Assembly (NCBI GenBank): GCA_001770285.1 | Contig: MEQQ01000066.1 | Coordinates: 15,058-68,089 of the forward strand | Direction: 5' to 3' | Length of the DNA: 53,032 nt | Source of the DNA: Betaproteobacteria bacterium RBG_16_66_20 | GTDB taxonomy: Bacteria; Pseudomonadota; Gammaproteobacteria; Burkholderiales; SG8-39 | In this document: piece by piece, positions 1 through 53,032 of the stretch | Position numbering within the stretch: the first letter of the stretch is position 1 | How the letters are laid out: each line of letters starts with the position of its first letter | Notes under the pieces: model-generated | Database searches by the model: none | The model's input: the letters and a program-made list of their open reading frames with translations, nothing else | Told to the model about the DNA's origin: nothing | Translations under genes and position numbers: made by a program

Positions 1-1373
1 AGCCCCGCCTGCGCCTCGGCAATTGCGCGGTCCAGCTGCAGCACGCGTTGGTTCGCGGCGTTCATGCCAACCGCATCCGGCTCGGCGAGCGACTGCAGTT
101 CCGCGTCCAGCCGCGCGCGCCGCTGGGCCAGGGACTGCAGGTTGTCCTCGAGGTGCGCGACGTTCTGCTGTTCGAGCAGCAACCGGCTCTCGGCCTGCAG
201 CAGCCTGCTGCGCGACTCGTTCAACTGCTCCTGCAGGGCGCGATAGGCCCGTTCCGATTCGGGAAGGCGCGCGTTCTCCGCCGCCAGGCTGCCCTGCGCG
301 TCGGCGACGCGCTTCCTTGCGCCGCCGGAGCGCGCCGCCCACATGTGGAGCGCCTGGGTCAGCTGCGAGCGCTGCTCCCGCCAGGAGGCGAGCTGCGCGC
401 TGCGCTCGGTGTGCTGGCTCTCCAGGCGGTTGCGGCTCTCCTCGACATGCCGCAGCTCGGATTCATGGCGCGCGACTTCGGCGTTTGCGGCGTAGACCGC
501 CGCCTGCGCCGCATTGAGTGCATCGCCCGCGCCGTAATGCGCGACGCGCGCGGTCTCGAGCCGGTTTTCCACGTCCCGCAGTTGCGCCGTGCCGGCCTCG
601 ATCTCGTTGCTGACGTTCGAGATTTCCTTCGCATGCCGCTCGCGCTCGGCAGCCGCGTCCTTGCGGCGCAGGAACCAGAGCAGGTGCTGCTTCAGCTGCA
701 GCTCCTGTTGCAGTTCCTTGTACCGGGAAGCGACTTTCGCCTGCCCTTCGAGCTTCTCGACCTGGGTCCCGAGCTCGGTGCGAATGTCGTTTACGCGCGC
801 CAGGTTCTCGCGCGTGTCCGCGAGCCGGTGCTCGGTTTCCTTGCGCCGCTCCTTGTAGCGCGAGATGCCGGCCGCCTCCTCGAGAAAGACCCGCAATTCA
901 TCCGGCTTCGCCTCGATGACGCGCGAGATCATGCCCTGCTCGATGATGGCGTAGGCGCGCGGGCCGAGCCCCGTGCCGAGGAACATGTCGGTGATGTCGC
1001 GCCGCCTCACGTGCGTGCCGTTGATGTAGTAGGAGGACTCGCCGTCCCGCTGCAGCACCCGCCTGACGGAAACCTCGGCGTATTGCGACCACTGCCCGGC
1101 GGCGCGGCCAAGCGTGTTGTCGAACATCAGCTCCACGCTGGCGCGCGCCAGCGGGTTGCGGCTGCCTGCGCCGTTGAATATCACGTCCTGCATCGAGTCC
1201 CCGCGCAGGGCGGAAGCGCGCGATTCGCCCAGCACCCAGCGCACCGCGTCGATGACGTTCGACTTGCCGCATCCATTCGGGCCGACGATCCCGACCAGCT
1301 GCCCGGGGACGTGGATGGATGTGGGATCGACGAAGGACTTGAAGCCTGAAAGCTTTACCTGGGTGAGGCGCAC
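1..1373 (-). CDS. smc: Chromosome partition protein Smc, N-terminal part (gene runs off the window start)
   Basis: The minus-strand frame from GTG (1373-1371) reads VRLTQVKLSGFKSFVDPTSIHVPGQLVGIVGPNGCGKSNVIDAVRWVLGESRASALRG, with Walker A GPNGCGKS. Long coiled-coil-like sequence follows, open to position 1. It is absent from the ORF track because it has no stop in the window. The 48..1349 + ORF is its antisense shadow. Confidence 0.9.
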   Translation of the reverse strand, partial: MRLTQVKLSGFKSFVDPTSIHVPGQLVGIVGPNGCGKSNVIDAVRWVLGESRASALRGDSMQDVIFNGAGSRNPLARASVELMFDNTLGRAAGQWSQYAEVSVRRVLQRDGESSYYINGTHVRRRDITDMFLGTGLGPRAYAIIEQGMISRVIEAKPDELRVFLEEAAGISRYKERRKETEHRLADTRENLARVNDIRTELGTQVEKLEGQAKVASRYKELQQELQLKQHLLWFLRRKDAAAERERHAKEISNVSNEIEAGTAQLRDVENRLETARVAHYGAGDALNAAQAAVYAANAEVARHESELRHVEESRNRLESQHTERSAQLASWREQRSQLTQALHMWAARSGGARKRVADAQGSLAAENARLPESERAYRALQEQLNESRSRLLQAESRLLLEQQNVAHLEDNLQSLAQRRARLDAELQSLAEPDAVGMNAANQRVLQLDRAIAEAQAG

Positions 1374-1460
1374 GTAATGGAGCGTTTTCGCAGCGTTTTC
1401 GAATTTTGAAAATGATACCATCCGGATGCTCGAATTCCCCCGCAATCCCGAGCTTTTTCG

Positions 1461-1835
1461 ATGCCTTCGCGCCCAAACAAGCGTCTGCAAACTTTCGCCA
1501 ATCCGTCGCCGCGCCGCGACTACCGGATTTGCATGGAGATTCCGGAATTCACCTGCCTGTGCCCGCTGACCGGGCAACCGGATTTCGCCACCCTGTCGCT
1601 CGAGTACGTGCCCGACCGCCTGTGCCTGGAACTCAAGTCGCTGAAGCTCTACGTCTGGTCATACCGCAACCAGGGTGCGTTTCACGAGGCGGTGACGAAC
1701 CGGATGCTTGACGATCTGGTACGGGCGGCGCAGCCGCGCTTCATGCGCCTGACGGCCAAATTCAACGTGCGCGGCGGCATCCATACCAGCGTCGTCGCCG
1801 AGCACCGCAAGCGCGGTTGGAAGGCAACCGGCTGA
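1461..1835 (+). CDS. queF: NADPH-dependent 7-cyano-7-deazaguanine (preQ0) reductase, short YkvM-type
   Basis: ATG start. The product has [17 protein letters not shown] (catalytic Cys context) and [20 protein letters not shown] (QueF motif). Confidence 0.85.
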
Positions 1836-1842
1836 GCTTCGC

Positions 1843-3009
1843 TTGAACCCGCGCCTCGCCAGCCTGCAGACGTACCCGTTCGACAAGCTGCGCGCCCTGC
1901 TTGCCGGCGTCAGGCCGAATCCGGCGCTGCGGCCCATCGATCTGTCCATCGGCGAGCCGAAACATCCGACCCCGGCGCTGCTGAAGGACGCCCTCGCCGC
2001 CGCGCTCGACGGACTATCGGCCTATCCGCGCACCGCGGGGATTCCCGAGCTGCGCGCAGCGATCGCGGCCTGGGCCAGGCGCCGCTACGCGCTGTCTGCG
2101 CTCGACCCGGACACGCAGGTCCTGCCTGCCAACGGCAGCCGGGAGGCGCTGTTCGCGTTCGCGCAGGCCGTGATCGATCCGGCCGCGGGAAATGCGCGGG
2201 TGGTTTCCCCGAACCCGTTCTACCAGATCTACGAAGGCGCCGCGCTGCTCGCCGGCGCGACGCCGACATTCCTCAACAGCGGCATGCGATTCGGGCAGAT
2301 CGACTGGTCCGGGGTGCAGCTCGCCTACACCTGCTCACCGGCCAACCCGACCGGCAGGGTGATGCAGCTCGAGGAATGGCACGAACTATTCGAGCTTTCA
2401 GACCGCCACGACTTCGTGATCGCCTCCGACGAGTGCTATTCCGAGATCTACTGCGATGAATCCAGGCCGCCGCTGGGCGCACTCGATGCGGCACGCCAGC
2501 TCGGCCGCGCCGACTTCAGGCGCCTGGTCGTCTTCTCCAGCCTGTCCAAGCGCTCGAATGCGCCCGGAATGCGCTCCGGATTCGTCGCCGGCGACGCGGC
2601 GCTGCTCAAGCAATTCCTCCTCTACCGCACGTATCACGGTTCGGCCATGAGCTTGGCGGTGCAGCGCGCCTCGATTGCCGCCTGGAACGACGAGACCCAT
2701 GTGCGCGAAAACCGGCGCCTGTACGCTGAGAAATACGCGGCCGTTTTGCCTTTGATTCAAAATCCTTTGAAGACGGAAAGACCTGAAGGCGGGTTCTACC
2801 TGTGGATTCAGACGCCAATCGACGACCGCGAGTTCGCCCTGGGACTGCAGCGTGACTATAATGTACTGGTCCTGCCGGGCAGCTTCCTCGCGCGCGATGC
2901 GCACGGGGAAAATCCGGGCAAAAACCACGTCCGCGTCGCGCTGGTTGCAGCGCTTGGCGAGTGCGTCGAGGCGCTGGAACGGATCGGCGAATTCGCCGCC
3001 AGACTCTGA
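1843..3009 (+). CDS. dapC: Succinyldiaminopimelate transaminase
   Basis: TTG start. The N-terminus MNPRLASLQTYPFDKLRALL and an aminotransferase class I/II body with SLSKRSNAPGMRSGF (PLP-lysine region) fit this enzyme. It lies immediately upstream of dapD. Confidence 0.85.
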   Translation: MNPRLASLQTYPFDKLRALLAGVRPNPALRPIDLSIGEPKHPTPALLKDALAAALDGLSAYPRTAGIPELRAAIAAWARRRYALSALDPDTQVLPANGSREALFAFAQAVIDPAAGNARVVSPNPFYQIYEGAALLAGATPTFLNSGMRFGQIDWSGVQLAYTCSPANPTGRVMQLEEWHELFELSDRHDFVIASDECYSEIYCDESRPPLGALDAARQLGRADFRRLVVFSSLSKRSNAPGMRSGFVAGDAALLKQFLLYRTYHGSAMSLAVQRASIAAWNDETHVRENRRLYAEKYAAVLPLIQNPLKTERPEGGFYLWIQTPIDDREFALGLQRDYNVLVLPGSFLARDAHGENPGKNHVRVALVAALGECVEALERIGEFAARL

Positions 3010-3015
3010 GGAGCA

Positions 3016-3828
3016 ATGGATTCCATCAAGAAAACGATCGAGCAGGCCTGGGAAGGCCGCGCCTCGCTCAGCCCCGCCTCGGCGCCCAACACCCTGCGCA
3101 CTGCAGTCGAGGAAGTCATCGCCGGGCTCGACTGCGGAAAACTGCGCGTCGCCGAGAAAGCCGGCGGCGCCTGGATCACGCACCAGTGGATCAAGAAGGC
3201 GGTGCTGCTCTCGTTCCGCCTCGATGACAACAGGGTCATGGAGGGCGGTGCCACCCGCTATTACGACAAGGTTTCCTCGAAGTTCACTTCATTTGATTTT
3301 GACAAAGGGGGTGTGCGTGTCGTGCCGCCGGCGATGGCGCGTCGCGGCGCCTATATTGCAAAGAACGTCGTCCTCATGCCCTCCTACGTCAACATCGGCG
3401 CCTACGTGGACGAGGGCACGATGGTGGACACCTGGGCCACGGTCGGGTCCTGCGCCCAGATCGGCAGGAACGTGCATCTGTCCGGCGGCGTCGGCATCGG
3501 CGGCGTACTCGAACCGGTGCAGGCCGGGCCGGTGATCATCGAGGACAACTGCTTCATCGGCGCACGCTCTGAAGTCGTCGAAGGCGTGATCGTCGAGGAG
3601 AACAGCGTGCTCTCGATGGGGGTCTACATCGGCGCCAGCACCAGGATTTTCGACCGCGCGAGCGGCGAGATCCTCTACGGCCGCGTGCCTTCCGGTTCGG
3701 TCGTGGTGCCGGGCACCCTGCCCTCGCCGGACGGCCGCTACGGCCTGTACTGCGTCGTGATCGTCAAGCGTGTGGACGCCAAGACCCGGGCCAAGACCAG
3801 CCTGAACGAGCTCCTGCGCGGGGATTAG
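3016..3828 (+). CDS. dapD: 2,3,4,5-tetrahydropyridine-2,6-dicarboxylate N-succinyltransferase
   Basis: The product looks like DapD over its full length, including the left-handed beta-helix hexapeptide region ([45 protein letters not shown]). Confidence 0.95.
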
Positions 3829-3861
3829 CGGCTAAACTAGGCGGCAGCAAGGAGAGCGCAT

Positions 3862-5058
3862 ATGTCGGCAATGAAGCGTCTGTTCCAGGTGATGGCCGAT
3901 AAGAAGGCGTCGGACATCTTTCTGTCGGTCGGTTCGCCGATCAACATCAAGATCAACGGCGTCGCGATGCCCGTCAACCAGACCGTCCTGAATGCGGATG
4001 CGGTCCGAACGTTGCTATATGAAGTGCTGACCGAGCGCCAGATCAAGGAATACGAGGAGGAGATGGAGCTGAACACCGCCTACGCCCTGGAAGGCGTCGG
4101 CGCGTTCCGGATCAGCGCCTTCCGGCAGAAAGGCACGCCCGCGGTGGTGGTGCGCTTCATCCCGGGCGAGGTGCCCGCGTTCGACACCCTGGGCCTGCCG
4201 GACGTGCTGAAAGAGCTGATCCTGCAGAAGCGCGGCCTGATCCTCATGGTCGGCGCGACCGGCTCGGGCAAATCCACCTCGCTCTCGGCGATGCTCGACC
4301 TGCGCAACCAGCAGAAATCCGGTCACATCCTGACGCTGGAAGACCCGGTCGAATTCATCTTCAAGAACAAGAAGTCGATCGTCAACCAGCGCGAAGTCGG
4401 CACCGACACCAAGAGTTTCGAGACCGCACTCAAGAACGCGCTGCGCCAGGCTCCCGACTGCATCCTGATCGGCGAGATCCGCGACAAGCAGACCATGGGA
4501 ATGGCGCTCGCCTACGCGCAGTCCGGGCACCTCGCGCTCGCGACTCTGCACGCCAATAACAGCTACCACGCCATGAACCGGATCATCAGCTTCTATCCGC
4601 TGGAGAACCGGCCGACGCTGCTGCTGGACCTGTCGGCGGCGCTGCAGGCGATCATCTCGCAGCGCCTGGTGCGCACCAAGTCCGGGAGCCGCAGGGCGGC
4701 CGTCGAAGTGCTGCTCAATACGCGCCACGTCTCGGAGCTGATCGAGAAGGGCGACATCAACGAAATCAAGGACGCGATGGAAAAAAGCATGGCGCCCGGA
4801 TCGCAGACCTTCGAGCAATCGCTGTTCAAGATGTTCATGGAAGGGCTGATCACGCAGGACGAGTGCATGGCGAACGCCGACTCGGCCACCAACATGCTGT
4901 GGCTGATCAACCAGGCGACCGCCGGCGAGATTTCGTCCGGCCAGGTGACGCCCGCGCCGGCCGGCCAAAAGACGGACGACAAGAAGGAGGCCGCTCTGTC
5001 CGCCACGGGCGGCGGCGGTGCCTCCTTCAGCGACTTCAAGATCGACGTCACCACCTGA
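3862..5058 (+). CDS. PilT/PilU-family type IV pilus retraction-type ATPase with a low-complexity C-terminal tail
   Basis: Walker A GATGSGKST, Walker B/Asp box ILIGEIRD and His box ATLHANN are present. An SD (AAGGAG) sits 7 nt upstream of the ATG. The last ~45 aa are Ala/Gly/Lys-rich. Confidence 0.8.
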   Translation: MSAMKRLFQVMADKKASDIFLSVGSPINIKINGVAMPVNQTVLNADAVRTLLYEVLTERQIKEYEEEMELNTAYALEGVGAFRISAFRQKGTPAVVVRFIPGEVPAFDTLGLPDVLKELILQKRGLILMVGATGSGKSTSLSAMLDLRNQQKSGHILTLEDPVEFIFKNKKSIVNQREVGTDTKSFETALKNALRQAPDCILIGEIRDKQTMGMALAYAQSGHLALATLHANNSYHAMNRIISFYPLENRPTLLLDLSAALQAIISQRLVRTKSGSRRAAVEVLLNTRHVSELIEKGDINEIKDAMEKSMAPGSQTFEQSLFKMFMEGLITQDECMANADSATNMLWLINQATAGEISSGQVTPAPAGQKTDDKKEAALSATGGGGASFSDFKIDVTT

Positions 5059-5068
5059 CGGGCGCGCT

Positions 5069-6196
5069 TTGCAAGGAGCGCTCGAACTCGCGCAGGAACT
5101 GATTCGCCGGCGCTCGGTCACGCCCGAGGACGCCGGCTGCCAGGAATTCCTCGCCACCCGCCTGGCAGCGGCGGGCTTTCAGTGCCAGCCGGTGCGTTGC
5201 GGCAGCGTCACCAATCTCTGGGCGCGGCGCGGCACCGCGCGGCCCCTGTTGTGCTTTGCCGGGCATACCGACGTTGTGCCGACCGGACCGCCCACCGAGT
5301 GGCTGAGCGACCCGTTCACGCCCACGATCCGGGACGGGCGGCTGTACGGGCGCGGCGCCGCCGACATGAAGTCCTCGATCGCGGCATTTGTCGTCGCCGC
5401 CGAGGCGTTCGTACAGGAACGTCCGCAGCACGCCGGATCGATCGCGCTCCTGCTCACCTCCGACGAGGAAGGCCCTTCGGTCGACGGCACGGTGAAAGTG
5501 GTTGAGCTCTTGAAGAAGCGCGGCGAGTCGATCGACTATTGCATCATCGGCGAGCCCTCCTCCGCCGCGGCGCTCGGCGACATGGTCAGGGTCGGCCGGC
5601 GCGGATCGCTTTCAGCCAGGCTCACCGTGCGGGGCGTGCAGGGCCATGTCGCGTACCCGGAGCAGGTACGCAATCCGATCCATCTTCTGGCCCCGGCGCT
5701 GGCCGAGATTGCCGCCACCAGCTGGGATAACGGCAATGAATTCTTCCCGCCGACGAGCTTTCAGGTTTCCAACCTGAACGCCGGGACCGGTGCGGAGAAC
5801 GTGGTGCCGGGTTCTGCCGAGATGCTTTGCAACTTCCGCTTCTCCACCGCGAGTTCCGAGAGTTCGCTCAAGGAGCGATTCGAGGGCGTATTGAAGAAAT
5901 ACGGCCTCGACTGCTCGGTCACCTGGACGCTCGCCGGCAAGCCCTTCCTCAGCAAACCGGGCAAGCTGACCGCAGCGGTGAAGCAGTCGGTGCGGGCGCA
6001 TGCCGGACGCAGTCCGCAACTTTCCACGGCAGGCGGCACCTCGGACGGGCGCTTCATCATCGACATCTGCCCCGAGATCGTCGAACTCGGGCCGGTGAAC
6101 GCCAGCATCCACAAGCTGAACGAGCACATCGAGCTCGCGGCCTTCGACAAGCTGCCGCGCATCTACCTCGACATCCTGCGCTCGCTGCTGCCTTGA
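5069..6196 (+). CDS. dapE: Succinyl-diaminopimelate desuccinylase
   Basis: This is an M20 peptidase: LELAQELIRRRSVTPEDAGCQ, FAGHTDVVP, SDEEG. The track start (GTG 5018) overlaps the upstream ATPase. An in-frame TTG at 5069 gives the canonical DapE N-terminus. The start is uncertain by a few codons. Confidence 0.9.
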   Translation: MQGALELAQELIRRRSVTPEDAGCQEFLATRLAAAGFQCQPVRCGSVTNLWARRGTARPLLCFAGHTDVVPTGPPTEWLSDPFTPTIRDGRLYGRGAADMKSSIAAFVVAAEAFVQERPQHAGSIALLLTSDEEGPSVDGTVKVVELLKKRGESIDYCIIGEPSSAAALGDMVRVGRRGSLSARLTVRGVQGHVAYPEQVRNPIHLLAPALAEIAATSWDNGNEFFPPTSFQVSNLNAGTGAENVVPGSAEMLCNFRFSTASSESSLKERFEGVLKKYGLDCSVTWTLAGKPFLSKPGKLTAAVKQSVRAHAGRSPQLSTAGGTSDGRFIIDICPEIVELGPVNASIHKLNEHIELAAFDKLPRIYLDILRSLLP

Positions 6197-7092
6197 GGGT
6201 CTCTGCGCTGCTGCGCGACATCGCGCGCCGCTTCGCCCGCGCCGGCCTGCACTACGGGCACGGCACGCACAATGCGAAGGAGGAGGCCGCCTGGCTGATC
6301 TCGTCGGTGTTGGGATACCTGCTGGAGGAGGAGGTAAAGCCCAGAGATCAAAAGAAGATCGACGCACTCGCGCGGCGCCGGATCCGCGAGCGCATCCCGA
6401 TGGCCTATCTGCTGAAGGAAGCCTGGCTCGGCGAGCACGCCTTCTACGTCGATCGGCGCGCGATCGTGCCGCGCTCGTTCATCGCCGAACTGCTGCGCGA
6501 CCGCCTCAGGCCATGGCTGGTGCGCGAACCGAAACGGGCGCTGGATCTTGGCACCGGCTCAGGCTGCCTTGCCGTTCTGCTTGCATTGAGCTTTGGGAAG
6601 GTCCGCGTGGACGCCGCGGATCTTTCGAGTGATGCGCTCGCGGTGGCAAGGAAGAACGTGGATCGTTACAAACTGAACAAACGCATCCGTCTCGTCAAAT
6701 CGGATCTCTTCGCATCCCTTGGCAACCGGAAGTACGACCTCATCGTCGGCAACCCGCCTTACGTGACCGCCCGCTCGATGCGCAAACTGCCGCAGGAATA
6801 CCGGCACGAGCCGGCGCTTGCGCTTGCGGCGGGCGAGGACGGGCTCGACGTGGTCCGCAGGATTCTCGCCGCGGCGAAGGATCATCTGACCCCCGGCGGA
6901 CTGCTGGTCTGCGAGATTGGCGGCAACCGCAGGGCGCTGGAATGCGCCCACCCGAAGCTTGAATTCGCCTGGCCGGAAACGAGCGCAGGTCCGGGCTGCG
7001 TTTTCATCCTCGAGCGCGAACAGCTGCCGCCCGCCGCCAGAACGGCTTCATCGTCTCGAACTCCCCCCAGGCGCGCGCGGCATGGTCGATGA
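6193..7092 (+). CDS. prmB: 50S ribosomal protein L3 N5-glutamine methyltransferase
   Basis: GHGTHNAKEEAAWL, IPMAYLLKEAWLGEHAFYVDRRAIVPRS, the SAM motif LDLGTGSGC and catalytic NPPY are all present. The proposed TTG start at 6193 overlaps the dapE stop (TTGA). The track ORF from 5827 is an in-frame run-on inside dapE. Confidence 0.85.
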   Translation: MRVSALLRDIARRFARAGLHYGHGTHNAKEEAAWLISSVLGYLLEEEVKPRDQKKIDALARRRIRERIPMAYLLKEAWLGEHAFYVDRRAIVPRSFIAELLRDRLRPWLVREPKRALDLGTGSGCLAVLLALSFGKVRVDAADLSSDALAVARKNVDRYKLNKRIRLVKSDLFASLGNRKYDLIVGNPPYVTARSMRKLPQEYRHEPALALAAGEDGLDVVRRILAAAKDHLTPGGLLVCEIGGNRRALECAHPKLEFAWPETSAGPGCVFILEREQLPPAARTASSSRTPPRRARHGR

Positions 7093-7894
7093 GTTCGCGT
7101 TCACGCGCTGCCAGCGTTGTCCGCAAACCCGCCGCGGACCTTCGCAACCGGGGATCACGCGCGAGTTCCCGCAGCAGCGTGCGCTGGACGGTGATGTCAT
7201 TCATCTCCCCGAGAATCTGCTGCAGCTTGCGCAGGCGCTTGAGATAGGGCCGCATTCTTTTGTGCTTCTGGTACGCCGCCGCAAAGCACTCGCAGCCATA
7301 GCGCAGGCGCTTCACCTTGACGCGCACCCGGTGGCGTTGCGCCGCATCGCGCCAATCGGCCTCCTCCGCATCCTCGCGCAGGCGGTCCTGAAGGCGCCGC
7401 AAGGCCCGGCAAGCGAACACGGCGACCGGCGCCCCGGGATCGGCGCCTGAGCGCCAGGGCGCGGCCTTCGCCCAGGCCAGCACAGCGCGCGGCGCCGTCC
7501 GGAACAGCGCCGAGCGCAGCATGCCGCGCGCACGCCGCCGTGCCGCCGCGCTTCTGCGCTGCGCCGCGCGCACCAGGCTGTGGTCGCGGTTCGAACGGCG
7601 GAAAACATCCCAGTCCCGCGCAGCGCCCAGCGCGCGCAGAATGTCGCGCAGCGCCTCGTCGAATTCGGCCGATTTTCGGCGGCGCAGCAGGGAACGAAAT
7701 GCGCGCAGCGTCGAGCGCAGCCGCCGCAGCCCGACCCGCAACTGATGCAGGTATTCGGGATCCCGTCCATCGGCGGCGCCGGCCGCGTTGGCGTCGATCA
7801 GCTCGAGCGCGGCCCGCACGTTGGCGACAAACGCTTCCCCCGCGCTTGTGCCGGCGGCAATGTCCGGCTTGCTCCACATGCGTGGGGGCTTCAT
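7004..7894 (-). CDS. CHAD domain-containing protein
   Basis: The product is helical and Arg-rich with CHAD-type repeats (YLHQLRVGLRRLRSTLRAF ... RHRVRVKVKRLRYGCECF ... LRKLQQILGEMNDITV). The start is set at ATG 7894 (MKPPRMWSK) because the longer track ORF runs through tRNA-His. Confidence 0.7.
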   Translation of the reverse strand: MKPPRMWSKPDIAAGTSAGEAFVANVRAALELIDANAAGAADGRDPEYLHQLRVGLRRLRSTLRAFRSLLRRRKSAEFDEALRDILRALGAARDWDVFRRSNRDHSLVRAAQRRSAAARRRARGMLRSALFRTAPRAVLAWAKAAPWRSGADPGAPVAVFACRALRRLQDRLREDAEEADWRDAAQRHRVRVKVKRLRYGCECFAAAYQKHKRMRPYLKRLRKLQQILGEMNDITVQRTLLRELARDPRLRRSAAGLRTTLAARERELIDHAARAWGEFETMKPFWRRAAAVRARG

Positions 7895-7908
7895 ATGCCT
7901 TGAGGGGA

Positions 7909-7984
7909 TGGGGTGGCCGATGGGACTCGAACCCACAACAACCGGAATCACAATCCGGGACTCTACCTTTGAGCTACGGCCACC
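7909..7984 (-). tRNA. tRNA-His (anticodon GTG)
   Basis: The reverse complement GGTGGCCGTAGCTCAAAGGTAGAGTCCCGGATTGTGATTCCGGTTGTTGTGGGTTCGAGTCCCATCGGCCACCCCA folds as a cloverleaf. It has the extra 5' G(-1), anticodon loop TTGTGAT, T-loop GGTTCGAGTCC and an encoded CCA. Confidence 0.9.
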
Positions 7985-8004
7985 GTCGTGTCGATCCGTA
8001 CTGC

Positions 8005-8081
8005 TGGCCTGCCCGGCGGGACTCGAACCCACAACCCCCAGCTTAGAAGGCTGGTGCTCTATCCGGTTGAGCTACGGGCAG
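8005..8081 (-). tRNA. tRNA-Arg (anticodon TCT)
   Basis: The reverse complement CTGCCCGTAGCTCAACCGGATAGAGCACCAGCCTTCTAAGCTGGGGGTTGTGGGTTCGAGTCCCGCCGGGCAGGCCA folds with a 7-bp acceptor stem, anticodon stem CCAGC/GCTGG, loop CTTCTAA and an encoded CCA. Confidence 0.88.
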
Positions 8082-8131
8082 ATTCGCTCGCTTCTGCCGT
8101 GCAGTTACACCTTCCCGTGCCGGGGCAGGCC

Positions 8132-8208
8132 TGGTCGGGGTGGAGAGATTTGAACTCCCGACATCCTGCTCCCAAAGCAGGCGCGCTACCAGGCTGCGCT
8201 ACACCCCG
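8132..8208 (-). tRNA. tRNA-Pro (anticodon TGG)
   Basis: The reverse complement CGGGGTGTAGCGCAGCCTGGTAGCGCGCCTGCTTTGGGAGCAGGATGTCGGGAGTTCAAATCTCTCCACCCCGACCA has the C1:G72 pair typical of tRNA-Pro, anticodon loop TTTGGGA and an encoded CCA. Confidence 0.9.
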
Positions 8209-8301
8209 AAAATCGGGCGCCAATGATACTCTTTTTTCGGCTTGCGGCAGGGTGGCATTTCTGCTACAAAGCCACCTTCATTTTTCAGGCCAAACGCTTA
8301 A

Positions 8302-8727
8302 ATGTCAGTGGAACTCTCACGCAAGAGCTTCGCACCCTACGCCCCGAAGAAGGGCGAGGAGTACATGAATGCGAAGCAGCGGTCGCATTTCCGCAAGATC
8401 CTGGAAAGCCTGAAAGGCGAGCTGTCGCAGGAGATCGACCGCACCGTGCACACCATGCAGGACGAGGCCACGGTGTTCGCGGACCCGAACGACCGCGCCA
8501 GCCAGGAGTCCGACATGGCGCTCGAGCTGCGCAACCGGGACCGCGAGAGGAAGCTGATCAAGAAGATCGACGAGACCATCGCCCGCATCGACGCCAACGA
8601 GTATGGCTACTGCGAGAGCTGCGGGGTCGAGATCGGCTTGAAACGGCTGGAAGCGCGCCCCACCGCCACGCTCTGCATCGACTGCAAAACCCTCGATGAG
8701 ATGCGCGAGCGGCAGGTTGCAAAGTAA
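8302..8727 (+). CDS. dksA: RNA polymerase-binding transcription factor DksA
   Basis: GEEYMNAKQRSHFRKILE, a coiled-coil tip with acidic residues (FADPNDRASQESD) and a C4 zinc finger CESCGVEIGLKRLEARPTATLCIDCK are present. Confidence 0.9.
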   Translation: MSVELSRKSFAPYAPKKGEEYMNAKQRSHFRKILESLKGELSQEIDRTVHTMQDEATVFADPNDRASQESDMALELRNRDRERKLIKKIDETIARIDANEYGYCESCGVEIGLKRLEARPTATLCIDCKTLDEMRERQVAK

Positions 8728-8745
8728 GTCTAGGAAGAACCCCTA

Positions 8746-10851
<2,106 letters not shown>

Positions 10852-10873
10852 AGGTGATCCTCAGTGTTTGGAC

Positions 10874-10908
10874 GCAAACAAAAAACGCTCATCGTTCCGA
10901 TGAGCGTT
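10874..10908 (-). terminator. rpsO terminator / pnp leader hairpin
   Basis: On the minus strand the stem AACGCTCATCG - GAA - CGATGAGCGTT (11 bp perfect, 10884..10908) is followed by TTTTTTGTTTG. It lies between the rpsO stop and the pnp start, as in the well-studied enterobacterial rpsO-pnp arrangement. Confidence 0.65.
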
Positions 10909-10950
10909 GGTTGCTACGGCATTCGGGAAAAAGGGAGCGCAGCGGAGCTG

Positions 10951-11220
10951 TTACTTGCGCAGCCCGAGCCGCTCGATCAGCGAGCGGTACTTGTCCGCAT
11001 CATTGCGCTTCAGGTAGTCGAGAAGCTTGCGGCGCTGGCTCACCATCTTCAGCAGGCCGCGGCGCGAATGAAAATCCTTGACGTGGGACTTGAAGTGCTC
11101 GGCCAGGCCGTTGATGCGCTCGGTGAGGAGCGCGATCTGCACTTCAGGGGAGCCGGTATCGTTTCCGGTCCGCTGATACTGTTTTACCACCTGCGCTTTC
11201 TGCGCGACCTGCAAACTCAT
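10951..11220 (-). CDS. rpsO: 30S ribosomal protein S15
   Basis: The 89-aa product is [57 protein letters not shown]... The start is set at ATG 11220, with GGAG 8 nt upstream. The track ORF is extended by 29 codons. Confidence 0.95.
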
Positions 11221-11278
11221 GAGCGTTTCTCCAAATCCATTCTCTACTCTCTTTTCGGGCTCGGTATGTGAGGCCGGC

Positions 11279-11307
11279 ATTCTAGCGACAATGCCGGCCG
11301 GTTTCAA
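11279..11307 (-). promoter_or_regulatory. Probable sigma70 promoter of rpsO
   Basis: The minus strand reads TTGAAA - 17 nt - TAGAAT. The -10 element ends 58 nt upstream of the rpsO ATG (11220). A perfect 10-bp inverted repeat (11272..11299) overlaps the spacer and the -10 element. Confidence 0.55.
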
Positions 11308-11340
11308 GTTTTTCGTGGTATTTCAGCTGCTTGCAACCGC

Positions 11341-12258
11341 TCAATTTCCTCGTCTAATCAATCTGACCGGACGCAACTCGTTCCCCGGACCGGCCTCTCC
11401 CACGCCCAGCAGCGGCCCGCCCTCGCGGTACACGCGACAGGTCCCACCTGGCGCTTCTAGGGCAAGGCAGGCGCCGCCCGGTGCTTCCCGGCCAACCGCC
11501 TGCCCGTGCAAAAAGCGCTCGGTCTGCGCCGCGTCGAGATCGATGCGCGGCAGCGCCTCGAGCAGGCTGTCCGGCGGCAGCAGCCAGGCCCTGCGGGCCT
11601 CTTCACCCAATGCCTGCAGATCGTCAAGCGCCACGGCCCGGTCGAGCCGGTAGGCGCCGACCGCAGTACGGCGCAGGGCCTCGAGATGGGCGCCGGTGCC
11701 GAGTTCGGAGCCAAGATCGGCGGCAAGCTGGCGTATGTAGGTGCCCTTGCTGCACCGGACGCGGACGCGCACCAGATCCTGCGCCCGCTCGATCAGTTCG
11801 AGCTCGTGCACCGTAATCCGGCGCGAACCGCGCTCCACCGTTTGCCCGGCACGCGCCAGCGTGTAAAGCGGTTGACCGCCGCGCTTCAGCGCCGAGTACA
11901 TCGGCGGCACCTGCCCGATTTCGCCTCGAAAGCGCTCCAGCGCGTGCGCGAGCCGCGCGTCGTCCACGTCGACCGCATGCCGTTCCAGGACCGCCCCTTC
12001 GGCATCGCCGGTATCCGTCGATGTGCCCAACCTGATGCCGGCCACATATTCCTTGACCGAATCGAGCCCGAATTGCGCGAACTTGGTGGCTTCGCCGAAC
12101 AGCAACGGCAGCAGTCCGGAGGCAAGCGGATCGAGAGTGCCCGCATGCCCCGCCTTCTCCGCCTGCAGCAACCGCTTCACCGCCTGCAGCACCGCGCTCG
12201 AGCTCGGCCCGACCGGCTTGTCCAGCAGCAGTACGCCGTCCAGCTTCAGGCGCCGCAT
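11341..12258 (-). CDS. truB: tRNA pseudouridine(55) synthase
   Basis: LDGVLLLDKPVGPSS and GHAGTLDPLASGLLPLLFGEATK (catalytic Asp) are present. The position between rbfA and rpsO is conserved. Confidence 0.93.
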   Translation of the reverse strand: MRRLKLDGVLLLDKPVGPSSSAVLQAVKRLLQAEKAGHAGTLDPLASGLLPLLFGEATKFAQFGLDSVKEYVAGIRLGTSTDTGDAEGAVLERHAVDVDDARLAHALERFRGEIGQVPPMYSALKRGGQPLYTLARAGQTVERGSRRITVHELELIERAQDLVRVRVRCSKGTYIRQLAADLGSELGTGAHLEALRRTAVGAYRLDRAVALDDLQALGEEARRAWLLPPDSLLEALPRIDLDAAQTERFLHGQAVGREAPGGACLALEAPGGTCRVYREGGPLLGVGEAGPGNELRPVRLIRRGN

Positions 12259-12269
12259 TTCCCTCCCCG

Positions 12270-12617
12270 CTAGCGCTTGGGCGGGACGACGCTGTCGATG
12301 AGCCGGGACAGCCGGTCGCCGCGCTCCACCGATTCGTCGTAGGCGAAGCGCAGCTCCGGCGTGGTGTAGAGCTTGATGCGGTGCGCGAGTTGCGAGCGCA
12401 GGAACCCCGCGGCGCGCTGCAGGGCGCGAGCGGTCTCGTCTTTTTTTTCCAGATTCAGGAGAGTAAAGAATACTTTCGCGTGCGACAGATCGGGCGAAAC
12501 GTCGACCGACGTCAGTGTGACCATGCCGACATGCGGATCACGCACCTCGCGGCGCAGCAGGTCGGCGAGCTCGCGCTGGATCAGGTCGGCCACCTTCTGC
12601 GGCCGTCCCCGGCTCAC
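12270..12617 (-). CDS. rbfA: Ribosome-binding factor A
   Basis: RPQKVADLIQRELADLLRREVRDPHVGMVTLTSVDVSPDLSHAKVFF is present, and the gene lies downstream of infB. Confidence 0.9.
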   Translation of the reverse strand: MSRGRPQKVADLIQRELADLLRREVRDPHVGMVTLTSVDVSPDLSHAKVFFTLLNLEKKDETARALQRAAGFLRSQLAHRIKLYTTPELRFAYDESVERGDRLSRLIDSVVPPKR

Positions 12618-12636
12618 GGCTTCAGTTGCCTTTCAC

Positions 12637-15153
12637 TCACAACGTGCGCGCCACCTCGAGGACTTCGAACACCTCGAACTGGTCGCCTTCCTTGAGTTCC
12701 TGGAAGGTCTTGAGGGACATGCCGCACTCGAAGCCGGCCTTGACCTCGCGCACGTCGTCCTTGAAGCGCTTGAGGGAATCGATCTCGCCGGTGTGAATGA
12801 CCACGCTGTCGCGCAGTACCCGCACCTGGGCATTGCGCCTGACCAGGCCTTCCTGCACATAGCAGCCGGCGACGGTGCCGATCTTGGAGATGCGGAACAC
12901 CTGACGCACCTCGACCAGGCCGATGATGCTCTCCTTGCGCTCCGGCGCGAGCATGCCCGAGAGCGCGGCCTTCACTTCCTCGACCGCGTCGTAGATGACG
13001 TTGTAGTAGCGCACGTCCACGCCCGAGGATTCGATCAGCTTGCGCGCGGTCGCATCGGCGCGCGTGTTGAAGCCGATGATCACCGCGCTCGACGCCAGCG
13101 CCAGGTTGACGTCGGACTCGGTGATGCCGCCGACGCCCGCATGCACCACGGCGACCTTGACTTCGTCGGTGGCAAGCCGGGTGAGCGCATGCGCCAGCGC
13201 CTCCTGCGAGCCCTGCACGTCGGCCTTGATGAGCAGCGCGAGGGTCTTCTTGCCGCCCTCGCCGGCCTGCTCGAACATGTTTTCCAGCTTCGCGGCGCGT
13301 TGCTTGGACAGTTTGACGTCGCGGTACTTGCCCTGGCGGAAAAGCGCGATCTCGCGCGCCTTGCGTTCGTCGGCGAGCACGACCACCTCCTCGCCCGCGC
13401 GCGGCACGTCGGACAGGCCCTGGATCTCGACCGGGATCGACGGTCCGGCGCTCTGCACCGCCTTGCCGTTCTCGTCGAGCATCGCGCGAACCCGCCCGTA
13501 GACGGCGCCGGCAACCACCACGTCGCCGCGTTTCAGCGTCCCGGATTGCACCAGCAGCGTGGCCACCGGGCCGCGGCCCTTGTCCAGGCGTGCTTCGATC
13601 ACCACGCCCTTTGCCGGCGCGTTCACCGAGGCCTTGAGTTCCTGCACCTCGGCCTGCAGCAGGATCTGCTCAAGCAGTGCATCGATACCCTCACCCGTCT
13701 TCGCCGACACCGGGACCACCGGCGATTCGCCGCCCAGATCTTCCGGCACGACTCCGTTCGCGAGCAGATCCTGCCGGACCTTTTCGCGGTTGGCTTCGTG
13801 CTTGTCGATCTTTGTGATCGCAACCACCAGCGGCACATCCGCTGCCTTGGCGTGGGCGATCGCCTCGATGGTCTGCGGCATCGCGCCGTCGTCGGCGGCG
13901 ACCACCAGCACCACGATGTCGGTCACCTTGGCGCCGCGTGCGCGCATCGCGGTAAACGCCTCATGGCCCGGTGTATCGAGGAATGTGATCACGCCCCGCG
14001 GCGTCTCGACGTGATAGGCGCCGATGTGCTGGGTAATGCCGCCCGCTTCGCCCGCCGCGACCTTGGTCCGGCGGATGTAGTCGAGCAACGAGGTCTTGCC
14101 ATGGTCGACGTGCCCCATGACCGTGACCACCGGCGGCCGCGCAACCGCATCCGCAGCGGCGCCCGCCGCGTCTTCCACAAGGTAGGCCTCCGGGTCGTCG
14201 AGTTTGGCCGGCTTTGCGGTGTGGCCCATCTCCTGGACCACGATCATCGCGGTCTCCTGGTCGAGGACCTGGTTGATCGTCGCCATGCTGCCGAGCTTCA
14301 TCAGCACCTTGATGACCTCGACGGCCTTGACCGACATCCGGTGCGCGAGTTCGCCCACCGTGATCGTCTCCGGAACCGCGATGTCGCGCACCACCGGTTC
14401 GGCGGGTTGCGCGAATGCGGTCTCTCCGGCGCTCGGCACCGCGGCGCGGTGCCGCGATCCTCCCCTGCCGTGCCAGCCTCCGACACCGCCGCCCATGTCG
14501 CCGCGGGTCTTGATGGTGCGCCGGCGGACCGAATCATCCCTGAGGATGGTGGTCTGCTTCACCTTCTTCGCCTTCTTGTCGGCCTTGGGCTCGCCGGCCT
14601 TGGGCGCGTGCAGCGTGCCGTCGGTCGGCGCGCCCGCAACCGGTGCGGCGCGCTCGGCCTGCTTCTGCTCCGCTTCGCGGCGTTCGCGTTCCTGCTTCTC
14701 GCGCAGTTCGCTCGCCTGGATCTCGGAGAGCTGTTGCCGGCGTTTCTGTTCCTCCTCGCGCAGCTGCATTTCCTTCAGATCCGGACCGGCGGGCATGGGC
14801 GCAGGCGGTGGCGGCGGCATTTCCGCGGCGGCCGCGGCAGCGGCCAGTTCGGACGGATCGCGCTTGACGAACACCCGTTTCTTGCGCACCTCGACCTGGA
14901 TGGTGCGCGCCTTGCCCATGGAATCGGACTTCTTGATCTCGCTGGTTTGCTTGCGCGTCAGCGTGATCTTGTTTTTCGGCTCGATCGAGCCGTGCGATTT
15001 GCGCAGGTAGTCAAGCAGCCGCGCCTTGTCCTGCTCCGAGAGGGAATCGTCGGCGACGCGCTTCTCGACCCCGGCGGCACGCAGCTGCTCGAGCAGCACC
15101 GACGGCGGCACTTTCAGCTCGCTGGCAAACTGGGCGACGCTGGTCTGGGCCAT
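12637..15153 (-). CDS. infB: Translation initiation factor IF-2
   Basis: The 838-aa product has a charged N-terminal region, a GTPase domain ([28 protein letters not shown]-like TKIDK) and a conserved C-terminal domain. Confidence 0.97.
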
Positions 15154-15154
15154 G

Positions 15155-16708
15155 TTACTGGATCCCTTTTTGCTGCAGCGGCGCCGGTTGCGCCGTCGGC
15201 TGTGCTGCGGGCCCCGCCGCCGGTTCGTCCGCGAACCAGTGCGCGCGCGCCGCGATGATCAGGCCTTTGGCGCGCTCGGCGTCCATGCCGGTCAGCTCGG
15301 AGAGTTCGTCCACCGCCAGGTCGGCAAGGTCGTCGCGCGTCTTGACGCCCTGCGCCGCGAGCTTGGCGGCGAGCTGCGTGTCCATGCCTTCCAGCTGCAG
15401 CAGGTTCGGGTCGACGCCGTCGATGCTCTCCTCGCTCGCGATCGCCTGCACCAGCAGCGCATTGCGCGCGCGGCTGCGCAGTTCGTTGACCGTGTTCTCG
15501 TCGAACGCATCGATCTCCATCATCTCGTTGATCGGCACGTAGGCGACTTCTTCCAGCGTCGAGAAGCCTTCCTGCATCAGGATGTTGGCGACTTCCTCGT
15601 CGACGTCCAGGCGCTCCATGAACAGCGACTTGACGCGGCTGCCTTCCTCTTCCTGCTTCTTGGTGGACTCCTCCTGGGTCATCAGATTGATGGTCCAGCC
15701 GGTGAGCTCGGAAGCCAGGCGCACGTTCTGCCCGCTGCGCCCGATCGCAATGGCGAGGTTCTCCTCGTCCACCACCACGTCCATGGCGTGCTTCTCCTCG
15801 TCCACCAGGATCGAGCTCACCTCGGCGGGCGCCAGCGCGCCGATGACGAAGGTCGCCGGATCGGCCGACCAGAGCACGATGTCGACCCGCTCGCCGGCCA
15901 GTTCCTGGGTCACCGCCTGCACGCGCGAGCCGCGCATGCCGACGCAGGTGCCGATCGGGTCGATGCGGCGGTCATTGGTGTGGACCGCGATCTTGGCGCG
16001 CACGCCCGGATCGCGCGCCGCGGACTTGATCTCGAGCAGCCCTTCCTCGATTTCCGGCACCTCGAGCTCGAACAGTTTCATGATGAACTGCGGCGCGGTG
16101 CGCGACAGGATCAGCTGCGGGCCGCGGGCGCCGCGGTCGATTTTCATCACCCACGCGCGCACCCGGTCGCCGACGCGCAGGTTTTCCTTCGGGATCATGT
16201 GCTCGCGCGGCAGCTGCGCTTCCAGGCGGCCGGATTCGACGATCGCACTGCCGCGCTCCATGCGCTTGACCGTGCCGGTGACCAGCTCGTCGCCGCGGGA
16301 GAGGAAATCGTTCAGGATCTGCTCGCGCTCGGCATCCCGGATGCGCTGCAGGATCACCTGCTTGGCGGTCTGCGCCCCGATGCGGCCGAATTCGACCGGC
16401 TCGAGCGCCTCCTCGATGAATTCCTCGAGCTGCGCGTCGCCTTTCTTCTCCTTCGCCTGCGCCAGCGTCAGCATCTGCGCCGGCAGGAACTCGGGCGCGT
16501 CATCCGGCACCACCTTCCAGCGGCGGAAGGACTCCATCGCGCCGGTGGTGCGGTCCACCTGCACGCGGACATCGATGTCGTCGGAGTATTTTTTCTTGGT
16601 TGCCGAGGCAAGGGCGAGTTCGAGCGCGCCGAAGACGATCTCCCGCGGCACGTTCTTCTCTCTGGCCAGCACATCGACCAGCATCACCATTTCACGATTC
16701 GCACTCAT
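15155..16708 (-). CDS. nusA: Transcription termination/antitermination factor NusA
   Basis: An S1 domain, two KH domains and C-terminal acidic repeat domains are present. Only 1 nt separates the gene from the infB start. Confidence 0.97.
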
Positions 16709-16720
16709 CTTCAGTCCGCC

Positions 16721-17167
16721 TTAAACATTCGGAACGAGCCTGGCCCGTTCGATATCGTCCACATTCAGCGCCACATCGCGCCCTTCCACCTCCACCGTGG
16801 CGACGCCCCCTTCGGCACCCCGCAGCACACCGGTGAAGCGCCTGCGGCCGCTTGCATCCGGCAACCGCATCCTCACCTCCACTTTGCTACCCGCGAAGCG
16901 CGCAAAATCGGCAGCCTTGCGCAGCGGCCGATCCAGTCCCGGCGAGGAGACCTCGAGCCGCCCGTAGTCGATGCCCTCGACCGCGAACACCCGCGTCAAC
17001 TGCCGGCTCACCTCGGCGCAGTCATCCACCGTGATGCCCGCATTTGACCCTTCGGGCCGGTCGATGAAAATGCGCAGCAGACCCCCGCCGCCGGACGCCT
17101 GGACGTCCACCAGCTCGAACCCCATGCCCGCCAGGGTCGATTCCACCACCTCCGCCATCGCCGCCAT
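16721..17167 (-). CDS. rimP: Ribosome maturation factor RimP
   Basis: VESTLAGMGFELVDV ... LRIFIDRPEG ... GITVDDCAEVSRQL is present. The start is set at ATG 17167, because the track start (TTG 17185) falls inside the upstream terminator T-tract. Confidence 0.85.
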   Translation of the reverse strand: MAAMAEVVESTLAGMGFELVDVQASGGGGLLRIFIDRPEGSNAGITVDDCAEVSRQLTRVFAVEGIDYGRLEVSSPGLDRPLRKAADFARFAGSKVEVRMRLPDASGRRRFTGVLRGAEGGVATVEVEGRDVALNVDDIERARLVPNV

Positions 17168-17180
17168 GCTTTTCCGACCG

Positions 17181-17209
17181 CGCAAACAAAAAATGGGCCG
17201 AAGCCCATT
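17181..17209 (-). terminator. Rho-independent terminator downstream of rluB
   Basis: On the minus strand the stem AATGGGC - TTCG - GCCCATT (17192..17209) is followed by TTTTGTTTGCG. It lies 22 nt after the rluB stop and just before rimP. Confidence 0.65.
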
Positions 17210-17230
17210 GCTACTGAAACGGCTTGAAGT

Positions 17231-18046
17231 TTAACAGCTTTTTGTCGTCCGGACAATCTCCGCGACCGCTTCGGAGCCAAGTTCCACGGCGCGACCGGCG
17301 GGCAAATCGAGCGGCAGCCGCGCCGGACCGAACCGGACCCGCATCAGCCGGCTGACCCTGGAGCCGACCGCTTCGACCATCCGCCGCACCTCGCGGTTGC
17401 GCCCTTCTGCGAGCACCACCCGGTACCAGCGGTTGGTGCCCGTATCTTTGCGTGACGCTATTGCTTCGAGGCGCTTGAACCGTGCCTGCCCATCGTCGAG
17501 TTCGACGCCGGCGAGCAGCCGCCGAACCGCCTCCGCGTCCAGCCCGCCCTGCACGCGCACCTCGTACTCGCGCTCGATTTCCCGGCGGGGGTGCATCAGC
17601 TGGTTGGCAAGCTCGCCCGAATCCGTGAACAGCAGCAGGCCGGAGGAATTCAAATCCAGCCGTCCGATCGCGACCCAGCGCCCGGGGCTGAGCTTGGGCA
17701 ACTTGTCGAATACCGTAGGCCGGCCTTCGGGGTCGCTGCGCGTGACCAGCTCGCCGATTGGCTTGTGGTACGCGATGACACGGGGAGTGCTTCGATTTGC
17801 ACCTATTTTTATTTCCTTATCATCGAGAAAAATAAGATCCCCGGGGCTTGCGCGATCACCCAGCTTCGCGACCTGGCCGCGGACGGTCACCCGCCCCGCC
17901 GCGATCCAGGTTTCGATTTCGCGGCGCGAGCCGAAGCCCGCCGCGGCCAGCAGCTTCTGCAGCCGCTCCCCGGTGGGGTTACTGACCGGGGCTGGCGACG
18001 GGCGCGGCGGGTTCGTTGGCAGCCGGCTGGGAGGTCGCGGGCTCAA
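17231..18046 (-). CDS. rluB: 23S rRNA pseudouridine synthase (RluB family)
   Basis: There is an S4 domain ([31 protein letters not shown]) and an RsuA/RluB catalytic core ([26 protein letters not shown]). No ATG or GTG lies near the conserved N-terminus. The nearest in-frame candidate is TTG 18046, so the start is uncertain. Confidence 0.75.
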
Positions 18047-18575
18047 GTTCGAGCGTCCGGGCGATTTCTTCGAGGGGCGGCAGCTCCTGGAGCGAGCGCA
18101 GACCGAGATCGTCCAGAAACGCCTTGGTGGTGGCGTAGAGCGCCGGGCGGCCCGGCGTATCGCGGTGGCCGACGACATCGATCCAGCCCCGGCTTTCGAG
18201 CGTCTGGACGATCTGCGCCGAGACCGCGACGCCGCGGATGTCCTCGACGTCGCCGCGCGTTACCGGCTGCCGATAGGCGATGATCGCCAGCGTTTCCATC
18301 ACGGCGCGCGAGTAGCGCGGCCGCTTGTCGGGATTGAGGCGCTCGGCGAACGGCTGGAATTCCGGCCGGGTCTGGAATCGCCAGCCGCTCGCCAGGCTGG
18401 CAAGCTCCACCGCGCGCCCGGACCACTCCTCGCGCAGCTCGTCGAGCAGGCGGCGCAGGGTATCGGCTCCGATCTGGTCCTCGAACAGCCGTTTCAGGTC
18501 CGCGAGCGACAGCGGTTCCTGCGAGGAAAGCAGCGCCGCCTCGATGATGCGTTTGGCTTCAGTCGGGTTCGGCAT
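17979..18575 (-). CDS. scpB: Segregation and condensation protein B
   Basis: [22 protein letters not shown] and [23 protein letters not shown] place the product in the winged-helix ScpB family. The gene overlaps the scpA stop by 17 nt. Confidence 0.9.
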
Positions 18576-19359
18576 AGGCGATCCTGATGTAAATCGGCGC
18601 GAAGCCCTCGGACTGCGTAACGTCGACCAGCGCCTCGCGCGCGAGTTCGAGCAGTGCGAGGAAGGTGACGACGAGGACCGCGACTCCGCGCGACGGCTCG
18701 AAAAGCTCGGTGAATTCGAGCACCCGGCTGTGTTTCAGCTGGCGCAGGATCTGGCTCATGTGCTCGCGTACCGAGAGTTCCTCGCGCGAAACGCGGTGAT
18801 GCCTGGTCATGCGCGCGCGGAAAAGCAGCGCGCGCCAGGCCTCGGCCAGGTCGCGCGGATGCACCTCGGGCAGGCGCTCGAGCGCGGTGCGCTCGACCAG
18901 CACCGAAATCGCGAGCACGTCGCGCCCGACCTGCGGCAGCGCGTCCAGCTGCTGCGCCGCCTTCTTCATCTGCTCGTACTCGAGCAGCCTGCGGACCAGT
19001 TCCGCCCTCGGATCCTCCTCCTCGTCGACCACCGCCGGCCGCGGCAGCAGCATGCGCGACTTGATCTCGATCAGCATCGCCGCCATCACCAGATACTCGG
19101 CCGCGAGCTCGAGGTTCTTGGCGCGCATCAGCTCCACATATTCGAGGTACTGGCGCGTCAGCGGCGCCATCGGTATGTCGAGAACGTCGAGGTTCTGCTT
19201 GCGGATCAGGTACAGCAGCAGGTCGAGCGGTCCCTGGAAGGCGTCGAGCAGGATTTCGAGCGCATCGGGCGGTATGTACAGATCGGCCGGTATCTCGGTC
19301 AGCGGTTCGCCGTAGATCCTGGCAAACGGCGCTGCGGGCAGCGGCAAGGTCTCGCTCAC
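18559..19359 (-). CDS. scpA: Segregation and condensation protein A (kleisin)
   Basis: [35 protein letters not shown] is present, and the gene lies upstream of scpB. Confidence 0.9.
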
Positions 19360-19368
19360 GGTTGCATT

Positions 19369-20571
19369 CTAGGTGTAGGACAGCCCCATGGCTTCGCGCA
19401 CGTCGCGCATGGTCTCGCCGGCGAGCTTGCGCGCCTTGTCGCAGCCGTCGGCAAGGATGTTTTTCACCAGCGTCGGATCATCCAGGTAAGCCTGCGCGCG
19501 CTCGCGAATCGGCGCGAGTTCCGCGAGCACGCTGTCGATCACCGGTTGCTTGCACTCGAGGCAACCGAACGCGGCGGTGGTGCAACCCTTTTCGACCCAT
19601 GCTTTTCTTGCCTCATCCGAATAAACGGCATGCATCGACCATACCGGACACTTTTGCGGCGTTCCCGGGTCGCCGCGCTTGACGCGCGCCGGGTCGGTGG
19701 GCATGGTGCGGATCTTCTTCGCCACGGTTTCCGGGTCCTCGCGCAGGCCGATCGCGTTGCCGTAGGACTTGGACATCTTCTGGCCGTCGAGTCCGCTGAG
19801 CTTCGAGGCTTCCGTCAGCAGCGCTTCGGCCTCGACCAGGATCTTCTTGCCGCTGCCTTCGAGCCAGCCGTAGAGGCGCTCGCGGTCGCCGCGCGGCATG
19901 TTCTGCTGCTCATCGAGCAGCGCCTGGGCGCGCTTGAGCGCTTCCGCATCCCCGCTTTCGAGGAATTTGGTGCGCAGATCGTTGAACAGGCGCGCCTTCT
20001 TGCTGCCCAGCTTCTTCACCGCCGCCTTCGCCTTGTCCTCGAAGCCGGGCTCGCGGCCGTAGAGGTGGTTGAAGCGGCGCGCCAGTTCGCGCGTGAACTC
20101 GATATGCGGCACCTGGTCCTCGCCCACCGGCACATAGCGCGCGCGGTAGATCAGGATGTCGGCGGCCTGCAGCAGCGGGTAGCCGAGGAAGCCATAGGTC
20201 GAGAGGTCCTTGTCGGCGAGCTTTTCCTGCTGGTCCTTGTAGGTCGGAACGCGCTCCAGCCAGCCGAGCGGCGTCATCATCGACAGCAGCAGGTGCAGTT
20301 CCGCGTGCTCGGGTACCAGCGACTGCACGAAGATCGTCGCCTGGTTCGGGTCCACTCCCGCGGCCAGCCAGTCGATCACCATGTCGGCGCCGACATCCTG
20401 CAGCACGCCCGGCGCTTCGTAGTCCGTCGTCAGCGCGTGCCAGTCGGCGACAAAGAACAGGCACGGGTGCTCCGACTGCAGCCTGACCCAGTTCTTCAGC
20501 ACGCCGTGATAGTGCCCGAGGTGCAGGGCGCCGGTCGGGCGCATGCCGGAAAGGACCCGGGTCTCGAACAT
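19369..20571 (-). CDS. trpS: Tryptophan--tRNA ligase, long form with a Cys-rich C-terminal region
   Basis: This is a class I synthetase with HIGH-type GALHLGHY and KMSKS, plus a ~70-aa insertion. The C-terminal motif is C-x21-C-x6-C-x2-C. Confidence 0.93.
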   Translation of the reverse strand: MFETRVLSGMRPTGALHLGHYHGVLKNWVRLQSEHPCLFFVADWHALTTDYEAPGVLQDVGADMVIDWLAAGVDPNQATIFVQSLVPEHAELHLLLSMMTPLGWLERVPTYKDQQEKLADKDLSTYGFLGYPLLQAADILIYRARYVPVGEDQVPHIEFTRELARRFNHLYGREPGFEDKAKAAVKKLGSKKARLFNDLRTKFLESGDAEALKRAQALLDEQQNMPRGDRERLYGWLEGSGKKILVEAEALLTEASKLSGLDGQKMSKSYGNAIGLREDPETVAKKIRTMPTDPARVKRGDPGTPQKCPVWSMHAVYSDEARKAWVEKGCTTAAFGCLECKQPVIDSVLAELAPIRERAQAYLDDPTLVKNILADGCDKARKLAGETMRDVREAMGLSYT

Positions 20572-20575
20572 CGCG

Positions 20576-21241
20576 CTAGATGTGAAACACGGTTCCGAGA
20601 ACCCGGAACGAGAAATTCACCATCGGTGCGAGGATCACGCCGAGGACGCTGGTAAAAAGCAGCAGCAGCAGGATCGGGAAGCCGAGGGGCTCGAGCTTGG
20701 CGTAACCCCATGCGATCCGGCTCGGCAGCAGGCTGGCGACGATCCTGCCGCCGTCCAGCGGCAGGATCGGAAGCAGGTTGAGCAGCATCAGGATGATGTT
20801 GACCTCCATGCCCGCCTTGCCCATCAGCAGCAGCGGCCGCGTGAAGTAGCTCGCCGGAAGCAGATCCGCAGCCTTGTACAACGCGGCCCAGGCGAACGCC
20901 ATTGCGAGGTTGGCGCCCGGTCCGGCCGCTGCCACCCAGAGCATGTTCTGCCGCGGACGCCGCAGCGCCGAGTAATTGACCGGCACCGGCTTGGCCCAGC
21001 CGAACAGCAGTCCGGCGCCTCCCGCCAGCGTGCTGGCGACGAGGATCGCGATCGGAACGACGATGGTGCCGACGAGGTCGATGTGGCGCGCGGGGTTGAG
21101 GCTGATGCGGCCCTGCGCGAATGCCGTCATGTCGCCGAAATGGCGCGCGACGTATCCGTGCGCCGCTTCGTGCAGCGTGATCGCAAACAGCACCGGGAGC
21201 GCATAGATGGCGATGGTCTGAACAAGGTGGCTGACGTCCAT
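20576..21241 (-). CDS. Site-2 protease family zinc metalloprotease (membrane)
   Basis: HEAAHGYVA (HExxH), multiple TM segments and LLNLLPILPLDGGR (the second metal-ligand region) are present. Confidence 0.8.
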   Translation of the reverse strand: MDVSHLVQTIAIYALPVLFAITLHEAAHGYVARHFGDMTAFAQGRISLNPARHIDLVGTIVVPIAILVASTLAGGAGLLFGWAKPVPVNYSALRRPRQNMLWVAAAGPGANLAMAFAWAALYKAADLLPASYFTRPLLLMGKAGMEVNIILMLLNLLPILPLDGGRIVASLLPSRIAWGYAKLEPLGFPILLLLLFTSVLGVILAPMVNFSFRVLGTVFHI

Positions 21242-21871
21242 CTAGGCGGCGAATCTTATCAGACGGCCCGCGTCCTTTCCGCGCCGCAGGATGAGCGGCC
21301 GGTCGGTGGTCAGGTCCACCACCGTGCTCGGCTCGACGCCGCAGGAACCCGCATCGATGACGAGCTCGAGAACATGCTCCAGCCGGGCGCGGATCTCGCC
21401 CGCGTCCGAGAGCGGCTGTGCATCGCCCGGCAGCGCGAGCGTCGCCGACAGCATCGGCGCGTTCAGTTCCGCGAGCAGCGCATGCGCGACCGGGTGCTCG
21501 GGCACGCGCACGCCGATGGTCTTCCTGTTCGGATGCATCAGCCGCCGCGGCACCTCGCGCGTGGCGCGCAGGATGAAGGTGAAGCTGCCCGGCATCACTG
21601 CCTTGAGTATCCGGTACTGCACGTTGTCCACGACCGCATAAGCGGCGATCTCGGAGAGGTCGCGGCACATCAGCGTTAGATGGTGCTTGTCGTCCACGCC
21701 GCGCACGCGGCGCAGGCGCCCGAGCGCCTCGCCATCGCCGAGGTGGCAGCCGAGGGCGTAGCAGGAATCGGTCGGATAGGCGATCAGCCCGCCGCGCCGC
21801 ACGATCTGCGCCGCGCGCCGGACGAGGCGCGCCTGCGGGTGCGTCGGGTGAATCTCGAAGTACTGCGCCAC
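21242..21871 (-). CDS. yciO: YciO / YrdC-family (L-threonylcarbamoyladenylate synthase-like) protein
   Basis: The product aligns along its length with E. coli YciO as I remember it (YFEIHPTHPQARLVRRAAQIVRRGGLIAYPTDSCYALGCHLGD ... HHLTLMCRDLSEI ... TFILRATREVPRRL). Confidence 0.85.
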   Translation of the reverse strand: MAQYFEIHPTHPQARLVRRAAQIVRRGGLIAYPTDSCYALGCHLGDGEALGRLRRVRGVDDKHHLTLMCRDLSEIAAYAVVDNVQYRILKAVMPGSFTFILRATREVPRRLMHPNRKTIGVRVPEHPVAHALLAELNAPMLSATLALPGDAQPLSDAGEIRARLEHVLELVIDAGSCGVEPSTVVDLTTDRPLILRRGKDAGRLIRFAA

Positions 21872-21874
21872 CGT

Positions 21875-22747
21875 TCAGCCCGGGGCCAGGAAATCCGCGA
21901 TCAGCCGCGCAACCTGCCCCGGCTGGTCGTGGTGCAGCATGTGCCCGGCATCCGGGACGGTGACCTGGCGCAGATCCTTGAAGGCGGCCCGACGCTCGGC
22001 AAGCGCCTCCTCGCCGAGGCTCATCCGGGTGCGCGTCTCGGAATGCGCCGCGTCGACCCAGAGCACCGGCGCCGTGGCGCGCTGCCAGCAGGCCATCGCT
22101 TCATCCAGCCGGTAGAGATTCGCGTTGACCAGCTTGTGCGCCGGATCGCTGCGCAGCACGACGCCGCCGCCCGGCGCGTCCTTGCCCCAGTGGCGAGCGA
22201 GGAAATCGGCCCGCTCGCGCGTCAGCCGCGAATTGTTCCGCTGCAGCCGGTCGGCCAGCGCGCCGTAGCTGTCGTAAGGCCGCAGCCGCGACTCGACGCG
22301 CAATTCCTCCATCCAGCGCGCGTAGCGCTTCGGCGCCTGCTCGGCCCGGGTCGCCGGCATGCCGAAGCCCTCGAGGTTGACGAAGCGCGCAATGCGCTCC
22401 GGCCGGATGCCCGCGTAGAGCGCCGCGACATTGCCGCCGAGGCTGTGGCCGATGAGGTTGACCGGAGAATCGGGCTGGATGCGATCCAGGATCTGGTCCA
22501 GATCGGCGATGTAGTCGGGAAACCAGTAGCTGTCCGCGCCCGACCACGAGGTCAGCCCGTAGCCGCGCCAGTCCGGCGCGTAGACGTCCCAGCCTGGCGC
22601 GAGCTCGTCCACCAGGAACTGGAACGAGGCGGACACGTCCATCCAGCCGTGCAGCAGGATCATGCGGCGCGCGGCTTCGCCACGCCAATGGCGCACGTGA
22701 TAGCGCAGGCCGCGCAGCTCGAAGAACAGCGATTCACTCTGTCGCAT
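21875..22747 (-). CDS. Alpha/beta-fold hydrolase
   Basis: The oxyanion region ILLHGWMD, the nucleophile elbow GHSLGG and a C-terminal HMLHHDQP (catalytic His) are present. Confidence 0.7.
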   Translation of the reverse strand: MRQSESLFFELRGLRYHVRHWRGEAARRMILLHGWMDVSASFQFLVDELAPGWDVYAPDWRGYGLTSWSGADSYWFPDYIADLDQILDRIQPDSPVNLIGHSLGGNVAALYAGIRPERIARFVNLEGFGMPATRAEQAPKRYARWMEELRVESRLRPYDSYGALADRLQRNNSRLTRERADFLARHWGKDAPGGGVVLRSDPAHKLVNANLYRLDEAMACWQRATAPVLWVDAAHSETRTRMSLGEEALAERRAAFKDLRQVTVPDAGHMLHHDQPGQVARLIADFLAPG

Positions 22748-22772
22748 GGCAGGGCGCTATGATAACGATTCA

Positions 22773-23318
22773 ATGCCGATCTATTCGCTGAATCAACGCC
22801 GCGTCGAACTGCGCGGCGCGCATCACTTCATCGCCCGTGACGCCACGCTTGCCGGTTCGATCGTCCTCGAGAACGAGGTAAGCGTCTGGTTCGGGGTCGT
22901 GATCCGCGCCGACAACGACCGGGTGCATATCGGCGAGGCGAGCAACATCCAGGACGGCTCGGTGCTGCACGTCGACCCGGGGTACCCGATGACGCTCGGG
23001 CGCAGGGTCACCGTGGGCCACAAGGCGATGCTGCACGGCTGCAGCGTCGGCGATGGCGCGCTGATCGGCATCAACAGCGTGATCCTGAACGGCGCGCGCA
23101 TCGGCGCCGGCACGCTGGTCGGCGCCAACACCCTGGTGCCTGAAGGCAAGGAAATCCCGCCCGGGGTGCTGGTGGTCGGCACGCCGGCAAAGGTGGTGCG
23201 CGATTTGAAAGCCGAAGAGCAGGAAGGCCTGCTGCGGATCGCCCAGGGCTACGTCGAGCGTTCCCGGCGATTCAAGCTGGAACTGCGGGAGCAACCGCTG
23301 CCGCCTTCCGCGCGCTGA
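22773..23318 (+). CDS. Gamma-carbonic-anhydrase-like / LbH (YrdA/PaaY) family protein
   Basis: Hexapeptide repeats and the His ligands of the gamma-CA fold are present (SVWFGVVIRADNDRVHIGEASNIQDGSVLH ... GHKAMLHGC). The start is set at ATG 22773 (MPIYSL). Confidence 0.8.
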   Translation: MPIYSLNQRRVELRGAHHFIARDATLAGSIVLENEVSVWFGVVIRADNDRVHIGEASNIQDGSVLHVDPGYPMTLGRRVTVGHKAMLHGCSVGDGALIGINSVILNGARIGAGTLVGANTLVPEGKEIPPGVLVVGTPAKVVRDLKAEEQEGLLRIAQGYVERSRRFKLELREQPLPPSAR

Positions 23319-23324
23319 CCCTGC

Positions 23325-24086
23325 TTACTTCGGCGCCATCCGGATCGCGCCGTCCAGGCGGATCGTTTCCCCGTTCAGCATTTCGTTCTCGACGATGTGC
23401 TTCGCCAGTGCGGCGTATTCGTCCGGCTTGCCGAAGCGCGACGGAAACGGCACCTGCTTGGCGAGGGAATCCTGGGCCTCTTGCGGCAATCCGAGAAGCA
23501 TCGGCGTCAGGAACAGGCCCGGCGCGATGGTGACGACGCGGATGCCGTTGCGCGACAGATCCCGCGCTATCGGCAGGGTCATGCCCACCACGCCGCCCTT
23601 GGAAGCGGAATACGCGGCCTGGCCGATCTGGCCGTCGAACGCCGCGACCGAAGCGGTGTTGACGATCACGCCGCGCTCGCCGGCGGCATTCGGCCCGGCC
23701 TTCGCCATGGCGTCGGCGCCCAGGCGGATCATGTTGAAAGTGCCGATCAGGTTGATGGTAATGACCCTGGTGAAACGCGCGAGGTCGTGCGGCGCGTCCT
23801 TGCCGATGGTGCGCTCCGCGACGCCGATTCCGGCGCAGTTCACCAGCACATGGAGACCCCCGAAAAACTTTACTGCCAGCTCTGTTGCGGCCTTGCCGTC
23901 GGCCTCGGAGGTGACGTCGCACCTCGCGAACTTGCCACCGAGTTCCTTGGCGAGGGCCTCGCCGGCGTCGACCTGCAGGTCTGCGATGACCACCTTGGCG
24001 CCATTGGCGGCCGCCATCCGCGCCGTCGCCGCGCCCAGGCCCGAGGCGCCGCCGGTCACGACGAATACGCTGTTCTTGATCTGCAT
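23325..24086 (-). CDS. SDR-family 3-hydroxyacyl-CoA dehydrogenase (HSD10-like)
   Basis: [12 protein letters not shown] and the catalytic YSASKGG are present. Length and sequence are typical of type-2 3-hydroxyacyl-CoA dehydrogenases. Confidence 0.8.
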
Positions 24087-24146
24087 GACTTCCTCCCGCG
24101 GAAAAAAGTGTCATTATAATTGTTTGGTATCCCAACAAATGACGCG

Positions 24147-27100
24147 ATGACACCCGGTTTCGGCCTCCGCTTCGAGGAGTTGTACGCGCGTGACGGCCTG
24201 GTGCGCGTGGACCGGGCATTTCTCGGCTTCCTGGGCGAAGTTGATGCGGCGCTGCGCGCGCGCCTTGAGGCGGCGCGTGCGGGGCCCGCGGCGCTCGCTC
24301 CGAAGCAGGAATCCGAGTTGCTGGTCGCGCTGGCGCCGCACCTGGACGATTTCCTCGCTCGCCTGTTCGGCATCGAAGCCGAGGTTCACGCGCTCTCCGC
24401 CCGGCACCACAATTTCGCTCCGCTCTACTCCGTCAAGCGCCTGTTCGTGCAGCGCCGCGCAATGCACAAGGTGAGGCCCGAGGCTGCGGCGGCCCTGGAC
24501 GCAGCCGCGGCCGAGCAGGAGCTGCGCACCCTGTTCGGCGGCCAGTTCACCGAACTTGCATTCGCGCGCCACGTGACGGAATGGCAGAAGGACGAAGCGG
24601 CGCATTCCGCGAAGCTGGATCTTGCGGCGCATTACGCGGCATGGGCGGCGGGCACGCCGGAAGGACGCAGGAAGCACGCTCAAGGCGTGCTCTTCAAGAC
24701 TCCGCGCAAGCTGGACTATATGCGCCTGGTTCCGGTGCGCACCGACGACGGCCAGGGCTACGCACGCCATACCCTCGATCACCTGCGGCTGCGCGAGGGG
24801 TTCGCGCTCACCGATCCCGGTACCGACCTGGTGGGCGCGCTCGACGAGGCGAACTATTGCATCTGGTGTCACGAGCAGGGCAAGGACTCCTGCGCCAAGG
24901 GGTTGAAGGAGAAAGCGCCGGCGGCCGGATTCAGGAAGACCCCTCTAGGCATCACGCTCGCAGGCTGTCCGCTCGAGGAGAGAATCTCCGAGTTCCAGAT
25001 GGTGAAGGCGCGCGGCCAGGCGCTCGCCGCGCTCGCCATGATCACCGTGGACAATCCGATGGTTGCCGCCACCGGACACCGGATCTGCAACGACTGCATG
25101 AAATCGTGCATCTATCAGAAGCAGGATCCGGTCGATATCCCGCAGGCGGAAACGCGCACCCTGAAAGACGTGCTTGGCCTGCCCTGGGGTTTCGAGATCT
25201 ATTCACTGCTCACGCGCTGGAACCCGCTGCACCTGCGGCGCCCCCTGCCGCGGCCGGACTCGGGACGCAAGGTGCTGGTGGTGGGCCTCGGACCCGCCGG
25301 ATTCACGCTTGCCCACCATCTGATGAACGACGGGCACACCGTGGTCGGGATCGACGGACTGAAGATCGAGCCGCTTGCCGAGGACCTCCGGGCCGTGAAG
25401 CCGGTGCGCGAGGCCCTCGACCTGTACGAGCCGCTCGCGGAACGCGCCATGGCGGGGTTTGGCGGCGTAGCCGAGTACGGCATCACGGTGCGCTGGGACA
25501 AGAACTTTCTCAAGCTGGTCCGGCTGCTCCTCGAACGGCGCCCCACGTTCGCGATGTACGGCGGCGTGCGCTTCGGCGGAACGATTACCCTCGAAGACGC
25601 CTGGCAGATGGGTTTCGACCATGTCGCCCTGTGCGTCGGCGCCGGCAAGCCCACGGTGCTCGACATCCCCAACGGCCTGGCGCGCGGCGTGCGCGCCGCC
25701 TCGGACTTTCTGATGGCGCTGCAGCTCACCGGCGCGGCCAAGCGCGACTCGCTCGCCAACATGCAGCTGCGCCTTCCCGCCGTGGTGATCGGCGGCGGCC
25801 TGACCGCAATCGACACCGCCACCGAGTCGCTCGCCTACTACGTCGTGCAGGTCGAGAAGTTCCTCGCACGCTACGAAACCCTGGCGAAGGAGATCGGCGA
25901 AAGCGAAATCCGCGCCGGCTGGGACGACCAGGAACGCGAGATCGCCGAGGAGTTCCTGGCGCACGCGCGCGCGATCCGCGGCGAGCGCCGCGAGGCCGCG
26001 CGCGAGGGGCGCGCGCCGAAAATCATCGAGCTGCTGCGGCATTGGGGCGGCGTCACGATCGCCTACCGCCGGCGCCTGGTGGACAGTCCCTCCTACACTC
26101 TCAATCACGAAGAAGTGGAGAAGGCGCTCGAGGAGGGCATCGCATTCGCCGAAGGCCTGACGCCCGCGCACGTGGACACGGACAACTACGGGGCAGTGCG
26201 CGGCGTGCGCTTCCGTCATGCGTCCGGCAAGGAGCACTGGCTTCCCGCACACACGGTGTTCGTCGCCGCCGGCACACAGCCCAATACCGTGCTCGCGCGG
26301 GAGGACGCCGCGCATTTCCCGCTCGAGGGCAAATACTTTGCCGCCTGCGACGAAGATGGCAATCCGGTCAAGCCGCAGTATTCCTCCGCCAAGCCGGTCG
26401 CGGCGAACGTGCTGCTCGCGAAGCAGCCCGATGGCCGTTTCGTGAGCTATTTCGGCGACGTGCACCCGTCCTATTTCGGCAATGTGGTGAAAGCGATGGG
26501 GAGCGCAAAGCAGGGGTATCCCGTTGTTTCGCGGGTTCTGGCAAAGAATCATCCGAAGAATATCGAACAGAAGGAAGTCTTCTTCAAGAAACTCTCGGAC
26601 CAGTTGCTCGCAACCGTCCACGAGGTCGAGCGCCTCACCCCGACCATCGTGGAAGTCGTGGTTCGCGCACCGCTTGCGGCGAAGAAGTTCCAGCCGGGCC
26701 AGTTCTACCGCCTGCAGAACTTCGAATCGCTGGCGCCGATGGCCTCGGGCACGCGGATGCAGATGGAGGGCCTGGCCATGACCGGCGCATGGGTGGACCG
26801 CGAGCGGGGATTGGTATCCATCATCGCGCTGGAAATGGGCGGCTCGAGCGACCTGTGCGCGATGCTGCGCCCCGGCGAGCCCGTGATCCTGATGGGCCCG
26901 ACCGGCTCGCCGACCGAAATCACCTCCGGTGAAACCGTGGTGCTCTGCGGCGGCGGCCTGGGCAACGCGGTGCTGTTTTCGATCGGCGCGGCGTTCCGCG
27001 CCGCCGGATCGAAGGTGCTGTACTTCGCCGGCTACAAGAAAGTCATCGACCGCTACAAGATTGCCGACATCGAGAACGCGGCGGACACCGTGGTCTGGTG

Positions 27101-27584
27101 CTGCGACGAGGAGCCCGGCTTCGCGCCGGGGCGGCCGCAGGACCGCAGCTTCATCGGCAACATCGTCCAGGCGATGGACGCCTACGCCGAAGGCCGGCTC
27201 GGCGCGCCTTCGATCCGCCTCGACGACGCCGATCGCCTGATCGCGATCGGCTCGGACCGGATGATGGCGGCGGTGGCGCGCGCGCGCCACGACATTCTGA
27301 AACCTCACCTCAAGCCGCAGCACTTTGCCATCGGTTCGATCAACTCGCCGATGCAGTGCATGTTGAAGGAGATCTGCGCGCAGTGCCTGCAGCCACACCG
27401 CGACCCGGTGACCGGGGAGACGAGCTATGTCTTTTCCTGCTTCAACCAGGACCAGCCGCTCGACAGCGTGGATTTCAAGGGCCTGCACGAGCGCCTGCAG
27501 CAGAATTCGCTTGCCGAGAAGCTGGGCGCGGGCTGGCTGCGCCACTGCATGCCGGAACTCAGGAAGCAAAGGACCTTCGTCTAG
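24147..27584 (+). CDS. Large fused flavin/Fe-S oxidoreductase: unknown N-domain + GltD/NfnB-like module + PyrK/NfnA-like module
   Basis: Cys clusters CIWCHEQGKDSC, GCP and ICNDCMKSC are present. There are two dinucleotide folds (KVLVVGLGPAGF; LPAVVIGGGLTAID). The C-terminal part is a ferredoxin-reductase-type module ending in C-x5-C-x2-C-x17-C (CMLKEICAQCLQ...SC). A TATAAT at 24115..24120 makes the track start (TTG 24120) implausible, so ATG 24147 is used. Confidence 0.75.
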   Translation: MTPGFGLRFEELYARDGLVRVDRAFLGFLGEVDAALRARLEAARAGPAALAPKQESELLVALAPHLDDFLARLFGIEAEVHALSARHHNFAPLYSVKRLFVQRRAMHKVRPEAAAALDAAAAEQELRTLFGGQFTELAFARHVTEWQKDEAAHSAKLDLAAHYAAWAAGTPEGRRKHAQGVLFKTPRKLDYMRLVPVRTDDGQGYARHTLDHLRLREGFALTDPGTDLVGALDEANYCIWCHEQGKDSCAKGLKEKAPAAGFRKTPLGITLAGCPLEERISEFQMVKARGQALAALAMITVDNPMVAATGHRICNDCMKSCIYQKQDPVDIPQAETRTLKDVLGLPWGFEIYSLLTRWNPLHLRRPLPRPDSGRKVLVVGLGPAGFTLAHHLMNDGHTVVGIDGLKIEPLAEDLRAVKPVREALDLYEPLAERAMAGFGGVAEYGITVRWDKNFLKLVRLLLERRPTFAMYGGVRFGGTITLEDAWQMGFDHVALCVGAGKPTVLDIPNGLARGVRAASDFLMALQLTGAAKRDSLANMQLRLPAVVIGGGLTAIDTATESLAYYVVQVEKFLARYETLAKEIGESEIRAGWDDQEREIAEEFLAHARAIRGERREAAREGRAPKIIELLRHWGGVTIAYRRRLVDSPSYTLNHEEVEKALEEGIAFAEGLTPAHVDTDNYGAVRGVRFRHASGKEHWLPAHTVFVAAGTQPNTVLAREDAAHFPLEGKYFAACDEDGNPVKPQYSSAKPVAANVLLAKQPDGRFVSYFGDVHPSYFGNVVKAMGSAKQGYPVVSRVLAKNHPKNIEQKEVFFKKLSDQLLATVHEVERLTPTIVEVVVRAPLAAKKFQPGQFYRLQNFESLAPMASGTRMQMEGLAMTGAWVDRERGLVSIIALEMGGSSDLCAMLRPGEPVILMGPTGSPTEITSGETVVLCGGGLGNAVLFSIGAAFRAAGSKVLYFAGYKKVIDRYKIADIENAADTVVWCCDEEPGFAPGRPQDRSFIGNIVQAMDAYAEGRLGAPSIRLDDADRLIAIGSDRMMAAVARARHDILKPHLKPQHFAIGSINSPMQCMLKEICAQCLQPHRDPVTGETSYVFSCFNQDQPLDSVDFKGLHERLQQNSLAEKLGAGWLRHCMPELRKQRTFV

Positions 27585-27588
27585 CGGA

Positions 27589-27617
27589 TTGACAATGGGC
27601 CGGGCCAGGCGTATAAG
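27589..27617 (+). promoter_or_regulatory. Near-consensus sigma70 promoter of the ABC-transporter operon
   Basis: TTGACA (27589..27594) - 17 nt - TATAAG (27612..27617), within a locally AT-rich patch. Confidence 0.6.
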
Positions 27618-27620
27618 AGT

Positions 27621-27637
27621 TATATAAGTTTTATATA
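27621..27637. promoter_or_regulatory. Perfect inverted repeat (candidate operator)
   Basis: TATATAA-gtt-TTATATA lies 4 nt downstream of the -10 element and upstream of the RBS GGAGG (27643..27647). Confidence 0.45.
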
Positions 27638-27655
27638 GTCTTGGAGGTCCCGGAC

Positions 27656-27847
27656 ATGTCCAATACGAAGGTCAGCACCTTTTCCGCGACCCTGCGCGAC
27701 CTCGCGATGCTGGAAGCGGTGGCGAAATACCACGGCCTGAACAAGAGCGCGACCATCGCCAGCCTGGTGCGCAAGGAGTTCTGGCGCGTCTTCCCCGGCG
27801 GCACTGCGAAGATAAAGCCGGATCATGGCGCAAAGGTGGAAGCATGA
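27656..27847 (+). CDS. Small (63 aa) putative ribbon-helix-helix-like protein
   Basis: The ATG is preceded by GGAGG at 8 nt. The product is MSNTKVSTFSATLRDLAMLEAVAKYHGLNKSATIASLVRKEF, which reads as a beta-strand followed by two helices. Its stop overlaps the next gene's start (ATGA). Function is inferred from the pattern only. Confidence 0.45.
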   Translation: MSNTKVSTFSATLRDLAMLEAVAKYHGLNKSATIASLVRKEFWRVFPGGTAKIKPDHGAKVEA

Positions 27848-29022
27848 AGCTCCTATGCTTGCTGGCGCTTCTGCTTGTTTCCACGGGTGTAAGCGCACAG
27901 ACGATCAAGATCGGCGAACTGAACAGCTACAAGGTCTTCCCGGCCTTCCTCGAGCCTTACAAGAAGGGCATGGAGCTCGCGCTCGAGGAAATCAATCGCG
28001 CGGGCGGGGTGAACGGGCGCAAGCTGGAGCTGGTCTCGCGCGACGACGGCGGCAACCCGGGCGACGCGGTGCGGGTGGCCGAGGAACTGATCACGCGCGA
28101 GAACGTGGCCCTGCTCACCGGCACCTTCGCCTCGAATATCGGTCTCGCCGTCTCCAACCTCGCCGCGCAGCGCAAGATCGTGTTCATCGCGGCCGAACCG
28201 CTCACCGACAAGATGGTGTGGGAAAACGGCAACCGTTACACCTTCCGCCTGCGGGCTTCGACCTACATGCAGACCGCGATGCTGATCCCCGAGGCGGTCA
28301 AGCTGAAGAAAGTCCGCTGGGCGATCGTCTATCCCAACTACGAGTACGGCCAGTCGGCGACCGCATCGTTCAAGAAACTGCTCGCGAAGGCGCAACCGGG
28401 CGTGCAGTTCGTCGCCGAGCAGGCGCCGCCGCTCGGCAAGATCGACGCCGGCGCCGTGGTGCAGGCGCTGATCGACGCCAAGCCGGAGGCGATTTTCTCG
28501 TCCTTGTTCGCCGCCGATCTGCAGAAGTTCGTGCGCGAAGGCAATCTGCGCGGCTTGTTCAAGAACACGTCCGTTTTCAACCTGCTCGGCGGCGAGCCCG
28601 AGTATCTCGATCCCCTCAAGGACGAAACGCCGGAAGGCTGGTGGGTCACCGGCTATCCCTGGAGCGAGATCAGGACCCCGGCGCACCAGAAATTCCTCGA
28701 TGCCTACCGCAAGCGGTGGAACGATTACCCGCGACTGGGCTCGGTGGTCGGCTACGCCGCGATCTACAGCGCGGCCAACGCGATCCGGAAAGCGGGCGGC
28801 ACCGACACCGAAAAGCTCATCGCCGCGCTCAAGGGGCTGGAAATGGACACGCCCTTCGGCCCGATCGTCTACCGGGCGCACGACCACCAGTCGACCATGG
28901 GCGCCTACGTCGGGCAGCTCTCGGCGCGCGGCGGCAAGGGCCGCATGGTCAACTGGCGCTTTGCCGACGGCGCCAATTTCCTGCCGCCGTTCGAAGAAGT
29001 GAGGATTCTAAGGAAAGAGTAG
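27844..29022 (+). CDS. ABC transporter substrate-binding protein, LivK/branched-chain-amino-acid (type 1 PBP) family
   Basis: It has a signal peptide (MKLLCLLALLLVSTGVSAQ) and a Leu/Ile/Val-binding-protein-like body (IKIGELNSY ... GVNGRKLELVSRDDGGNP). Confidence 0.88.
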   Translation: MKLLCLLALLLVSTGVSAQTIKIGELNSYKVFPAFLEPYKKGMELALEEINRAGGVNGRKLELVSRDDGGNPGDAVRVAEELITRENVALLTGTFASNIGLAVSNLAAQRKIVFIAAEPLTDKMVWENGNRYTFRLRASTYMQTAMLIPEAVKLKKVRWAIVYPNYEYGQSATASFKKLLAKAQPGVQFVAEQAPPLGKIDAGAVVQALIDAKPEAIFSSLFAADLQKFVREGNLRGLFKNTSVFNLLGGEPEYLDPLKDETPEGWWVTGYPWSEIRTPAHQKFLDAYRKRWNDYPRLGSVVGYAAIYSAANAIRKAGGTDTEKLIAALKGLEMDTPFGPIVYRAHDHQSTMGAYVGQLSARGGKGRMVNWRFADGANFLPPFEEVRILRKE

Positions 29023-29030
29023 TTTAATCA

Positions 29031-30848
29031 GTGAGCTACTCGTCTATCCTCATCCAGTTTCTAAATGGACTGGCGAGTGCTTCGTCGCTGTTCCTGGTCG
29101 CCGCCGGGCTGTCCCTCATCTTTGGCGTTACCCGGATCGTCAATTTCGCCCACGGCTCGCTCTACATGCTGGGGATGTATCTGGCCGTGTGGCTTGCCGA
29201 GCGGGTCGGTTTCTGGGCTGCCGTGCCTCTGGCTGCGGCAATCGTTGCGCTGTTCGGATCCGTCGTTGAAATTTCTCTTTTGAGAAGGATCTATAAGGCA
29301 CCTGAACTGCTGCAGCTGCTTGCCACCTTTGCCCTGCTCCTCGTGATCAAGGACGCCGCGCTCTGGATCTGGGGCCCGGAAGATCTCCTCGGGCCGCGCG
29401 CGCCGGGCTTTACCGGGGCGGTGGGAATCGCGGGCGGCGCATTTCCACAGTACGAACTGCTGCTCATAGTGCTGGGACCTGTGGTTTTTGTTTTTCTCCA
29501 ATTGATCCTTTCAAAGACCCGATGGGGCATCCTCGTGCGCGCCGCCACCCAGGACCGCGAAATGGCGAGCGCGCTCGGCGTCAACCAGCGCTGGCTGTTC
29601 ACGGGGGTCTTCGTCCTGGGCGCGCTGCTCGCCGGGCTGGGCGGTGCGCTGCAGGTCCCGCGCGAACCCGCCAACCTGATGGTCGACCTCACCGTGATCT
29701 CGGATGCGTTCGTGGTCGTGGTGGTCGGCGGCCTGGGTTCGATTCCGGGCGCCTTCCTCGCCGCGCTGCTGATCGCCGAGATCAAGGCGTTCTGCATCGG
29801 CCTGGGATTTTCCGAGGCCACTCTGGTGATGGAGTTCATGGTCATGGCTGCAGTCCTCGTGCTGCGTCCCTGGGGCCTGCTCGGGCGCATGCCGGCCGAG
29901 GCGCGCGGCGCGGGCACAGCGCAACAGCCGCTCGCCCGGCCCTCGCCCCGCCTGCTGCGGATGCTCGTCGCGCTCGTCGCGGCGCTCGCGCTTGTCCCGC
30001 TCGCCTCCGGCGGCTACACGCTGGTGCTCCTTACCGATGTGCTGATCTTCGCGCTGTTCGCCGTCAGCCTGCATTTCATCATGGGGCCCGCGGGCCTGTA
30101 TTCGTTCGGCCACGCCGCCTATTTCGGCCTCGGCGCGTACGCAGCAGGAATTCTCTTCCTTCAGGGAAAAATGCCCATGGAACTCGCGCTGGCGCTGGCC
30201 CCGCTTGCCGCCGGCTTCGGGGCGCTCGTCTTCGGCTGGTTCTGCGTGCGGCTCTCCGGCGTGTATTCGGCGATGCTTACGCTTGCATTCGCGCAAATTG
30301 TCTGGTCGGCGGCGTTCCAGTGGGACGCGCTGACCGGCGGCTCGAACGGCATCGTCGGCATCTGGCCGGCGCCGTGGCTCGCCTCGAAGACGGCGTACTA
30401 CTTCCTGACGCTTCTGTTCTGCGCGTTGGGAATCTCGTTCTTGTGGAAGGCAATCTATTCCCCGTTTGGATATGCACTGCGCGCGGGCCGCGATTCGCCC
30501 CTGCGCGCCGATGCCATCGGCATCGACGTGCGCGCAGCCCAGTGGGCCGCGTTCGCCATTGCGGGCCTCGCGGCCGGGATCTCCGGCGCGCTGTATGCGT
30601 TTTCGAAGGGCTCGATCTCGCCCGAAGCGATGGGAATCCAGCGTTCCGTGGACGGGCTGGTGATGGTGATGCTCGGCGGCATCCAGACGCTCACCGGGCC
30701 GGTCTGGGGCGCGGCGCTCTACACCTGGCTGCAGGACGCCGCCGCGCGCAATATCGACTACTGGCGCGCGCTCGTCGGGATCGTGATCCTGGCGCTGGTG
30801 CTCGCAGTGCCGCAGGGGCTCGGAACGCTCGTGCAGGGACGCAAATGA
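29031..30848 (+). CDS. Fused LivH-LivM-type ABC transporter permease
   Basis: The 605-aa polytopic protein has a LivH-like first half (FLNGLASASSLFLVAAGLSLIFGVTRIVNFAHG) and a LivM-like second half (FGHAAYFGLGAYAA). GTG start. Confidence 0.88.
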   Translation: MSYSSILIQFLNGLASASSLFLVAAGLSLIFGVTRIVNFAHGSLYMLGMYLAVWLAERVGFWAAVPLAAAIVALFGSVVEISLLRRIYKAPELLQLLATFALLLVIKDAALWIWGPEDLLGPRAPGFTGAVGIAGGAFPQYELLLIVLGPVVFVFLQLILSKTRWGILVRAATQDREMASALGVNQRWLFTGVFVLGALLAGLGGALQVPREPANLMVDLTVISDAFVVVVVGGLGSIPGAFLAALLIAEIKAFCIGLGFSEATLVMEFMVMAAVLVLRPWGLLGRMPAEARGAGTAQQPLARPSPRLLRMLVALVAALALVPLASGGYTLVLLTDVLIFALFAVSLHFIMGPAGLYSFGHAAYFGLGAYAAGILFLQGKMPMELALALAPLAAGFGALVFGWFCVRLSGVYSAMLTLAFAQIVWSAAFQWDALTGGSNGIVGIWPAPWLASKTAYYFLTLLFCALGISFLWKAIYSPFGYALRAGRDSPLRADAIGIDVRAAQWAAFAIAGLAAGISGALYAFSKGSISPEAMGIQRSVDGLVMVMLGGIQTLTGPVWGAALYTWLQDAAARNIDYWRALVGIVILALVLAVPQGLGTLVQGRK

Positions 30849-30861
30849 GTACTAGCGCATT

Positions 30862-30922
30862 GGCTGGCGCGAGAAGTAGCGCAAAGGCTGGCGTGAGAAG
30901 TAGCGCGAAGGCTGGCGCGTGA
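30862..30922. repeat. 24-nt tandem repeat, about 2.5 copies
   Basis: GGCTGGCGCGAGAAGTAGCGCAAA / GGCTGGCGTGAGAAGTAGCGCGAA / GGCTGGCGCGTGA fills the permease-ATPase intergenic gap. Confidence 0.8.
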
Positions 30923-31671
30923 GCGTCCTCGCCGTCAACGGGCTGTCGAAGGCTTTCGGCGGCGTGCGTGCCGTGTCCGGCGTGAGCTTCGCCGTCGATG
31001 CCGGCGAACTGCTTGCAATGATCGGACCGAACGGCGCCGGAAAGAGCACCTGCTTCAACATGATCAACGGACAGCTCGCGCCCGATTCCGGCTCGATCGA
31101 GCTGGAGGGCAAGAGCCTGGTCGGCAAGGCACCGCGCGAGATCTGCCGGTCCGGCGTCGGACGCACCTTCCAGGTCACCGCCACCTTCGGCTCGATGACC
31201 GTGCGCGAGAACGTGCAGCTTGCGCTGCTCTCGCATGCCCGCGCGCAGGGTTCCTTGTTTTCTTCCATGGAAGAAAGCTTCCTGGATGAAGCACACAAGC
31301 TGCTGCAACAGGTCGGAATGCGCGAGCAGGCCGACCGGCAGTGCGCGCTGCTCGCCTACGGCGACCTGAAGCGCGTCGAGCTCGCGGTAGCGCTCGCGTC
31401 GCGCCCGCGCCTGCTGCTGATGGACGAGCCCACCGCCGGCATGGCGCCCGCGGAGCGCGGCGCACTCATGCAGCTGGCAGCCGGCCTCGCGCGGGGCGAA
31501 AAAATCGCCGTGCTCTTTACCGAACACGACATGGACGTCGTGTTCGGCCATGCCGATCGCGTCATCGTGCTCGCCGACGGCGAGCTGATCGCCGAAGGCA
31601 GCCCGACCGAGGTGCGCGCGAACGCGCAGGTCCGCAGCGTCTATCTCGGCGGGGAGTACGGCGATGCTTGA
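30919..31671 (+). CDS. ABC transporter ATP-binding protein (LivG-like)
   Basis: GTG start. Walker A GPNGAGKST, the signature YGDLKRVELA, Walker B LLLMDEP and the LivG-type C-terminal segment are present. Confidence 0.9.
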   Translation: MSVLAVNGLSKAFGGVRAVSGVSFAVDAGELLAMIGPNGAGKSTCFNMINGQLAPDSGSIELEGKSLVGKAPREICRSGVGRTFQVTATFGSMTVRENVQLALLSHARAQGSLFSSMEESFLDEAHKLLQQVGMREQADRQCALLAYGDLKRVELAVALASRPRLLLMDEPTAGMAPAERGALMQLAAGLARGEKIAVLFTEHDMDVVFGHADRVIVLADGELIAEGSPTEVRANAQVRSVYLGGEYGDA

Positions 31672-32365
31672 ACTCAGGCGCGTCAACGCGGGCTACGGCC
31701 GCGCCCGGATCCTGTTCGACCTCGACCTGGAGCTGCGCCGAGGCGAGGTCGCCGCGCTGCTCGGGCGCAATGGCGCAGGAAAGACGACGGCATTGAAGGC
31801 CGCAATCGGCCTGCTGTCGTCTTTTTCCGGGAAGATCATCTTCAACAACAGGGAACTCAACAACCTGCAACCGTATCAGATCGCGCGCCTCGGCCTCGCC
31901 TACGTGCCCGAGGACCGGCGCATCTTCACCGACCTCACCGTGATGGAAAATCTCGAGGTCGGCCGCCAGCCGCGGCGCGCCGGCGCGCCGCACTGGACGC
32001 CGCAGAAGCTGTGCGAGCTTTTTCCCAACCTGGGCCGGATGCGCGACCGGCGCGGCGGCAGCATGTCGGGCGGCGAGCAGCAGATGCTGACCATCGCGCG
32101 CGCCTTGATGGGCAATCCGGTCGCCATCCTGCTCGACGAACCGTTCGAGGGGCTCGCGCCGCTGATCGTGGACCGCATCGCGAAGACAATCCGCGAACTG
32201 AAGCGCGAAGGCCTGAGCGTCCTGCTCAGCGAGCAGAACCTGCGCTTCGCGCGCCTGGTCGCGGACCGCGCCTGCATCATCGAAAAAGGCCGCCTGTGCT
32301 ACGCCGGCACCATGGCGGCGCTGGATGCGGATCCGGCGCTGCGCGAACGATATCTCTCCGTCTGA
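31664..32365 (+). CDS. ABC transporter ATP-binding protein (LivF-like)
   Basis: Walker A GRNGAGKTT, the signature MSGGEQQML and Walker B ILLDEP are present. It overlaps the upstream ATPase gene by 8 nt. Confidence 0.9.
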   Translation: MLELRRVNAGYGRARILFDLDLELRRGEVAALLGRNGAGKTTALKAAIGLLSSFSGKIIFNNRELNNLQPYQIARLGLAYVPEDRRIFTDLTVMENLEVGRQPRRAGAPHWTPQKLCELFPNLGRMRDRRGGSMSGGEQQMLTIARALMGNPVAILLDEPFEGLAPLIVDRIAKTIRELKREGLSVLLSEQNLRFARLVADRACIIEKGRLCYAGTMAALDADPALRERYLSV

Positions 32366-32478
32366 AGGAACGCCCGACGCCGCCTGCGATGCCCAGAATC
32401 CAGATGCCGAGCCCGAGCGCGAGCCCCGAGCCCACGGCGAACAGCCATCCGATAAACTCCAGGCTCAACAGGTCCATC

Positions 32479-32874
32479 GTGAGAATTCTTCCATTACTGC
32501 TCCTTGTTGTCAGTTCGCCGCTTCCGGCGCAGGCCACCCAGGCGGAACTCCGGTGCCGGCTCACCGCCACGGACTACGTCTACGACTGCAGCATCAAGCT
32601 GGCGCGAGGCGGCAAGCCGCTGCAGGGTCTTGGCGTTACGGTCGGGGCCGACATGCCCTCGATGCCGATGGCGCACGCCCTGAAGCCCGTGCAGGCGAAG
32701 CCCGGCAAATCTCCCGGCGATTACGAGGCGAAACTCGACCTGGAGATGCTGGGCGAATGGGCGGTGAAGCTGACTCTGCGCGGCCCGGTGACGGATCAGC
32801 TGGTACTGCTCTACGACTTCGACGAACGAGGCGCCCGGCCGGTCACTCGATCCGGCAAGCCTCCTCGAAGGTGA
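32479..32874 (+). CDS. Small secreted protein, YtkA/FixH-like domain (tentative)
   Basis: A GTG start gives a signal peptide ([19 protein letters not shown]). The mature part has the pattern [11 protein letters not shown] ... [25 protein letters not shown], reminiscent of YtkA/FixH-type immunoglobulin-like domains. The start is ambiguous (ATG 32389 is possible). Confidence 0.5.
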
Positions 32875-33430
32875 GGCGCGGGTTGCGCGGCATCACCTTG
32901 GCCGGGTCGCCCTTGCCGATATTGACGAGAAAGTTCGATTTCCAGCGTCCGTCCGGAAAGAACGCGGCATCCACCTTCGCGTTGTCGAATCCCGACATCG
33001 GCCCGCAATCGAGGCCGAGGGCGCGCGCGGCGATGATGAAGTACGCGCCTTGCAAGGTACCGTTGCGGAAGGCGGTGTTCTCGTTTCCAGCCTTCTTTTC
33101 TTCGCCCTTGAAGGCGTTGATGGCATCGGGCCGGTGGGGAAAGGTCCTCGGCAGGTTCTCGTAGAACATCAGGTCGTGCGCGATGATCGCGGTCACCGGC
33201 GCGGCCATCGTCTTGTCGAGGTTGCCCGGGCTGAGCGCGGGTCGCAGCTTTTCCTTGGCCTCCCTCGACCGCACGAACAGGATGCGCCCCGGCTGCGTGT
33301 TCGAAGCGGTCGGGCCCCATTTCATGAGGTCGTAGAGCTCGCGCAGCTGGGCATCGCTCACGGCACCTGCAATCGCGTTGTGCGTCCGCGCCCGGCGGAA
33401 GATCGTATCGAGCGACTGCGCGTCGAGCAT
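32843..33430 (-). CDS. Nitroreductase-family protein (RutE/malonic semialdehyde reductase-like)
   Basis: [22 protein letters not shown] ... [21 protein letters not shown] is present. The start is set at ATG 33430, with GGAG 5 nt upstream. Confidence 0.8.
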
Positions 33431-33473
33431 GTTTTCTCCGGATGAGGGCGGACGCAAATGTTAGCATCGCCGC

Positions 33474-34628
33474 ATGGCGCCCGACCTCGCGCGTTTCATC
33501 CGGCCCGGCGATGGAATCGTCCTCGGCCAGGCCTGCGCCGAGCCGCAATCGCTCGCCGAGGCGCTGGTGGCGCAGCGCGCGGCATTTTCCGGCGCCAGCG
33601 TGTTCCTCGGCGTCAATTACGCCGGGATCGTCAGGCCGGAGCATGCCGACCACCTGCGACTGTCGTCCTACTGCGGCGCAGGCCACAACCGCGCACTCGC
33701 CGACGCCGGCGTGCTGGACATCCATCCGCATCCCTACTCGCGCCTCGCGCCGCTGATCCGCGAGCGCAGGATTCCCTCCGACGTGGTGCTGCTCCAGGTC
33801 AGCCCCCCGAACGCGCGCGGCGAATACAGCATGGGATTGGCCGTGGATTACCTGTTGCCGGCGATCGAGGTTGCGCGCGCGGTGGTCGCGGAAGTCAACG
33901 CGCGGATTCCATGGACGCATACCGAGAAACTTCTCCGCAAGGAGGATTTCTCGCTGCTGCTCGAGGCATCGCGTGAACCCGCGATGCCGCCGCCCGCACG
34001 TTGCGGCGAAACGGAGAAAGCCATCGCGCGCCACGCCGCCGCCTTCATCCCGGACGGCGCCACGCTGGAATTCGGCCTCGGCGTCCTGCCCGACGCCGTA
34101 TGCGCCGCATTGCAGGACCGGAAATCGCTGAAGTTCCACTCGGGCACCATCGGCGACGGGGTCGCGGACCTGATGCAGCGCGGCGCCGCGGCCGCCGCCG
34201 ACTGCGCCATGCTGATCGGCACGCGCAAGCTGTTCGATTTCGCGCGCGACAACCCCGCCATCCGGCTGCGCTCCACCGAATACACGCACGACCCGCGGGT
34301 GCTCGCGTCGCTGCCGCGCTTCGTGGCGATCAATTCCGCGGTCGAAGTGGATCTCACCGGCCAGGTCAACGCCGAGGTCGCCAACGGCAGTTACCTCGGC
34401 GCGGTCGGCGGCGCGCTCGATTTCATTCGCGCCGCCACCTTCTCGCCCGGCGGCGTATCGCTGCTGGTGCTGCCGGCGGCGCGCATCGTAAAAACGATTT
34501 CCGGCCCGGTCTCGACTCCGCGCAGCGAGGCCGGCGTCATCGTCACCGAGCGCGGCGCCGCCGACCTGCGCGGCTGCACCCTGCGCGAACGCAGCCGAAG
34601 GCTGTCTGCCATCTCCTCATCGGGTTGA
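33474..34628 (+). CDS. Acetyl-CoA hydrolase/transferase-family protein
   Basis: FIRPGDGIVLGQACAEPQSL ... GATLEFGLGVLPDAV ... INSAVEVDLTGQVNAE ... GGALDF is the typical CoA-transferase family pattern. Confidence 0.78.
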   Translation: MAPDLARFIRPGDGIVLGQACAEPQSLAEALVAQRAAFSGASVFLGVNYAGIVRPEHADHLRLSSYCGAGHNRALADAGVLDIHPHPYSRLAPLIRERRIPSDVVLLQVSPPNARGEYSMGLAVDYLLPAIEVARAVVAEVNARIPWTHTEKLLRKEDFSLLLEASREPAMPPPARCGETEKAIARHAAAFIPDGATLEFGLGVLPDAVCAALQDRKSLKFHSGTIGDGVADLMQRGAAAAADCAMLIGTRKLFDFARDNPAIRLRSTEYTHDPRVLASLPRFVAINSAVEVDLTGQVNAEVANGSYLGAVGGALDFIRAATFSPGGVSLLVLPAARIVKTISGPVSTPRSEAGVIVTERGAADLRGCTLRERSRRLSAISSSG

Positions 34629-34639
34629 GGCTCTCAATC

Positions 34640-35371
34640 ATGGAACATCAGATTCCTGCTGCCGTCCGATCCGAACTCGTGCCGACCGGCAGGCTGCGTG
34701 TCGGCGTAAACCTCGGAAATTTCCTGCTTGTGAACAAGGATCCGGCGACCGGAGAACTGCGCGGCGTGGTCCCGGACCTCGCGCAGGAGCTCGGACGCCG
34801 GCTGGACGCGCAGGTGGAGCTGATCAGCTACCCCGGTGCCGGGCAGGTCGCGGATGCCGCGAAGACCGGCGCCTGGGACGTCGGCTTCATCGGTGCGGAG
34901 CCGCAGCGCGCCGAGGAGATCGCCTTCACCCCGGCTTACCTCGAGATCCCCGCCACTTACCTGGTGCCCGCCGGGTCTGCGATTCGCAGCCTCGCCGACG
35001 TCGACCGCAAGGGCGTGCGGATCGCGGTCTCGGCCAAGAGCGCCTACGATCTTTTCCTCAGCCGCAACCTGAAGCACGCGCAGCTGGTGCGCGCCGAAGG
35101 CATCCCCGCGTCCTACGCCCTGTTCGTCGCCGACAAGCTCGAGGTGCTGTCCGGACTCCTGCCGCGGCTGGTCACGGACGCGCAAGCGCTGCCCGGATCG
35201 CGCATCCTCGAAGGCCGTTTCACCGCGATCCAGCAGGCGATCGGCACGCCCAAGGCGCGCGCCGCCGGGGCCGCCTGGCTGCGCGAATTCGTCGCCGACA
35301 TCAAGTCCTCGGGCCTGGTCGCCCGCGCGATCGCGCGGCACGGCGTCAAGGGCGTCTCGGTCGCGCCCTAG
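34640..35371 (+). CDS. Family-3 solute-binding-protein-fold protein without an evident signal peptide
   Basis: ATG at 34640. LRVGVNLGNFLLV ... GVVPDLAQELGRRL ... WDVGFIG ... FTPAYLEIPATYLV is the SBP_bac_3 pattern. The N-terminus MEHQIPAAVRSELVPTG is not hydrophobic. Confidence 0.7.
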   Translation: MEHQIPAAVRSELVPTGRLRVGVNLGNFLLVNKDPATGELRGVVPDLAQELGRRLDAQVELISYPGAGQVADAAKTGAWDVGFIGAEPQRAEEIAFTPAYLEIPATYLVPAGSAIRSLADVDRKGVRIAVSAKSAYDLFLSRNLKHAQLVRAEGIPASYALFVADKLEVLSGLLPRLVTDAQALPGSRILEGRFTAIQQAIGTPKARAAGAAWLREFVADIKSSGLVARAIARHGVKGVSVAP

Positions 35372-35374
35372 TTG

Positions 35375-36580
35375 CTAAGACCCCGTCTTCTCGAGGCCGA
35401 AGACCTGCCGCAGGTAGGCGAGGTAACCTGGGTCCTTGCTCACGGTCTTGCCGGGAGCATCCGACACCTTGGCCACGGGCTGGCCGTTGCACTCGGTCAT
35501 CTTGATGACGACGTTGATCGGCTCGTAGCCGAGGTCGTTGGTGAGGTTGGTGCCGATGCCGAACGAGGTGAGCGCGCGCCCCTGGAAGCGCCGCGCGATC
35601 TCGATCGCGATCGGAACCGTGAGCTGGTCGGAAAAGATCAGCGTCTTGGTGCGCGGATCGACGCGGTTCCTGCGGTAATGCTCGATCATGCGCTCGCCCC
35701 ATTCGAACGGATCGCCCGAGTCGTGCCGCGCGCCGTCGAACAGCTTGCAGAAGTACATGTCGAAATCGCGCAGGAACGCGTCGGTGCCGTAGGTGTCGGC
35801 GATCGCGATGCCGAGGTCGCCGCGGTATTCCTTCGCCCAGACGTCGAACGCGAAGATCTGCGAGTCGCGCAGGCGCGGCCCCAGCGCCTGGCAGGCCTGC
35901 ATGTATTCGTGCGCCATGGTGCCGAGCGGCGTCACGCCGTGCTTCATCGCCAGCCAGACGTTCGAAGTGCCCGCGAAACGCGCGGGCACCTCGCGCTTCA
36001 GGGTGCCGATGATCTCCTCGTGCCAGGCGCGCGAGAAGCGCCGGCGGGTGCCAAAATCGGAAACCTTGAAAACCAGTTCCGGCCCGAGCCGGCGCACCAG
36101 CGCGACCTTCGCCTCGAGGCGGCGACGGCCCTCCGCCAGATCGGGCCTGGGCTGCGTGCGGCGGAAGTAGACCTCGGACACGATCGCGAGCACCGGGATC
36201 TCGTACAGGATGGTGTGCAGCCAGGGGCCGCGGATCGAAATTTCGATGCCCGGCTGATCGGCGACGCGTTTTACTTGTATGTATTTCTCGTTGAACTGGA
36301 ACAGGCCGAGAAAATCGACGAAATCCGACTTCATGAAGCGCAGGCCGCGCAGGTACTCGAGCTCGTCGTCGCGAAATCGCAGCCGGCACAGCTCGGCGAT
36401 CCCGGCGCGGATCTCCTCGGCGTGCGGCGCCAGGTCGACGCCCTCGGTGCGGCACCTGAACACGTACTCGACCTGCGCGCCCGGAAAGTGGTGCAGCACC
36501 ACCTGCATCATGGTGAACTTGTACAGGTCGGTGTCGAGCAGCGAATCGATGATCATCGAAGATATAGATAATAAATTCAT
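35375..36580 (-). CDS. pncB: Nicotinate phosphoribosyltransferase
   Basis: [34 protein letters not shown] and the conserved C-terminal half are present. The start is set at ATG 36580 (GAGG 10 nt upstream) rather than the track's 36706. Confidence 0.9.
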
Positions 36581-36600
36581 GACATTGTAACCTCGCGACC

Positions 36601-37233
36601 ATGTGTGGTCGCTATGCACTTCACGCCAATCCCGAGGTGGTGTCCCTTCTATTCGGGCTCTCGAAAGTTCCTGCCTATCAGCCGCGCTACAACATCGCGC
36701 CGGCATCGCAGGTCCTGATCATCCGGAAATATGAAGCCGCGATGGTCCGCTGGGGCCTCGTCCCGCGCTGGGCCAAAGATCCGTCCATCGGGGCGAAATT
36801 GAACAACGCCCGCGCCGAAAGCGTGGCGGAGAAGCCGTCGTTCCGCGATGCGTACCGCAAGCGCCGCTGCCTCATTCCGGCGAGCGGCTTTTACGAATGG
36901 AAGACCGAGGCCGGCCGCAAGCAGCCCTACTACGTGTTGCCGTCCGCGGGCGAGCTGTTCGCATTCGCCGGCCTGTGGGAGGAATGGAACGGGCCCGAGG
37001 GCGCGCTCCAGACCTGCGCCGTCATCACCACCGAGTCGAACGAAAAAATGCGCGCGGTGCACGACCGCATGCCGCTGATCGTCGCCCCGGAGGACTACCC
37101 CAGGTGGCTCGCAGGCGGCGCCGGGCTGCCGCGGCCCTGCCCGGCCGGCGCGATCGAAATCCGCAGGGTGAGCCGCGCGGTCAACAATGCGCGCAACGAC
37201 GCCGCCGGCCTGATCGAGCCCGACGGCAGCTGA
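36601..37233 (+). CDS. SOS response-associated peptidase (SRAP/YedK family, abasic-site processing protein)
   Basis: The invariant N-terminal MCGRY (Cys2), [23 protein letters not shown] and HDRMPLIV are present. Confidence 0.9.
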
Positions 37234-37234
37234 T

Positions 37235-37264
37235 TTGCGCCCGGCGGCAACTACTGGATATAAT
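37235..37264 (+). promoter_or_regulatory. Probable lexA promoter
   Basis: TTGCGC - 18 nt - TATAAT (37259..37264). The -10 element lies inside SOS box 1. Confidence 0.5.
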
Positions 37265-37287
37265 GCCAGCACTGAACAAGGGCACAG
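37254..37287. promoter_or_regulatory. Two tandem LexA (SOS) boxes
   Basis: CTGGATATAATGCCAG (37254..37269) and CTGAACAAGGGCACAG (37272..37287) both fit the beta/gamma-proteobacterial CTG-N10-CAG (CTGT-N8-ACAG) operator. They sit directly upstream of the lexA RBS GGAGG. Confidence 0.75.
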
Positions 37288-37303
37288 TGGCCCGGAGGCT
37301 GCG

Positions 37304-37933
37304 ATGAGCGAACCCCTGACCGAACGCCAGACCGAGATCCTGCGCCTGATCAAGGACCTCACCGAGGTGTCGGGTTTCCCGCCGACGCGCGCCGAGATCG
37401 CCGAGCGCATGGGCTTTCGCTCCGTGAACGCGGCCGAGCAGCACCTGCGCGCGCTGGAGCGCAAAGGCGCGCTGGAAATCTCCGCCGGATCCTCGCGCGG
37501 CATCAAGATCCGCGAGCGCGGCGGCCCGCGTCACGGGCGCCTGCTCGAGCTGCCGGTGATCGGCCGGGTCGCGGCCGGAAGCCCGATCCTCGCCGAAGCG
37601 CACGTGCAGGCACGCTATCAGATCGATCCCAACCTGTTCACGCCCCGCGCCGATTACCTGCTGCGCGTGCGCGGCCTGTCGATGCGCGACGCCGGCATCC
37701 TCGAAGGCGACCTGCTCGCAGTTCACCGCACGCAGGACGCGCAGAGCGGGCAGGTGGTGGTGGCGCGCATCGGCGACGAGGTGACCGTCAAGCGCCTGCG
37801 GCGCCGCGGACACGCGGTCCAGCTGCTGTCCGAGAACCCCGATTTCAAGCCGATCGAACTCGACCTGCGTCACGACGAAATGGCGATCGAGGGCGTCGCC
37901 GTCGGCGTGATCCGCAGCGGCAAAAGTCTGTAA
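37304..37933 (+). CDS. lexA: LexA repressor
   Basis: [12 protein letters not shown] ... FPPTRAEIA (winged HTH), the Ala-Gly cleavage site VAAGSP, the catalytic Ser (GLSM) and Lys (VKRL) are present. The start is set at ATG 37304. Confidence 0.95.
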
Positions 37934-38011
37934 GAACGCAGTCGCGCGGGCGGCCGCGCGGCCCCGGCCCGCGGGGGTCGCCTATAATGCAGGCCCAGTT
38001 TCCCGCCGCCG

Positions 38012-39805
38012 ATGAATTCCCCAAGCACCGCCGCGCCTCAGGTTTCCGCCGCCGAGAGTATCGACCTGCGCCAGTCGGCGGATCCGCGCCGCATCCTCGC
38101 CGACCGGGTCAGGCAGCTCTACAGCCAGATGCCGCTGGCGATCGTCGGCAGTTTCCTGATCAGCGCCATCGCGGCCTACGAGCTGCGCGAGGGGCGCTTT
38201 GTGGAGATCGTGGTGTTCTGGGCCGGCCTGGTGGTGCTCCTCACCCTCGCCTGCGCAGGCCTGTACTGGGGCTACCGCAAGAGCGCGCGCAAGATCGAAG
38301 AGGCCGCACAGTGGCTGCGATGGCTCGGCATCAGCGCGCTCGCGATCGGCGCGACCTGGGGTTTCGCCGGCGCGGTGTTCTTCCCTTCCCATGCCGACGA
38401 GCAGCAGGTGTTCCTCGCGCTGGTGATTTCGCTCCTGGTCGCGGCCGGCATCCCGATCTACGCGGTGTCCTGGCCGATCTACGCGGCGTACGCGGCGGGC
38501 ATCCTGTTCCCGTTCACCTATGTGCTGGCGACCTTCGGCAACAAGCTGTTCGCCGAAATCGCGCTGATCGTGCCGGCGTTCTACCTCCTCAACGTCGGCA
38601 TCGCCTACCGCCTGAACGGCGTGTTCGATTCCGGCTTCCGGCTGCGCCACGCCTACGGCAAGCTGACCGAGGACTACACCGCTCTCAACCAGCGGCTCGA
38701 GCAGCAGCTCGTCGAGCTGGAGGAGGCGCGCCGCCAGGTCGAGGCCTCCGGCAGGAAACTGGCGCTGTTCGCGGAGCGCTCGCCGATCGCGGTGTTCGAG
38801 TTCGACCCGGCAGGCCGGATCCTGAGCGCGAACCCTGCCGCCGAAACGTTGTTCGGTTTCAGTTCGCGCGAGATGGTCGGGCGTCCCGGCACCGATACCC
38901 TGTTCCCGAGCGGCGCGAAGGACGACATCCGCGCGCGCTGGCGCAGCCTGATCCAGTCGCGCGAGCCGGTATTCGGGCTGCGGCTGAGCAACACGCGCCG
39001 CGACGGCGCGGAAATCACCTGCGAGTGGAGCCTGACCCCGCTGGTCAATCCGGAGAACCTCGTCATCTCGGTGATCGTGCAGGGCCGCGACATCACGCAG
39101 CAGCTCGAGGCCGAGCGCATGAAGCAGGAATTCACCTCCACGCTGAGCCACGAACTGCGCACCCCGCTCACCTCGATCATCGGTTCGCTGCAGCTGATCA
39201 ATTCGGGCGTGCTGGGGGAGATCGAGAAGGACACGCTCGAGCTGACCACCATCGCCGAGCGCAACGGCCAGCGGCTGCTCGACCTCATCAACGACATCCT
39301 CGACGTGGAAAAGATCGAGTCCGGCAAGCTCACCCTGTTCCCCGAAGTCCTCGATCTGGGCGAGCTCGTCAACGAGTCGCTGGCCCTGAACCGGGGTTTT
39401 GCCGACGGCTTCAAGGTGCGCCTCGCCACCGCCGGCGAACTTGCACAGGTCAGGGTGAACGCGGACCGCAAGCGCCTGCTGCAGGTCATGACCAACCTGC
39501 TGTCGAACGCGGCCAAGTTCTCGCCCGAAGGCAGCGTCGTGGACGTCACCCTGGAAAATATCGACGGCGGCAAGGTGCGCGTCGGCGTGCATGATTGCGG
39601 CCCGGGTATCCCGGAGGATTTCCGCGACCGGATTTTCGGCCGCTTCGCCCAGGCCGACATGTCCTATACGCGCCAGAAGGGCGGCACCGGCCTCGGGCTT
39701 TCGATCTGCAAGCGCCTGCTCGAAATGATGGGCGGGCGGATCGGCTTTTCCGGACGCGAAGGCAGCGGCACCACCTTCTGGTTCGAGCTGCCGCAACAAG
39801 CCTGA
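38012..39805 (+). CDS. Sensor histidine kinase: multi-TM N-domain + PAS + HisKA + HATPase
   Basis: About 6 predicted TM helices are followed by a coiled-coil, a PAS domain (SPIAVFEFDPAGRILSANPAAETLFGF), the H-box STLSHELRTPLTSI, the N-box LLSNAAKFSP and the G-boxes DCGPGI / GGTGLGLSI. The 37982..40348 minus ORF is its antisense shadow. Confidence 0.85.
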   Translation: MNSPSTAAPQVSAAESIDLRQSADPRRILADRVRQLYSQMPLAIVGSFLISAIAAYELREGRFVEIVVFWAGLVVLLTLACAGLYWGYRKSARKIEEAAQWLRWLGISALAIGATWGFAGAVFFPSHADEQQVFLALVISLLVAAGIPIYAVSWPIYAAYAAGILFPFTYVLATFGNKLFAEIALIVPAFYLLNVGIAYRLNGVFDSGFRLRHAYGKLTEDYTALNQRLEQQLVELEEARRQVEASGRKLALFAERSPIAVFEFDPAGRILSANPAAETLFGFSSREMVGRPGTDTLFPSGAKDDIRARWRSLIQSREPVFGLRLSNTRRDGAEITCEWSLTPLVNPENLVISVIVQGRDITQQLEAERMKQEFTSTLSHELRTPLTSIIGSLQLINSGVLGEIEKDTLELTTIAERNGQRLLDLINDILDVEKIESGKLTLFPEVLDLGELVNESLALNRGFADGFKVRLATAGELAQVRVNADRKRLLQVMTNLLSNAAKFSPEGSVVDVTLENIDGGKVRVGVHDCGPGIPEDFRDRIFGRFAQADMSYTRQKGGTGLGLSICKRLLEMMGGRIGFSGREGSGTTFWFELPQQA

Positions 39806-39814
39806 GAGGACCCC

Positions 39815-40204
39815 ATGCCCGCGCAAGCGCTCAACCGCATCTGCTACGTAGAGGACGACGAGGACATCCAGAGGATCGTGCGCATGTCGCTCGAGCGCGT
39901 CGGCAAGATGACGGTCGAAGTGGTCGGCGATCCGTTGGTCGCGATCGACCGGATCATTGCATTCAAGCCCGATCTGGTGATGCTCGACTGGATGATGCCC
40001 GGGATGGACGGGCCGACGCTCTATCGCAAGATGCTGGAAACGCCTGAGACCAAATCGATGCCGGTGGTATTCATCACCGCCAAGGCCTCGCAACGCGAAC
40101 TCGACGAACTGCGCAAGCTGGGCGCCGCGGGCACCATCTCGAAGCCCTTTTCCCCCAAGGACCTGCCCGAGCAACTGCGCGCCATCTGGCAAGCATTGCC
40201 GTAA
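39815..40204 (+). CDS. Single-domain response regulator (CheY-like receiver)
   Basis: YVEDDEDI, the phospho-acceptor context DLVMLDWMMPGMDG, VVFITA and ISKPF are present. It lies 9 nt downstream of the kinase. Confidence 0.85.
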   Translation: MPAQALNRICYVEDDEDIQRIVRMSLERVGKMTVEVVGDPLVAIDRIIAFKPDLVMLDWMMPGMDGPTLYRKMLETPETKSMPVVFITAKASQRELDELRKLGAAGTISKPFSPKDLPEQLRAIWQALP

Positions 40205-40253
40205 GGCAACGCGCGCCAAAACCGGCTTGCCCGGAACTCGGGCCGCTGCAGGC

Positions 40254-40685
40254 TCAGCGCGCTCCGGGGTCGCTGCGGTCGGCGTTGCCTGCCGCCTGCT
40301 GCAGATGCACCGGCAGGTGCTCGCGCACGGCGGCGGCGAGCGTTTCACGCAGAATCGGCTTCACGATGTGCACGCTCGCGCCCAGCCTGCGGCAACGCTC
40401 GATCGACTCCGGATCGTCCAGCACCGAGACCACGAGCACGGGAGTGCTGCGGTTCGGCGAGCGTTCCCCGCGCAGCCACTCGAGCACGTCGAAGCCGCTT
40501 GCGTCGGGCATCAGCAGATCGAGCAGGATGATGTCGAAGCGCGTTTGCCGCATCTGGCGTTCAGCCTCGTCGGCGCCTCCGGCGAGCGTCACCTCGACCG
40601 GCAATTCCTGCGTCAGGATGCGCGCGATCAGCAGGCGCGTCGGCTCGTTGTCATCCACCACCAGGATCCGGATTTGCGCAGTCAT
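40254..40685 (-). CDS. Single-domain response regulator (receiver only)
   Basis: ILVVDDNEPTR, DIILLDLLMPDASG, VLVVSV and IVKP are present. The start is set at ATG 40685, 7 nt after the stop of the upstream FecR-domain gene. Confidence 0.8.
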   Translation of the reverse strand: MTAQIRILVVDDNEPTRLLIARILTQELPVEVTLAGGADEAERQMRQTRFDIILLDLLMPDASGFDVLEWLRGERSPNRSTPVLVVSVLDDPESIERCRRLGASVHIVKPILRETLAAAVREHLPVHLQQAAGNADRSDPGAR

Positions 40686-40692
40686 GGGATGC

Positions 40693-42195
40693 CTATCGGC
40701 CAAGCAGGGCGGCGCCGGATATGGTCTGGGCGGCCGCCTTCAAGCCGAACGATGTGATCATCCTCTGCGCCGCGCCGCCGACAAACAGGCCGTGCGCGGT
40801 GCCATTGGCGGGGACGGAGGGGGGAGGCAATCCGCCCCCCGCGCAACCGGCGCAGCTGCCGCTCAGCGAGATTCCGGAGGCGCCGCCGAACTGCGCGAAC
40901 GAACCACTGCCGCTCGCAGTCCAGTTTGCCGCGCCGATCGACGCATTCAGGTTGTAGCTGGTGATCTGCTGCGTGCCGAAATTGACGCCCGCGCTGAGCG
41001 AGTTGATCGTACCTTGCGCGCCGGCCTGGTTCGTCGGCGCAGGTCCGCCCGCGTAGTTGTACGTTGCAGTGACCAGCATCGCCGGCATCGCCGCGAGCTG
41101 CGCCGCGCTCGTCAGTTGCGTGCTGTTCATGAAATGCGTGCCTCCGTTCGTGGCGTTGCCTGCGACCGTGGCGAGGCCGCCAGTCCAGGTTCCCCAGTCC
41201 ACGCCCCAGGCGGCATCGCCGTTGCTGTTGGCGAGCGGCGCGCCATTGGTAACGATGGCGAGATTCACACCCGAGCGTGTCGCGCTGACGCCACTCACTG
41301 GATCGAATCCAACCACGCCCCCCATACCACCGCCACCCGGGACGCCACTGCCCGCGCCACTGCCGCTTCCCGCACTTCCTGCGCCGCCGCTCAGGCGGAT
41401 GCCGCTTGCGGTGACTACATCCTGCGTCACCTTCGGCTTAACGCTCTCCGCGTCCGCAGACCCGGCATCAGACGGCCGCGGCACCCCCGTACGCGACTGC
41501 GGTCCTACCGTCCTGTTGAAGAACCCGGGAATCCCGGGGAGCAGCGAAGGCATTTCGCCCGCTGAAGCCGCATAGCCAACCTGGTTGGGCGCGACCACCA
41601 CTTCACCCGCCTCGGTGCGGATGAACACCAGACCGACATTGACCTTGTTGTACACGCCCGATTGCGCGATGCCGCCGTTCGCCGGCTGGGGCGCGGAGAA
41701 GTAATACGATTCGTGATCGGTGCCGCGCACGCCCATCTGGGCGATCGGCGTCTCGATCAGGTAGTTGTCCTTGTTGCTCCGGCCAATGGCACCGGTAACA
41801 GCCCGAAAGCCGCCCTGCTCGAGCCGGTAGCGGACCCGCTCGGATCCGTCCTCGCGCCCGTCATAGCGGAACTCGACTACGGTAACGCGCGTTCCGGGCT
41901 GCACCACCACGACTGCCCCGTCGCCCATCTTGATCTGCGCAGTGCCCGATTTTTCGCTCAGCACCGTCTCGCCCACGGAAAGCGGCGTGCCCTTGCGCGC
42001 CGGCTTGCCTGCGCCGTTGGCGGACTGGACCTGCACCTCCCCCACAACGAACTGGAACACGCCGGCCACGGTGCCAAGCGCAACAGCCGGCCATCCCGCG
42101 ACGCAGGCGACCAGCAGCGCTCGAACTGTCGTTGCAATCAGATTCACCGCCCGGCACCTTTCCACCCTGACCAGCAAGCCGAAACGACTATACAT
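40693..42195 (-). CDS. Exported FecR-domain protein with Gly-rich linker and C-terminal TbpB/fHbp-like small beta-barrel domain
   Basis: The N-terminal hydrophobic segment is TTVRALLVACVAGWPAVALG. This could be a lipobox (LVAC) or an SPase I site (ALG/T). The FecR-type region is FVVGEVQVQSANG...PARKGTPLSVGETVLSEKSGTAQIKMGDGAVVVVQPGTRV. A linker GGAGSAGSGSGAGSGVPGGGGMGG follows. The C-terminus is ATYNYAGG...GTINSLSAGVNFGTQQITSYNLNAS...WTASGSGSF...GTAHGLFVGGAAQRMITSFGL. The start is uncertain (ATG 42195, GTG 42228 or GTG 42147). Confidence 0.7.
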   Translation of the reverse strand: MYSRFGLLVRVERCRAVNLIATTVRALLVACVAGWPAVALGTVAGVFQFVVGEVQVQSANGAGKPARKGTPLSVGETVLSEKSGTAQIKMGDGAVVVVQPGTRVTVVEFRYDGREDGSERVRYRLEQGGFRAVTGAIGRSNKDNYLIETPIAQMGVRGTDHESYYFSAPQPANGGIAQSGVYNKVNVGLVFIRTEAGEVVVAPNQVGYAASAGEMPSLLPGIPGFFNRTVGPQSRTGVPRPSDAGSADAESVKPKVTQDVVTASGIRLSGGAGSAGSGSGAGSGVPGGGGMGGVVGFDPVSGVSATRSGVNLAIVTNGAPLANSNGDAAWGVDWGTWTGGLATVAGNATNGGTHFMNSTQLTSAAQLAAMPAMLVTATYNYAGGPAPTNQAGAQGTINSLSAGVNFGTQQITSYNLNASIGAANWTASGSGSFAQFGGASGISLSGSCAGCAGGGLPPPSVPANGTAHGLFVGGAAQRMITSFGLKAAAQTISGAALLGR

Positions 42196-42265
42196 CCTTA
42201 CAGTAGACCTTAGCACCGCCCGCGGCACGGACCGAATGCGCGATTCTTGCCTTTTTTGACATTGA

Positions 42266-43648
42266 TTACCTGAAATCGTGCCGCAGGGTAATCCCGAAAT
42301 CGTGTCGGGTGTAGGCGTAGATCGGAATGTTAGACCCCTGGCGGGTCGAGCGCACCGCCAGCCGCAGGCGCAGATCAGCGATCAGCTGGTACTGCAGTGC
42401 GATTTCCAGGTCTTCGCGCCGGTCGTGGCGCGTGACCAGGAAGGCGGGATCCGCGCGCCGGTACGCCGCGTCCTGCAAGCCCGCGCTGGCCTGCAGCGAG
42501 AGCCGCCCGGCGAGCGCCTGCTCCACCCCGAGCAGCAGGCCCCATAGCCGCCGGTCGCCGCCGGGATTGCCGCCAACGTCATGTTCCCGTCCCGCCGAGA
42601 GGTTGCCGTAGAGCGCGGCCCCCGAATCCCAGCCGCGCCGCGCACCGACGCCGGCGGAGGCGAAATCGGCGTCGAAGACGCGTTGCTCGGCAGGGAGGTG
42701 CCGGAAACGCCCCGCCTGCGCAAACCCGGACCATCGGCTGCCATCCCCCGGGACTTCGCTGACCTCCAGCGCGAGCGCGCTCACGTCGCGGCTCGCCCGG
42801 CGATCGAGATAGGAGCGCGCCGACAGCAGCTGCGCGCGCGCGAAAAACCGGTCCCAGATCCGGGCCACCCCGATCCGTGCCGCGCCAGCGTCGATATCGA
42901 ACTGCGATTCGCGTGCGTTGCGCCGCTGGATCGCGTCGACGCCGCCAATCAGCGCATGGCGCTGGTCGATCTGGTGCGTGACGTCGATGCCCGCGCTCAA
43001 CCCGGCATAGCTGTCCGCCCGGCGCAGGTTGCGGCCCGCAAGATCGACTTCGGCTCCGAACAGCGGCACGAAGATGCGCGCCTGCGCGGCTGCGGCATTC
43101 ACATTCGAGTCGCGGCCGGCGCTTGCGGCCACGAAGCCGCTGATGAAGGTGCGCCGCTCGCCCGCGCCGCCGGCCTGCACCAGATAGGCCGCCAGCCGGT
43201 CGCGCACTGCCGCGGGCGGATCCAGAGCGAGCAGGCCCTCGAACACGATGCGCGCCTGCTCGCGGTTGCCGAGCGCGAGATACGCGCGACCCATGTCGAT
43301 CGAAGCGCCGGCATGCGTTGGATCCGACGCAAGCACCCGGGTAAACGCCAGCGTCGCGCGATCCGGCCTTCCGGATTCGAGCGCGGCGCGGCCAAGGGCG
43401 TAGTCGAAATCGATCTCGCCGATGTAATCATCTTCCTTCGCGGCGAGCGCACGGTAGGCCTCGTCCGCCTTGCCCGCCGCGCTCAGGATGCGTGCCTGCT
43501 CGAGCAGCCCCGCCCGCGCCTCGGACCCCGCGGCCTGCGCCTGCGCCGCGCCCGGCGCGGCCGCGAATGCCGCCACAAGCAACGCGCACGCGAAGGCGCG
43601 TCCGAGCGCCGCGCTACGCCGTTCCTCTAGAATGCACCGGCCCCCCAT
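42266..43648 (-). CDS. Outer-membrane protein: signal peptide + TPR domain + C-terminal beta-barrel, Slam/DUF560-like (probable)
   Basis: The signal peptide is AFACALLVAAFAAAPGAAQA. The TPR-like segment is DFDYALGRAALESGRPDRATLAFTRVLASDPTHAGASIDMGRAYLALGNREQARIVFEGLLALDPPAAVRDRLAAYL. About 290 aa of alternating-polarity strands follow (GRDSNVNAA ... LEIALQYQL ... LRLAVRSTRQGSNIPIYAYTRHDFGITLRHDF). Size and layout match surface-lipoprotein-assembly-modifier proteins as I remember them. Confidence 0.6.
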   Translation of the reverse strand: MGGRCILEERRSAALGRAFACALLVAAFAAAPGAAQAQAAGSEARAGLLEQARILSAAGKADEAYRALAAKEDDYIGEIDFDYALGRAALESGRPDRATLAFTRVLASDPTHAGASIDMGRAYLALGNREQARIVFEGLLALDPPAAVRDRLAAYLVQAGGAGERRTFISGFVAASAGRDSNVNAAAAQARIFVPLFGAEVDLAGRNLRRADSYAGLSAGIDVTHQIDQRHALIGGVDAIQRRNARESQFDIDAGAARIGVARIWDRFFARAQLLSARSYLDRRASRDVSALALEVSEVPGDGSRWSGFAQAGRFRHLPAEQRVFDADFASAGVGARRGWDSGAALYGNLSAGREHDVGGNPGGDRRLWGLLLGVEQALAGRLSLQASAGLQDAAYRRADPAFLVTRHDRREDLEIALQYQLIADLRLRLAVRSTRQGSNIPIYAYTRHDFGITLRHDFR

Positions 43649-43667
43649 AAGCGGGATTATCCACGCG

Positions 43668-46370
43668 ATGTCTGCCCCGATGCCGATTCGCCTCTTGACA
43701 GTGCTGGCGCTCGCACTCGGCTTCGCCTCCCTGTGCTCGCAGACGGCCCTCTATTCCAGGTTCCAGGGATGGCTTGAGGACGCGCAGCAGCGCCTGTTTG
43801 CCGAGCCGCTCGCGTTCGAGCATGCCGTCGTGTTCGACGTCGACGAGGAATCCATGCAGCGCCTCGAGGGACGGGTGGGCGCTTGGCCCTACCCGCGCGA
43901 TGTCTATGCGCGCACGGCGCGCTTTCTCGCCGCGCAGGGCGCGCGCGCGATCGCCTACGATATCCTGTTTTCCGAGGCGCGTCCGGGCGATGACGACTTC
44001 GCGCGAGTGCTTGACGCGCGCAGCGTCCTTGCCGCCGCGGCGCTGCCCTACACGCTGCGGCGCACCGCGGCGTACCAGGAGCAACTCGGCGGGCTCGCAC
44101 TGCCCCTCGATGGCGCGCCTGCACGGATCTGGCCCGACTTGACGCTGCCGCAGCCGCGCCTCACCTTGAACTCGGGTGCGCGGGCCGGTGCCATCAGCGC
44201 GCCCGCCGATGACGACGGCACGGTACGCAGGATTCACGTTCTGCACCAGGCCTATGGACGTGTTCTGCCGAGCCTGGCACTGGGCGCGCTGCTCGCGGCC
44301 GCGCCCGGCTCGCCGCTCGCATACGACGCCGGATCGCTGCGCCTCGGCGAGCGCGCCTGGCCTCTCGGCGCCGACGGCTCGGTCGTCCTGCGATTCCCGT
44401 CCAACGCCGCGGCGCTGCCCGTGGTCCCGTTTCACCAGCTGCACGAGGCCGCGGCTGGCGCGCCGGGAACGCTTCATATCGGCGACCTGGTGAACGGAAA
44501 GATCGTCTTCATCGGCAGCTCGAGCGCGATCCTGGGCGATTATGTGTTCACGCCCATCGGCCAGCTCTCCGGCTTGAAGTTCAGCGCCCTCGCGAGCGAA
44601 CTGCTGCTCGAAGGCCGCGTCCTGCGTCCTGCGCGCCTCGCCGTCGACGCCCTGCTGGCCGCGCTCGCGCTGCTGCTGCCGGCGCTCCTCGCGTATCGCG
44701 GCCCGCGGGCCCGGCCGCGCGAGTTCGCAATCGGTTTCGCGCTTGTGCTGCTCGCCGCGGCCGGGGCGGGCGGCGCGCTGTTCGCCGCCGGCCAGCAATC
44801 GCGCTGGCTGTTCGCGGCGCTCGCCGGCAGTTCGGCGCAGGCGATCGCACTGTGCGCCTGGCTGCTCGCTCTTTACCGCGAGCGCGAACGCCTTTACTAC
44901 GAGAAGCTCGCCGCCGAGCAGGCCAACCGGATGAAAACCGCGTTCCTGAACCGCATGACCCACGAGTTGCGCACGCCGCTCACCGCGATCACGGGTTTCA
45001 ACAAGATCAACCAGCTGAGCGACGATCTCGGACGCGCGCAGCGCGTGCACAACAGCGCGATCATTGCACGCAACTGCGAACACCTGCTGTCGCTGATCAA
45101 CGATCATCTGGACACCGCGCGTATCGCCGCGGGCCAGCTCCGCATAGAGCCGAGGGCGGTGGACCCGACTGCGCTGCTCGAGGACGTCGTTACGACGATG
45201 CGGGTCATGGCCGACGCGAAGGGCCTGCAGCTGTCGCTCCGTTTCGCACAGCCGCTGCCGGCCGCGATCCGCCTGGACCCGCTGCGCCTGCGGCAGATCC
45301 TGCTCAATCTGCTGGGCAACGCCGTCAAGTTCACCGCCCGCGGGTCGGTGGAGGTCGAGGCGTCCTGGGAACCGCAGCTTCTCCGGTTCTCCGTGCGCGA
45401 TACGGGCCCGGGCATACCCGCGGATTCGCTGGCGCGCGTGTTCGATCCCTTCGAGCGTGACGCCGGCGCCAAGGAGCCCGGAACCGGCTTGGGCCTGTCG
45501 GTCACGCGCGAACTGGTGCGCCTGATGCAGGGCACCATCTCGGTTACGTCGAGTCCCGGCGCAGGAACGCGGTTCTCGGTCAGCGTGTCCGCAACCGAAG
45601 AGAAGGCGGCCGTCGCGGCTGCCGTTGCGGCCGCCCCGGTGCCGCCGGCCCGGCCTCTCGTCGGCCGGGTCCTGGTCGCTGACGACAACCGGGACTTGCG
45701 CGAGCTCTTGCTGTTCCAGCTCGGCGAGCTGGGTCTGGAATGCGCCGCTGTTGCCGACGGTTTCGAAGCGGTCGAAGCTGCGACGCGGGGCGGCTTCGAC
45801 CTCGTCCTGCTCGACATGGAAATGCCGCGCATGAACGGCTGGGAAGCCGCGCACGTGCTGCGCGCGCGAGGCTTCGATCGCCCGGTCGTCGCCCTCACGG
45901 CGCACGAGACCGCGGGCGAGGCCGAGCGCGCGCTGAGCGAGGGCTGCGACCGGATCCTGCGCAAGCCCTGCAGCATCGAATCCTTGCATGCCGCGCTCGG
46001 GCCGCTGCTCGAGGGGGCCGCTCCGCTGGCGCCGCCGCAGGCCCGCCCCGCGACGTCGCGCGCCACCGGCACCGATCGCGCGGTGGTCCAGGTCGATCCC
46101 CGGATCGCCGACCTGGCGGAGAAATTCGTGGAAAGCGCGCGCCGCGACACCGCGCGGGCGCGACTGGCGCTCGACGCACGCGACCTGGACCAGGTCCGGC
46201 TGATCGGCCACACGCTGCGGGGCAGCGCAAGCTCCTACGGCTTCGACGCGGTCGCCCGGCTCGGAGGACTGCTCGAGCACGCGGCGCGCAACGAGGACGT
46301 CGATTCGGCCGACCGCGTCACCACGCGGCTCGCCGACTACCTCGCCCGCGTCGAGATCCGATTCGGCTGA
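43668..46370 (+). CDS. CHASE2-domain hybrid sensor histidine kinase (CHASE2 - 3 TM - HisKA - HATPase - REC - Hpt)
   Basis: There is an N-terminal TM and the CHASE2 signature region VVFDVDEESMQRLEGRVGAWPYPRDVYARTARFLAAQGARAIAYDILFSE. Three TM helices follow, then the H-box MTHELRTPLTAITGF, GTGLGLSVTRELV, a receiver (VLVADDNRDL ... DLVLLDMEMPRMNG ... VVALTAH) and an Hpt (IGHTLRGSASSYGFDAV). The start is set at ATG 43668. The 43614..46280 minus ORF is an antisense shadow. Confidence 0.85.
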   Translation: MSAPMPIRLLTVLALALGFASLCSQTALYSRFQGWLEDAQQRLFAEPLAFEHAVVFDVDEESMQRLEGRVGAWPYPRDVYARTARFLAAQGARAIAYDILFSEARPGDDDFARVLDARSVLAAAALPYTLRRTAAYQEQLGGLALPLDGAPARIWPDLTLPQPRLTLNSGARAGAISAPADDDGTVRRIHVLHQAYGRVLPSLALGALLAAAPGSPLAYDAGSLRLGERAWPLGADGSVVLRFPSNAAALPVVPFHQLHEAAAGAPGTLHIGDLVNGKIVFIGSSSAILGDYVFTPIGQLSGLKFSALASELLLEGRVLRPARLAVDALLAALALLLPALLAYRGPRARPREFAIGFALVLLAAAGAGGALFAAGQQSRWLFAALAGSSAQAIALCAWLLALYRERERLYYEKLAAEQANRMKTAFLNRMTHELRTPLTAITGFNKINQLSDDLGRAQRVHNSAIIARNCEHLLSLINDHLDTARIAAGQLRIEPRAVDPTALLEDVVTTMRVMADAKGLQLSLRFAQPLPAAIRLDPLRLRQILLNLLGNAVKFTARGSVEVEASWEPQLLRFSVRDTGPGIPADSLARVFDPFERDAGAKEPGTGLGLSVTRELVRLMQGTISVTSSPGAGTRFSVSVSATEEKAAVAAAVAAAPVPPARPLVGRVLVADDNRDLRELLLFQLGELGLECAAVADGFEAVEAATRGGFDLVLLDMEMPRMNGWEAAHVLRARGFDRPVVALTAHETAGEAERALSEGCDRILRKPCSIESLHAALGPLLEGAAPLAPPQARPATSRATGTDRAVVQVDPRIADLAEKFVESARRDTARARLALDARDLDQVRLIGHTLRGSASSYGFDAVARLGGLLEHAARNEDVDSADRVTTRLADYLARVEIRFG

Positions 46371-46378
46371 GGCCGGCC

Positions 46379-47644
46379 CTAGAGCTTGACCGTGGTCTCG
46401 GCGCGGTAGGCGCCGGTTCCCTGGTAGTACTTGCGCGACAGGAAGCCGATCACCTCGTCGGCGTTCCTGAAGCGCGCATCGCGGTCTTTCTCCACCAGCT
46501 TGTCCATCAGGCGCTGGTACGGGGCGAGGTACTCCGGCAGGTCCGGCGGCTGCGTGTTCAGGTGGTGCAGCGCGACCTCCACCGCGGTCTCGCCGTCGAA
46601 CAGGTGCGTTCCGGTGAGCATCTGGAACAGCAGCACGCCGGCGCTGTAGATGTCGGTGCGCAGGTCGAGCGCTGCGCCCCGCACCTGCTCCGGGCTCATG
46701 TAGCGCGGCGTGCCGAGGATCTCGCCGTGCCCGGTGCGGTCGATCGAATCGACGTGCTTGGCGATGCCGAAATCCAGGATCGCGAGGCTGCCGTCGGAGC
46801 GGAACATCAGGTTCTGCGGCTTGAGGTCCCGGTGCAGGATGCCCTGCTCGTGGATGTCGCCCAGGGCGAACATCAGTTCGCGGAAGATCTGCAGCGATTC
46901 ATCGGGCGGCAGCGGCCTGCCGCCGAGCCGCTTGTTCAGGTCGCCGCCATCGAAGAACTCCATCACCAGGTAGGCATGCTCGCCGGAGACGCCGTGGCTG
47001 TGGATGCGCGCCACGTGCCGGCTGCGGATCCGTTCGACCAGGTTGTACTCCTCGATGAAGCGCCCGAGGGCGGTCTTGTCCGAGGTCACCTCGCTCCGCA
47101 GGATCTTCACCACCAGCGGCTCGTCGTCGCCCTCGCGCGACGCGAGGTAGACGCGCGACATGCCGCCCTCGCCGATCAGGTGCAGCACCTTGATTCCCGG
47201 GATCCGGATGCTCGCGCCGAGCTGGTGGCCGGCCTGGCGCGCCGCGTCCTCCGGCGAAGCGGCTTTTTCGGCCACGCCGCGGGTCAGCTCGCGCACCGAG
47301 GTCGCCAGTTTCTCGCGCGTCAGTTCCTGCTTGCGCTGGTAATCGTCCGCACCCGCCTTCATGGCGCGCACCGCGATCACCTCGTTGCCCGCCCCGGTGA
47401 GGAACAGCACCGGCGGGCAATCGGCGCGCTTCTTGAACTGCTGCAGCCACTCCAGGCCGTCGCCGCGCCCCAGCATGTAATCGAGGATCACCACGTCGTA
47501 GGCGCCGAGCGGGAACGAGGCGTCGGGCATGTCGCGCTCGAGCGGGTCGAACTGCTCGACCTGCAGCTCCGGCCATTCCTGCTTCAGGTGATGCGCGAGG
47601 ATGTTCCGCAGATCCTCGTCGTCGTCGATGATCAGGACTTTCAC
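46379..47644 (-). CDS. Response-regulator receiver fused to a Hanks-type Ser/Thr protein kinase
   Basis: The REC domain shows VLIIDDDEDL, VVILDYMLGRGDG, VLFLTGAG and ADDYQRK. The kinase shows the G-loop IGEGGMSRVY, VVKIL, HRDLKPQNLMF, DFGIAK and GTPRYMSPEQ. Confidence 0.85.
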   Translation of the reverse strand: MKVLIIDDDEDLRNILAHHLKQEWPELQVEQFDPLERDMPDASFPLGAYDVVILDYMLGRGDGLEWLQQFKKRADCPPVLFLTGAGNEVIAVRAMKAGADDYQRKQELTREKLATSVRELTRGVAEKAASPEDAARQAGHQLGASIRIPGIKVLHLIGEGGMSRVYLASREGDDEPLVVKILRSEVTSDKTALGRFIEEYNLVERIRSRHVARIHSHGVSGEHAYLVMEFFDGGDLNKRLGGRPLPPDESLQIFRELMFALGDIHEQGILHRDLKPQNLMFRSDGSLAILDFGIAKHVDSIDRTGHGEILGTPRYMSPEQVRGAALDLRTDIYSAGVLLFQMLTGTHLFDGETAVEVALHHLNTQPPDLPEYLAPYQRLMDKLVEKDRDARFRNADEVIGFLSRKYYQGTGAYRAETTVKL

Positions 47645-47661
47645 GCCCCGCCCCCTTCCCC

Positions 47662-48798
47662 TTACGCCGCCACGCGCAATGCCACCACTTCGAGCGGCTC
47701 GGCTTTCCCTTTCAAGGCCACCGCGCGCCGCTCGACCGCCGTCGCGCCCCCGAGCATCGCGTGCAGCGACAACGCGGCGCGCGGCCCGATCAGGATCTCG
47801 TTCGCCGCCGCGGTCTGCATCAGGCGCGCCGCGACGTTCACCGGATCGCCGATGATGGTGTAGCTCATGAAACTGGGCGCGCCGACGTTGCCGACCACCA
47901 CTTCGCCGGACTCGATCCCGATCCCGATACCGGTGGCAAGGCCGTGCTCGGCCCTCCAGCGCGCCGCCACCGGCGCGAAGCGCTCGATCATCGCGCGCGC
48001 GGTCCTGACTGCGCGCGCAGTGGCATCGGGCTGCTGCACCGGCACGTTGAATCCGACCAGCAGGCTGTCGCCCGCCATGCTGAACACGGTCCCCTCGTTG
48101 TCATGCACTGCCGCAGTCAATTCGGTGAAAAACTCATTCAACATCGGCACGATATTCGACACCGGCACGGCCTCCGAGAGGTGCGTGAAACCGCGCAGGT
48201 CGGCGAACAGCGCCACCACCGCGGTGCGCTCGGAGAGGTTGCGGAACACGGCCTCGCCGTCCGGGCTTTCGCGCAGCACGCGTTCGGCGAGGCGCGGCGA
48301 CAGGTAGCGCGAAAAGGCCTTGCGGATCGCCTCCTTGGCCTGCACCTCGGCGGCGAGCCGCCGGCCTTCCAGTTCCTTGCGGGTTTCGTGCAGGCGGCGC
48401 AGCGTCTTGACGCGCGCCAGCAGTTCCTCGCGCTGCACCGGCTTGGAGAGGAAATCGTCGGCGCCGGCCTCGATGCCGCGCACGCGGCTCTCGTGGTCCT
48501 CGAGCGCGGTGATCAGCACCACCGGCAGGAGCGCCGTCGAGTCCTCGCTCTTCAACCGGCGGCAGATGTCGAAGCCGCTCGGGCCGGGCATCTGCACATC
48601 GAGCAGCACCAGGTCGGGCGGCGCGGCCGCGATCATCTCCAGCGCGACATGGCCGTCGGCGGCGATGTCCGCGTGCATGCCCTGCTGCGCGAGCAGCAGG
48701 GCGAGGAACCCCGCCATGTCCGGATCGTCGTCGACCACCAGGACGCGGAACGCGGCCTGTGCGGCGTGCGCCACGCGCCCGGAGGCGAGCTCACTCAT
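47662..48798 (-). CDS. Response-regulator receiver fused to a class III nucleotidyl (adenylate/guanylate) cyclase domain
   Basis: The REC domain shows VLVVDDDPDM, LVLLDVQMPGPSG, VVLITAL and DDFLSKP. The cyclase shows VVALFADLRGFT, MAGDSLLVGF and IIGDPVNVAARL. The start at ATG 48798 overlaps the Hpt gene stop (ATGAGTGA). Confidence 0.85.
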   Translation of the reverse strand: MSELASGRVAHAAQAAFRVLVVDDDPDMAGFLALLLAQQGMHADIAADGHVALEMIAAAPPDLVLLDVQMPGPSGFDICRRLKSEDSTALLPVVLITALEDHESRVRGIEAGADDFLSKPVQREELLARVKTLRRLHETRKELEGRRLAAEVQAKEAIRKAFSRYLSPRLAERVLRESPDGEAVFRNLSERTAVVALFADLRGFTHLSEAVPVSNIVPMLNEFFTELTAAVHDNEGTVFSMAGDSLLVGFNVPVQQPDATARAVRTARAMIERFAPVAARWRAEHGLATGIGIGIESGEVVVGNVGAPSFMSYTIIGDPVNVAARLMQTAAANEILIGPRAALSLHAMLGGATAVERRAVALKGKAEPLEVVALRVAA

Positions 48799-49096
48799 AG
48801 ACGATCTGCACCCGCGCGAGGTAGTCGGCGTATTCGGCGATGCGCGCCTCGAGCCCGGCGCGGTCGCCGGCCTTCGCGCCGTCCTCGATCTGCTTGCCGA
48901 GCGTCGACACCAGCTCGAAACCGTAGGAGTTGCCCACACCCTTCATGCGGTGGCCGAGCTGGCGCAGCTGCTCCATGTTGCCCGCGGCAAGCGCCGCGCG
49001 CAGCGCTTCGACTTCCTTGGAGCGGTTTTTCATGAACGTCGGGATCAGGTCCTCGAGGTCCTTGGCAACGGTGACGGCAATCGGTTGGGCGGTCAT
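48791..49096 (-). CDS. Stand-alone histidine phosphotransfer (Hpt) protein
   Basis: The 101-aa helical protein has the Hpt signature LRQLGHRMKGVGNSYGFELV. Confidence 0.8.
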   Translation of the reverse strand: MTAQPIAVTVAKDLEDLIPTFMKNRSKEVEALRAALAAGNMEQLRQLGHRMKGVGNSYGFELVSTLGKQIEDGAKAGDRAGLEARIAEYADYLARVQIVYE

Positions 49097-49149
49097 GAAA
49101 CGATTATAAGGTGTTGAAGAAAAAGCCGCTTTCTGCAGTGTTGTGAAAG

Positions 49150-52107
49150 TCAGTGAAAGTCCCGCGAGCGCAGCCTGAGGCCGCCGGGCGAGCCTCCCTG
49201 CAGGCGTACGAGGAGCCGGCTGTGGTCCTCCAGCCGCCGCGCGATCAGGTGCACCACCCGGCCCTCCCGCTCGATCACCCCCTCCACCCCCAGCAGGCGC
49301 GCGCCGAGCAATTCCCGGCGCTGGCGCTCGAGCAGGCTGCGCCAGACCACCACGTTGACGCAGCCGCTCTCGTCCTCGAGCGTCACGAACACCACCCCGC
49401 TCGCGGTATCCGGCCGCTGCCGGCAGGTGACCAGCCCGGCAGCGCGCGCGAGGCTGCCATGCGGAAGCAAACAGAGGTTTTCTGCTTTTACTATCTTTAG
49501 TTTTCCCAGGTGATTTCTCAAAAGAGCGAGCGGATGTCTTCCCAGCGTGAAACCAAGGCTCCGGTAGTCGGCCACGATCTCCTCGCCTTCGGCAGGGGGC
49601 TCGAATTCAGGTTGGTTTTTCGTTCTTGTATCTGAAGACAAAAAGGCAGTTCCTTTCTCAACCCCGGACGCGGCCCAATGCGCGCTCCTGCGATGCCCCG
49701 CCAGGGACTGCAGCGCGCCCGCCGCAGCCAGGCAGTTCAGGTCCCTGCGGTTCAGGCCGGCGCGCTGCGCGAGATCCGCGACCGAAGCGCAGGGCCTGCT
49801 CGCCACGATCCGCTCCCCCGCAGCGGCGGCAAGGCCACCCACCATGCGCAAACCCAGGCGTACTGCGCCGTCCTCGAGCGTGCAGTCCCACTGGCTGAGC
49901 GCCGCGTCCGCCGGCCTGACTTCGACGCCGTGCCGCCGCGCATCCTGGACCAGTTGCGAAGGGCTGTAGAACCCCATCGGCTGGCTGTTGAGCAGCGCAG
50001 CGAGGAACGCCGCCGGATGGTGGCGCTTGAGCCAGGCCGAGGCGTAGACCAGCAGCGCGAAGCTCGCCGAGTGCGACTCGGGAAAGCCGTAGTCGCCGAA
50101 CCCCAGGATCTGGCGGTAGACCGCGTCGGCGAATGCCGGCGCATAGCCGTTCCTGCGCATCCCGCCTTTCAGTTTCTCCTCGAAAGGCTCGAGGCCGCCC
50201 TTCTTCTTCCATGCCGCCATCGAACGGCGCAGCTGGTCCGCCTCGCCGGGCGAGAAACCGGCGGCGACCATGGCGAGCTGCATCACCTGCTCCTGGAAGA
50301 TCGGTATGCCGAGCGTGCGCGCGAGCACGCTCTTCACCGCCCCGCTCGGATAGGCCACCGGCTCCAGGCCCTGCCGGCGGCGCAGGTACGGATGCACCAT
50401 GCCGCCCTGGATCGGCCCCGGGCGCACGATCGCCACTTCGATCACCAGGTCGTAGAAATTCTCCGGCTTCAGGCGCGGCAGCATCGACATCTGCGCGCGC
50501 GATTCGATCTGGAACACCCCGACGGTGTCGGCTCGCTGGATCATCTCGTAGACGGCGGGGTCTTCGGCGGGAATGTCTTGCATTTTTTTTCCTATGAAAT
50601 TCAACCCCCGGCGAAGGGCGGACAACATTCCCAGCGCCAGCACGTCCACCTTCAGCAGGCCGAGCGATTCCAGGTCGTCCTTGTCCCACTGGATCACCGT
50701 GCGATCCGCCATCGCCGCGTTCTCGACCGGCACCAGCTCGGCGAGCGGCCCGCGCGAGATGACGAAGCCGCCCACGTGCTGTGAGAGGTGCCGGGGAAAG
50801 CCAATCAGTGTTTCAACCAGATTCAAAAATGGACTCGATGAACCAAGTACCCTGTTGAGATCGCGCATGGCGCTTTTGCGCCGGTAGCAGATCACGCTCG
50901 CGGCGAGCGCCGCGCGCTCGCGGCCGTATTTCCGGTAGAGGTACTGGATCACCTCCTCGCGCCGCTCGTGCTCGAAATCGACGTCGATGTCGGGCGGTTC
51001 GTTCCGCTCCCTGGAAATGAAGCGCTCGAACAGCATGTTCATCCGGGCGGGATCGACTTCCGTGATGCCGAGGCAGTAGCAGACCGCCGAGTTCGCCGCC
51101 GAACCCCGGCCCTGGCACAGGATGCCCCGCGAGCGCGCGAACTGCACCACGTCGTGCACCGTGAGGAAGAAAGCCTCGTAGCCGAGCTCGGCGATGAGCG
51201 CGAGCTCGCGCCCGACCAGCTCGCGCACAGGGGCGGGCGCGCCGCCCGGGAAGCGCCATTGCAGGCCCCCGGCGGCGAGCTTGCCGAGGTGCGAGGCCGG
51301 CGTCTCGCCCGCCGGCACCAGTTCCTTCGGGTACTCGTAGCGCAGCGCATCCAGCGAGAAGCGGCAGCGGTCCGCTATTTTCACTGTTTCTTTAATTAAA
51401 TCAAAAGGATACAGTTGCGCTATGCGTGCACGCAGGCGCAAATGTCTTTCGCCATTTGAAAAAAGATTTTTCCCGCAACACGCGACCGGAACCCCCAGGC
51501 GGATCGCGGTAAGCGCGTCCTGCAGGCGCCGGCGCGAGCGCAGGTGCATGTGCACGTCGCCCGCGGCCACCAGCGGCAGACCGGAATGCCTTGAAATTGC
51601 ATCCAATCGCCTTAATTTTCCCGAATCGTTCGGGCCGCAATGCAATTCCGCCGCGAGCCAGCTGCCGCCCGGGAACCGCTCCCGGATCCAGAGCGCATCG
51701 TCAAGGGATGGTCTTTCTCCCGGCACCCAGAGGAGCAGCAGACCGTCCTCCGAGTGCACTTCCAGATCCCCCCGGGAAAGCGAGTACGCCCCTTTTCGCG
51801 CGCGCCTTCGCGCCGTGGTGATCAGCGCTGCGAGCGCGCCGTAGGCCCTGCGGTCCGGCGCGAGCAGGACCAGCTTCAGGCCGTCCTGCAGCAGGAACTC
51901 GGAACCGACGACCAGCTTGAAACCTTTTTCCTTCGCCGCCACGTGGGCGCGCACGATTCCCGCGAGCGAGCATTCGTCGGTGAGCGCGAGCGCCGCGTAG
52001 CCGAGCGCCGCGGCGCGCGCCGCGAGTTCCTCCGGCTGCGAGGCGCCGCGCAGGAAGCTGAAGTTCGACAGGCAGTGCAGCTCCGCGTATTCAGGCAAAC
52101 AGGCCAT
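49150..52107 (-). CDS. dnaE2: Error-prone DNA polymerase DnaE2 (ImuC)
   Basis: The PHP N-terminus is [25 protein letters not shown]. The Pol III alpha core shows [16 protein letters not shown] and [14 protein letters not shown], and an OB-fold C-terminus follows. The start is set at ATG 52107, overlapping the imuB stop by 17 nt. Confidence 0.93.
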
Positions 52108-53032
52108 GCAGGAACCAGTCCCCTCCCGGCTGCGCGCCCCGCTCCCGGTAGATCCACGCCAGCGAGGCTTCACCGGTGCGCGCGATGAAGTAGTCGCGCC
52201 GCGCCTCGGCGCCGTCCCACCAGCCCGACTCGATGCGCTCCGGCCCCGCGAGCAGCGTGAACTCGCCCTCCCGGATGCGGCGCGGCGCCTCGAGCAGCCA
52301 CAGGGGGCGCGGACTGGGGATTTCGTTTTGTTTTTCGATTGAATTCATGTTTTTTATTCCAAGTCCAATACGACAAAAGGCAAATTCCGGGCGGTGATCT
52401 TCATGAATTCCAAGGCCGTGCACCGCCTCGTTCCCGAGCCGCGCCTGCAGGCGCTCGATCAACCGCAGCCATTCCTCTGCGCTGCCGCGCCGATCATCGA
52501 AAAGGTTCTGGTTTTGTTCCGGAATATTTTCCAGGTCCCCGGCTTCGATCCCGATCGCCTCGATCGGCGACCTGAGCGCCAGCGCACCCAGGCGCTCGCG
52601 CAGCAGGCGCGCGAAATGCTCCGCGCCGCGGCCGGGCGCGGCGAGCCCCACTTTCACTTCGGTGGCGGGCAGGCCGTCGTGCAGCAGTTCGAGGACGAAG
52701 GCCCGCACCCCGGCCTGGCGCGCGGCGAGGAAGCCTTCCATCTGCGCGAGCAGCCGCCGCGCGGCGAACAGCGCGTTTTCGGCCTGCATCACCGGCGCGG
52801 GCAATTCGAGCCGCGCCGAAAAGCGCGCCGGCGGCACGAAGAATTCACGCGCCTCGGGCGCCTGGCCGCAGGCCTGGCCGAGCTCCTCGAGCAGGCCCTG
52901 CCCGAAACGCAGCGCCACGCCCTCGCGCGGCAGGCGCATCAGCCCGCCGATGGTCCTTATCCCGAGACTGGAGAGCAATTCGAGCGCCGCCGGGGCGAGG
53001 CCGGTCACGGCGACCGGCAGCGCCTCCAGCCT
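52091..53032 (-). CDS. imuB: ImuB (Y-family polymerase-like SOS mutagenesis protein), C-terminal part; gene continues past the window end
   Basis: The frame is open to the window edge (…[44 protein letters not shown]…). It lies immediately upstream of, and overlaps, dnaE2, as in imuA-imuB-dnaE2 cassettes. Confidence 0.85.

Follow-up and report, generated by a model that had tools for sequence, protein, structure and literature searches.

Four genes of the window (the whole stretch of 53,032 nucleotides that was analysed), encoding an outer-membrane protein (OMP), an exported FecR-domain protein, the single-domain receiver REC143 and a CHASE2 hybrid histidine kinase, are conserved together and constitute one self-contained unit that moves between genomic contexts. 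We lean towards the reading that the FecR protein, handled by an OMP of the type 11 secretion system (T11SS) kind, would serve the CHASE2 kinase as an extracytoplasmic co-sensor, and that this kinase would relay phosphate to the co-encoded REC143. In the best model of the region this cassette (Unit A) and the signalling genes at its two sides (Unit B) are separate signalling units (Table 1).

Organization of the locus

The FecR gene follows the OMP gene after 70 or 37 nt, depending on the start chosen, and is followed after 7 nt by the REC143 gene, the last of the OMP-cargo operon. The CHASE2 kinase gene diverges from the OMP gene, with 19 nt between the kinase ATG and the OMP start codon, and its stop lies 8 nt from that of the convergent REC-Ser/Thr kinase gene. 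The free Hpt gene overlaps the start of the REC-cyclase gene by 8 nt. All the open reading frames and spacings given in the earlier note were reproduced when re-checked, and its domain calls agreed with Pfam or, for the Slam-like and TbpB-barrel calls, were supported by remote homology (SlipAM in relatives, profile-profile alignment) and by structure (AlphaFold2 (AF2) handle and 8-strand barrel, Foldseek match to TbpB), respectively. Its tally of two kinases, five receivers and two Hpt domains is correct by Pfam, because the PAS-HisKA-HATPase kinase and REC129 are also present.

Table 1. Features of the locus, in window positions (E-values from Pfam)
Feature	Position	Strand	Basis or remark
lexA	37235-37933		Unit B left half lies downstream
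Unit B left half, PAS kinase and REC129	38012..40204	+	Pfam
PAS-HisKA-HATPase kinase gene, 597 aa	38012-39805	+	Pfam
REC-only gene REC129, 129 aa	39815-40204	+	Pfam
Unit A, four-gene cassette, 6.1 kb	40233..46378	.	blastn collinearity breakpoints against L039/L040
REC143 gene, single-domain receiver, 143 aa	40254..40685	-	ORF; Response_reg 6.9e-22
Exported FecR-domain protein gene, 500 aa	40693..42195 (alternative start 42228)	-	ORF; FecR 3.8e-6
FecR protein, handle and 8-strand barrel, aa 290-500	40696-41328		conserved CxGC loop
FecR protein, disordered Gly/Ser/Pro linker, aa 229-288	41332-41511		
FecR protein, N-terminal retention-module-like and FecR beta-sandwich, aa 42-225	41521-42072		
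Putative T11SS/Slam-family OMP gene, 460 aa	42266..43648	-	ORF; TPR_19 2.5e-10, BBP2_2 weak; AF2; SlipAM-linked homology; signal peptide
OMP, 14-strand beta-barrel, aa 166-458	42275-43153		
OMP, periplasmic TPR domain, aa 34-159	43172-43549		
CHASE2 hybrid histidine kinase gene, 900 aa	43668 (ATG)..46370	+	ORF; Pfam
Kinase, CHASE2	43740-44675		9.5e-36; TM1 before, three TM segments after
Kinase, HisKA	44934-45134		2e-10
Kinase, HATPase	45276-45590		HATPase_c 4e-29
Kinase, REC	45669-45998		Response_reg 1e-22
Kinase, Hpt	46113-46352		2e-12
Unit B right half, Hpt, REC-cyclase and REC-Ser/Thr kinase	46379..49096	-	Pfam, translations
REC-Hanks Ser/Thr kinase gene (REC-Pkinase)	46379-47644	-	Pkinase 1.4e-45
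REC-class III cyclase gene, 378 aa	47662-48798	-	Guanylate_cyc 1.3e-17
Free Hpt gene, 101 aa	48791-49096	-	Hpt 3e-9
dnaE2-like gene	49150-52173		Unit B right half lies downstream

Conservation of the cassette and of its resident neighbours

The four genes recur in the same divergent layout in about 22 loci (L001-L005, L007-L023) from metagenome-assembled genomes of Betaproteobacteria/Burkholderiales, all the cassette loci coming from uncultured organisms. Protein identities are 51-61% for the CHASE2 kinase, 36-48% for the OMP barrel, and 58-71% and 38-68% for the N- and C-terminal domains of the FecR protein. The loci span at least five different genomic contexts, the flanks carrying type IV pilus genes, acyl-CoA metabolism, Mla-type genes or lexA/dnaE2. 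In every one of them the kinase and OMP genes diverge, and of the 19 that could be evaluated, 18 have a REC-only gene after the FecR gene. The cassette is present in the window and in the members of its clade (L033, L034, L045, L062), and its FecR/REC143 end in L006. An extra convergent REC gene lies beside the cassette in six loci, and a NarL-type pair in L001; such receiver genes in several lineages leave room for wider networks. No cyclase or Ser/Thr kinase gene was found within 10 kb of the cassette in the approximately 20 loci outside the window's clade.

Unit B, formed by the PAS kinase, REC129, the free Hpt, the REC-cyclase and the REC-Ser/Thr kinase, occupies the interval between lexA and dnaE2, and in the window's clade the cassette is placed between its two convergent operons. 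Two close relatives (L039 and L040), with 83-84% nucleotide identity on both flanks, lack exactly positions 40233-46378 of the window (blastn), so that presence and absence of the cassette are polymorphic; both have REC129 and the PAS kinase encoded directly next to the REC-Ser/Thr kinase gene. The ends of Unit A are set by these collinearity breaks, and no terminal repeats were found there. Among 50 evaluable related loci, all metagenomic and reaching far enough past the 3' end of the REC-Ser/Thr kinase gene to be judged, the Unit B operons adjoin without the cassette in 46, and two have the cassette. The order DnaE2-Hpt-(cyclase)-Ser/Thr kinase is also found in L034, L039, L040 and most of L041-L120. 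Since cassette-free neighbours dominate and cassettes elsewhere lack cyclase and Ser/Thr kinase genes, it is more plausible to take the free Hpt, the REC-cyclase and the REC-Ser/Thr kinase as outputs of the resident relay, in which phosphate would pass from the PAS kinase through REC129 and the free Hpt to both output proteins.

It is, hence, quite improbable that all nine genes form one machine in which the CHASE2 kinase, via its own and the free Hpt, feeds REC143, the REC-cyclase and the REC-Ser/Thr kinase. The tight packing at the two facing stops, the fact that close relatives (L034, L045 and L062) keep the arrangement, and the receiver genes found at the kinase 3' end in other lineages, where accretion of outputs may be favoured, speak for such a machine. 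However, the adjacency is limited to a single clade whose members are alike throughout this neighbourhood (77-83% nucleotide identity), and is therefore synteny by descent; the 46 cassette-free loci and the approximately 20 cassettes elsewhere also oppose it, and each unit alone is already a complete His-Asp-His-Asp relay. The single sensory machine proposed in the earlier note holds for the four cassette proteins (OMP, FecR protein, free receiver, CHASE2 kinase), whose genes do recur as a unit, but not for the cyclase and the Ser/Thr kinase. The branching of its phosphorelay to these two proteins was not borne out, neither gene lying within 10 kb of the cassette outside the window's clade. 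Cross-talk between the two units may occur, but finds no comparative support.

The outer-membrane protein and its putative cargo

The window OMP gave no match to PF04575 (SlipAM) in the Pfam search. This profile is weakly matched by 7 of 15 close family members and is found in a Gallionella homologue (6.6e-11), which aligns with the barrel profile of the window's family at an hhalign probability of 99.9 (E 9e-34); in an all-database profile search 47 of the 66 sampled relatives were SlipAM-positive. The AF2 model (pLDDT 84) shows TPR helices and 14 strands. Transitive homology and predicted fold support the assignment of the OMP as a divergent member of the Slam/DUF560 (T11SS) family. BcsC (1.8e-12) and PelBC head its Foldseek matches, and NCBIfam yields weak matches to BcsC and EpsL, as would be expected of a porin like BcsC, PelB or PgaA that exports exopolysaccharide and no protein. 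Such a function is scarcely credible: the BcsC/PelBC matches reflect only the generic TPR-plus-barrel architecture, no polysaccharide synthesis genes occur in any cassette locus, the homology runs to SlipAM with 14 strands in the model, and the product of the adjoining gene has a T11SS cargo fold. A FecR-domain gene directly follows the OMP gene even in distant relatives without CHASE2 (L024/L025, L035, L037).

The FecR protein has a Sec signal peptide, whose AxA-type cleavage site directly precedes TVAGVFQF; the motif LVAC resembles a lipobox but is not conserved in the alignment of the family. Its C-terminus is modelled by AF2 as a handle and 8-strand barrel, the top Foldseek PDB matches being TbpB (5e-6), hemophilin and fHbp. 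PF01298 (TbpB_B_D) is weakly matched by 5 of 17 family C-terminal domains, that of the window falling below Pfam's own threshold. Taken together, predicted fold and transitive homology support a TbpB/hemophilin-like C-terminus, the hallmark of T11SS cargo. Foldseek also retrieved FecR-type anti-sigma domains (4m0h, 6ovk) and 5ix9; the mature N-terminus aligns with the latter at 36% identity over 63 columns (TM 0.79), hmmsearch finding it at E 4.4e-4, and the 65 N-terminal residues resemble the MpIBP/LapA retention module, to which 5ix9 belongs.

A candidate route from the envelope to REC143

Inspection of the translations showed that the phospho-acceptor His and Asp residues are all present, as are the HRD, DFG and GxGxxS motifs of the Ser/Thr kinase. 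REC143 keeps the residues DD...D...S...K; it is the only response regulator of the cassette, has no DNA-binding domain (Pfam, translation) and is presumably the terminal phospho-acceptor of the CHASE2 kinase. We infer a mechanism in which the OMP would recognise the C-terminal TbpB-like handle-barrel of the neighbour-encoded cargo and thread the FecR protein into or through the outer membrane, and the N-terminal FecR-type domain would be the extracytoplasmic partner of the periplasmic CHASE2 domain. A surface or envelope cue would alter the FecR protein, in its state or in where it is located, and so switch the kinase. Phosphate would pass from the kinase His to its own REC Asp, to its own Hpt His and to the Asp of REC143, which, lacking an output domain, would therefore act by protein-protein contact. 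Known T11SS cargo is fully exported, and contact with a periplasmic CHASE2 domain would need partial or regulated export.

Alternatively, the FecR protein might be a periplasmic inhibitor or activator of CHASE2 whose level the OMP would set by complete export, in analogy with FlgM export, and the kinase would report exporter activity or blockage with no external ligand. We consider this rather unlikely. The FecR fold and CHASE2 are both periplasm-facing modules, and the cargo, unlipidated to judge from its lipobox, would be released rather than anchored, like the hemophilins (PMC12282271); but the retention module that its N-terminus resembles is known to block complete export, and OMP-cargo pairs without the kinase need another explanation. 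Such pairs, with no nearby CHASE2 gene, exist in Gallionella and another lineage (L024, L035), so that the cargo must, in addition, serve some purpose that does not depend on the kinase. They agree with an unlikely third possibility, namely that the genes are only co-regulated neighbours, the OMP and cargo serving in binding, adhesion or nutrient capture as do the hemophores, metal/host-factor binders and adhesins among known T11SS cargo (PMC12282271), and the CHASE2 pair sharing or controlling their regulon with no FecR-CHASE2 contact. Against this, the sole response regulator does not bind DNA by its domain content, which makes direct transcriptional control of the operon unlikely; the four genes travel together through at least five contexts; and three unrelated published cases (PMC5192318, PMC9239204, and the NsrA work in PMC7529298) likewise place a FecR-domain protein next to a CHASE2 protein.

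Relation to known systems

Among the closest known systems are the T11SS represented by Slam1/2 with TbpB, LbpB and fHbp, NilB-NilC, HrpB-HrpC and the hemophilin secretors. In published T11SS (PMC12282271, PMC8406197) the OMP consists of an N-terminal TPR and a DUF560 barrel, and the cargo, lipidated or soluble, of a variable N-terminal effector and a C-terminal 8-strand barrel. The cassette has likewise an OMP with periplasmic TPR and DUF560-related barrel, an adjoining cargo gene, and a cargo with Sec signal and variable N-terminal effector that ends in a handle and 8-strand barrel; cargo without lipidation is known among T11SS. It differs in an OMP barrel too divergent for Pfam SlipAM, in a FecR-type/retention-module-like sandwich as effector, absent from the T11SS cargo survey text, in the embedding of the pair in a two-component cassette, and in its hosts, which are free-living uncultured Burkholderiales rather than animal-associated bacteria. 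No link between T11SS and signalling was found in the searchable literature.

The association of FecR and CHASE2 genes, which the earlier note mentions, is documented (PMC5192318, PMC9239204). The Burkholderia BiofilmReg operon encodes a CreB-type response regulator, a LysM/FecR protein, a CHASE2 kinase and a DUF4136 protein (PMC5192318). Like the cassette, it belongs to Burkholderiales and encodes an exported FecR protein along with a response regulator and a histidine kinase of the CHASE2 type. However, its FecR protein has LysM, a peptidoglycan anchor, where that of the cassette has the T11SS cargo barrel; it has no outer-membrane protein, its genes lie on one strand, its kinase has PAS and no REC/Hpt hybrid, and its regulator binds DNA. 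A Campylobacterota cluster also unites CHASE2, FecR, TPR and outer-membrane parts, as a CHASE2 adenylate cyclase, a phosphodiesterase, a FecR-domain protein of the outer membrane plus a TPR protein, which that paper mentions only in passing, as probably forming one pathway, and does not analyse for T11SS or cargo (PMC9239204); the parts are divided differently among polypeptides, and the output is a cyclase instead of a hybrid kinase.

As in FecA-FecR-FecI and PupR, a FecR-fold periplasmic domain (the 4m0h and 6ovk matches) would link a protein of the outer membrane with a signalling step at the inner membrane, but the cassette has neither ECF sigma factor nor TonB-dependent transducer, and its FecR protein has a cleavable signal peptide and no cytoplasmic anti-sigma domain with a TM helix. 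LapA, a giant T1SS adhesin, is held in the TolC-like LapE pore and released by LapG (10.1101/198937). The cassette protein resembles LapA/MpIBP in its mature N-terminus, after which, as in LapA, come a flexible segment rich in glycine and an extracellular portion; it has, however, 500 aa, and its channel would be a T11SS barrel. Its retention in the outer-membrane barrel might be proposed, as a hypothesis only, from this analogy.

The S. meliloti CHASE2 cyclases CyaK, CyaD1 and CyaD2 need the outer-membrane barrel protein NsrA for signal perception (PMC7529298, PMC13001267), and in the searchable literature NsrA is the only experimental precedent for signalling from the outer membrane to CHASE2. 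There too an outer-membrane barrel protein, required for perceiving an external proteinaceous signal, is encoded beside a CHASE2 protein; unlike in the cassette, one large polypeptide, NsrA, contains the barrel (aa 600-1200), and cAMP is the output. No description of a T11SS OMP combined with a FecR cargo and a CHASE2 kinase was found in the searchable literature, and the cassette suggests how the orphan CHASE2 sensor family might read the cell surface.

Gene content of the locus

The genes of the locus, which lies in a window of about 67% G+C, were delimited as open reading frames (ORFs) and assigned with Pfam. Re-measuring of the ORFs reproduced the spacings reported in an earlier note on this DNA, that is 37-70 nt between the genes of the TPR + barrel outer-membrane protein (OMP) and the FecR-domain protein, 7 nt from the latter to the gene of a 143-aa receiver (REC143), 19 nt between the divergent OMP and CHASE2 kinase genes, and 8 nt at the convergent end of the CHASE2 kinase gene. 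Its domain calls were upheld by profile-HMM searches (Pfam E-values from 1e-45 to 4e-6), and the phospho-acceptor and catalytic motifs are all intact in the translations of the locus proteins.

Genes of the locus and its borders, in window coordinates
Gene product	Position	Strand	Basis
LexA (lexA)	37235-37933	+	ORF + Pfam
PAS-HisKA-HATPase kinase	38012-39805	+	ORF + Pfam
129-aa receiver (REC129)	39815-40204	+	ORF + Pfam
143-aa receiver (REC143)	40254-40685	-	ORF + Pfam
FecR-domain protein	40693-42195	-	ORF + Pfam
TPR + barrel protein (OMP)	42266-43648	-	ORF + Pfam
CHASE2-HisKA-HATPase-REC-Hpt kinase	43668-46370	+	ORF + Pfam
REC-Pkinase protein	46379-47644	-	ORF + Pfam
REC-Guanylate_cyc protein	47662-48798	-	ORF + Pfam
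Hpt protein, 101 aa	48791-49096	-	ORF + Pfam
DnaE2-like polymerase	49150-52173	-	ORF + Pfam

An SRAP/YedK-type abasic-site-processing gene (36601-37233, + strand, Pfam 8e-70) precedes lexA with a gap of 1 nt, and a NAPRTase gene lies on the opposite strand, an arrangement common to the related loci L006, L033 and L040. At the other border, the ORF at 52091-53008 gave no Pfam match. The window ends (53032) short of the point where two related loci, L039 and L040, carry type VI secretion genes (IcmF-related, TagF and FHA, within their positions 1-3450), which are set off from the dnaE2-like gene by two unannotated ORFs on its upstream side.

Two predicted relays within one locus

All these genes had been read in the earlier note as one sensory machine, in which the CHASE2 kinase feeds three receiver-coupled outputs. 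Comparison with L039 and L040 separates them into two units. There DnaE2, Hpt, REC-cyclase and REC-Ser/Thr kinase come one after another, then the convergent REC129, PAS kinase and LexA, and the four genes encoding the OMP, the FecR protein, REC143 and the CHASE2 kinase (hereafter the cassette) are absent. Both loci are collinear with the window on the two sides at 83-84% DNA identity, with breakpoints at window positions 40232 and 46379, and the surplus of 6146 bases in the window corresponds exactly to the four cassette genes. This presence/absence polymorphism reflects either gain or loss of the cassette; direct or inverted repeats were looked for at the cassette ends and not found, and neither integrase nor transposase is found among the four genes.

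The REC-Ser/Thr kinase protein is conserved more widely and more tightly than the cassette proteins, its relatives forming over 120 clusters at 84-95% identity. A metagenome scan with this protein gave 80 loci, which with L039 and L040 provided 50 in which the sequence continues for 1.5 kb or more past the gene. REC129 and the PAS kinase follow in 46 of them, the CHASE2 cassette in two and other genes in the remaining two. The cyclase gene is absent in about 11 of these loci, and in others a DUF3391 + HD_5 gene (HD-GYP-like, phosphodiesterase-like) is added. The predicted resident unit is hence composed of PAS kinase, REC129, Hpt and REC-Ser/Thr kinase, the REC-cyclase being an optional further component. 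On its own it is a complete predicted His-Asp-His-Asp relay, and the cassette, which has a receiver and an Hpt domain of its own, is predicted to be a second one. The picture of three outputs of one kinase arises because, in one clade (the window, L033, L034, L045 and L062; L006 carries only the FecR/REC143 end), the resident unit has the cassette between its two convergent operons, and it is abandoned here, as 46 of the 50 relatives keep the Hpt-Ser/Thr kinase side next to REC129 and the PAS kinase, free of the cassette.

Each half of the resident relay runs head to tail behind a DNA-damage gene (lexA or the dnaE2-like gene), an arrangement shared by at least 46 loci from metagenomes; no LexA box of the E. 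coli-type consensus CTGT-N8-ACAG was found within the window. In the cyclase domain, read by eye, Ser (FSMAGD) and Thr (SYTIIGD) appear to occupy the ATP/GTP specificity positions, at which class III cyclases usually have Lys/Asp or Glu/Cys; the metal-binding Asp residues are present by the same reading.

Conservation of the cassette

Cassette loci were gathered from FecR-protein homologues in long contigs and from a scan with one genome per species, and all the related sequences are metagenome-derived. About 22 further loci were obtained, all from uncultured Betaproteobacteria/Burkholderiales. Their common layout is a CHASE2 hybrid kinase gene divergent from OMP, FecR protein and receiver genes in that order, the receiver following the FecR gene in 18 of the 19 loci that could be evaluated. 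The flanks vary (type IV pilus genes, acyl-CoA metabolism, Mla-type transport and others), and no cyclase or Ser/Thr kinase gene lies within 10 kb of the cassette in loci outside the window clade. The conserved neighbourhood expected from the earlier note was therefore recovered for the four cassette genes, but not for the cyclase and Ser/Thr kinase genes. In more distant relatives (L024 and L025 from Gallionella, L035 and L037), genes for SlipAM-type OMPs are directly followed by a FecR-domain gene with no CHASE2 nearby, which argues that the exporter-cargo pair is the older core, joined by the kinase and the receiver probably in one Burkholderiales lineage.

Several loci differ at the end of the kinase gene. 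In six of them (L003, L007, L008, L009, L018 and L023) one more receiver-only gene is convergent with the CHASE2 kinase gene, some 100-500 nt beyond its 3' end, in the slot held in the window by the REC-Ser/Thr kinase gene. L001 has a HisKA_3/GerE pair at that end, and L005 a separate Hpt gene in place of the fused Hpt domain. The divergent OMP and kinase starts are separated by 19 nt in the window (43649-43667), 18 nt in L034 and 50-103 nt in other lineages. So short a spacer implies that both promoters are located within the adjacent coding sequences, or that the start codons are misannotated; no sigma-70-like site was detected, and the promoter and terminator scan stayed at or below shuffle expectation.

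The outer-membrane protein

The assignment of the OMP to the Slam/DUF560 family of the type 11 secretion system (T11SS), proposed in the earlier note, was borne out through its relatives but not by direct profile matching. The window protein itself has no match to SlipAM (PF04575) even at E<=10, short of the gathering score; its sole barrel match is BBP2_2, below the cut-off (22.7 against 23.7 bits), and the TPR part matches Pfam TPR_19, TPR_2 and TPR_16. Among 15 close family members, however, seven show weak SlipAM matches, and the Gallionella homologue (L024:5178-7058) matches SlipAM at 6.6e-11 (42.7 bits) and aligns with the barrel profile of the window family over 296 columns (hhalign probability 99.9, E 9e-34). 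A profile search over 1.8 billion representatives returned 2066 relatives, of which 66 were sampled; 47 of these are SlipAM-positive (best 6e-15) and three carry TPR_Slam. The AF2 model (pLDDT 84) has helices at residues 34-159, corresponding to the TPR domain, followed by 14 strands at 166-458, and the Slam barrel is likewise 14-stranded. In T11SS OMPs, a periplasmic N-terminal TPR domain of about 140 aa precedes the beta-barrel (PMC8406197). Transitive homology and predicted fold thus support the window OMP as a divergent Slam/DUF560 family member.

When the OMP family, the FecR family as a whole and the FecR C-terminal domain were used as profiles against PDB sequences, TPR proteins, 5ix9 and noise came back, and neither TbpB nor Slam. 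Foldseek with the OMP model gave generic barrels (BcsC, PelBC, OmpG, CymA), with no Slam among the matches listed; an exopolysaccharide-porin identity, raised by the BcsC and PelBC matches, was rejected. The Gallionella OMP, in the region L024 3962-7892, is longer, with 626 aa counted from the first possible start, and in Gallionella the gene of an IgGFc_binding-domain protein precedes that of the SlipAM-positive OMP. A SlipAM-like barrel also forms the C-terminal end (1895-2186) of P0263, a protein of 2187 aa, which may be a large passenger fused to an exporter barrel.

The FecR-domain protein as putative cargo

The FecR protein belongs to a family of more than 300 members of 450-500 aa, whose alignment comprises an AxA-type signal peptide, a mature N-terminus of very high conservation, a FecR sandwich, a variable Gly/Ser/Pro linker and a conserved C-terminal domain of 210 aa. 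In the AF2 model (pLDDT 80) the linker is disordered (residues 229-288, pLDDT below 40) and residues 290-499 form a handle and an 8-strand barrel. Foldseek against the PDB matched this lobe to TbpB first (5e-6), then to hemophilin (7re4) and fHbp, all of them T11SS cargo, and the N-terminal part to FecR-type anti-sigma domains. With Pfam and NCBIfam, neither DUF560 nor TbpB_B_D was found on the window proteins themselves. The TbpB-type barrel of the earlier note is accordingly backed by predicted structure and by weak TbpB_B_D (PF01298) matches in five of 17 family C-terminal domains (best 0.0022), although not by a match of the window protein. In published T11SS, a TPR + DUF560 OMP is encoded adjacent to a lipidated or soluble cargo, in which an N-terminal domain that varies precedes an 8-strand barrel at the C-terminus (PMC12282271, PMC8406197). 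This anatomy is matched by the OMP-FecR gene pair of the window, in which the downstream product has a Sec signal peptide and such a barrel. Transitive homology and predicted fold support its C-terminus as a putative TbpB-like T11SS cargo lobe.

A lipoprotein reading of the cargo, based on LVAC in the window sequence, was discarded, as the Cys is not kept across the family. A CxGC motif in a C-terminal barrel loop (window 40780-40830, - strand, residues ~448-451), where AF2 confidence is lower, is kept in at least 90% of the family and may serve as a disulfide or as a metal or redox site; the similarity of this region to the CxxCH of cytochrome c553 is non-significant (E 1.1) and the His is missing. 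Cargo length varies widely, since in L026 the matches to the FecR N-domain and to the C-terminal domain are 2.1 kb apart; the FecR gene after the OMP encodes only 276 aa in L024, and the cargo of L035 has 853 aa.

The CHASE2 kinase and known systems

The hybrid kinase has the layout of CHASE2 sensor proteins, with a predicted extracytoplasmic CHASE2 domain (Pfam 9.5e-36; periplasmic part at kinase residues ~30-335) between an N-terminal hydrophobic segment and further ones, and a cytoplasmic output after them. It also has the HisKA, HATPase, REC and Hpt domain set of ArcB, BarA and TorS and the motifs HELRTP, DMEMP and HTLRG; NCBIfam gave partial TorS, BarA and ArcB matches, far under the equivalog cut-offs. 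With the co-conserved REC143 it constitutes a predicted hybrid phosphorelay of this type.

The FecA/FecR/FecI system consists of an ECF sigma factor, a TonB-dependent transducer with a signalling domain and a cytoplasmic anti-sigma FecR with one transmembrane segment. The cassette is not such a system, because the sigma factor, the transducer and the anti-sigma domain are absent from it and from all the cassette-locus gene lists; moreover, its FecR protein, unlike that FecR, has a cleavable signal peptide. The BiofilmReg operon encodes on one strand a DNA-binding response regulator, a LysM+FecR protein and a CHASE2-PAS kinase (PMC5192318). It shares the FecR-CHASE2 adjacency, but the divergent cassette has no LysM, PAS or DNA-binding regulator and for this reason is not that operon. 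The adjacency itself, also mentioned in the earlier note, is documented: FecR-domain and CHASE2 proteins are co-encoded in Burkholderia (PMC5192318) and, with a TPR protein alongside, in Campylobacterota (PMC9239204). In S. meliloti, CHASE2 cyclases perceive a protein signal only with the outer-membrane barrel protein NsrA (PMC7529298, PMC13001267). A tblastn search of plasmids with the FecR N-domain gave one weak match, and none in S. meliloti pSymB.

Judged from its genes, the cassette would work as a T11SS exporter and its cargo coupled to a two-component system of the FecR/CHASE2 kind. In the searchable literature, no paper was found with DUF560 and FecR together; the T11SS part does not mention FecR, CHASE2 or kinases, nor does the CHASE2/FecR part mention DUF560 or TbpB-like domains.

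Proposed working of the cassette

FecR-fold domains mediate periplasmic contacts of outer-membrane proteins with inner-membrane signalling proteins, and Foldseek matched the FecR domain to those of PupR and BDI_1681. In the reading that we favour, the FecR domain would be a CHASE2-facing co-sensor, its envelope anchor would be the T11SS channel in place of LysM or a fused barrel, and the CHASE2 kinase would relay phosphate to REC143, which presumably acts by target binding because it has no output domain.

The first ~65 mature residues of the FecR protein can be aligned with the retention module of MpIBP and LapA (PDB 5ix9), with E 4.4e-4 in hmmsearch, TM 0.79 at 36% identity in Foldseek and 4.8e-5 for NCBIfam retention_LapA. 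In LapA this module stays periplasmic and halts complete export, with a glycine-rich stretch in the outer-membrane pore (10.1101/198937). The same order of retention-like module, Gly/Ser/Pro linker and exported-type lobe occurs in the FecR protein, which hence might form a trans-outer-membrane tether. The TbpB-like lobe with its conserved CxGC loop would be a ligand-binding antenna at the surface, the 60-residue linker would lie in the lumen of the 14-strand barrel, and the retention-module and FecR domain (residues 42-225) would remain in the periplasm in contact with CHASE2. The inner-membrane kinase would then receive binding or pulling at the surface as a mechanical signal. That the FecR protein is a stalled T11SS cargo of this kind we put forward as a hypothesis of rather low probability.

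Significance

To our knowledge, CHASE2, a widespread sensor domain, has had no known ligand or activation mechanism since its first description, and the sole experimental lead is the outer-membrane protein needed by the S. meliloti CHASE2 cyclases. We likewise know of no characterised member or cargo for nine of the ten sequence clusters of T11SS proteins, especially those of soil and water bacteria. The cassette connects these two questions, how CHASE2 is activated and what T11SS do in environmental bacteria. It is a compact four-gene system, kept in many lineages, that ties the genes of a predicted exporter and its cargo firmly to that of a CHASE2 kinase, and it yields binding, secretion and phosphotransfer experiments feasible in E. 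coli, the host used for co-expression of Pls/TepS (PMC12282271). The apparent signalling island is a cassette within an older relay, which alters the phosphotransfer partners that come first for testing. If the tether were true, CHASE2 sensors would share a general principle of activation through a FecR-domain partner, whose anchor lies in one envelope layer or another (by LysM on peptidoglycan, by an outer-membrane barrel as with NsrA, or by the T11SS channel here), and type 11 secretion would acquire a role in signalling.

What the first reader, a model, noticed from the sequence alone, without database searches (positions are those of the whole stretch)
40693..43648. Possible new class of Slam cargo: a FecR-domain protein carrying a TbpB/fHbp-like C-terminal barrel next to a Slam-like translocon
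Seen in the 42266..43648 product: a cleavable signal peptide, about 130 aa of TPR-like repeats and about 290 aa of beta-strand pattern. This is the size and layout of DUF560 surface-lipoprotein assembly modifiers. Seen in the next gene: a FecR-type domain, a Gly/Ser/Ala linker, then about 130 aa reading ATYNYAGG..GTINSLSAGVNFGTQQITSYNLNAS..ANWTASGSGSF...GTAHGLFVGGAAQRMITSFGL. By eye this tail reproduces the recurring features of the 8-stranded C-terminal barrel of TbpB, fHbp, HpuA and hemophilin: ATY-x-G, a (V)xF-xxx-I-x-G strand, a W/aromatic strand and G-x-F-x-G-xxA. Its N-terminus contains LLVAC. That could be a lipobox, or the Cys could simply sit inside an SPase I signal peptide (cleavage after AVALG). 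Established: Slam proteins export lipoproteins, and the non-lipidated hemophilin, that carry this barrel. Cargo genes are usually adjacent to the Slam gene, and known cargoes are nutrient-capture or immune-evasion proteins. Inference: here the cargo would be a signalling (FecR-type) module. That would link Slam-type surface export to two-component sensing.
Basis: partly seen in the sequence, partly recalled or inferred. Interest (0 to 1): 0.8.

Follow-up and report, generated by a model that had tools for sequence, protein, structure and literature searches.

The report
Slam-type outer-membrane pore with FecR-domain partner
Two adjacent genes encode a divergent member of the Slam (type 11 secretion) outer-membrane family and a secreted protein that joins a FecR-type domain to a TbpB-like barrel; the pair always sits next to a CHASE2 sensor kinase in this lineage, which suggests a previously undescribed cargo class that links this export system to signalling.

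Summary

- **OMP (42266-43648, minus strand).** It has a signal peptide and a TPR domain, and AlphaFold2 predicts a 14-stranded barrel. It does not itself match Pfam PF04575 (SlipAM/DUF560). However, it is 36% identical (E 2e-69) to an OMP that passes that model at 51 bits. 78 of 93 remote relatives match PF04575, and 11 of 11 OMPs next to the same partner gene in distant genomes do too.
- **Neighbouring protein.** It has a cleavable Sec signal; the LLVAC cysteine is not conserved, so it is not a lipoprotein. After the signal come a FecR-fold domain, a disordered Ala/Gly/Ser/Pro linker, a five-strand handle and a confident eight-strand barrel. The best structural match in the PDB is TbpB, followed by LbpB, fHbp, hemophilin and NHBA. 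No sequence model detects this tail, so it is a new sequence family.
- **Synteny.** OMP and partner are adjacent in essentially all 36 related loci. A CHASE2 hybrid histidine kinase lies divergently upstream in 19 of 19 closer relatives, and in the truncated L037.

Export, surface exposure and signalling are all inferred. I found no paper describing such cargo. I rate it a new variant of a known kind.

The parts
42266..43648 (-). Gene for the Slam/T11SS-family outer-membrane protein (460 aa)
   Evidence: ORF. 36% identity, E 2e-69, to the PF04575-positive L020 OMP. 78 of 93 remote relatives hit PF04575.
43532..43648 (-). Signal peptide of the OMP (about aa 1-39, cleavage near AQA/QA)
   Evidence: Read from the sequence. 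AF2 helix 13-29 with low pLDDT. No signal-peptide predictor was run.
43172..43549 (-). Periplasmic TPR domain of the OMP (aa 34-159)
   Evidence: Pfam TPR_19, TPR_2 and TPR_16. AF2 helices 34-159.
42272..43150 (-). 14-stranded beta-barrel of the OMP (aa 167-459). The family's most conserved motif (DSNVN...FVPxFG) lies in a low-confidence loop between strands 1 and 2.
   Evidence: AF2 gives 14 strands. Best TM-scores are to the 14-stranded OmpG. Barrel-profile search and Pfam scan.
40693..42147 (-). Gene for the FecR-domain / TbpB-like-barrel protein. The likely start is GTG at 42147; the open frame runs up to 42228.
   Evidence: ORF. Shine-Dalgarno GGAAAGG 9 nt upstream of the GTG. Homolog N-termini.
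42073..42147 (-). Sec (signal-peptidase I) signal peptide. It contains the non-conserved Cys of LLVAC.
   Evidence: Alignment A1. Only 14 of 87 homologs have a lipobox-like motif.
41569..42069 (-). FecR-fold beta-sandwich domain (AF2 residues 43-209)
   Evidence: Pfam PF04773. Foldseek matches to anti-sigma FecR-type domains 4m0h and 6ovk, and to 5ix9.
41335..41502 (-). Disordered Ala/Gly/Ser/Pro-rich linker (AF2 residues 232-287)
   Evidence: pLDDT below 50. Variable length and composition among homologs.
41122..41322 (-). Five-strand 'handle/pedestal' sheet (AF2 residues 292-358)
   Evidence: AF2. Conserved GVNWGxW motif.
40699..41070 (-). Eight-stranded C-terminal barrel (AF2 residues 376-499), with a conserved CxxC loop and a terminal Arg
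   Evidence: AF2. Foldseek matches to TbpB, LbpB, fHbp, hemophilin and NHBA. CxxC in 109 of 116 homologs.
40254..40703 (-). Stand-alone receiver (REC) protein. It overlaps or abuts the stop codon of the FecR gene and is the last gene of the putative operon.
   Evidence: Pfam Response_reg. Conserved downstream of the pair in closer relatives.
43668..46370 (+). CHASE2 - HisKA - HATPase - REC - Hpt hybrid histidine kinase, divergent from the OMP gene. Only 19 nt separate the two start codons.
   Evidence: Pfam. Start codon. Present divergently upstream in L001-L019, and truncated in L037.
46379..49096 (-). Possible downstream relay, linkage not conserved: Hpt protein, REC-adenylate/guanylate cyclase and REC-Ser/Thr kinase
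   Evidence: Pfam. ORFs. Not found beside the kinase in the other loci.

Best explanation
**What it is.** The OMP is a divergent member of the Slam / type 11 secretion (DUF560) family. The next gene encodes its dedicated partner. That partner is a Sec-exported, non-lipidated protein built like known T11SS cargo: an N-terminal 'effector' domain, a handle/pedestal, then a C-terminal eight-strand barrel. Here the effector is a FecR-fold domain.

**Proposed mechanism.**
1. Both proteins reach the periplasm through Sec.
2. The OMP recognises the partner's C-terminal handle-barrel and moves that part across or into the outer membrane.
3. In this lineage the pair works with the divergently encoded CHASE2 hybrid histidine kinase and the co-operonic REC protein. 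It acts as the outer-membrane arm of an envelope-spanning sensory pathway, in which the FecR domain is the element that talks to the periplasmic CHASE2 domain.

**Preferred topology (about 0.3 on its own).** The barrel and handle are surface-exposed, the flexible linker runs through or along the 14-strand pore, and the FecR domain stays in the periplasm.

**Shown here.** Family relationships, predicted folds, absence of a conserved lipobox, and conserved gene order.

**Inferred.** Recognition, translocation, topology, contact between FecR and CHASE2, and phosphorelay output.

**Confidence in the parts.**

| Claim | Confidence |
|---|---|
| OMP belongs to the Slam/DUF560 superfamily | about 0.9 |
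| Tail is a TbpB-like handle plus barrel | about 0.85 |
| The two proteins are a functional OMP-partner pair | about 0.75 |
| Functional coupling to the CHASE2 kinase | about 0.55 |
For: **OMP family.**
- Pairwise 36% identity, E 2e-69, to the PF04575-positive L020 OMP.
- 78 of 93 remote relatives hit PF04575, and 13 hit TPR_Slam.
- 11 of 11 partner-adjacent OMPs reach the PF04575 cut-off.
- AF2 gives a TPR domain plus 14 strands. This is the architecture given for Slam in PMC5449769 and for NilB in PMC8406197.

**Partner protein.**
- AF2 gives a FecR sandwich, a disordered linker, a five-strand handle and an eight-strand barrel.
- Foldseek's top hit is TbpB (E 1.8e-5), and it also matches the TbpB C-lobe, LbpB, fHbp, hemophilin and NHBA.
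- The three-part layout matches the effector/pedestal/barrel scheme for T11SS cargo in PMC12282271.
- Soluble, non-lipidated cargo has a precedent in hemophilin/HrpC (PMC8406197).

**Pairing.**
- OMP followed by partner is adjacent in essentially every locus with enough sequence, down to about 31% identity. One genome has a tandem duplication of the pair.

**Signalling link.**
- A CHASE2 kinase lies divergently upstream in L001-L019 and L037, and a REC gene lies downstream.
- FecR-domain proteins are recurrent partners of CHASE2 sensors elsewhere (PMC5192318). A CHASE2 cyclase, FecR and TPR-protein cluster was noted in Campylobacterota (PMC9239204).
- CHASE2 cyclases of S. meliloti receive their signal through an outer-membrane barrel protein, NsrA (PMC13001267, PMC7529298).

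**Support for a retained N-terminal domain.**
- The first roughly 70 residues of the mature protein resemble the periplasmic retention module of RTX adhesins: 5ix9, E 2e-5, TM 0.78, 36% identity.
Against: - The window OMP itself gives no PF04575 hit even at E<=10. Its only barrel hit is a sub-threshold BBP2_2 match.
- PF04575 also captures some PgaA/HmsH polysaccharide exporters (PMC8406197), so a Pfam hit alone does not prove protein secretion.
- No solved Slam structure appeared among the PDB matches listed, and Foldseek on the OMP returns generic barrels, with BcsC first by E-value.
- The C-terminal domain matches no Pfam model (TbpBBD, lipoprotein C) and no PDB sequence. TM-scores to single TbpB-like lobes are modest, at 0.34-0.46.
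- Known T11SS cargo crosses the membrane entirely, so a retained periplasmic N-domain would be unprecedented.
- In the distant clade (L020-L035) no CHASE2 gene lies within 7 kb, so the signalling link is not universal.
- The domain is very poor in charged residues, 7 of 210. An integral-membrane barrel is therefore not excluded by sequence pattern alone.
Confidence: 0.55

Rival explanations
1. This is an ordinary T11SS pair with full export. The whole FecR-barrel protein is secreted or displayed on the surface, like hemophilin or TbpB. Its FecR-fold domain acts outside the cell as a binding or adhesin module. The neighbouring CHASE2 kinase only regulates the operon, or senses something else.
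For: - All characterised T11SS cargo is fully translocated (PMC8406197, PMC12282271).
- FecR-fold proteins can be surface adhesins in Leptospira: there are weak NCBIfam matches to LipL45 and Lsa33.
- The distant clade keeps the pair without a nearby CHASE2 gene.
Against: - 19 of 19 closer relatives keep the CHASE2 kinase divergently adjacent, plus a stand-alone REC in the operon.
- FecR-CHASE2 pairing recurs in systems that have no OMP, where the FecR protein must be periplasmic (PMC5192318).
- None of the response regulators in the cluster has a DNA-binding output domain that could regulate the operon.
Confidence: 0.2
2. There is no translocation. The FecR-barrel protein is a periplasmic co-sensor of the CHASE2 kinase that docks on the TPR domain of the OMP. 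This would be a FecA/FecR-like cell-surface-signalling arrangement in which the OMP is the receptor and not a translocon.
For: - FecR-type domains bind periplasmic domains of outer-membrane transducers: PupR-PupB (6ovk) is among the structural matches.
- TPR domains mediate protein-protein contacts.
- FecR-CHASE2 pairs exist without a Slam-like OMP (PMC5192318).
Against: - It gives no role to a conserved TbpB-like handle-barrel, which is the hallmark of Slam/T11SS substrates (PMC5449769, PMC12282271).
- The OMP family is homologous to PF04575 secretins.
- There is no TonB box, plug or STN domain in the OMP.
Confidence: 0.13
3. The C-terminal eight-strand barrel is itself an integral outer-membrane anchor, OmpA/OmpX/PagP-like. 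The FecR protein would then be an outer-membrane protein with a periplasmic FecR domain. The TPR-barrel protein would be an assembly helper or an unrelated porin.
For: [quoted passage not shown]
- The strands alternate small/hydrophobic and polar-uncharged residues, and the domain has only 7 charged residues in 210.
- InterPro groups TbpB-type barrels with PagP-like barrels (PMC5449769).
Against: - The top 50 Foldseek matches contain the soluble barrels TbpB, LbpB, fHbp, hemophilin and NHBA, and no OmpA, OmpX or PagP.
- A TbpB-type handle precedes the barrel.
- The protein ends in Arg or Lys in 116 of 116 homologs, with no terminal aromatic residue.
- Strands are short, at 8-12 residues.
Confidence: 0.1

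Closest known systems
Slam1/Slam2 of Neisseria with TbpB, LbpB, fHbp and HpuA (surface lipoprotein assembly modifiers; T11SS cluster 1)
   Same: - The OMP has an N-terminal TPR domain and a 14-strand DUF560-type barrel.
- The substrate gene is adjacent.
- The substrate ends in a handle plus an eight-strand barrel.
   Different: - The window OMP is too divergent for PF04575 to score.
- The partner is not a lipoprotein.
- Its barrel matches no TbpBBD or lipoprotein-C sequence model.
- The N-terminal module is a FecR fold instead of a nutrient- or complement-binding lobe.
- The hosts are uncultured free-living Burkholderiales, not mucosal pathogens.
Hemophilin-type T11SS pairs (HrpB/HrpC of Xenorhabdus, HsmA/Hpl-like)
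   Same: Non-lipidated, Sec-dependent cargo with a handle and a C-terminal barrel, encoded next to its DUF560 OMP.
   Different: - Hemophilins are haem-binding and sit in TonB/haem-uptake neighbourhoods.
- Here there is no TonB-dependent receptor. Instead there is a CHASE2 kinase and REC proteins.
- The cargo carries an extra folded N-terminal domain and a long disordered linker.
FecR/PupR-type anti-sigma factors of cell-surface signalling
   Same: The FecR-fold periplasmic domain: Pfam PF04773 and structural matches to 4m0h and 6ovk.
   Different: - There is no cytoplasmic anti-sigma domain and no transmembrane helix.
- There is no ECF sigma factor or TonB-dependent transducer nearby.
- The domain follows a cleavable signal peptide directly.
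FecR-domain protein + CHASE2 sensor modules (Burkholderia 'BiofilmReg' RR / LysM-FecR / CHASE2-HK operon, PMC5192318; Campylobacterota CHASE2 cyclase / FecR / TPR-protein cluster, PMC9239204)
   Same: A secreted FecR-domain protein is encoded beside a CHASE2 sensor and a response regulator. In Campylobacterota a TPR protein is part of the cluster too.
   Different: - The Burkholderia module has a LysM domain, no OMP and no barrel tail.
- Neither paper recognised a Slam-type OMP or a TbpB-like barrel.
- I could not compare the Campylobacterota proteins directly.
Outer-membrane-to-inner-membrane sensors: NsrA -> CHASE2 cyclases in S. meliloti (PMC13001267, PMC7529298); RcsF threaded through OMPs -> Rcs phosphorelay (own knowledge)
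   Same: A surface or outer-membrane element feeds a periplasm-facing inner-membrane sensor. The Rcs system likewise uses a hybrid kinase with an Hpt step.
   Different: - NsrA is a single large barrel protein.
- RcsF is a lipoprotein assembled by BAM.
- Neither involves a DUF560 OMP or a FecR domain.
Retention module of LapA/MpIBP-type RTX adhesins (PDB 5ix9; bioRxiv 10.1101/198937)
   Same: - The first roughly 70 residues of the mature protein resemble it: E 2e-5, TM 0.78, 36% identity.
- In both, an N-terminal folded domain is followed by a flexible segment, and the rest of the protein is destined for an outer-membrane pore.
   Different: - There are no RTX repeats, T1SS genes or LapG/LapD.
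- The NCBIfam retention_LapA score (23.6 bits) is below its cut-off of 50.

Membership tests
Slam / T11SS outer-membrane protein (DUF560, Pfam PF04575 SlipAM) | The protein itself scores above the PF04575 gathering cut-off | tested here: not met
   There was no PF04575 hit for the whole protein or the barrel alone, even at E<=10. The only barrel hit is BBP2_2 at 22.7 bits, below its cut-off of 23.7.
Slam / T11SS outer-membrane protein (DUF560, Pfam PF04575 SlipAM) | Homology to accepted PF04575 members | tested here: met
   - 36% identity over 418 aa, E 2e-69, to the L020 OMP, which scores 51 bits over model positions 11-288 of 288.
- 78 of 93 relatives found with the barrel profile (E 1e-35 to 1e-46) hit PF04575, best E 4.4e-18.
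- 11 of 11 partner-adjacent OMPs score at or above 22 bits.
Slam / T11SS outer-membrane protein (DUF560, Pfam PF04575 SlipAM) | N-terminal periplasmic TPR domain | tested here: met
   Pfam TPR hits at aa 83-155. AF2 helices 34-159. 13 of 93 relatives weakly hit TPR_Slam PF24575.
Slam / T11SS outer-membrane protein (DUF560, Pfam PF04575 SlipAM) | 14-stranded barrel (as opposed to the 16 strands of PgaA/BcsC) | tested here: met
   AF2 gives 14 strands between 167 and 459, with pLDDT above 90 for most. The best TM-scores are to the 14-stranded OmpG, 0.62-0.69. This is a prediction only.
Slam / T11SS outer-membrane protein (DUF560, Pfam PF04575 SlipAM) | Necessary and sufficient for surface display or secretion of its neighbouring cargo | not testable with these tools
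   This needs co-expression and surface-exposure assays.
T11SS (Slam-dependent) cargo | C-terminal eight-stranded barrel preceded by a handle/pedestal | tested here: met
   AF2 gives five strands at 292-358 and eight strands at 376-499. Foldseek matches TbpB at E 1.8e-5 and probability 1.0, and also the TbpB C-lobe, LbpB, fHbp, hemophilin and NHBA.
T11SS (Slam-dependent) cargo | Sequence match to the TbpBBD (PF01298) or lipoprotein C / fHbp domain models | tested here: not met
   No Pfam hit for ten diverse C-terminal domains at E<=10. No TbpB-like PDB sequence for profiles A2 and A6.
T11SS (Slam-dependent) cargo | Sec signal peptide; a lipobox in the lipoprotein subclass | tested here: inconclusive
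   A signal peptide with an AxA-type site before a conserved mature N-terminus is seen in the alignments. A lipobox-like motif occurs in only 14 of 87 homologs, so the protein fits the soluble class. SignalP and LipoP were not available.
T11SS (Slam-dependent) cargo | Gene adjacent to a DUF560 OMP gene | tested here: met
   Adjacent and co-directional in the window and in essentially all loci with enough sequence.
FecR-type anti-sigma factor (cell-surface signalling) | N-terminal cytoplasmic anti-sigma domain, a transmembrane helix, and partner ECF sigma and TonB-dependent transducer genes | tested here: not met
   The protein begins with a cleavable signal peptide and the FecR fold follows directly. 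No sigma-70_r2/r4 or TonB-dependent receptor was found among the neighbours scanned.
FecR-domain partner of CHASE2 sensors (COG4254-like modules) | A secreted FecR-domain protein encoded next to a CHASE2-domain sensor | tested here: met
   The window, L001-L019 and L037. Not met in the distant clade L020-L035. There is no LysM domain.

The most novel reading that the evidence does not exclude
The pair builds a trans-outer-membrane sensor.
- The Slam-type OMP exports only the TbpB-like handle-barrel to the cell surface, where it would act as a ligand-binding head.
- The roughly 55-residue flexible linker stays threaded through the 14-strand pore.
- The folded FecR domain is retained in the periplasm, like the retention module of LapA-type adhesins. 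There it contacts the CHASE2 domain of the hybrid kinase.

This would be a Slam-assembled functional analogue of RcsF-OMP. It would be the first partial-translocation substrate of a type 11 system, and the first defined input route for a CHASE2 sensor.
Probability: 0.28. Interest if true: 0.85.

Novelty: new variant of a known kind. Interest (0 to 1): 0.66.

Why it matters
- **T11SS cargo outside host-associated bacteria.** T11SS/Slam cargo has been verified only in animal-associated cluster 1. The soil and water DUF560 clusters have no characterised proteins (PMC8406197, PMC12282271). This pair offers a concrete, widely conserved candidate cargo for environmental Slam relatives.
- **Missed by current screens.** Its barrel family is invisible to the sequence models now used to find cargo, so present censuses probably miss it.
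- **Secretion linked to signalling.** It ties a secretion-type OMP to a signalling module instead of to nutrient capture.
- **A handle on CHASE2.** CHASE2 is a common sensor domain whose input is unknown, and FecR-domain proteins are its recurrent but unexplained partners. A defined three-protein set (OMP, FecR-barrel protein, CHASE2 kinase) makes that question directly testable by co-expression, topology mapping and binding assays.

Tried and rejected
**Searches that gave nothing useful.**
1. Direct Pfam and NCBIfam scans of the window OMP found only TPR models and sub-threshold BBP2_2 and EpsL tails. This would have wrongly suggested 'not Slam' without the transitive search.
2. PDB sequence searches with single sequences and profiles returned only designed TPR proteins and 5ix9. 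They returned no Slam, TbpB, fHbp or hemophilin.
3. Foldseek on the OMP against the PDB was not discriminating. All large barrels match, BcsC is first by E-value, and no Slam structure appeared among the matches listed.
4. A Pfam scan of ten C-terminal domains found nothing.
5. The listing of cluster members gave only one source name, 'porin family protein'.
6. The NsrA paper (PMC5952392) is not held, so NsrA's domain make-up could not be compared.

**Ideas considered and rejected.**
- Lipoprotein status of the FecR protein: the Cys is not conserved.
- A canonical anti-sigma FecR: there is no TM segment, anti-sigma domain, ECF sigma or TonB-dependent receptor.
- A PgaA/BcsC-type polysaccharide exporter: the model has 14 strands, not 16, the protein is only about 450 aa, and there are no EPS genes nearby.
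- The REC-cyclase, REC-kinase and Hpt genes as part of the conserved module: they were not found next to the kinase in other loci.

**Not attempted.** The third homologous-protein search, the metagenome and viral scans and the last fold search were left unused, because none could address translocation or topology.

Full report
**Gene map.** The region of the finding contains these genes:

| Strand | Coordinates | Product |
|---|---|---|
| minus | 42266-43648 | 460-aa outer-membrane protein (OMP) |
| minus | 40693-42147 (open frame to 42228) | FecR-domain protein |
| minus | 40254-40703 | stand-alone receiver (REC) protein that overlaps or abuts the FecR stop codon |
| plus | 43668-46370 | CHASE2-HisKA-HATPase-REC-Hpt hybrid histidine kinase |
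| minus | 46379-49096 | Hpt protein, REC-adenylate/guanylate cyclase, REC-Ser/Thr kinase |

The kinase is divergent from the OMP gene, with only 19 nt between the two start codons. The Hpt/cyclase/kinase genes converge on the kinase. GC content is about 67-70% throughout, with no compositional break.

**Check of the observation: the OMP.** Pfam finds TPR models at aa 83-155. It also finds a sub-threshold BBP2_2 match at the C-terminus (22.7 bits against a cut-off of 23.7). It finds no PF04575 match even at E<=10. An AlphaFold2 model built on 119 homologs (mean pLDDT 86.3) shows helices 34-159 followed by exactly 14 strands, 167-459. The one low-confidence loop (186-206) lies between strands 1 and 2.

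**Check of the observation: the FecR protein.**
- Pfam FecR covers aa 89-172, and nothing matches the last 185 aa.
- The AlphaFold2 model (116 homologs, mean pLDDT 84.6) shows a beta-sandwich at 43-209, a disordered segment at 232-287, five strands at 292-358 and eight strands at 376-499, mostly with pLDDT above 90.
- Alignment of homologs shows that the LLVAC cysteine is not conserved. Only 31 of 87 have any Cys in the presequence and only 14 of 87 have a lipobox-like motif. The mature N-terminus T-A-G-V-F-Q-F after an AxA-type site is conserved.
- A GTG at 42147 with a good Shine-Dalgarno gives a standard Sec signal peptide.
- The family is not lipidated.

**What the OMP is.** Direct scans would have filed it as 'TPR protein / porin'. 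One NCBI record does call a relative 'porin family protein'. I built a barrel-only profile (A4) and searched 1.84 billion representative proteins. This gave 2009 clusters at E<=1e-3 and 239 at E<=1e-30, mostly proteins of about 440 aa with the barrel at the C-terminus.

- Of 93 members matching at E 1e-35 to 1e-46, 78 match Pfam PF04575 (SlipAM, formerly DUF560), best E 4.4e-18. Thirteen match the Slam-specific TPR model PF24575.
- In the distant genomic loci, every OMP tested that sits next to a FecR-barrel gene reaches the PF04575 gathering score. There are 11 of 11, at 22.0-60.4 bits, and 10 of them cover the whole model.
- The window OMP is 36% identical over 418 aa (E 2e-69) to one of them.

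Taken with the TPR domain and the 14 predicted strands, this makes the window OMP a divergent member of the Slam/T11SS superfamily. That architecture is the published one (PMC5449769, PMC8406197).

There are three caveats:
- The protein itself fails the Pfam test.
- PF04575 also picks up a few PgaA/HmsH proteins (PMC8406197).
- No Slam structure appeared among the PDB matches, so Foldseek returned only generic barrels. The best TM-scores were to the 14-stranded OmpG, and BcsC came first by E-value.

**What the partner's tail is.** Foldseek of the full model against the PDB puts TbpB first (4o4x, E 1.8e-5, probability 1.0).

- After TbpB come many TbpB entries, the TbpB C-lobe (5kkx), LbpB, fHbp, hemophilin (7re4), the NHBA C-domain and the TbpB-like lipoprotein 3hoe.
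- The N-terminal domain matches the FecR-type anti-sigma domains 4m0h and PupR 6ovk.
- No OmpA, OmpX or PagP appears in the top 50.
- TM-scores against single lobes are modest (0.34-0.46). The model could not be cropped and no further prediction job was available.
- No sequence method links the tail to TbpBBD or fHbp models.
- Its hallmarks are conserved down to about 27% identity: GVNWGxW, ATYxY, a G-x-I-N-S-L-S-V-x-V-N-F strand, a Trp strand, a CxxC loop in 109 of 116 homologs, G-x-A-x-G-x-F-V-G, ITSFGL, and a terminal Arg or Lys.
- The overall order of N-terminal domain, handle and C-terminal barrel matches the effector/pedestal/barrel scheme described for T11SS cargo (PMC12282271).

**Gene neighbourhood.** A scan of one genome per species found 35 loci. 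All are in uncultured Burkholderiales, Betaproteobacteria or Gallionellales MAGs. Two further loci (L001 and L037) came from contig look-ups of homologs.

- OMP followed by partner is adjacent and co-directional in essentially every locus with enough sequence. One genome (L024) carries two tandem pairs.
- In the closer clade (L001-L019, and L037 at 79% identity) the CHASE2 hybrid kinase is always divergently upstream. A REC gene follows the partner wherever the contig extends far enough.
- In the distant clade (about 31-37% identity for the OMP) no CHASE2 gene lies within 7 kb. Neighbours there include ornithine decarboxylase, thyA and folA.
- The OMP-partner pair is therefore the conserved core. 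The CHASE2 wiring is a feature of the window's lineage.

**Literature.**
- T11SS papers define cargo by adjacency and by the C-terminal barrel. Experimentally verified cargo all comes from animal-associated cluster 1. The other DUF560 clusters are described as soil and water associated and uncharacterised (PMC8406197, PMC12282271).
- In those papers FecR appears only as the canonical FecI/FecR regulator beside TonB-dependent receptors (bioRxiv 2023.03.15.532718; supplement of PMC12282271).
- No held paper combines T11SS/DUF560 with CHASE2 or with a FecR-domain cargo.
- Independently, FecR-domain proteins are known neighbours of CHASE2 sensors, in Burkholderia (PMC5192318) and in a CHASE2-cyclase / FecR / TPR-protein cluster in Campylobacterota (PMC9239204).
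- CHASE2 cyclases of S. meliloti depend on an outer-membrane barrel protein, NsrA (PMC13001267, PMC7529298).

**Mechanism.**
- *Shown.* Family relations, predicted folds, the lack of a conserved lipobox, and synteny.
- *Inferred.* The OMP recognises the C-terminal handle-barrel and moves it across or into the outer membrane. The FecR domain is the element that communicates with the periplasmic CHASE2 domain. The hybrid kinase then passes phosphate to REC proteins.
- *Preferred topology (about 0.3).* The head is exposed, the linker sits in the pore, and the FecR domain is retained in the periplasm. Three things favour this:
  - FecR-CHASE2 pairing occurs in systems that have no OMP.
  - The linker is long and disordered.
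  - The first roughly 70 mature residues resemble the periplasmic retention module of RTX adhesins (5ix9: E 2e-5, TM 0.78, 36% identity).
- *Rivals.* Full export as an ordinary soluble T11SS cargo (0.2). A purely periplasmic FecA/FecR-like docking complex (0.13). An integral-membrane barrel anchor (0.1); the sequence pattern cannot exclude this last one, but the Foldseek ranking, the handle and the basic C-terminus argue against it.

**Verdict.** I classify the finding as a new variant of a known kind. It is a Slam/T11SS-type pair with a new cargo architecture and a new barrel sequence family, and in this lineage it is wired to a CHASE2 phosphorelay. Interest 0.66.

Noticed in passing
window about 41860-42070 (minus strand), first ~70 residues of the mature FecR protein: This segment resembles the periplasmic 'retention module' of RTX adhesins. 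PDB 5ix9 matches by phmmer at E 2e-5, and by Foldseek at TM 0.78, rmsd 1.0 and 36% identity over 63 columns. NCBIfam retention_LapA scores 23.6 bits, below its cut-off of 50. No held paper links FecR domains and retention modules.
   Followed up: partly
window about 43010-43115 (minus strand), OMP aa ~179-212: The most conserved stretch of the whole OMP family (DSNVN...FVPxFG...L...N...D) lies in the only low-confidence loop of the predicted barrel, between strands 1 and 2. It could be a plug or a substrate-contact loop.
   Followed up: no
window about 40840-40860 (minus strand), loop before barrel strand 6 of the FecR protein: A CxxC motif is kept in 109 of 116 homologs. A disulfide or metal site would fit an extracytoplasmic location.
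   Followed up: no
window 46379-49096 (minus strand): Hpt protein, REC-adenylate/guanylate cyclase and REC-Ser/Thr kinase genes are tightly packed and converge on the CHASE2 hybrid kinase, with 8 nt between the kinase stop codon and that of the REC-Ser/Thr kinase gene. This trio was not found beside the kinase in the other loci.
   Followed up: partly
window 43649-43667: Only 19 nt separate the divergent start codons of the OMP gene and the CHASE2 kinase gene. Both promoters must therefore lie inside the neighbouring coding sequence, or a start codon is mis-assigned.
   Followed up: no
window 36601-37933 and 49150-52173: SOS-related genes flank the cluster: SRAP/YedK-like and LexA on one side, and the error-prone polymerase DnaE2 on the other. 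The SRAP-LexA arrangement recurs in the 79%-identical relative L037.
   Followed up: no
L024:2748-11002 and L031:993-5626: A Gallionellales MAG carries two tandem OMP+FecR pairs. Partner proteins in L024 and L031 are 1324 and 1062 aa long, with the FecR domain at the N-terminus, the same barrel at the C-terminus and a long unannotated middle.
   Followed up: partly
L017:33-6854: A 2273-aa ORF fuses adhesin-like repeats (DUF11, SdrD_B, CarboxypepD_reg) to a TPR domain and a Slam-like barrel. It sits next to a FecR-barrel gene and a 2056-aa DUF7933/DUF11 protein. A similar 2187-aa protein (P0263) exists in the representative library.
   Followed up: no
L020:8575-9931 and L030:7612-8975: In the distant clade the pair sits beside folA and thyA. 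This echoes the published co-occurrence of T11SS OMP genes with one-carbon and nucleotide-synthesis genes (PMC12282271).
   Followed up: no

Follow-up and report, generated by a model that had tools for sequence, protein, structure and literature searches.

What does a phosphorelay control when its Hpt protein is encoded in one operon with two receiver-bearing enzymes, a class III cyclase and a Hanks-type Ser/Thr kinase, and which nucleotide would such a cyclase make? We addressed these questions for a three-gene cassette in a 53,032-nucleotide stretch of DNA from Betaproteobacteria bacterium RBG_16_66_20, an uncultured soil member of the Burkholderiales (the window), the relevant features of which are collected in Table 1. 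To our knowledge, nearly all response regulators that have been studied are DNA-binding. The present cassette, which is real at the sequence level, probably stands at the terminus of a multi-step His-Asp phosphorelay, with enzymes, and not a transcription factor, as its outputs. A complete and conserved relay would thus end in two enzymes, each opening another layer, a cyclic nucleotide or Ser/Thr phosphorylation, and a relay ending in this way would be a point at which the three main signaling languages of bacteria naturally meet.

Table 1. Coordinates of the cassette and of neighboring features in the window
Feature	Coordinates	Strand	Basis and remarks
Hpt, 101 aa	48791-49096	(-)	Pfam Hpt (PF01627), 37.4 bits (cut-off 24.6)
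Receiver-class III cyclase, 378 aa	47662-48798	(-)	Pfam Response_reg, 104.2 bits, and Guanylate_cyc, 64.8 bits; receiver 18-131, continuous helix 123-163, cyclase domain about 190-375 (Pfam and AF2)
Receiver-Hanks kinase, 421 aa, GTG start	46379-47644	(-)	Pfam Pkinase, 156.2 bits, and Response_reg, 63.5 bits; receiver 1-115, kinase 152-400 (Pfam)
TATAAT box, 6-nt spacer, and Hpt ATG	49094..49108	(-)	Putative own promoter, leaderless Hpt mRNA
CHASE2-HisKA-HATPase-REC-Hpt hybrid sensor kinase	43668..46370	(+)	Pfam; candidate input sensor
PAS-HisKA-HATPase histidine kinase without receiver	38012..39805	(+)	Pfam; candidate ancestral input sensor of the family
Stand-alone receiver, 129 aa	39815..40204	(+)	Pfam Response_reg, 81.8 bits; candidate intermediate between PAS kinase and Hpt
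FecR-domain protein	40693-42228	(-)	Pfam
TPR protein	42266-43648	(-)	Pfam

The Hpt stop codon TGA (48791-48793) and the cyclase ATG (48798) lie in ATGAGTGA, which is common to both genes and amounts to an overlap of 8 nt; the cyclase TAA (47662-47664) and the kinase GTG (47644) are separated by 17 nt, and this gap, which reads GGGGAAGGGGGCGGGGC on the coding strand, is Shine-Dalgarno-like. The preliminary description had taken the overlap and the 17-nt gap as signs of probable cotranslation, with which the coordinates agree, and the three genes appear to make up a conserved, translationally coupled unit. A TATAAT box is found at the same distance from the Hpt ATG in seven of eight orthologous loci, the flanks of which have diverged, and no Shine-Dalgarno sequence precedes the Hpt ATG. 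This conserved box, 6 nt before the ATG, is suggestive of a dedicated promoter and of a leaderless Hpt mRNA; TATAATNNNNNNATG matched only once in the 53-kb window (both strands), and a match of any kind occurred in none of 100 shuffles. The −10 box came to light solely through alignment of the orthologous upstream regions: a two-hexamer sigma-70 scan of 46200-49400 returned no promoters, and the same scan gave two terminator-like sites, both on the wrong strand.

Among 201 genomes of the order, 9 of the 20 best-matching loci, in two families, have the genes in the arrangement Hpt-cyclase-kinase, as do further named MAG contigs. All four phosphorelay module types (HK, REC, Hpt, and REC) are encoded together and are co-conserved. 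The sensors and the intermediate receiver, which are missing from the preliminary description, make the system a full multi-step relay. Two candidate inputs coexist in this genome, namely the PAS kinase with the lone receiver, which is the arrangement of its own family, and the CHASE2 kinase, which is an operon member in the second family. Orthologs of the PAS kinase (56-74% identity) adjoin the cassette in eight of nine family-type loci, the contig of the ninth ending earlier, and orthologs of the lone receiver (71-90% identity) are convergent to the kinase gene in all nine. The CHASE2 kinase, for which we chose the first Met before a membrane-like segment as the start (the ORF call begins at TTG 43470), is convergent to the cassette, with its stop codon 8 nt from that of the receiver-kinase, and in G078, G127, G020, and G171 the gene immediately preceding Hpt, in the same orientation, is a CHASE2-HK-REC ortholog. 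None of the four family relatives searched contained a full-length CHASE2 kinase ortholog, so that the link of this sensor to the cassette comes from its position and from the second family. Together with the FecR and TPR genes, it forms a block of ∼6.2 kb that separates the lone receiver from the cassette and is seen in this genome only; neither the FecR nor the TPR protein had a match in the 13 related loci searched, and their position suggests that they may act with the CHASE2 kinase.

The stand-alone Hpt protein has an HxxKG-type motif, and its predicted phospho-acceptor, His49 in GHRMKG, is invariant in 12 Hpt sequences. The whole assembly contains only two Hpt-like sequences, this protein and the C-terminal domain of the CHASE2 kinase itself, which align end to end with 32% identity. 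A complex model of Hpt with the receiver of the kinase scored 0.64 (best of three controls, 0.00), a mark attained by 116 of 157 solved complexes and by 2 of 215 mismatched pairs. In this model, 100% of the contacts agree between runs, the partner pLDDT is 90, and the interface is made up of His49 and the rim of the receiver active site (residues 9-18, 57, 59, 84-85, and 105-106). Hpt-receiver complexes, such as YPD1-SLN1, have already been solved, and the docking result may therefore reflect likeness only.

Both fusion proteins had been described as keeping intact receiver signatures, and the acidic pair, the phospho-acceptor Asp, the Thr, and the Lys are indeed all there. In the cyclase, they are D23/D24, D67, T96, and K118 (read from the translation), with D67 invariant in 11 orthologs; in the kinase, they are D7, D8, D55, T83, and K105, each invariant in eight orthologs (alignment A2, which omits the G127 kinase with its internal stop). 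An AF2 model of the receiver-cyclase (pLDDT 87.6) joins the receiver to the cyclase domain by a single unbroken helix, and the nearest structures found with Foldseek are those of CyaC (1wc3_B; E 1.1e-18, target TM 0.86, rmsd 2.0 Å) and then CyaB (3r5g), both bicarbonate-type adenylyl cyclases, to which the fold is related at 29-30% identity and an rmsd of about 2 Å. The metal-binding Asp200 and Asp244, which are 44 residues apart and nearly invariant in a 50-sequence alignment, correspond in the alignment to the metal ligands of CyaC, CyaB, and Cya2, and the transition-state residues Asn321 and Arg325 are present in PVNVAAR, which bears out the earlier by-eye reading of these four residues. 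With its metal Asp pair, Asn/Arg pair, and fold, the enzyme is a class III nucleotidyl cyclase (PF00211). Its receiver is most similar to that of PleD (133-136 bits), and the logic would be that of PleD and WspR, in which phosphorylation drives dimerization and the active site lies between two cyclase subunits; however, their GGDEF domain makes c-di-GMP, the domain here is of class III, and a full-length Foldseek overlay is poor (rmsd 12-18 Å).

The kinase contains all of the Hanks motifs, as the preliminary description had noted, from the Gly loop (GEGGMSRV) through Lys180, Glu199, His271-Arg272-Asp273, Asn278, Asp291-Phe292-Gly293, and SPE, every one of them invariant in the eight orthologs, and no other protein of the cassette is as well conserved, the identity to the sister genus being 78% versus 53% for the cyclase. 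The further remark that receiver-controlled Hanks kinases are rare and poorly studied also stands: full-length receiver-Hanks matches were present in 3 of 401 phylum-sample genomes, and the accessible portions of the literature searched, including those of a 2005 census and of a phosphorelay review that say nothing on these receiver fusions, describe no characterized bacterial receiver-controlled Hanks kinase, nor this cassette, nor a Ser/Asn-Thr cyclase. A related-locus search with the kinase gave 80 loci, mostly kinase-domain-only matches in other phyla, of which we inspected 15 (L038-L050, L070, and L097). The query was matched from about residue 1 to 400 in 12 of the 80, and in 7 of those 12 (L044-L049 and L070) no Hpt or cyclase was detected nearby at the thresholds used, with up to 7 kb of flank. 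The second receiver-kinase paralog of this genome (C86) has neither an Hpt nor a cyclase neighbor.

In the relay that we propose, a sensor kinase would autophosphorylate and its phosphoryl group would reach His49 of Hpt by one of two routes, from the PAS kinase through the lone receiver or from the CHASE2 hybrid kinase through its own receiver. Hpt would then serve two response regulators made from one transcript, at Asp67 of the cyclase and at Asp55 of the kinase. Phosphorylation of Asp67 would most likely align two cyclase domains via the connecting helix, yielding an active dimer and a cyclic nucleotide, most likely cAMP and possibly with relaxed specificity, and phosphorylation of Asp55 would most likely release or dimerize the Hanks kinase, which, once active, may phosphorylate its own activation loop (Thr304/Thr312) and further substrates. 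The cassette itself lacks genes for a cNMP receiver, a phosphatase, or a kinase substrate; with 23 cNMP-binding-domain matches in the assembly, cyclic-nucleotide receivers are plentiful.

Known systems share parts of this design. Cyanobacterial CyaC (Spirulina/Anabaena, class IIIb) has the nearest solved cyclase domain (sequence E 7e-22, Foldseek target TM 0.86-0.89) and, as here, a Thr at the second substrate position, and its cyclase is activated by phosphotransfer to an adjacent receiver domain. However, CyaC has a Lys where the present enzyme has a Ser, and it holds a histidine kinase and GAF domains within one polypeptide, whereas the kinase, the intermediate receiver, and Hpt are separate genes here. 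The second-nearest structure, class IIIb CyaB of Pseudomonas aeruginosa, has the same fold and a Lys/Thr-type pocket frame, but with Lys in the place of our Ser, and it is regulated by a membrane MASE2 domain and not by a receiver. In the HptB-HsbR-HsbA system of P. aeruginosa, hybrid sensor kinases feed a stand-alone Hpt and, through it, a response regulator with a Ser/Thr phospho-signaling output. The likeness, a stand-alone Hpt feeding a non-DNA-binding Ser/Thr phospho output, is one of logic only, since HsbR combines a PP2C phosphatase with an anti-sigma-type kinase and has no Hanks kinase or cyclase branch; in place of such an output (PP2C, anti-sigma kinase, and STAS partner), the present cassette has Guanylate_cyc and Pkinase domains.

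In a HMMER alignment with solved structures, Ser240 takes the place of a Lys in CyaC (1wc1/1wc0) and in CyaB (3r5g) and of a Glu in the guanylyl cyclase Cya2 (2w01), and Thr314, which is invariant in 11 orthologs, stands opposite the Thr of CyaC and CyaB and opposite the Gly of Cya2. The preliminary description had placed a Ser at the Lys/Glu specificity position and had called the nucleotide product unpredictable; the formal alignment upholds both points, with neither Lys nor Glu at this position, and Ser240 means that the product is not readable from sequence. Of the adenylyl cyclase substrate signature, the Lys at position −4 relative to the second metal Asp is absent and the partner Thr is present; of the guanylyl cyclase signature, the Glu that Cya2 has is replaced by Ser240. 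Two other suggestions lack support or went too far. The partner Thr is not a second anomaly, because CyaC and CyaB also carry it, Thr314 being a normal class IIIb residue, and the missing Lys is itself no rarity, Lys-less cyclases being common.

Lys occupies position 240 in only 5 of the 18 cyclase domains of this genome (13 are Lys-less); of the nearest 50%-identity clusters, about 80 of 150 are Lys-less, and just 70 of the 151 alignment rows have Lys. All 120 close metagenome homologs have Ser at this position; it is Asn in 13 more distant orthologous loci and in most orthologs outside the genus of the cyclase, with Ser and Asn replacing each other between orthologs of ∼60% identity, and His, Gly, or Asp in neighboring clusters. 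The interchange in close orthologs argues against a finely tuned new substrate. An eight-position pocket signature separates 57 Asn/Ser/His/Gly-type rows from the 70 Lys-type rows; from Lys-type to Lys-less, it runs D to F/L/I (239), K to N/S/H/G (240), F/Y to M (241), I/V/M to A (242), V/F/L to G (249), A to V (252), R to Y/F (310), and D/E to S/N (312), and two acid-base pairs surrounding the base pocket are replaced by neutral or aromatic residues. Judged by these residues, the cyclase falls in a large lysine-less branch of class IIIb cyclases, 'Phi-[N/S/H/G]-M-A-G-D', which comprises 57 of the 151 rows, or 77 including the Asp-type rows. All four catalytic residues are retained in 131 of the 151 rows, and by this measure the branch in general appears to be active. 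The annotation 'adenylate cyclase' is an unproven label for such proteins, and a single product assay in this large branch would annotate thousands of genes.

Because Lys is absent at position 240, cAMP as the product is a guess, which draws on the fold neighbors and on Rv1900c (Asn/His) and Rv0386 (Gln/Asn), two adenylyl cyclases that mainly make cAMP without this Lys. These are active class III cyclases without the Lys-Asp pair, and Asn stands at the Lys position in most of the extra-genus orthologs here as well; however, they differ in the second residue and in domain context, with no receiver, and their absence from the 53 PDB sequence hits marks them as distant. We consider it unlikely that the lysine-less pocket yields cGMP, a cyclic pyrimidine, or a mixture in place of cAMP, as a private second messenger of the relay. 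Ser240 does replace the adenine-reading Lys as part of a coordinated signature, in a branch that looks active, and the cNMP-binding-domain matches could include receivers of differing specificity, but the lack of Glu means that there is no guanylyl cyclase signature, the Ser/Asn swaps and the His, Gly, and Asp of neighboring clusters fit relaxed selection at position 240 better than a new specific contact, and the two Lys-less precedents still make mainly cAMP. A cyclic pyrimidine would find no match in EaPycC either, where CTP specificity is reported to lie with R142 and Q144, four and two residues before the second metal Asp (PMC11224242); the corresponding residues here are Ser and Ala. It seems rather improbable that the branch is a distinct enzyme class with a remodeled, uncharged base pocket and a non-cAMP or deliberately mixed output, in which case the messenger and the Hanks kinase would both serve a single stress response, as separate arms, beside the SOS genes lexA and imuB-dnaE2. 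As to a Pycsar-type defense cyclase, which would make the cassette an anti-phage system, the enzyme shares with PycC the class III catalytic core and cross-matching HMMs, the PADLOC PycC model PDLC00734 gives 72.5-73.7 bits versus 64.8 bits for Pfam Guanylate_cyc, and the kinase also matches defense-kinase models. We nevertheless rejected this reading, to which we assign next to no probability: four other cyclase domains of the same genome (three Lys/Thr and one Gln/Thr) outscore this one on PDLC00734, at 85.5-100 bits, so the match is generic; the specificity residues reported for EaPycC are absent; none of the adjacent genes encodes a PycTM or PycTIR effector; no PycC structure is among the 53 PDB sequence hits; and the context, in two families, is one of two-component signaling between housekeeping genes.

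The pairing of cyclase and kinase had been read as deliberate signal splitting. As an obligatory arrangement, this fails on the natural variants. The cyclase is catalytically dead in the sister genus (G122 and G013; D200E, D244E, N321D, and R325Q), it has been cleanly deleted in MAG L042, where ATG AGT GAT GCG TAG remains between Hpt and the kinase, and the kinase is missing from G192, which has Hpt and an intact cyclase. On this sequence evidence, the two outputs are separable: with the cyclase dead or deleted, the relay of those lineages would do without a cyclic nucleotide, so that a function besides catalysis is possible for the cyclase protein, and G192 indicates that the cyclase can be the sole output. 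The variants also bear on whether the receiver-cyclase is mainly a phosphate sink or scaffold that tunes the flow from Hpt to the kinase, with catalysis secondary or dispensable. The dead gene of G122 and G013 is still open (376 aa) and retains Asp67, with a dN/dS of 0.22, which is a weak hint, since it comes from one pair with little divergence (dS about 0.1) and the genome is GC-rich; the clean removal in L042 and a kinase that is always better conserved than the cyclase point the same way. We hold this role to be very doubtful, however, as the four catalytic residues are intact here and in 15 of the 17 orthologs read at those positions (the G171 cyclase, split over two frames, entered one position survey only), and G192 keeps an intact cyclase without any kinase. 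We retain the relay with two enzymatic outputs as the probable reading. With the cyclase intact, dead, or deleted and the kinase absent in one or another lineage, clean comparisons are possible in nature, and at least half of the sampled words of the cassette are present (scored as presence only) in 17 soil, sediment, and groundwater metagenome DNA runs.

The minus-strand Hpt, receiver-cyclase, and receiver-kinase genes form a cassette that is a real, conserved, and experimentally untouched variation on known kinds of signalling: its relay logic resembles a Spo0F/Spo0B-type or HptB-type relay; its cyclase arm, receiver-activated CyaC or PleD; and its kinase arm, a Hanks kinase under the control of a regulatory domain at its N terminus. 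Both the Hpt/cyclase overlap and the 17-nt cyclase-kinase gap of the preliminary description were found, with (i) the cyclase ATG lying within the final Hpt codons, in an 8-nt overlap (ATGAGTGA), and (ii) the spacer GGGGAAGGGGGCGGGGC separating the cyclase TAA from the kinase GTG. The catalytic residues described as intact were likewise confirmed. The Hpt His49, in a GHRMKG motif, is invariant in 12 sequences; in the cyclase, receiver D67 is invariant in an alignment of 11 orthologues, and D200, D244, N321, and R325 are all in place; in eight aligned kinase orthologues, the receiver residues (D7, D8, D55, T83, and K105) and those of the kinase domain (K180, E199, HRD 271-273, N278, DFG 291-293, T304, and T312) are invariant. 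None of the three proteins matched an NCBIfam equivalog above cut-off, and the closest likeness of the cyclase protein's receiver is that of PleD. Only 8 nt separate the stops of the receiver-kinase and a convergent CHASE2 kinase gene; this spacer, a palindrome (GGCCGGCC), leaves no space for separate terminators.

Coordinates of the cassette, its neighbours, and related features (window positions unless a locus or contig is named)
Feature	Position	Strand	Details
Hpt	48791-49096	minus	101 aa; Pfam Hpt 37.4 bits
Receiver-cyclase	47662-48798	minus	378 aa; Pfam Response_reg 104.2 bits, Guanylate_cyc 64.8 bits
Receiver-kinase	46379-47644	minus	421 aa, GTG start; Pfam Response_reg 63.5 bits, Pkinase 156.2 bits
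Convergent stops, CHASE2 kinase and receiver-kinase	46368-46381		
SRAP/yedK-like gene	36601-37233		
lexA	37235-37933		
PAS histidine kinase	38012-39805		
Lone receiver	39815-40204		
~6.2-kb block	40205-46370		FecR-domain protein, TPR protein, and a CHASE2 hybrid kinase that includes an Hpt domain; between lone receiver and cassette
imuB, dnaE2	49150-53032		
Cyclase orthologue lacking catalytic residues	L023:8304-9431 (G122), L024:8375-9502 (G013)		
Cyclase remnant	L042:5030-5075		4 codons, between Hpt and kinase start
Convergent lone receiver genes	L028:6781-7152, L027:8392-8766 (G020, G192)		other family; just past cassette
Second receiver-Hanks kinase, own assembly	C86:31566-32801 (L037:2246-3814)		about 39-40% identity
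FHA-domain matches	C86:12141-12881, C87:4518-5251		same open frame as cyclase-domain matches
PP2C, FHA protein, Lys/Thr cyclase	C99:1030-4651		cluster

In a formal HMMER alignment with solved structures, GTVFSMAGD of the window cyclase is matched with GTVDKFVGD of CyaC (1wc1/1wc0), GTIDKFVGD of CyaB (3r5g), and GTIDEFMGD of the guanylyl cyclase Cya2 (2w01), which places Ser240 at the Lys/Glu position, four residues before the metal-binding Asp244, as the alignment by eye had claimed. The partner-position motif SYTIIGDPVNVAARL aligns with DFTAIGPSVNIAARL of CyaC and DYTIIGREVNLASRL of CyaB, so Thr314 is a residue that these class IIIb enzymes carry too, and not the second oddity it was taken for. 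An excerpt of the Ma1120 paper (PMC4215837) gives Lys and Asp as conserved in adenylyl cyclases, and Glu with a variable second residue in guanylyl cyclases. An AlphaFold2 model of the cyclase, computed from a 50-sequence alignment (pLDDT 87.6, pTM 0.63), comprises the receiver, a single continuous helix (123-163), and the cyclase domain; Foldseek ranked CyaC first (1wc3_B; E 1.1e-18, target TM 0.86, rmsd 2.0 A, 30% identity), with CyaB and Cya2 next. By its sequence, the protein is a class III cyclase with a IIIb frame that lacks the Lys of a signature adenylyl cyclase. The claim that its nucleotide product is not predictable from sequence stands, Ser240 being neither Lys nor Glu.

The missing Lys had been taken to make the cyclase unusual, but it is not very unusual: Lys occupies this position in only 5 of 18 cyclase-domain places in the window's own 2.9-Mb assembly, and in 70 of the 151 rows of an alignment comprising the query and the top 150 representatives of clusters made at 50% identity, the others having Asn/Ser/His/Gly (57), Asp (20), or another residue (4). 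In BLAST-score order, 47 Lys-free rows precede the first Lys row, and 131 of the 151 rows keep all four catalytic residues. The Lys-free rows share a coordinated signature, namely D>F/L/I at 239, K>N/S/H/G at 240, F/Y>M at 241, I/V/M>A at 242, V/F/L>G at 249, A>V at 252, R>Y/F at 310, and D/E>S/N at 312. Every one of the 120 close metagenome homologues (77-97% identity) has the Ser/Thr pair, other-genus orthologues (13 loci) have an Asn/Thr pair, and MAG orthologues have Asn in one case (61% identity) and Ser in two others (about 60%). Together, these counts indicate that Ser240 is no one-off; it marks a coherent and apparently active branch of large size, from which no solved structure was found among the PDB matches (best about 30% identity). 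Position 240 might have gained a new, precise base contact, or merely lost the Lys contact; because the position admits Ser, Asn, His, and Gly, as under relaxed selection, the former appears less likely. A Pycsar reading was rejected: the cyclase scores 72.5 bits on the PycC HMM, whereas four further cyclase domains from the window's own genome, three Lys/Thr and one Gln/Thr, reach 85.5-100 bits.

Among the 20 best loci from a search of 201 genomes of the order, nine have the order Hpt, cyclase, kinase: the window's genome, four of its own family (G072, G166, G122, and G013), and four of a second family (G078, G127, G020, and G171). The unpublished genome G026 underlies none of the claims made. 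In the second family, the cassette and a same-strand CHASE2-HisKA-HATPase-REC gene immediately 5' of Hpt lie between fumarase and mfd. In the window's family, the cassette lies downstream of imuB-dnaE2, with a convergent unit lexA > PAS-histidine kinase > lone receiver, a layout found in the same four relatives and in MAG contigs L039-L042; contig L038 stops after the lone receiver. The ~6.2-kb block, which was not found in 13 related loci searched, looks like an inserted sensor module; no full-length orthologue of its CHASE2 kinase was found in four of four family relatives searched. The only two Hpt-like sequences in the whole assembly are the stand-alone Hpt and the domain of this kinase. 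The most economical interpretation is a relay of four steps, in which phosphate would pass from a kinase through a receiver and Hpt to the receivers of both outputs; in the window's genome, either of two sensors could feed it. When Hpt was modelled in complex with the receiver of the kinase protein, the score was 0.64 (best of three controls 0.00), a pass by a mark that 116 of 157 solved complexes, but also 2 of 215 mismatched pairs, attained; the runs showed 100% contact agreement (partner pLDDT 90), and the interface takes in His49 and the rim of the receiver's active site. Hpt-receiver complexes such as YPD1-SLN1 are already solved, so this pass may reflect mere likeness to them.

Several further features of these loci were observed. 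Among the family loci examined, only the window's genome has the ~6.2-kb block. SOS genes flank the relay (SRAP/yedK-like and lexA on one side, imuB and dnaE2 on the other); in family-type loci, lexA again adjoins the PAS kinase and Hpt again has dnaE2 upstream, and mfd abuts the cassette in the second family. The lone receivers past the cassettes of L028 and L027 share 34-40% identity with that of the window. L039 (JBLNDP010000152.1), titled a Clostridia MAG, is probably mis-binned, given its Burkholderiales-type imuB-dnaE2-Hpt-cyclase-kinase locus (60-78% protein identity to the window).

The cyclase and kinase outputs are separable, and the proposed splitting of one Hpt's signal over both is not obligatory. 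In the sister genus (G122 and G013), the cyclase motifs read FVELRGFA, NMTGES, and PVDTAAQL (D200E, D244E, N321D, and R325Q); this cyclase, which retains its receiver and open frame despite the replacement of all four catalytic residues, may be a pseudo-enzyme. The dN/dS values for the G122-G013 pair (cyclase 0.22, Hpt 0.06, and kinase 0.09) allow a weak comparison, as the pair is single and barely diverged. In both genomes, the kinase is followed by a DUF3391-HD_5 (HD-GYP-like) gene, and Hpt is preceded by a small TPR gene. Between Hpt and the kinase start, MAG contig L042 carries ATG AGT GAT GCG TAG, where the cyclase gene has been cleanly deleted; the remnant preserves the ATGAGTGA overlap. 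Conversely, G192, among the 20 best loci, has Hpt and cyclase only. The internal stop in the G127 kinase and the splitting of the G171 cyclase across two frames may stem from faulty assembly. The kinase is always better conserved than the cyclase (76-79% versus 53% identity to the sister genus).

In the 53-nt gap past dnaE2, TATAAT stands 6 nt before the Hpt ATG, which lacks a Shine-Dalgarno sequence. TATAATN6ATG occurs only here in the window, and none of 100 shuffles contained any match. TATAAT is found at an equal distance from the Hpt ATG in seven of eight orthologous loci despite diverged surroundings, the exception being G122, where the TPR gene intervenes; a GC-rich hairpin precedes it in several loci. 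We infer a putative promoter of the cassette's own and a leaderless mRNA for Hpt.

The claimed rarity of receiver-Hanks kinases is borne out by full-length matches in only 3 of 401 genomes evenly sampled from the phylum: the window's own (two copies), G462, and G264. The orthologue is abundant in uncultured Burkholderiales, with 84-95% identity in the best 120 clusters among the matches listed. Seven lone receiver-kinases lacking Hpt or cyclase neighbours were seen among the examined loci of other MAGs, and one more in the window's genome; the latter stands by itself on contig C86, flanked by an esterase gene and thyA. The signalling load of this genome is heavy for 2.9 Mb: it has 19 Guanylate_cyc matches and 23 cNMP_binding matches, and a search with the window's kinase gave about ten Hanks-kinase matches. 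The domain content of contigs C86, C87, and C99 hints that its other cyclases are under Ser/Thr-phosphorylation control; the C87 cyclase match is split over two open frames.
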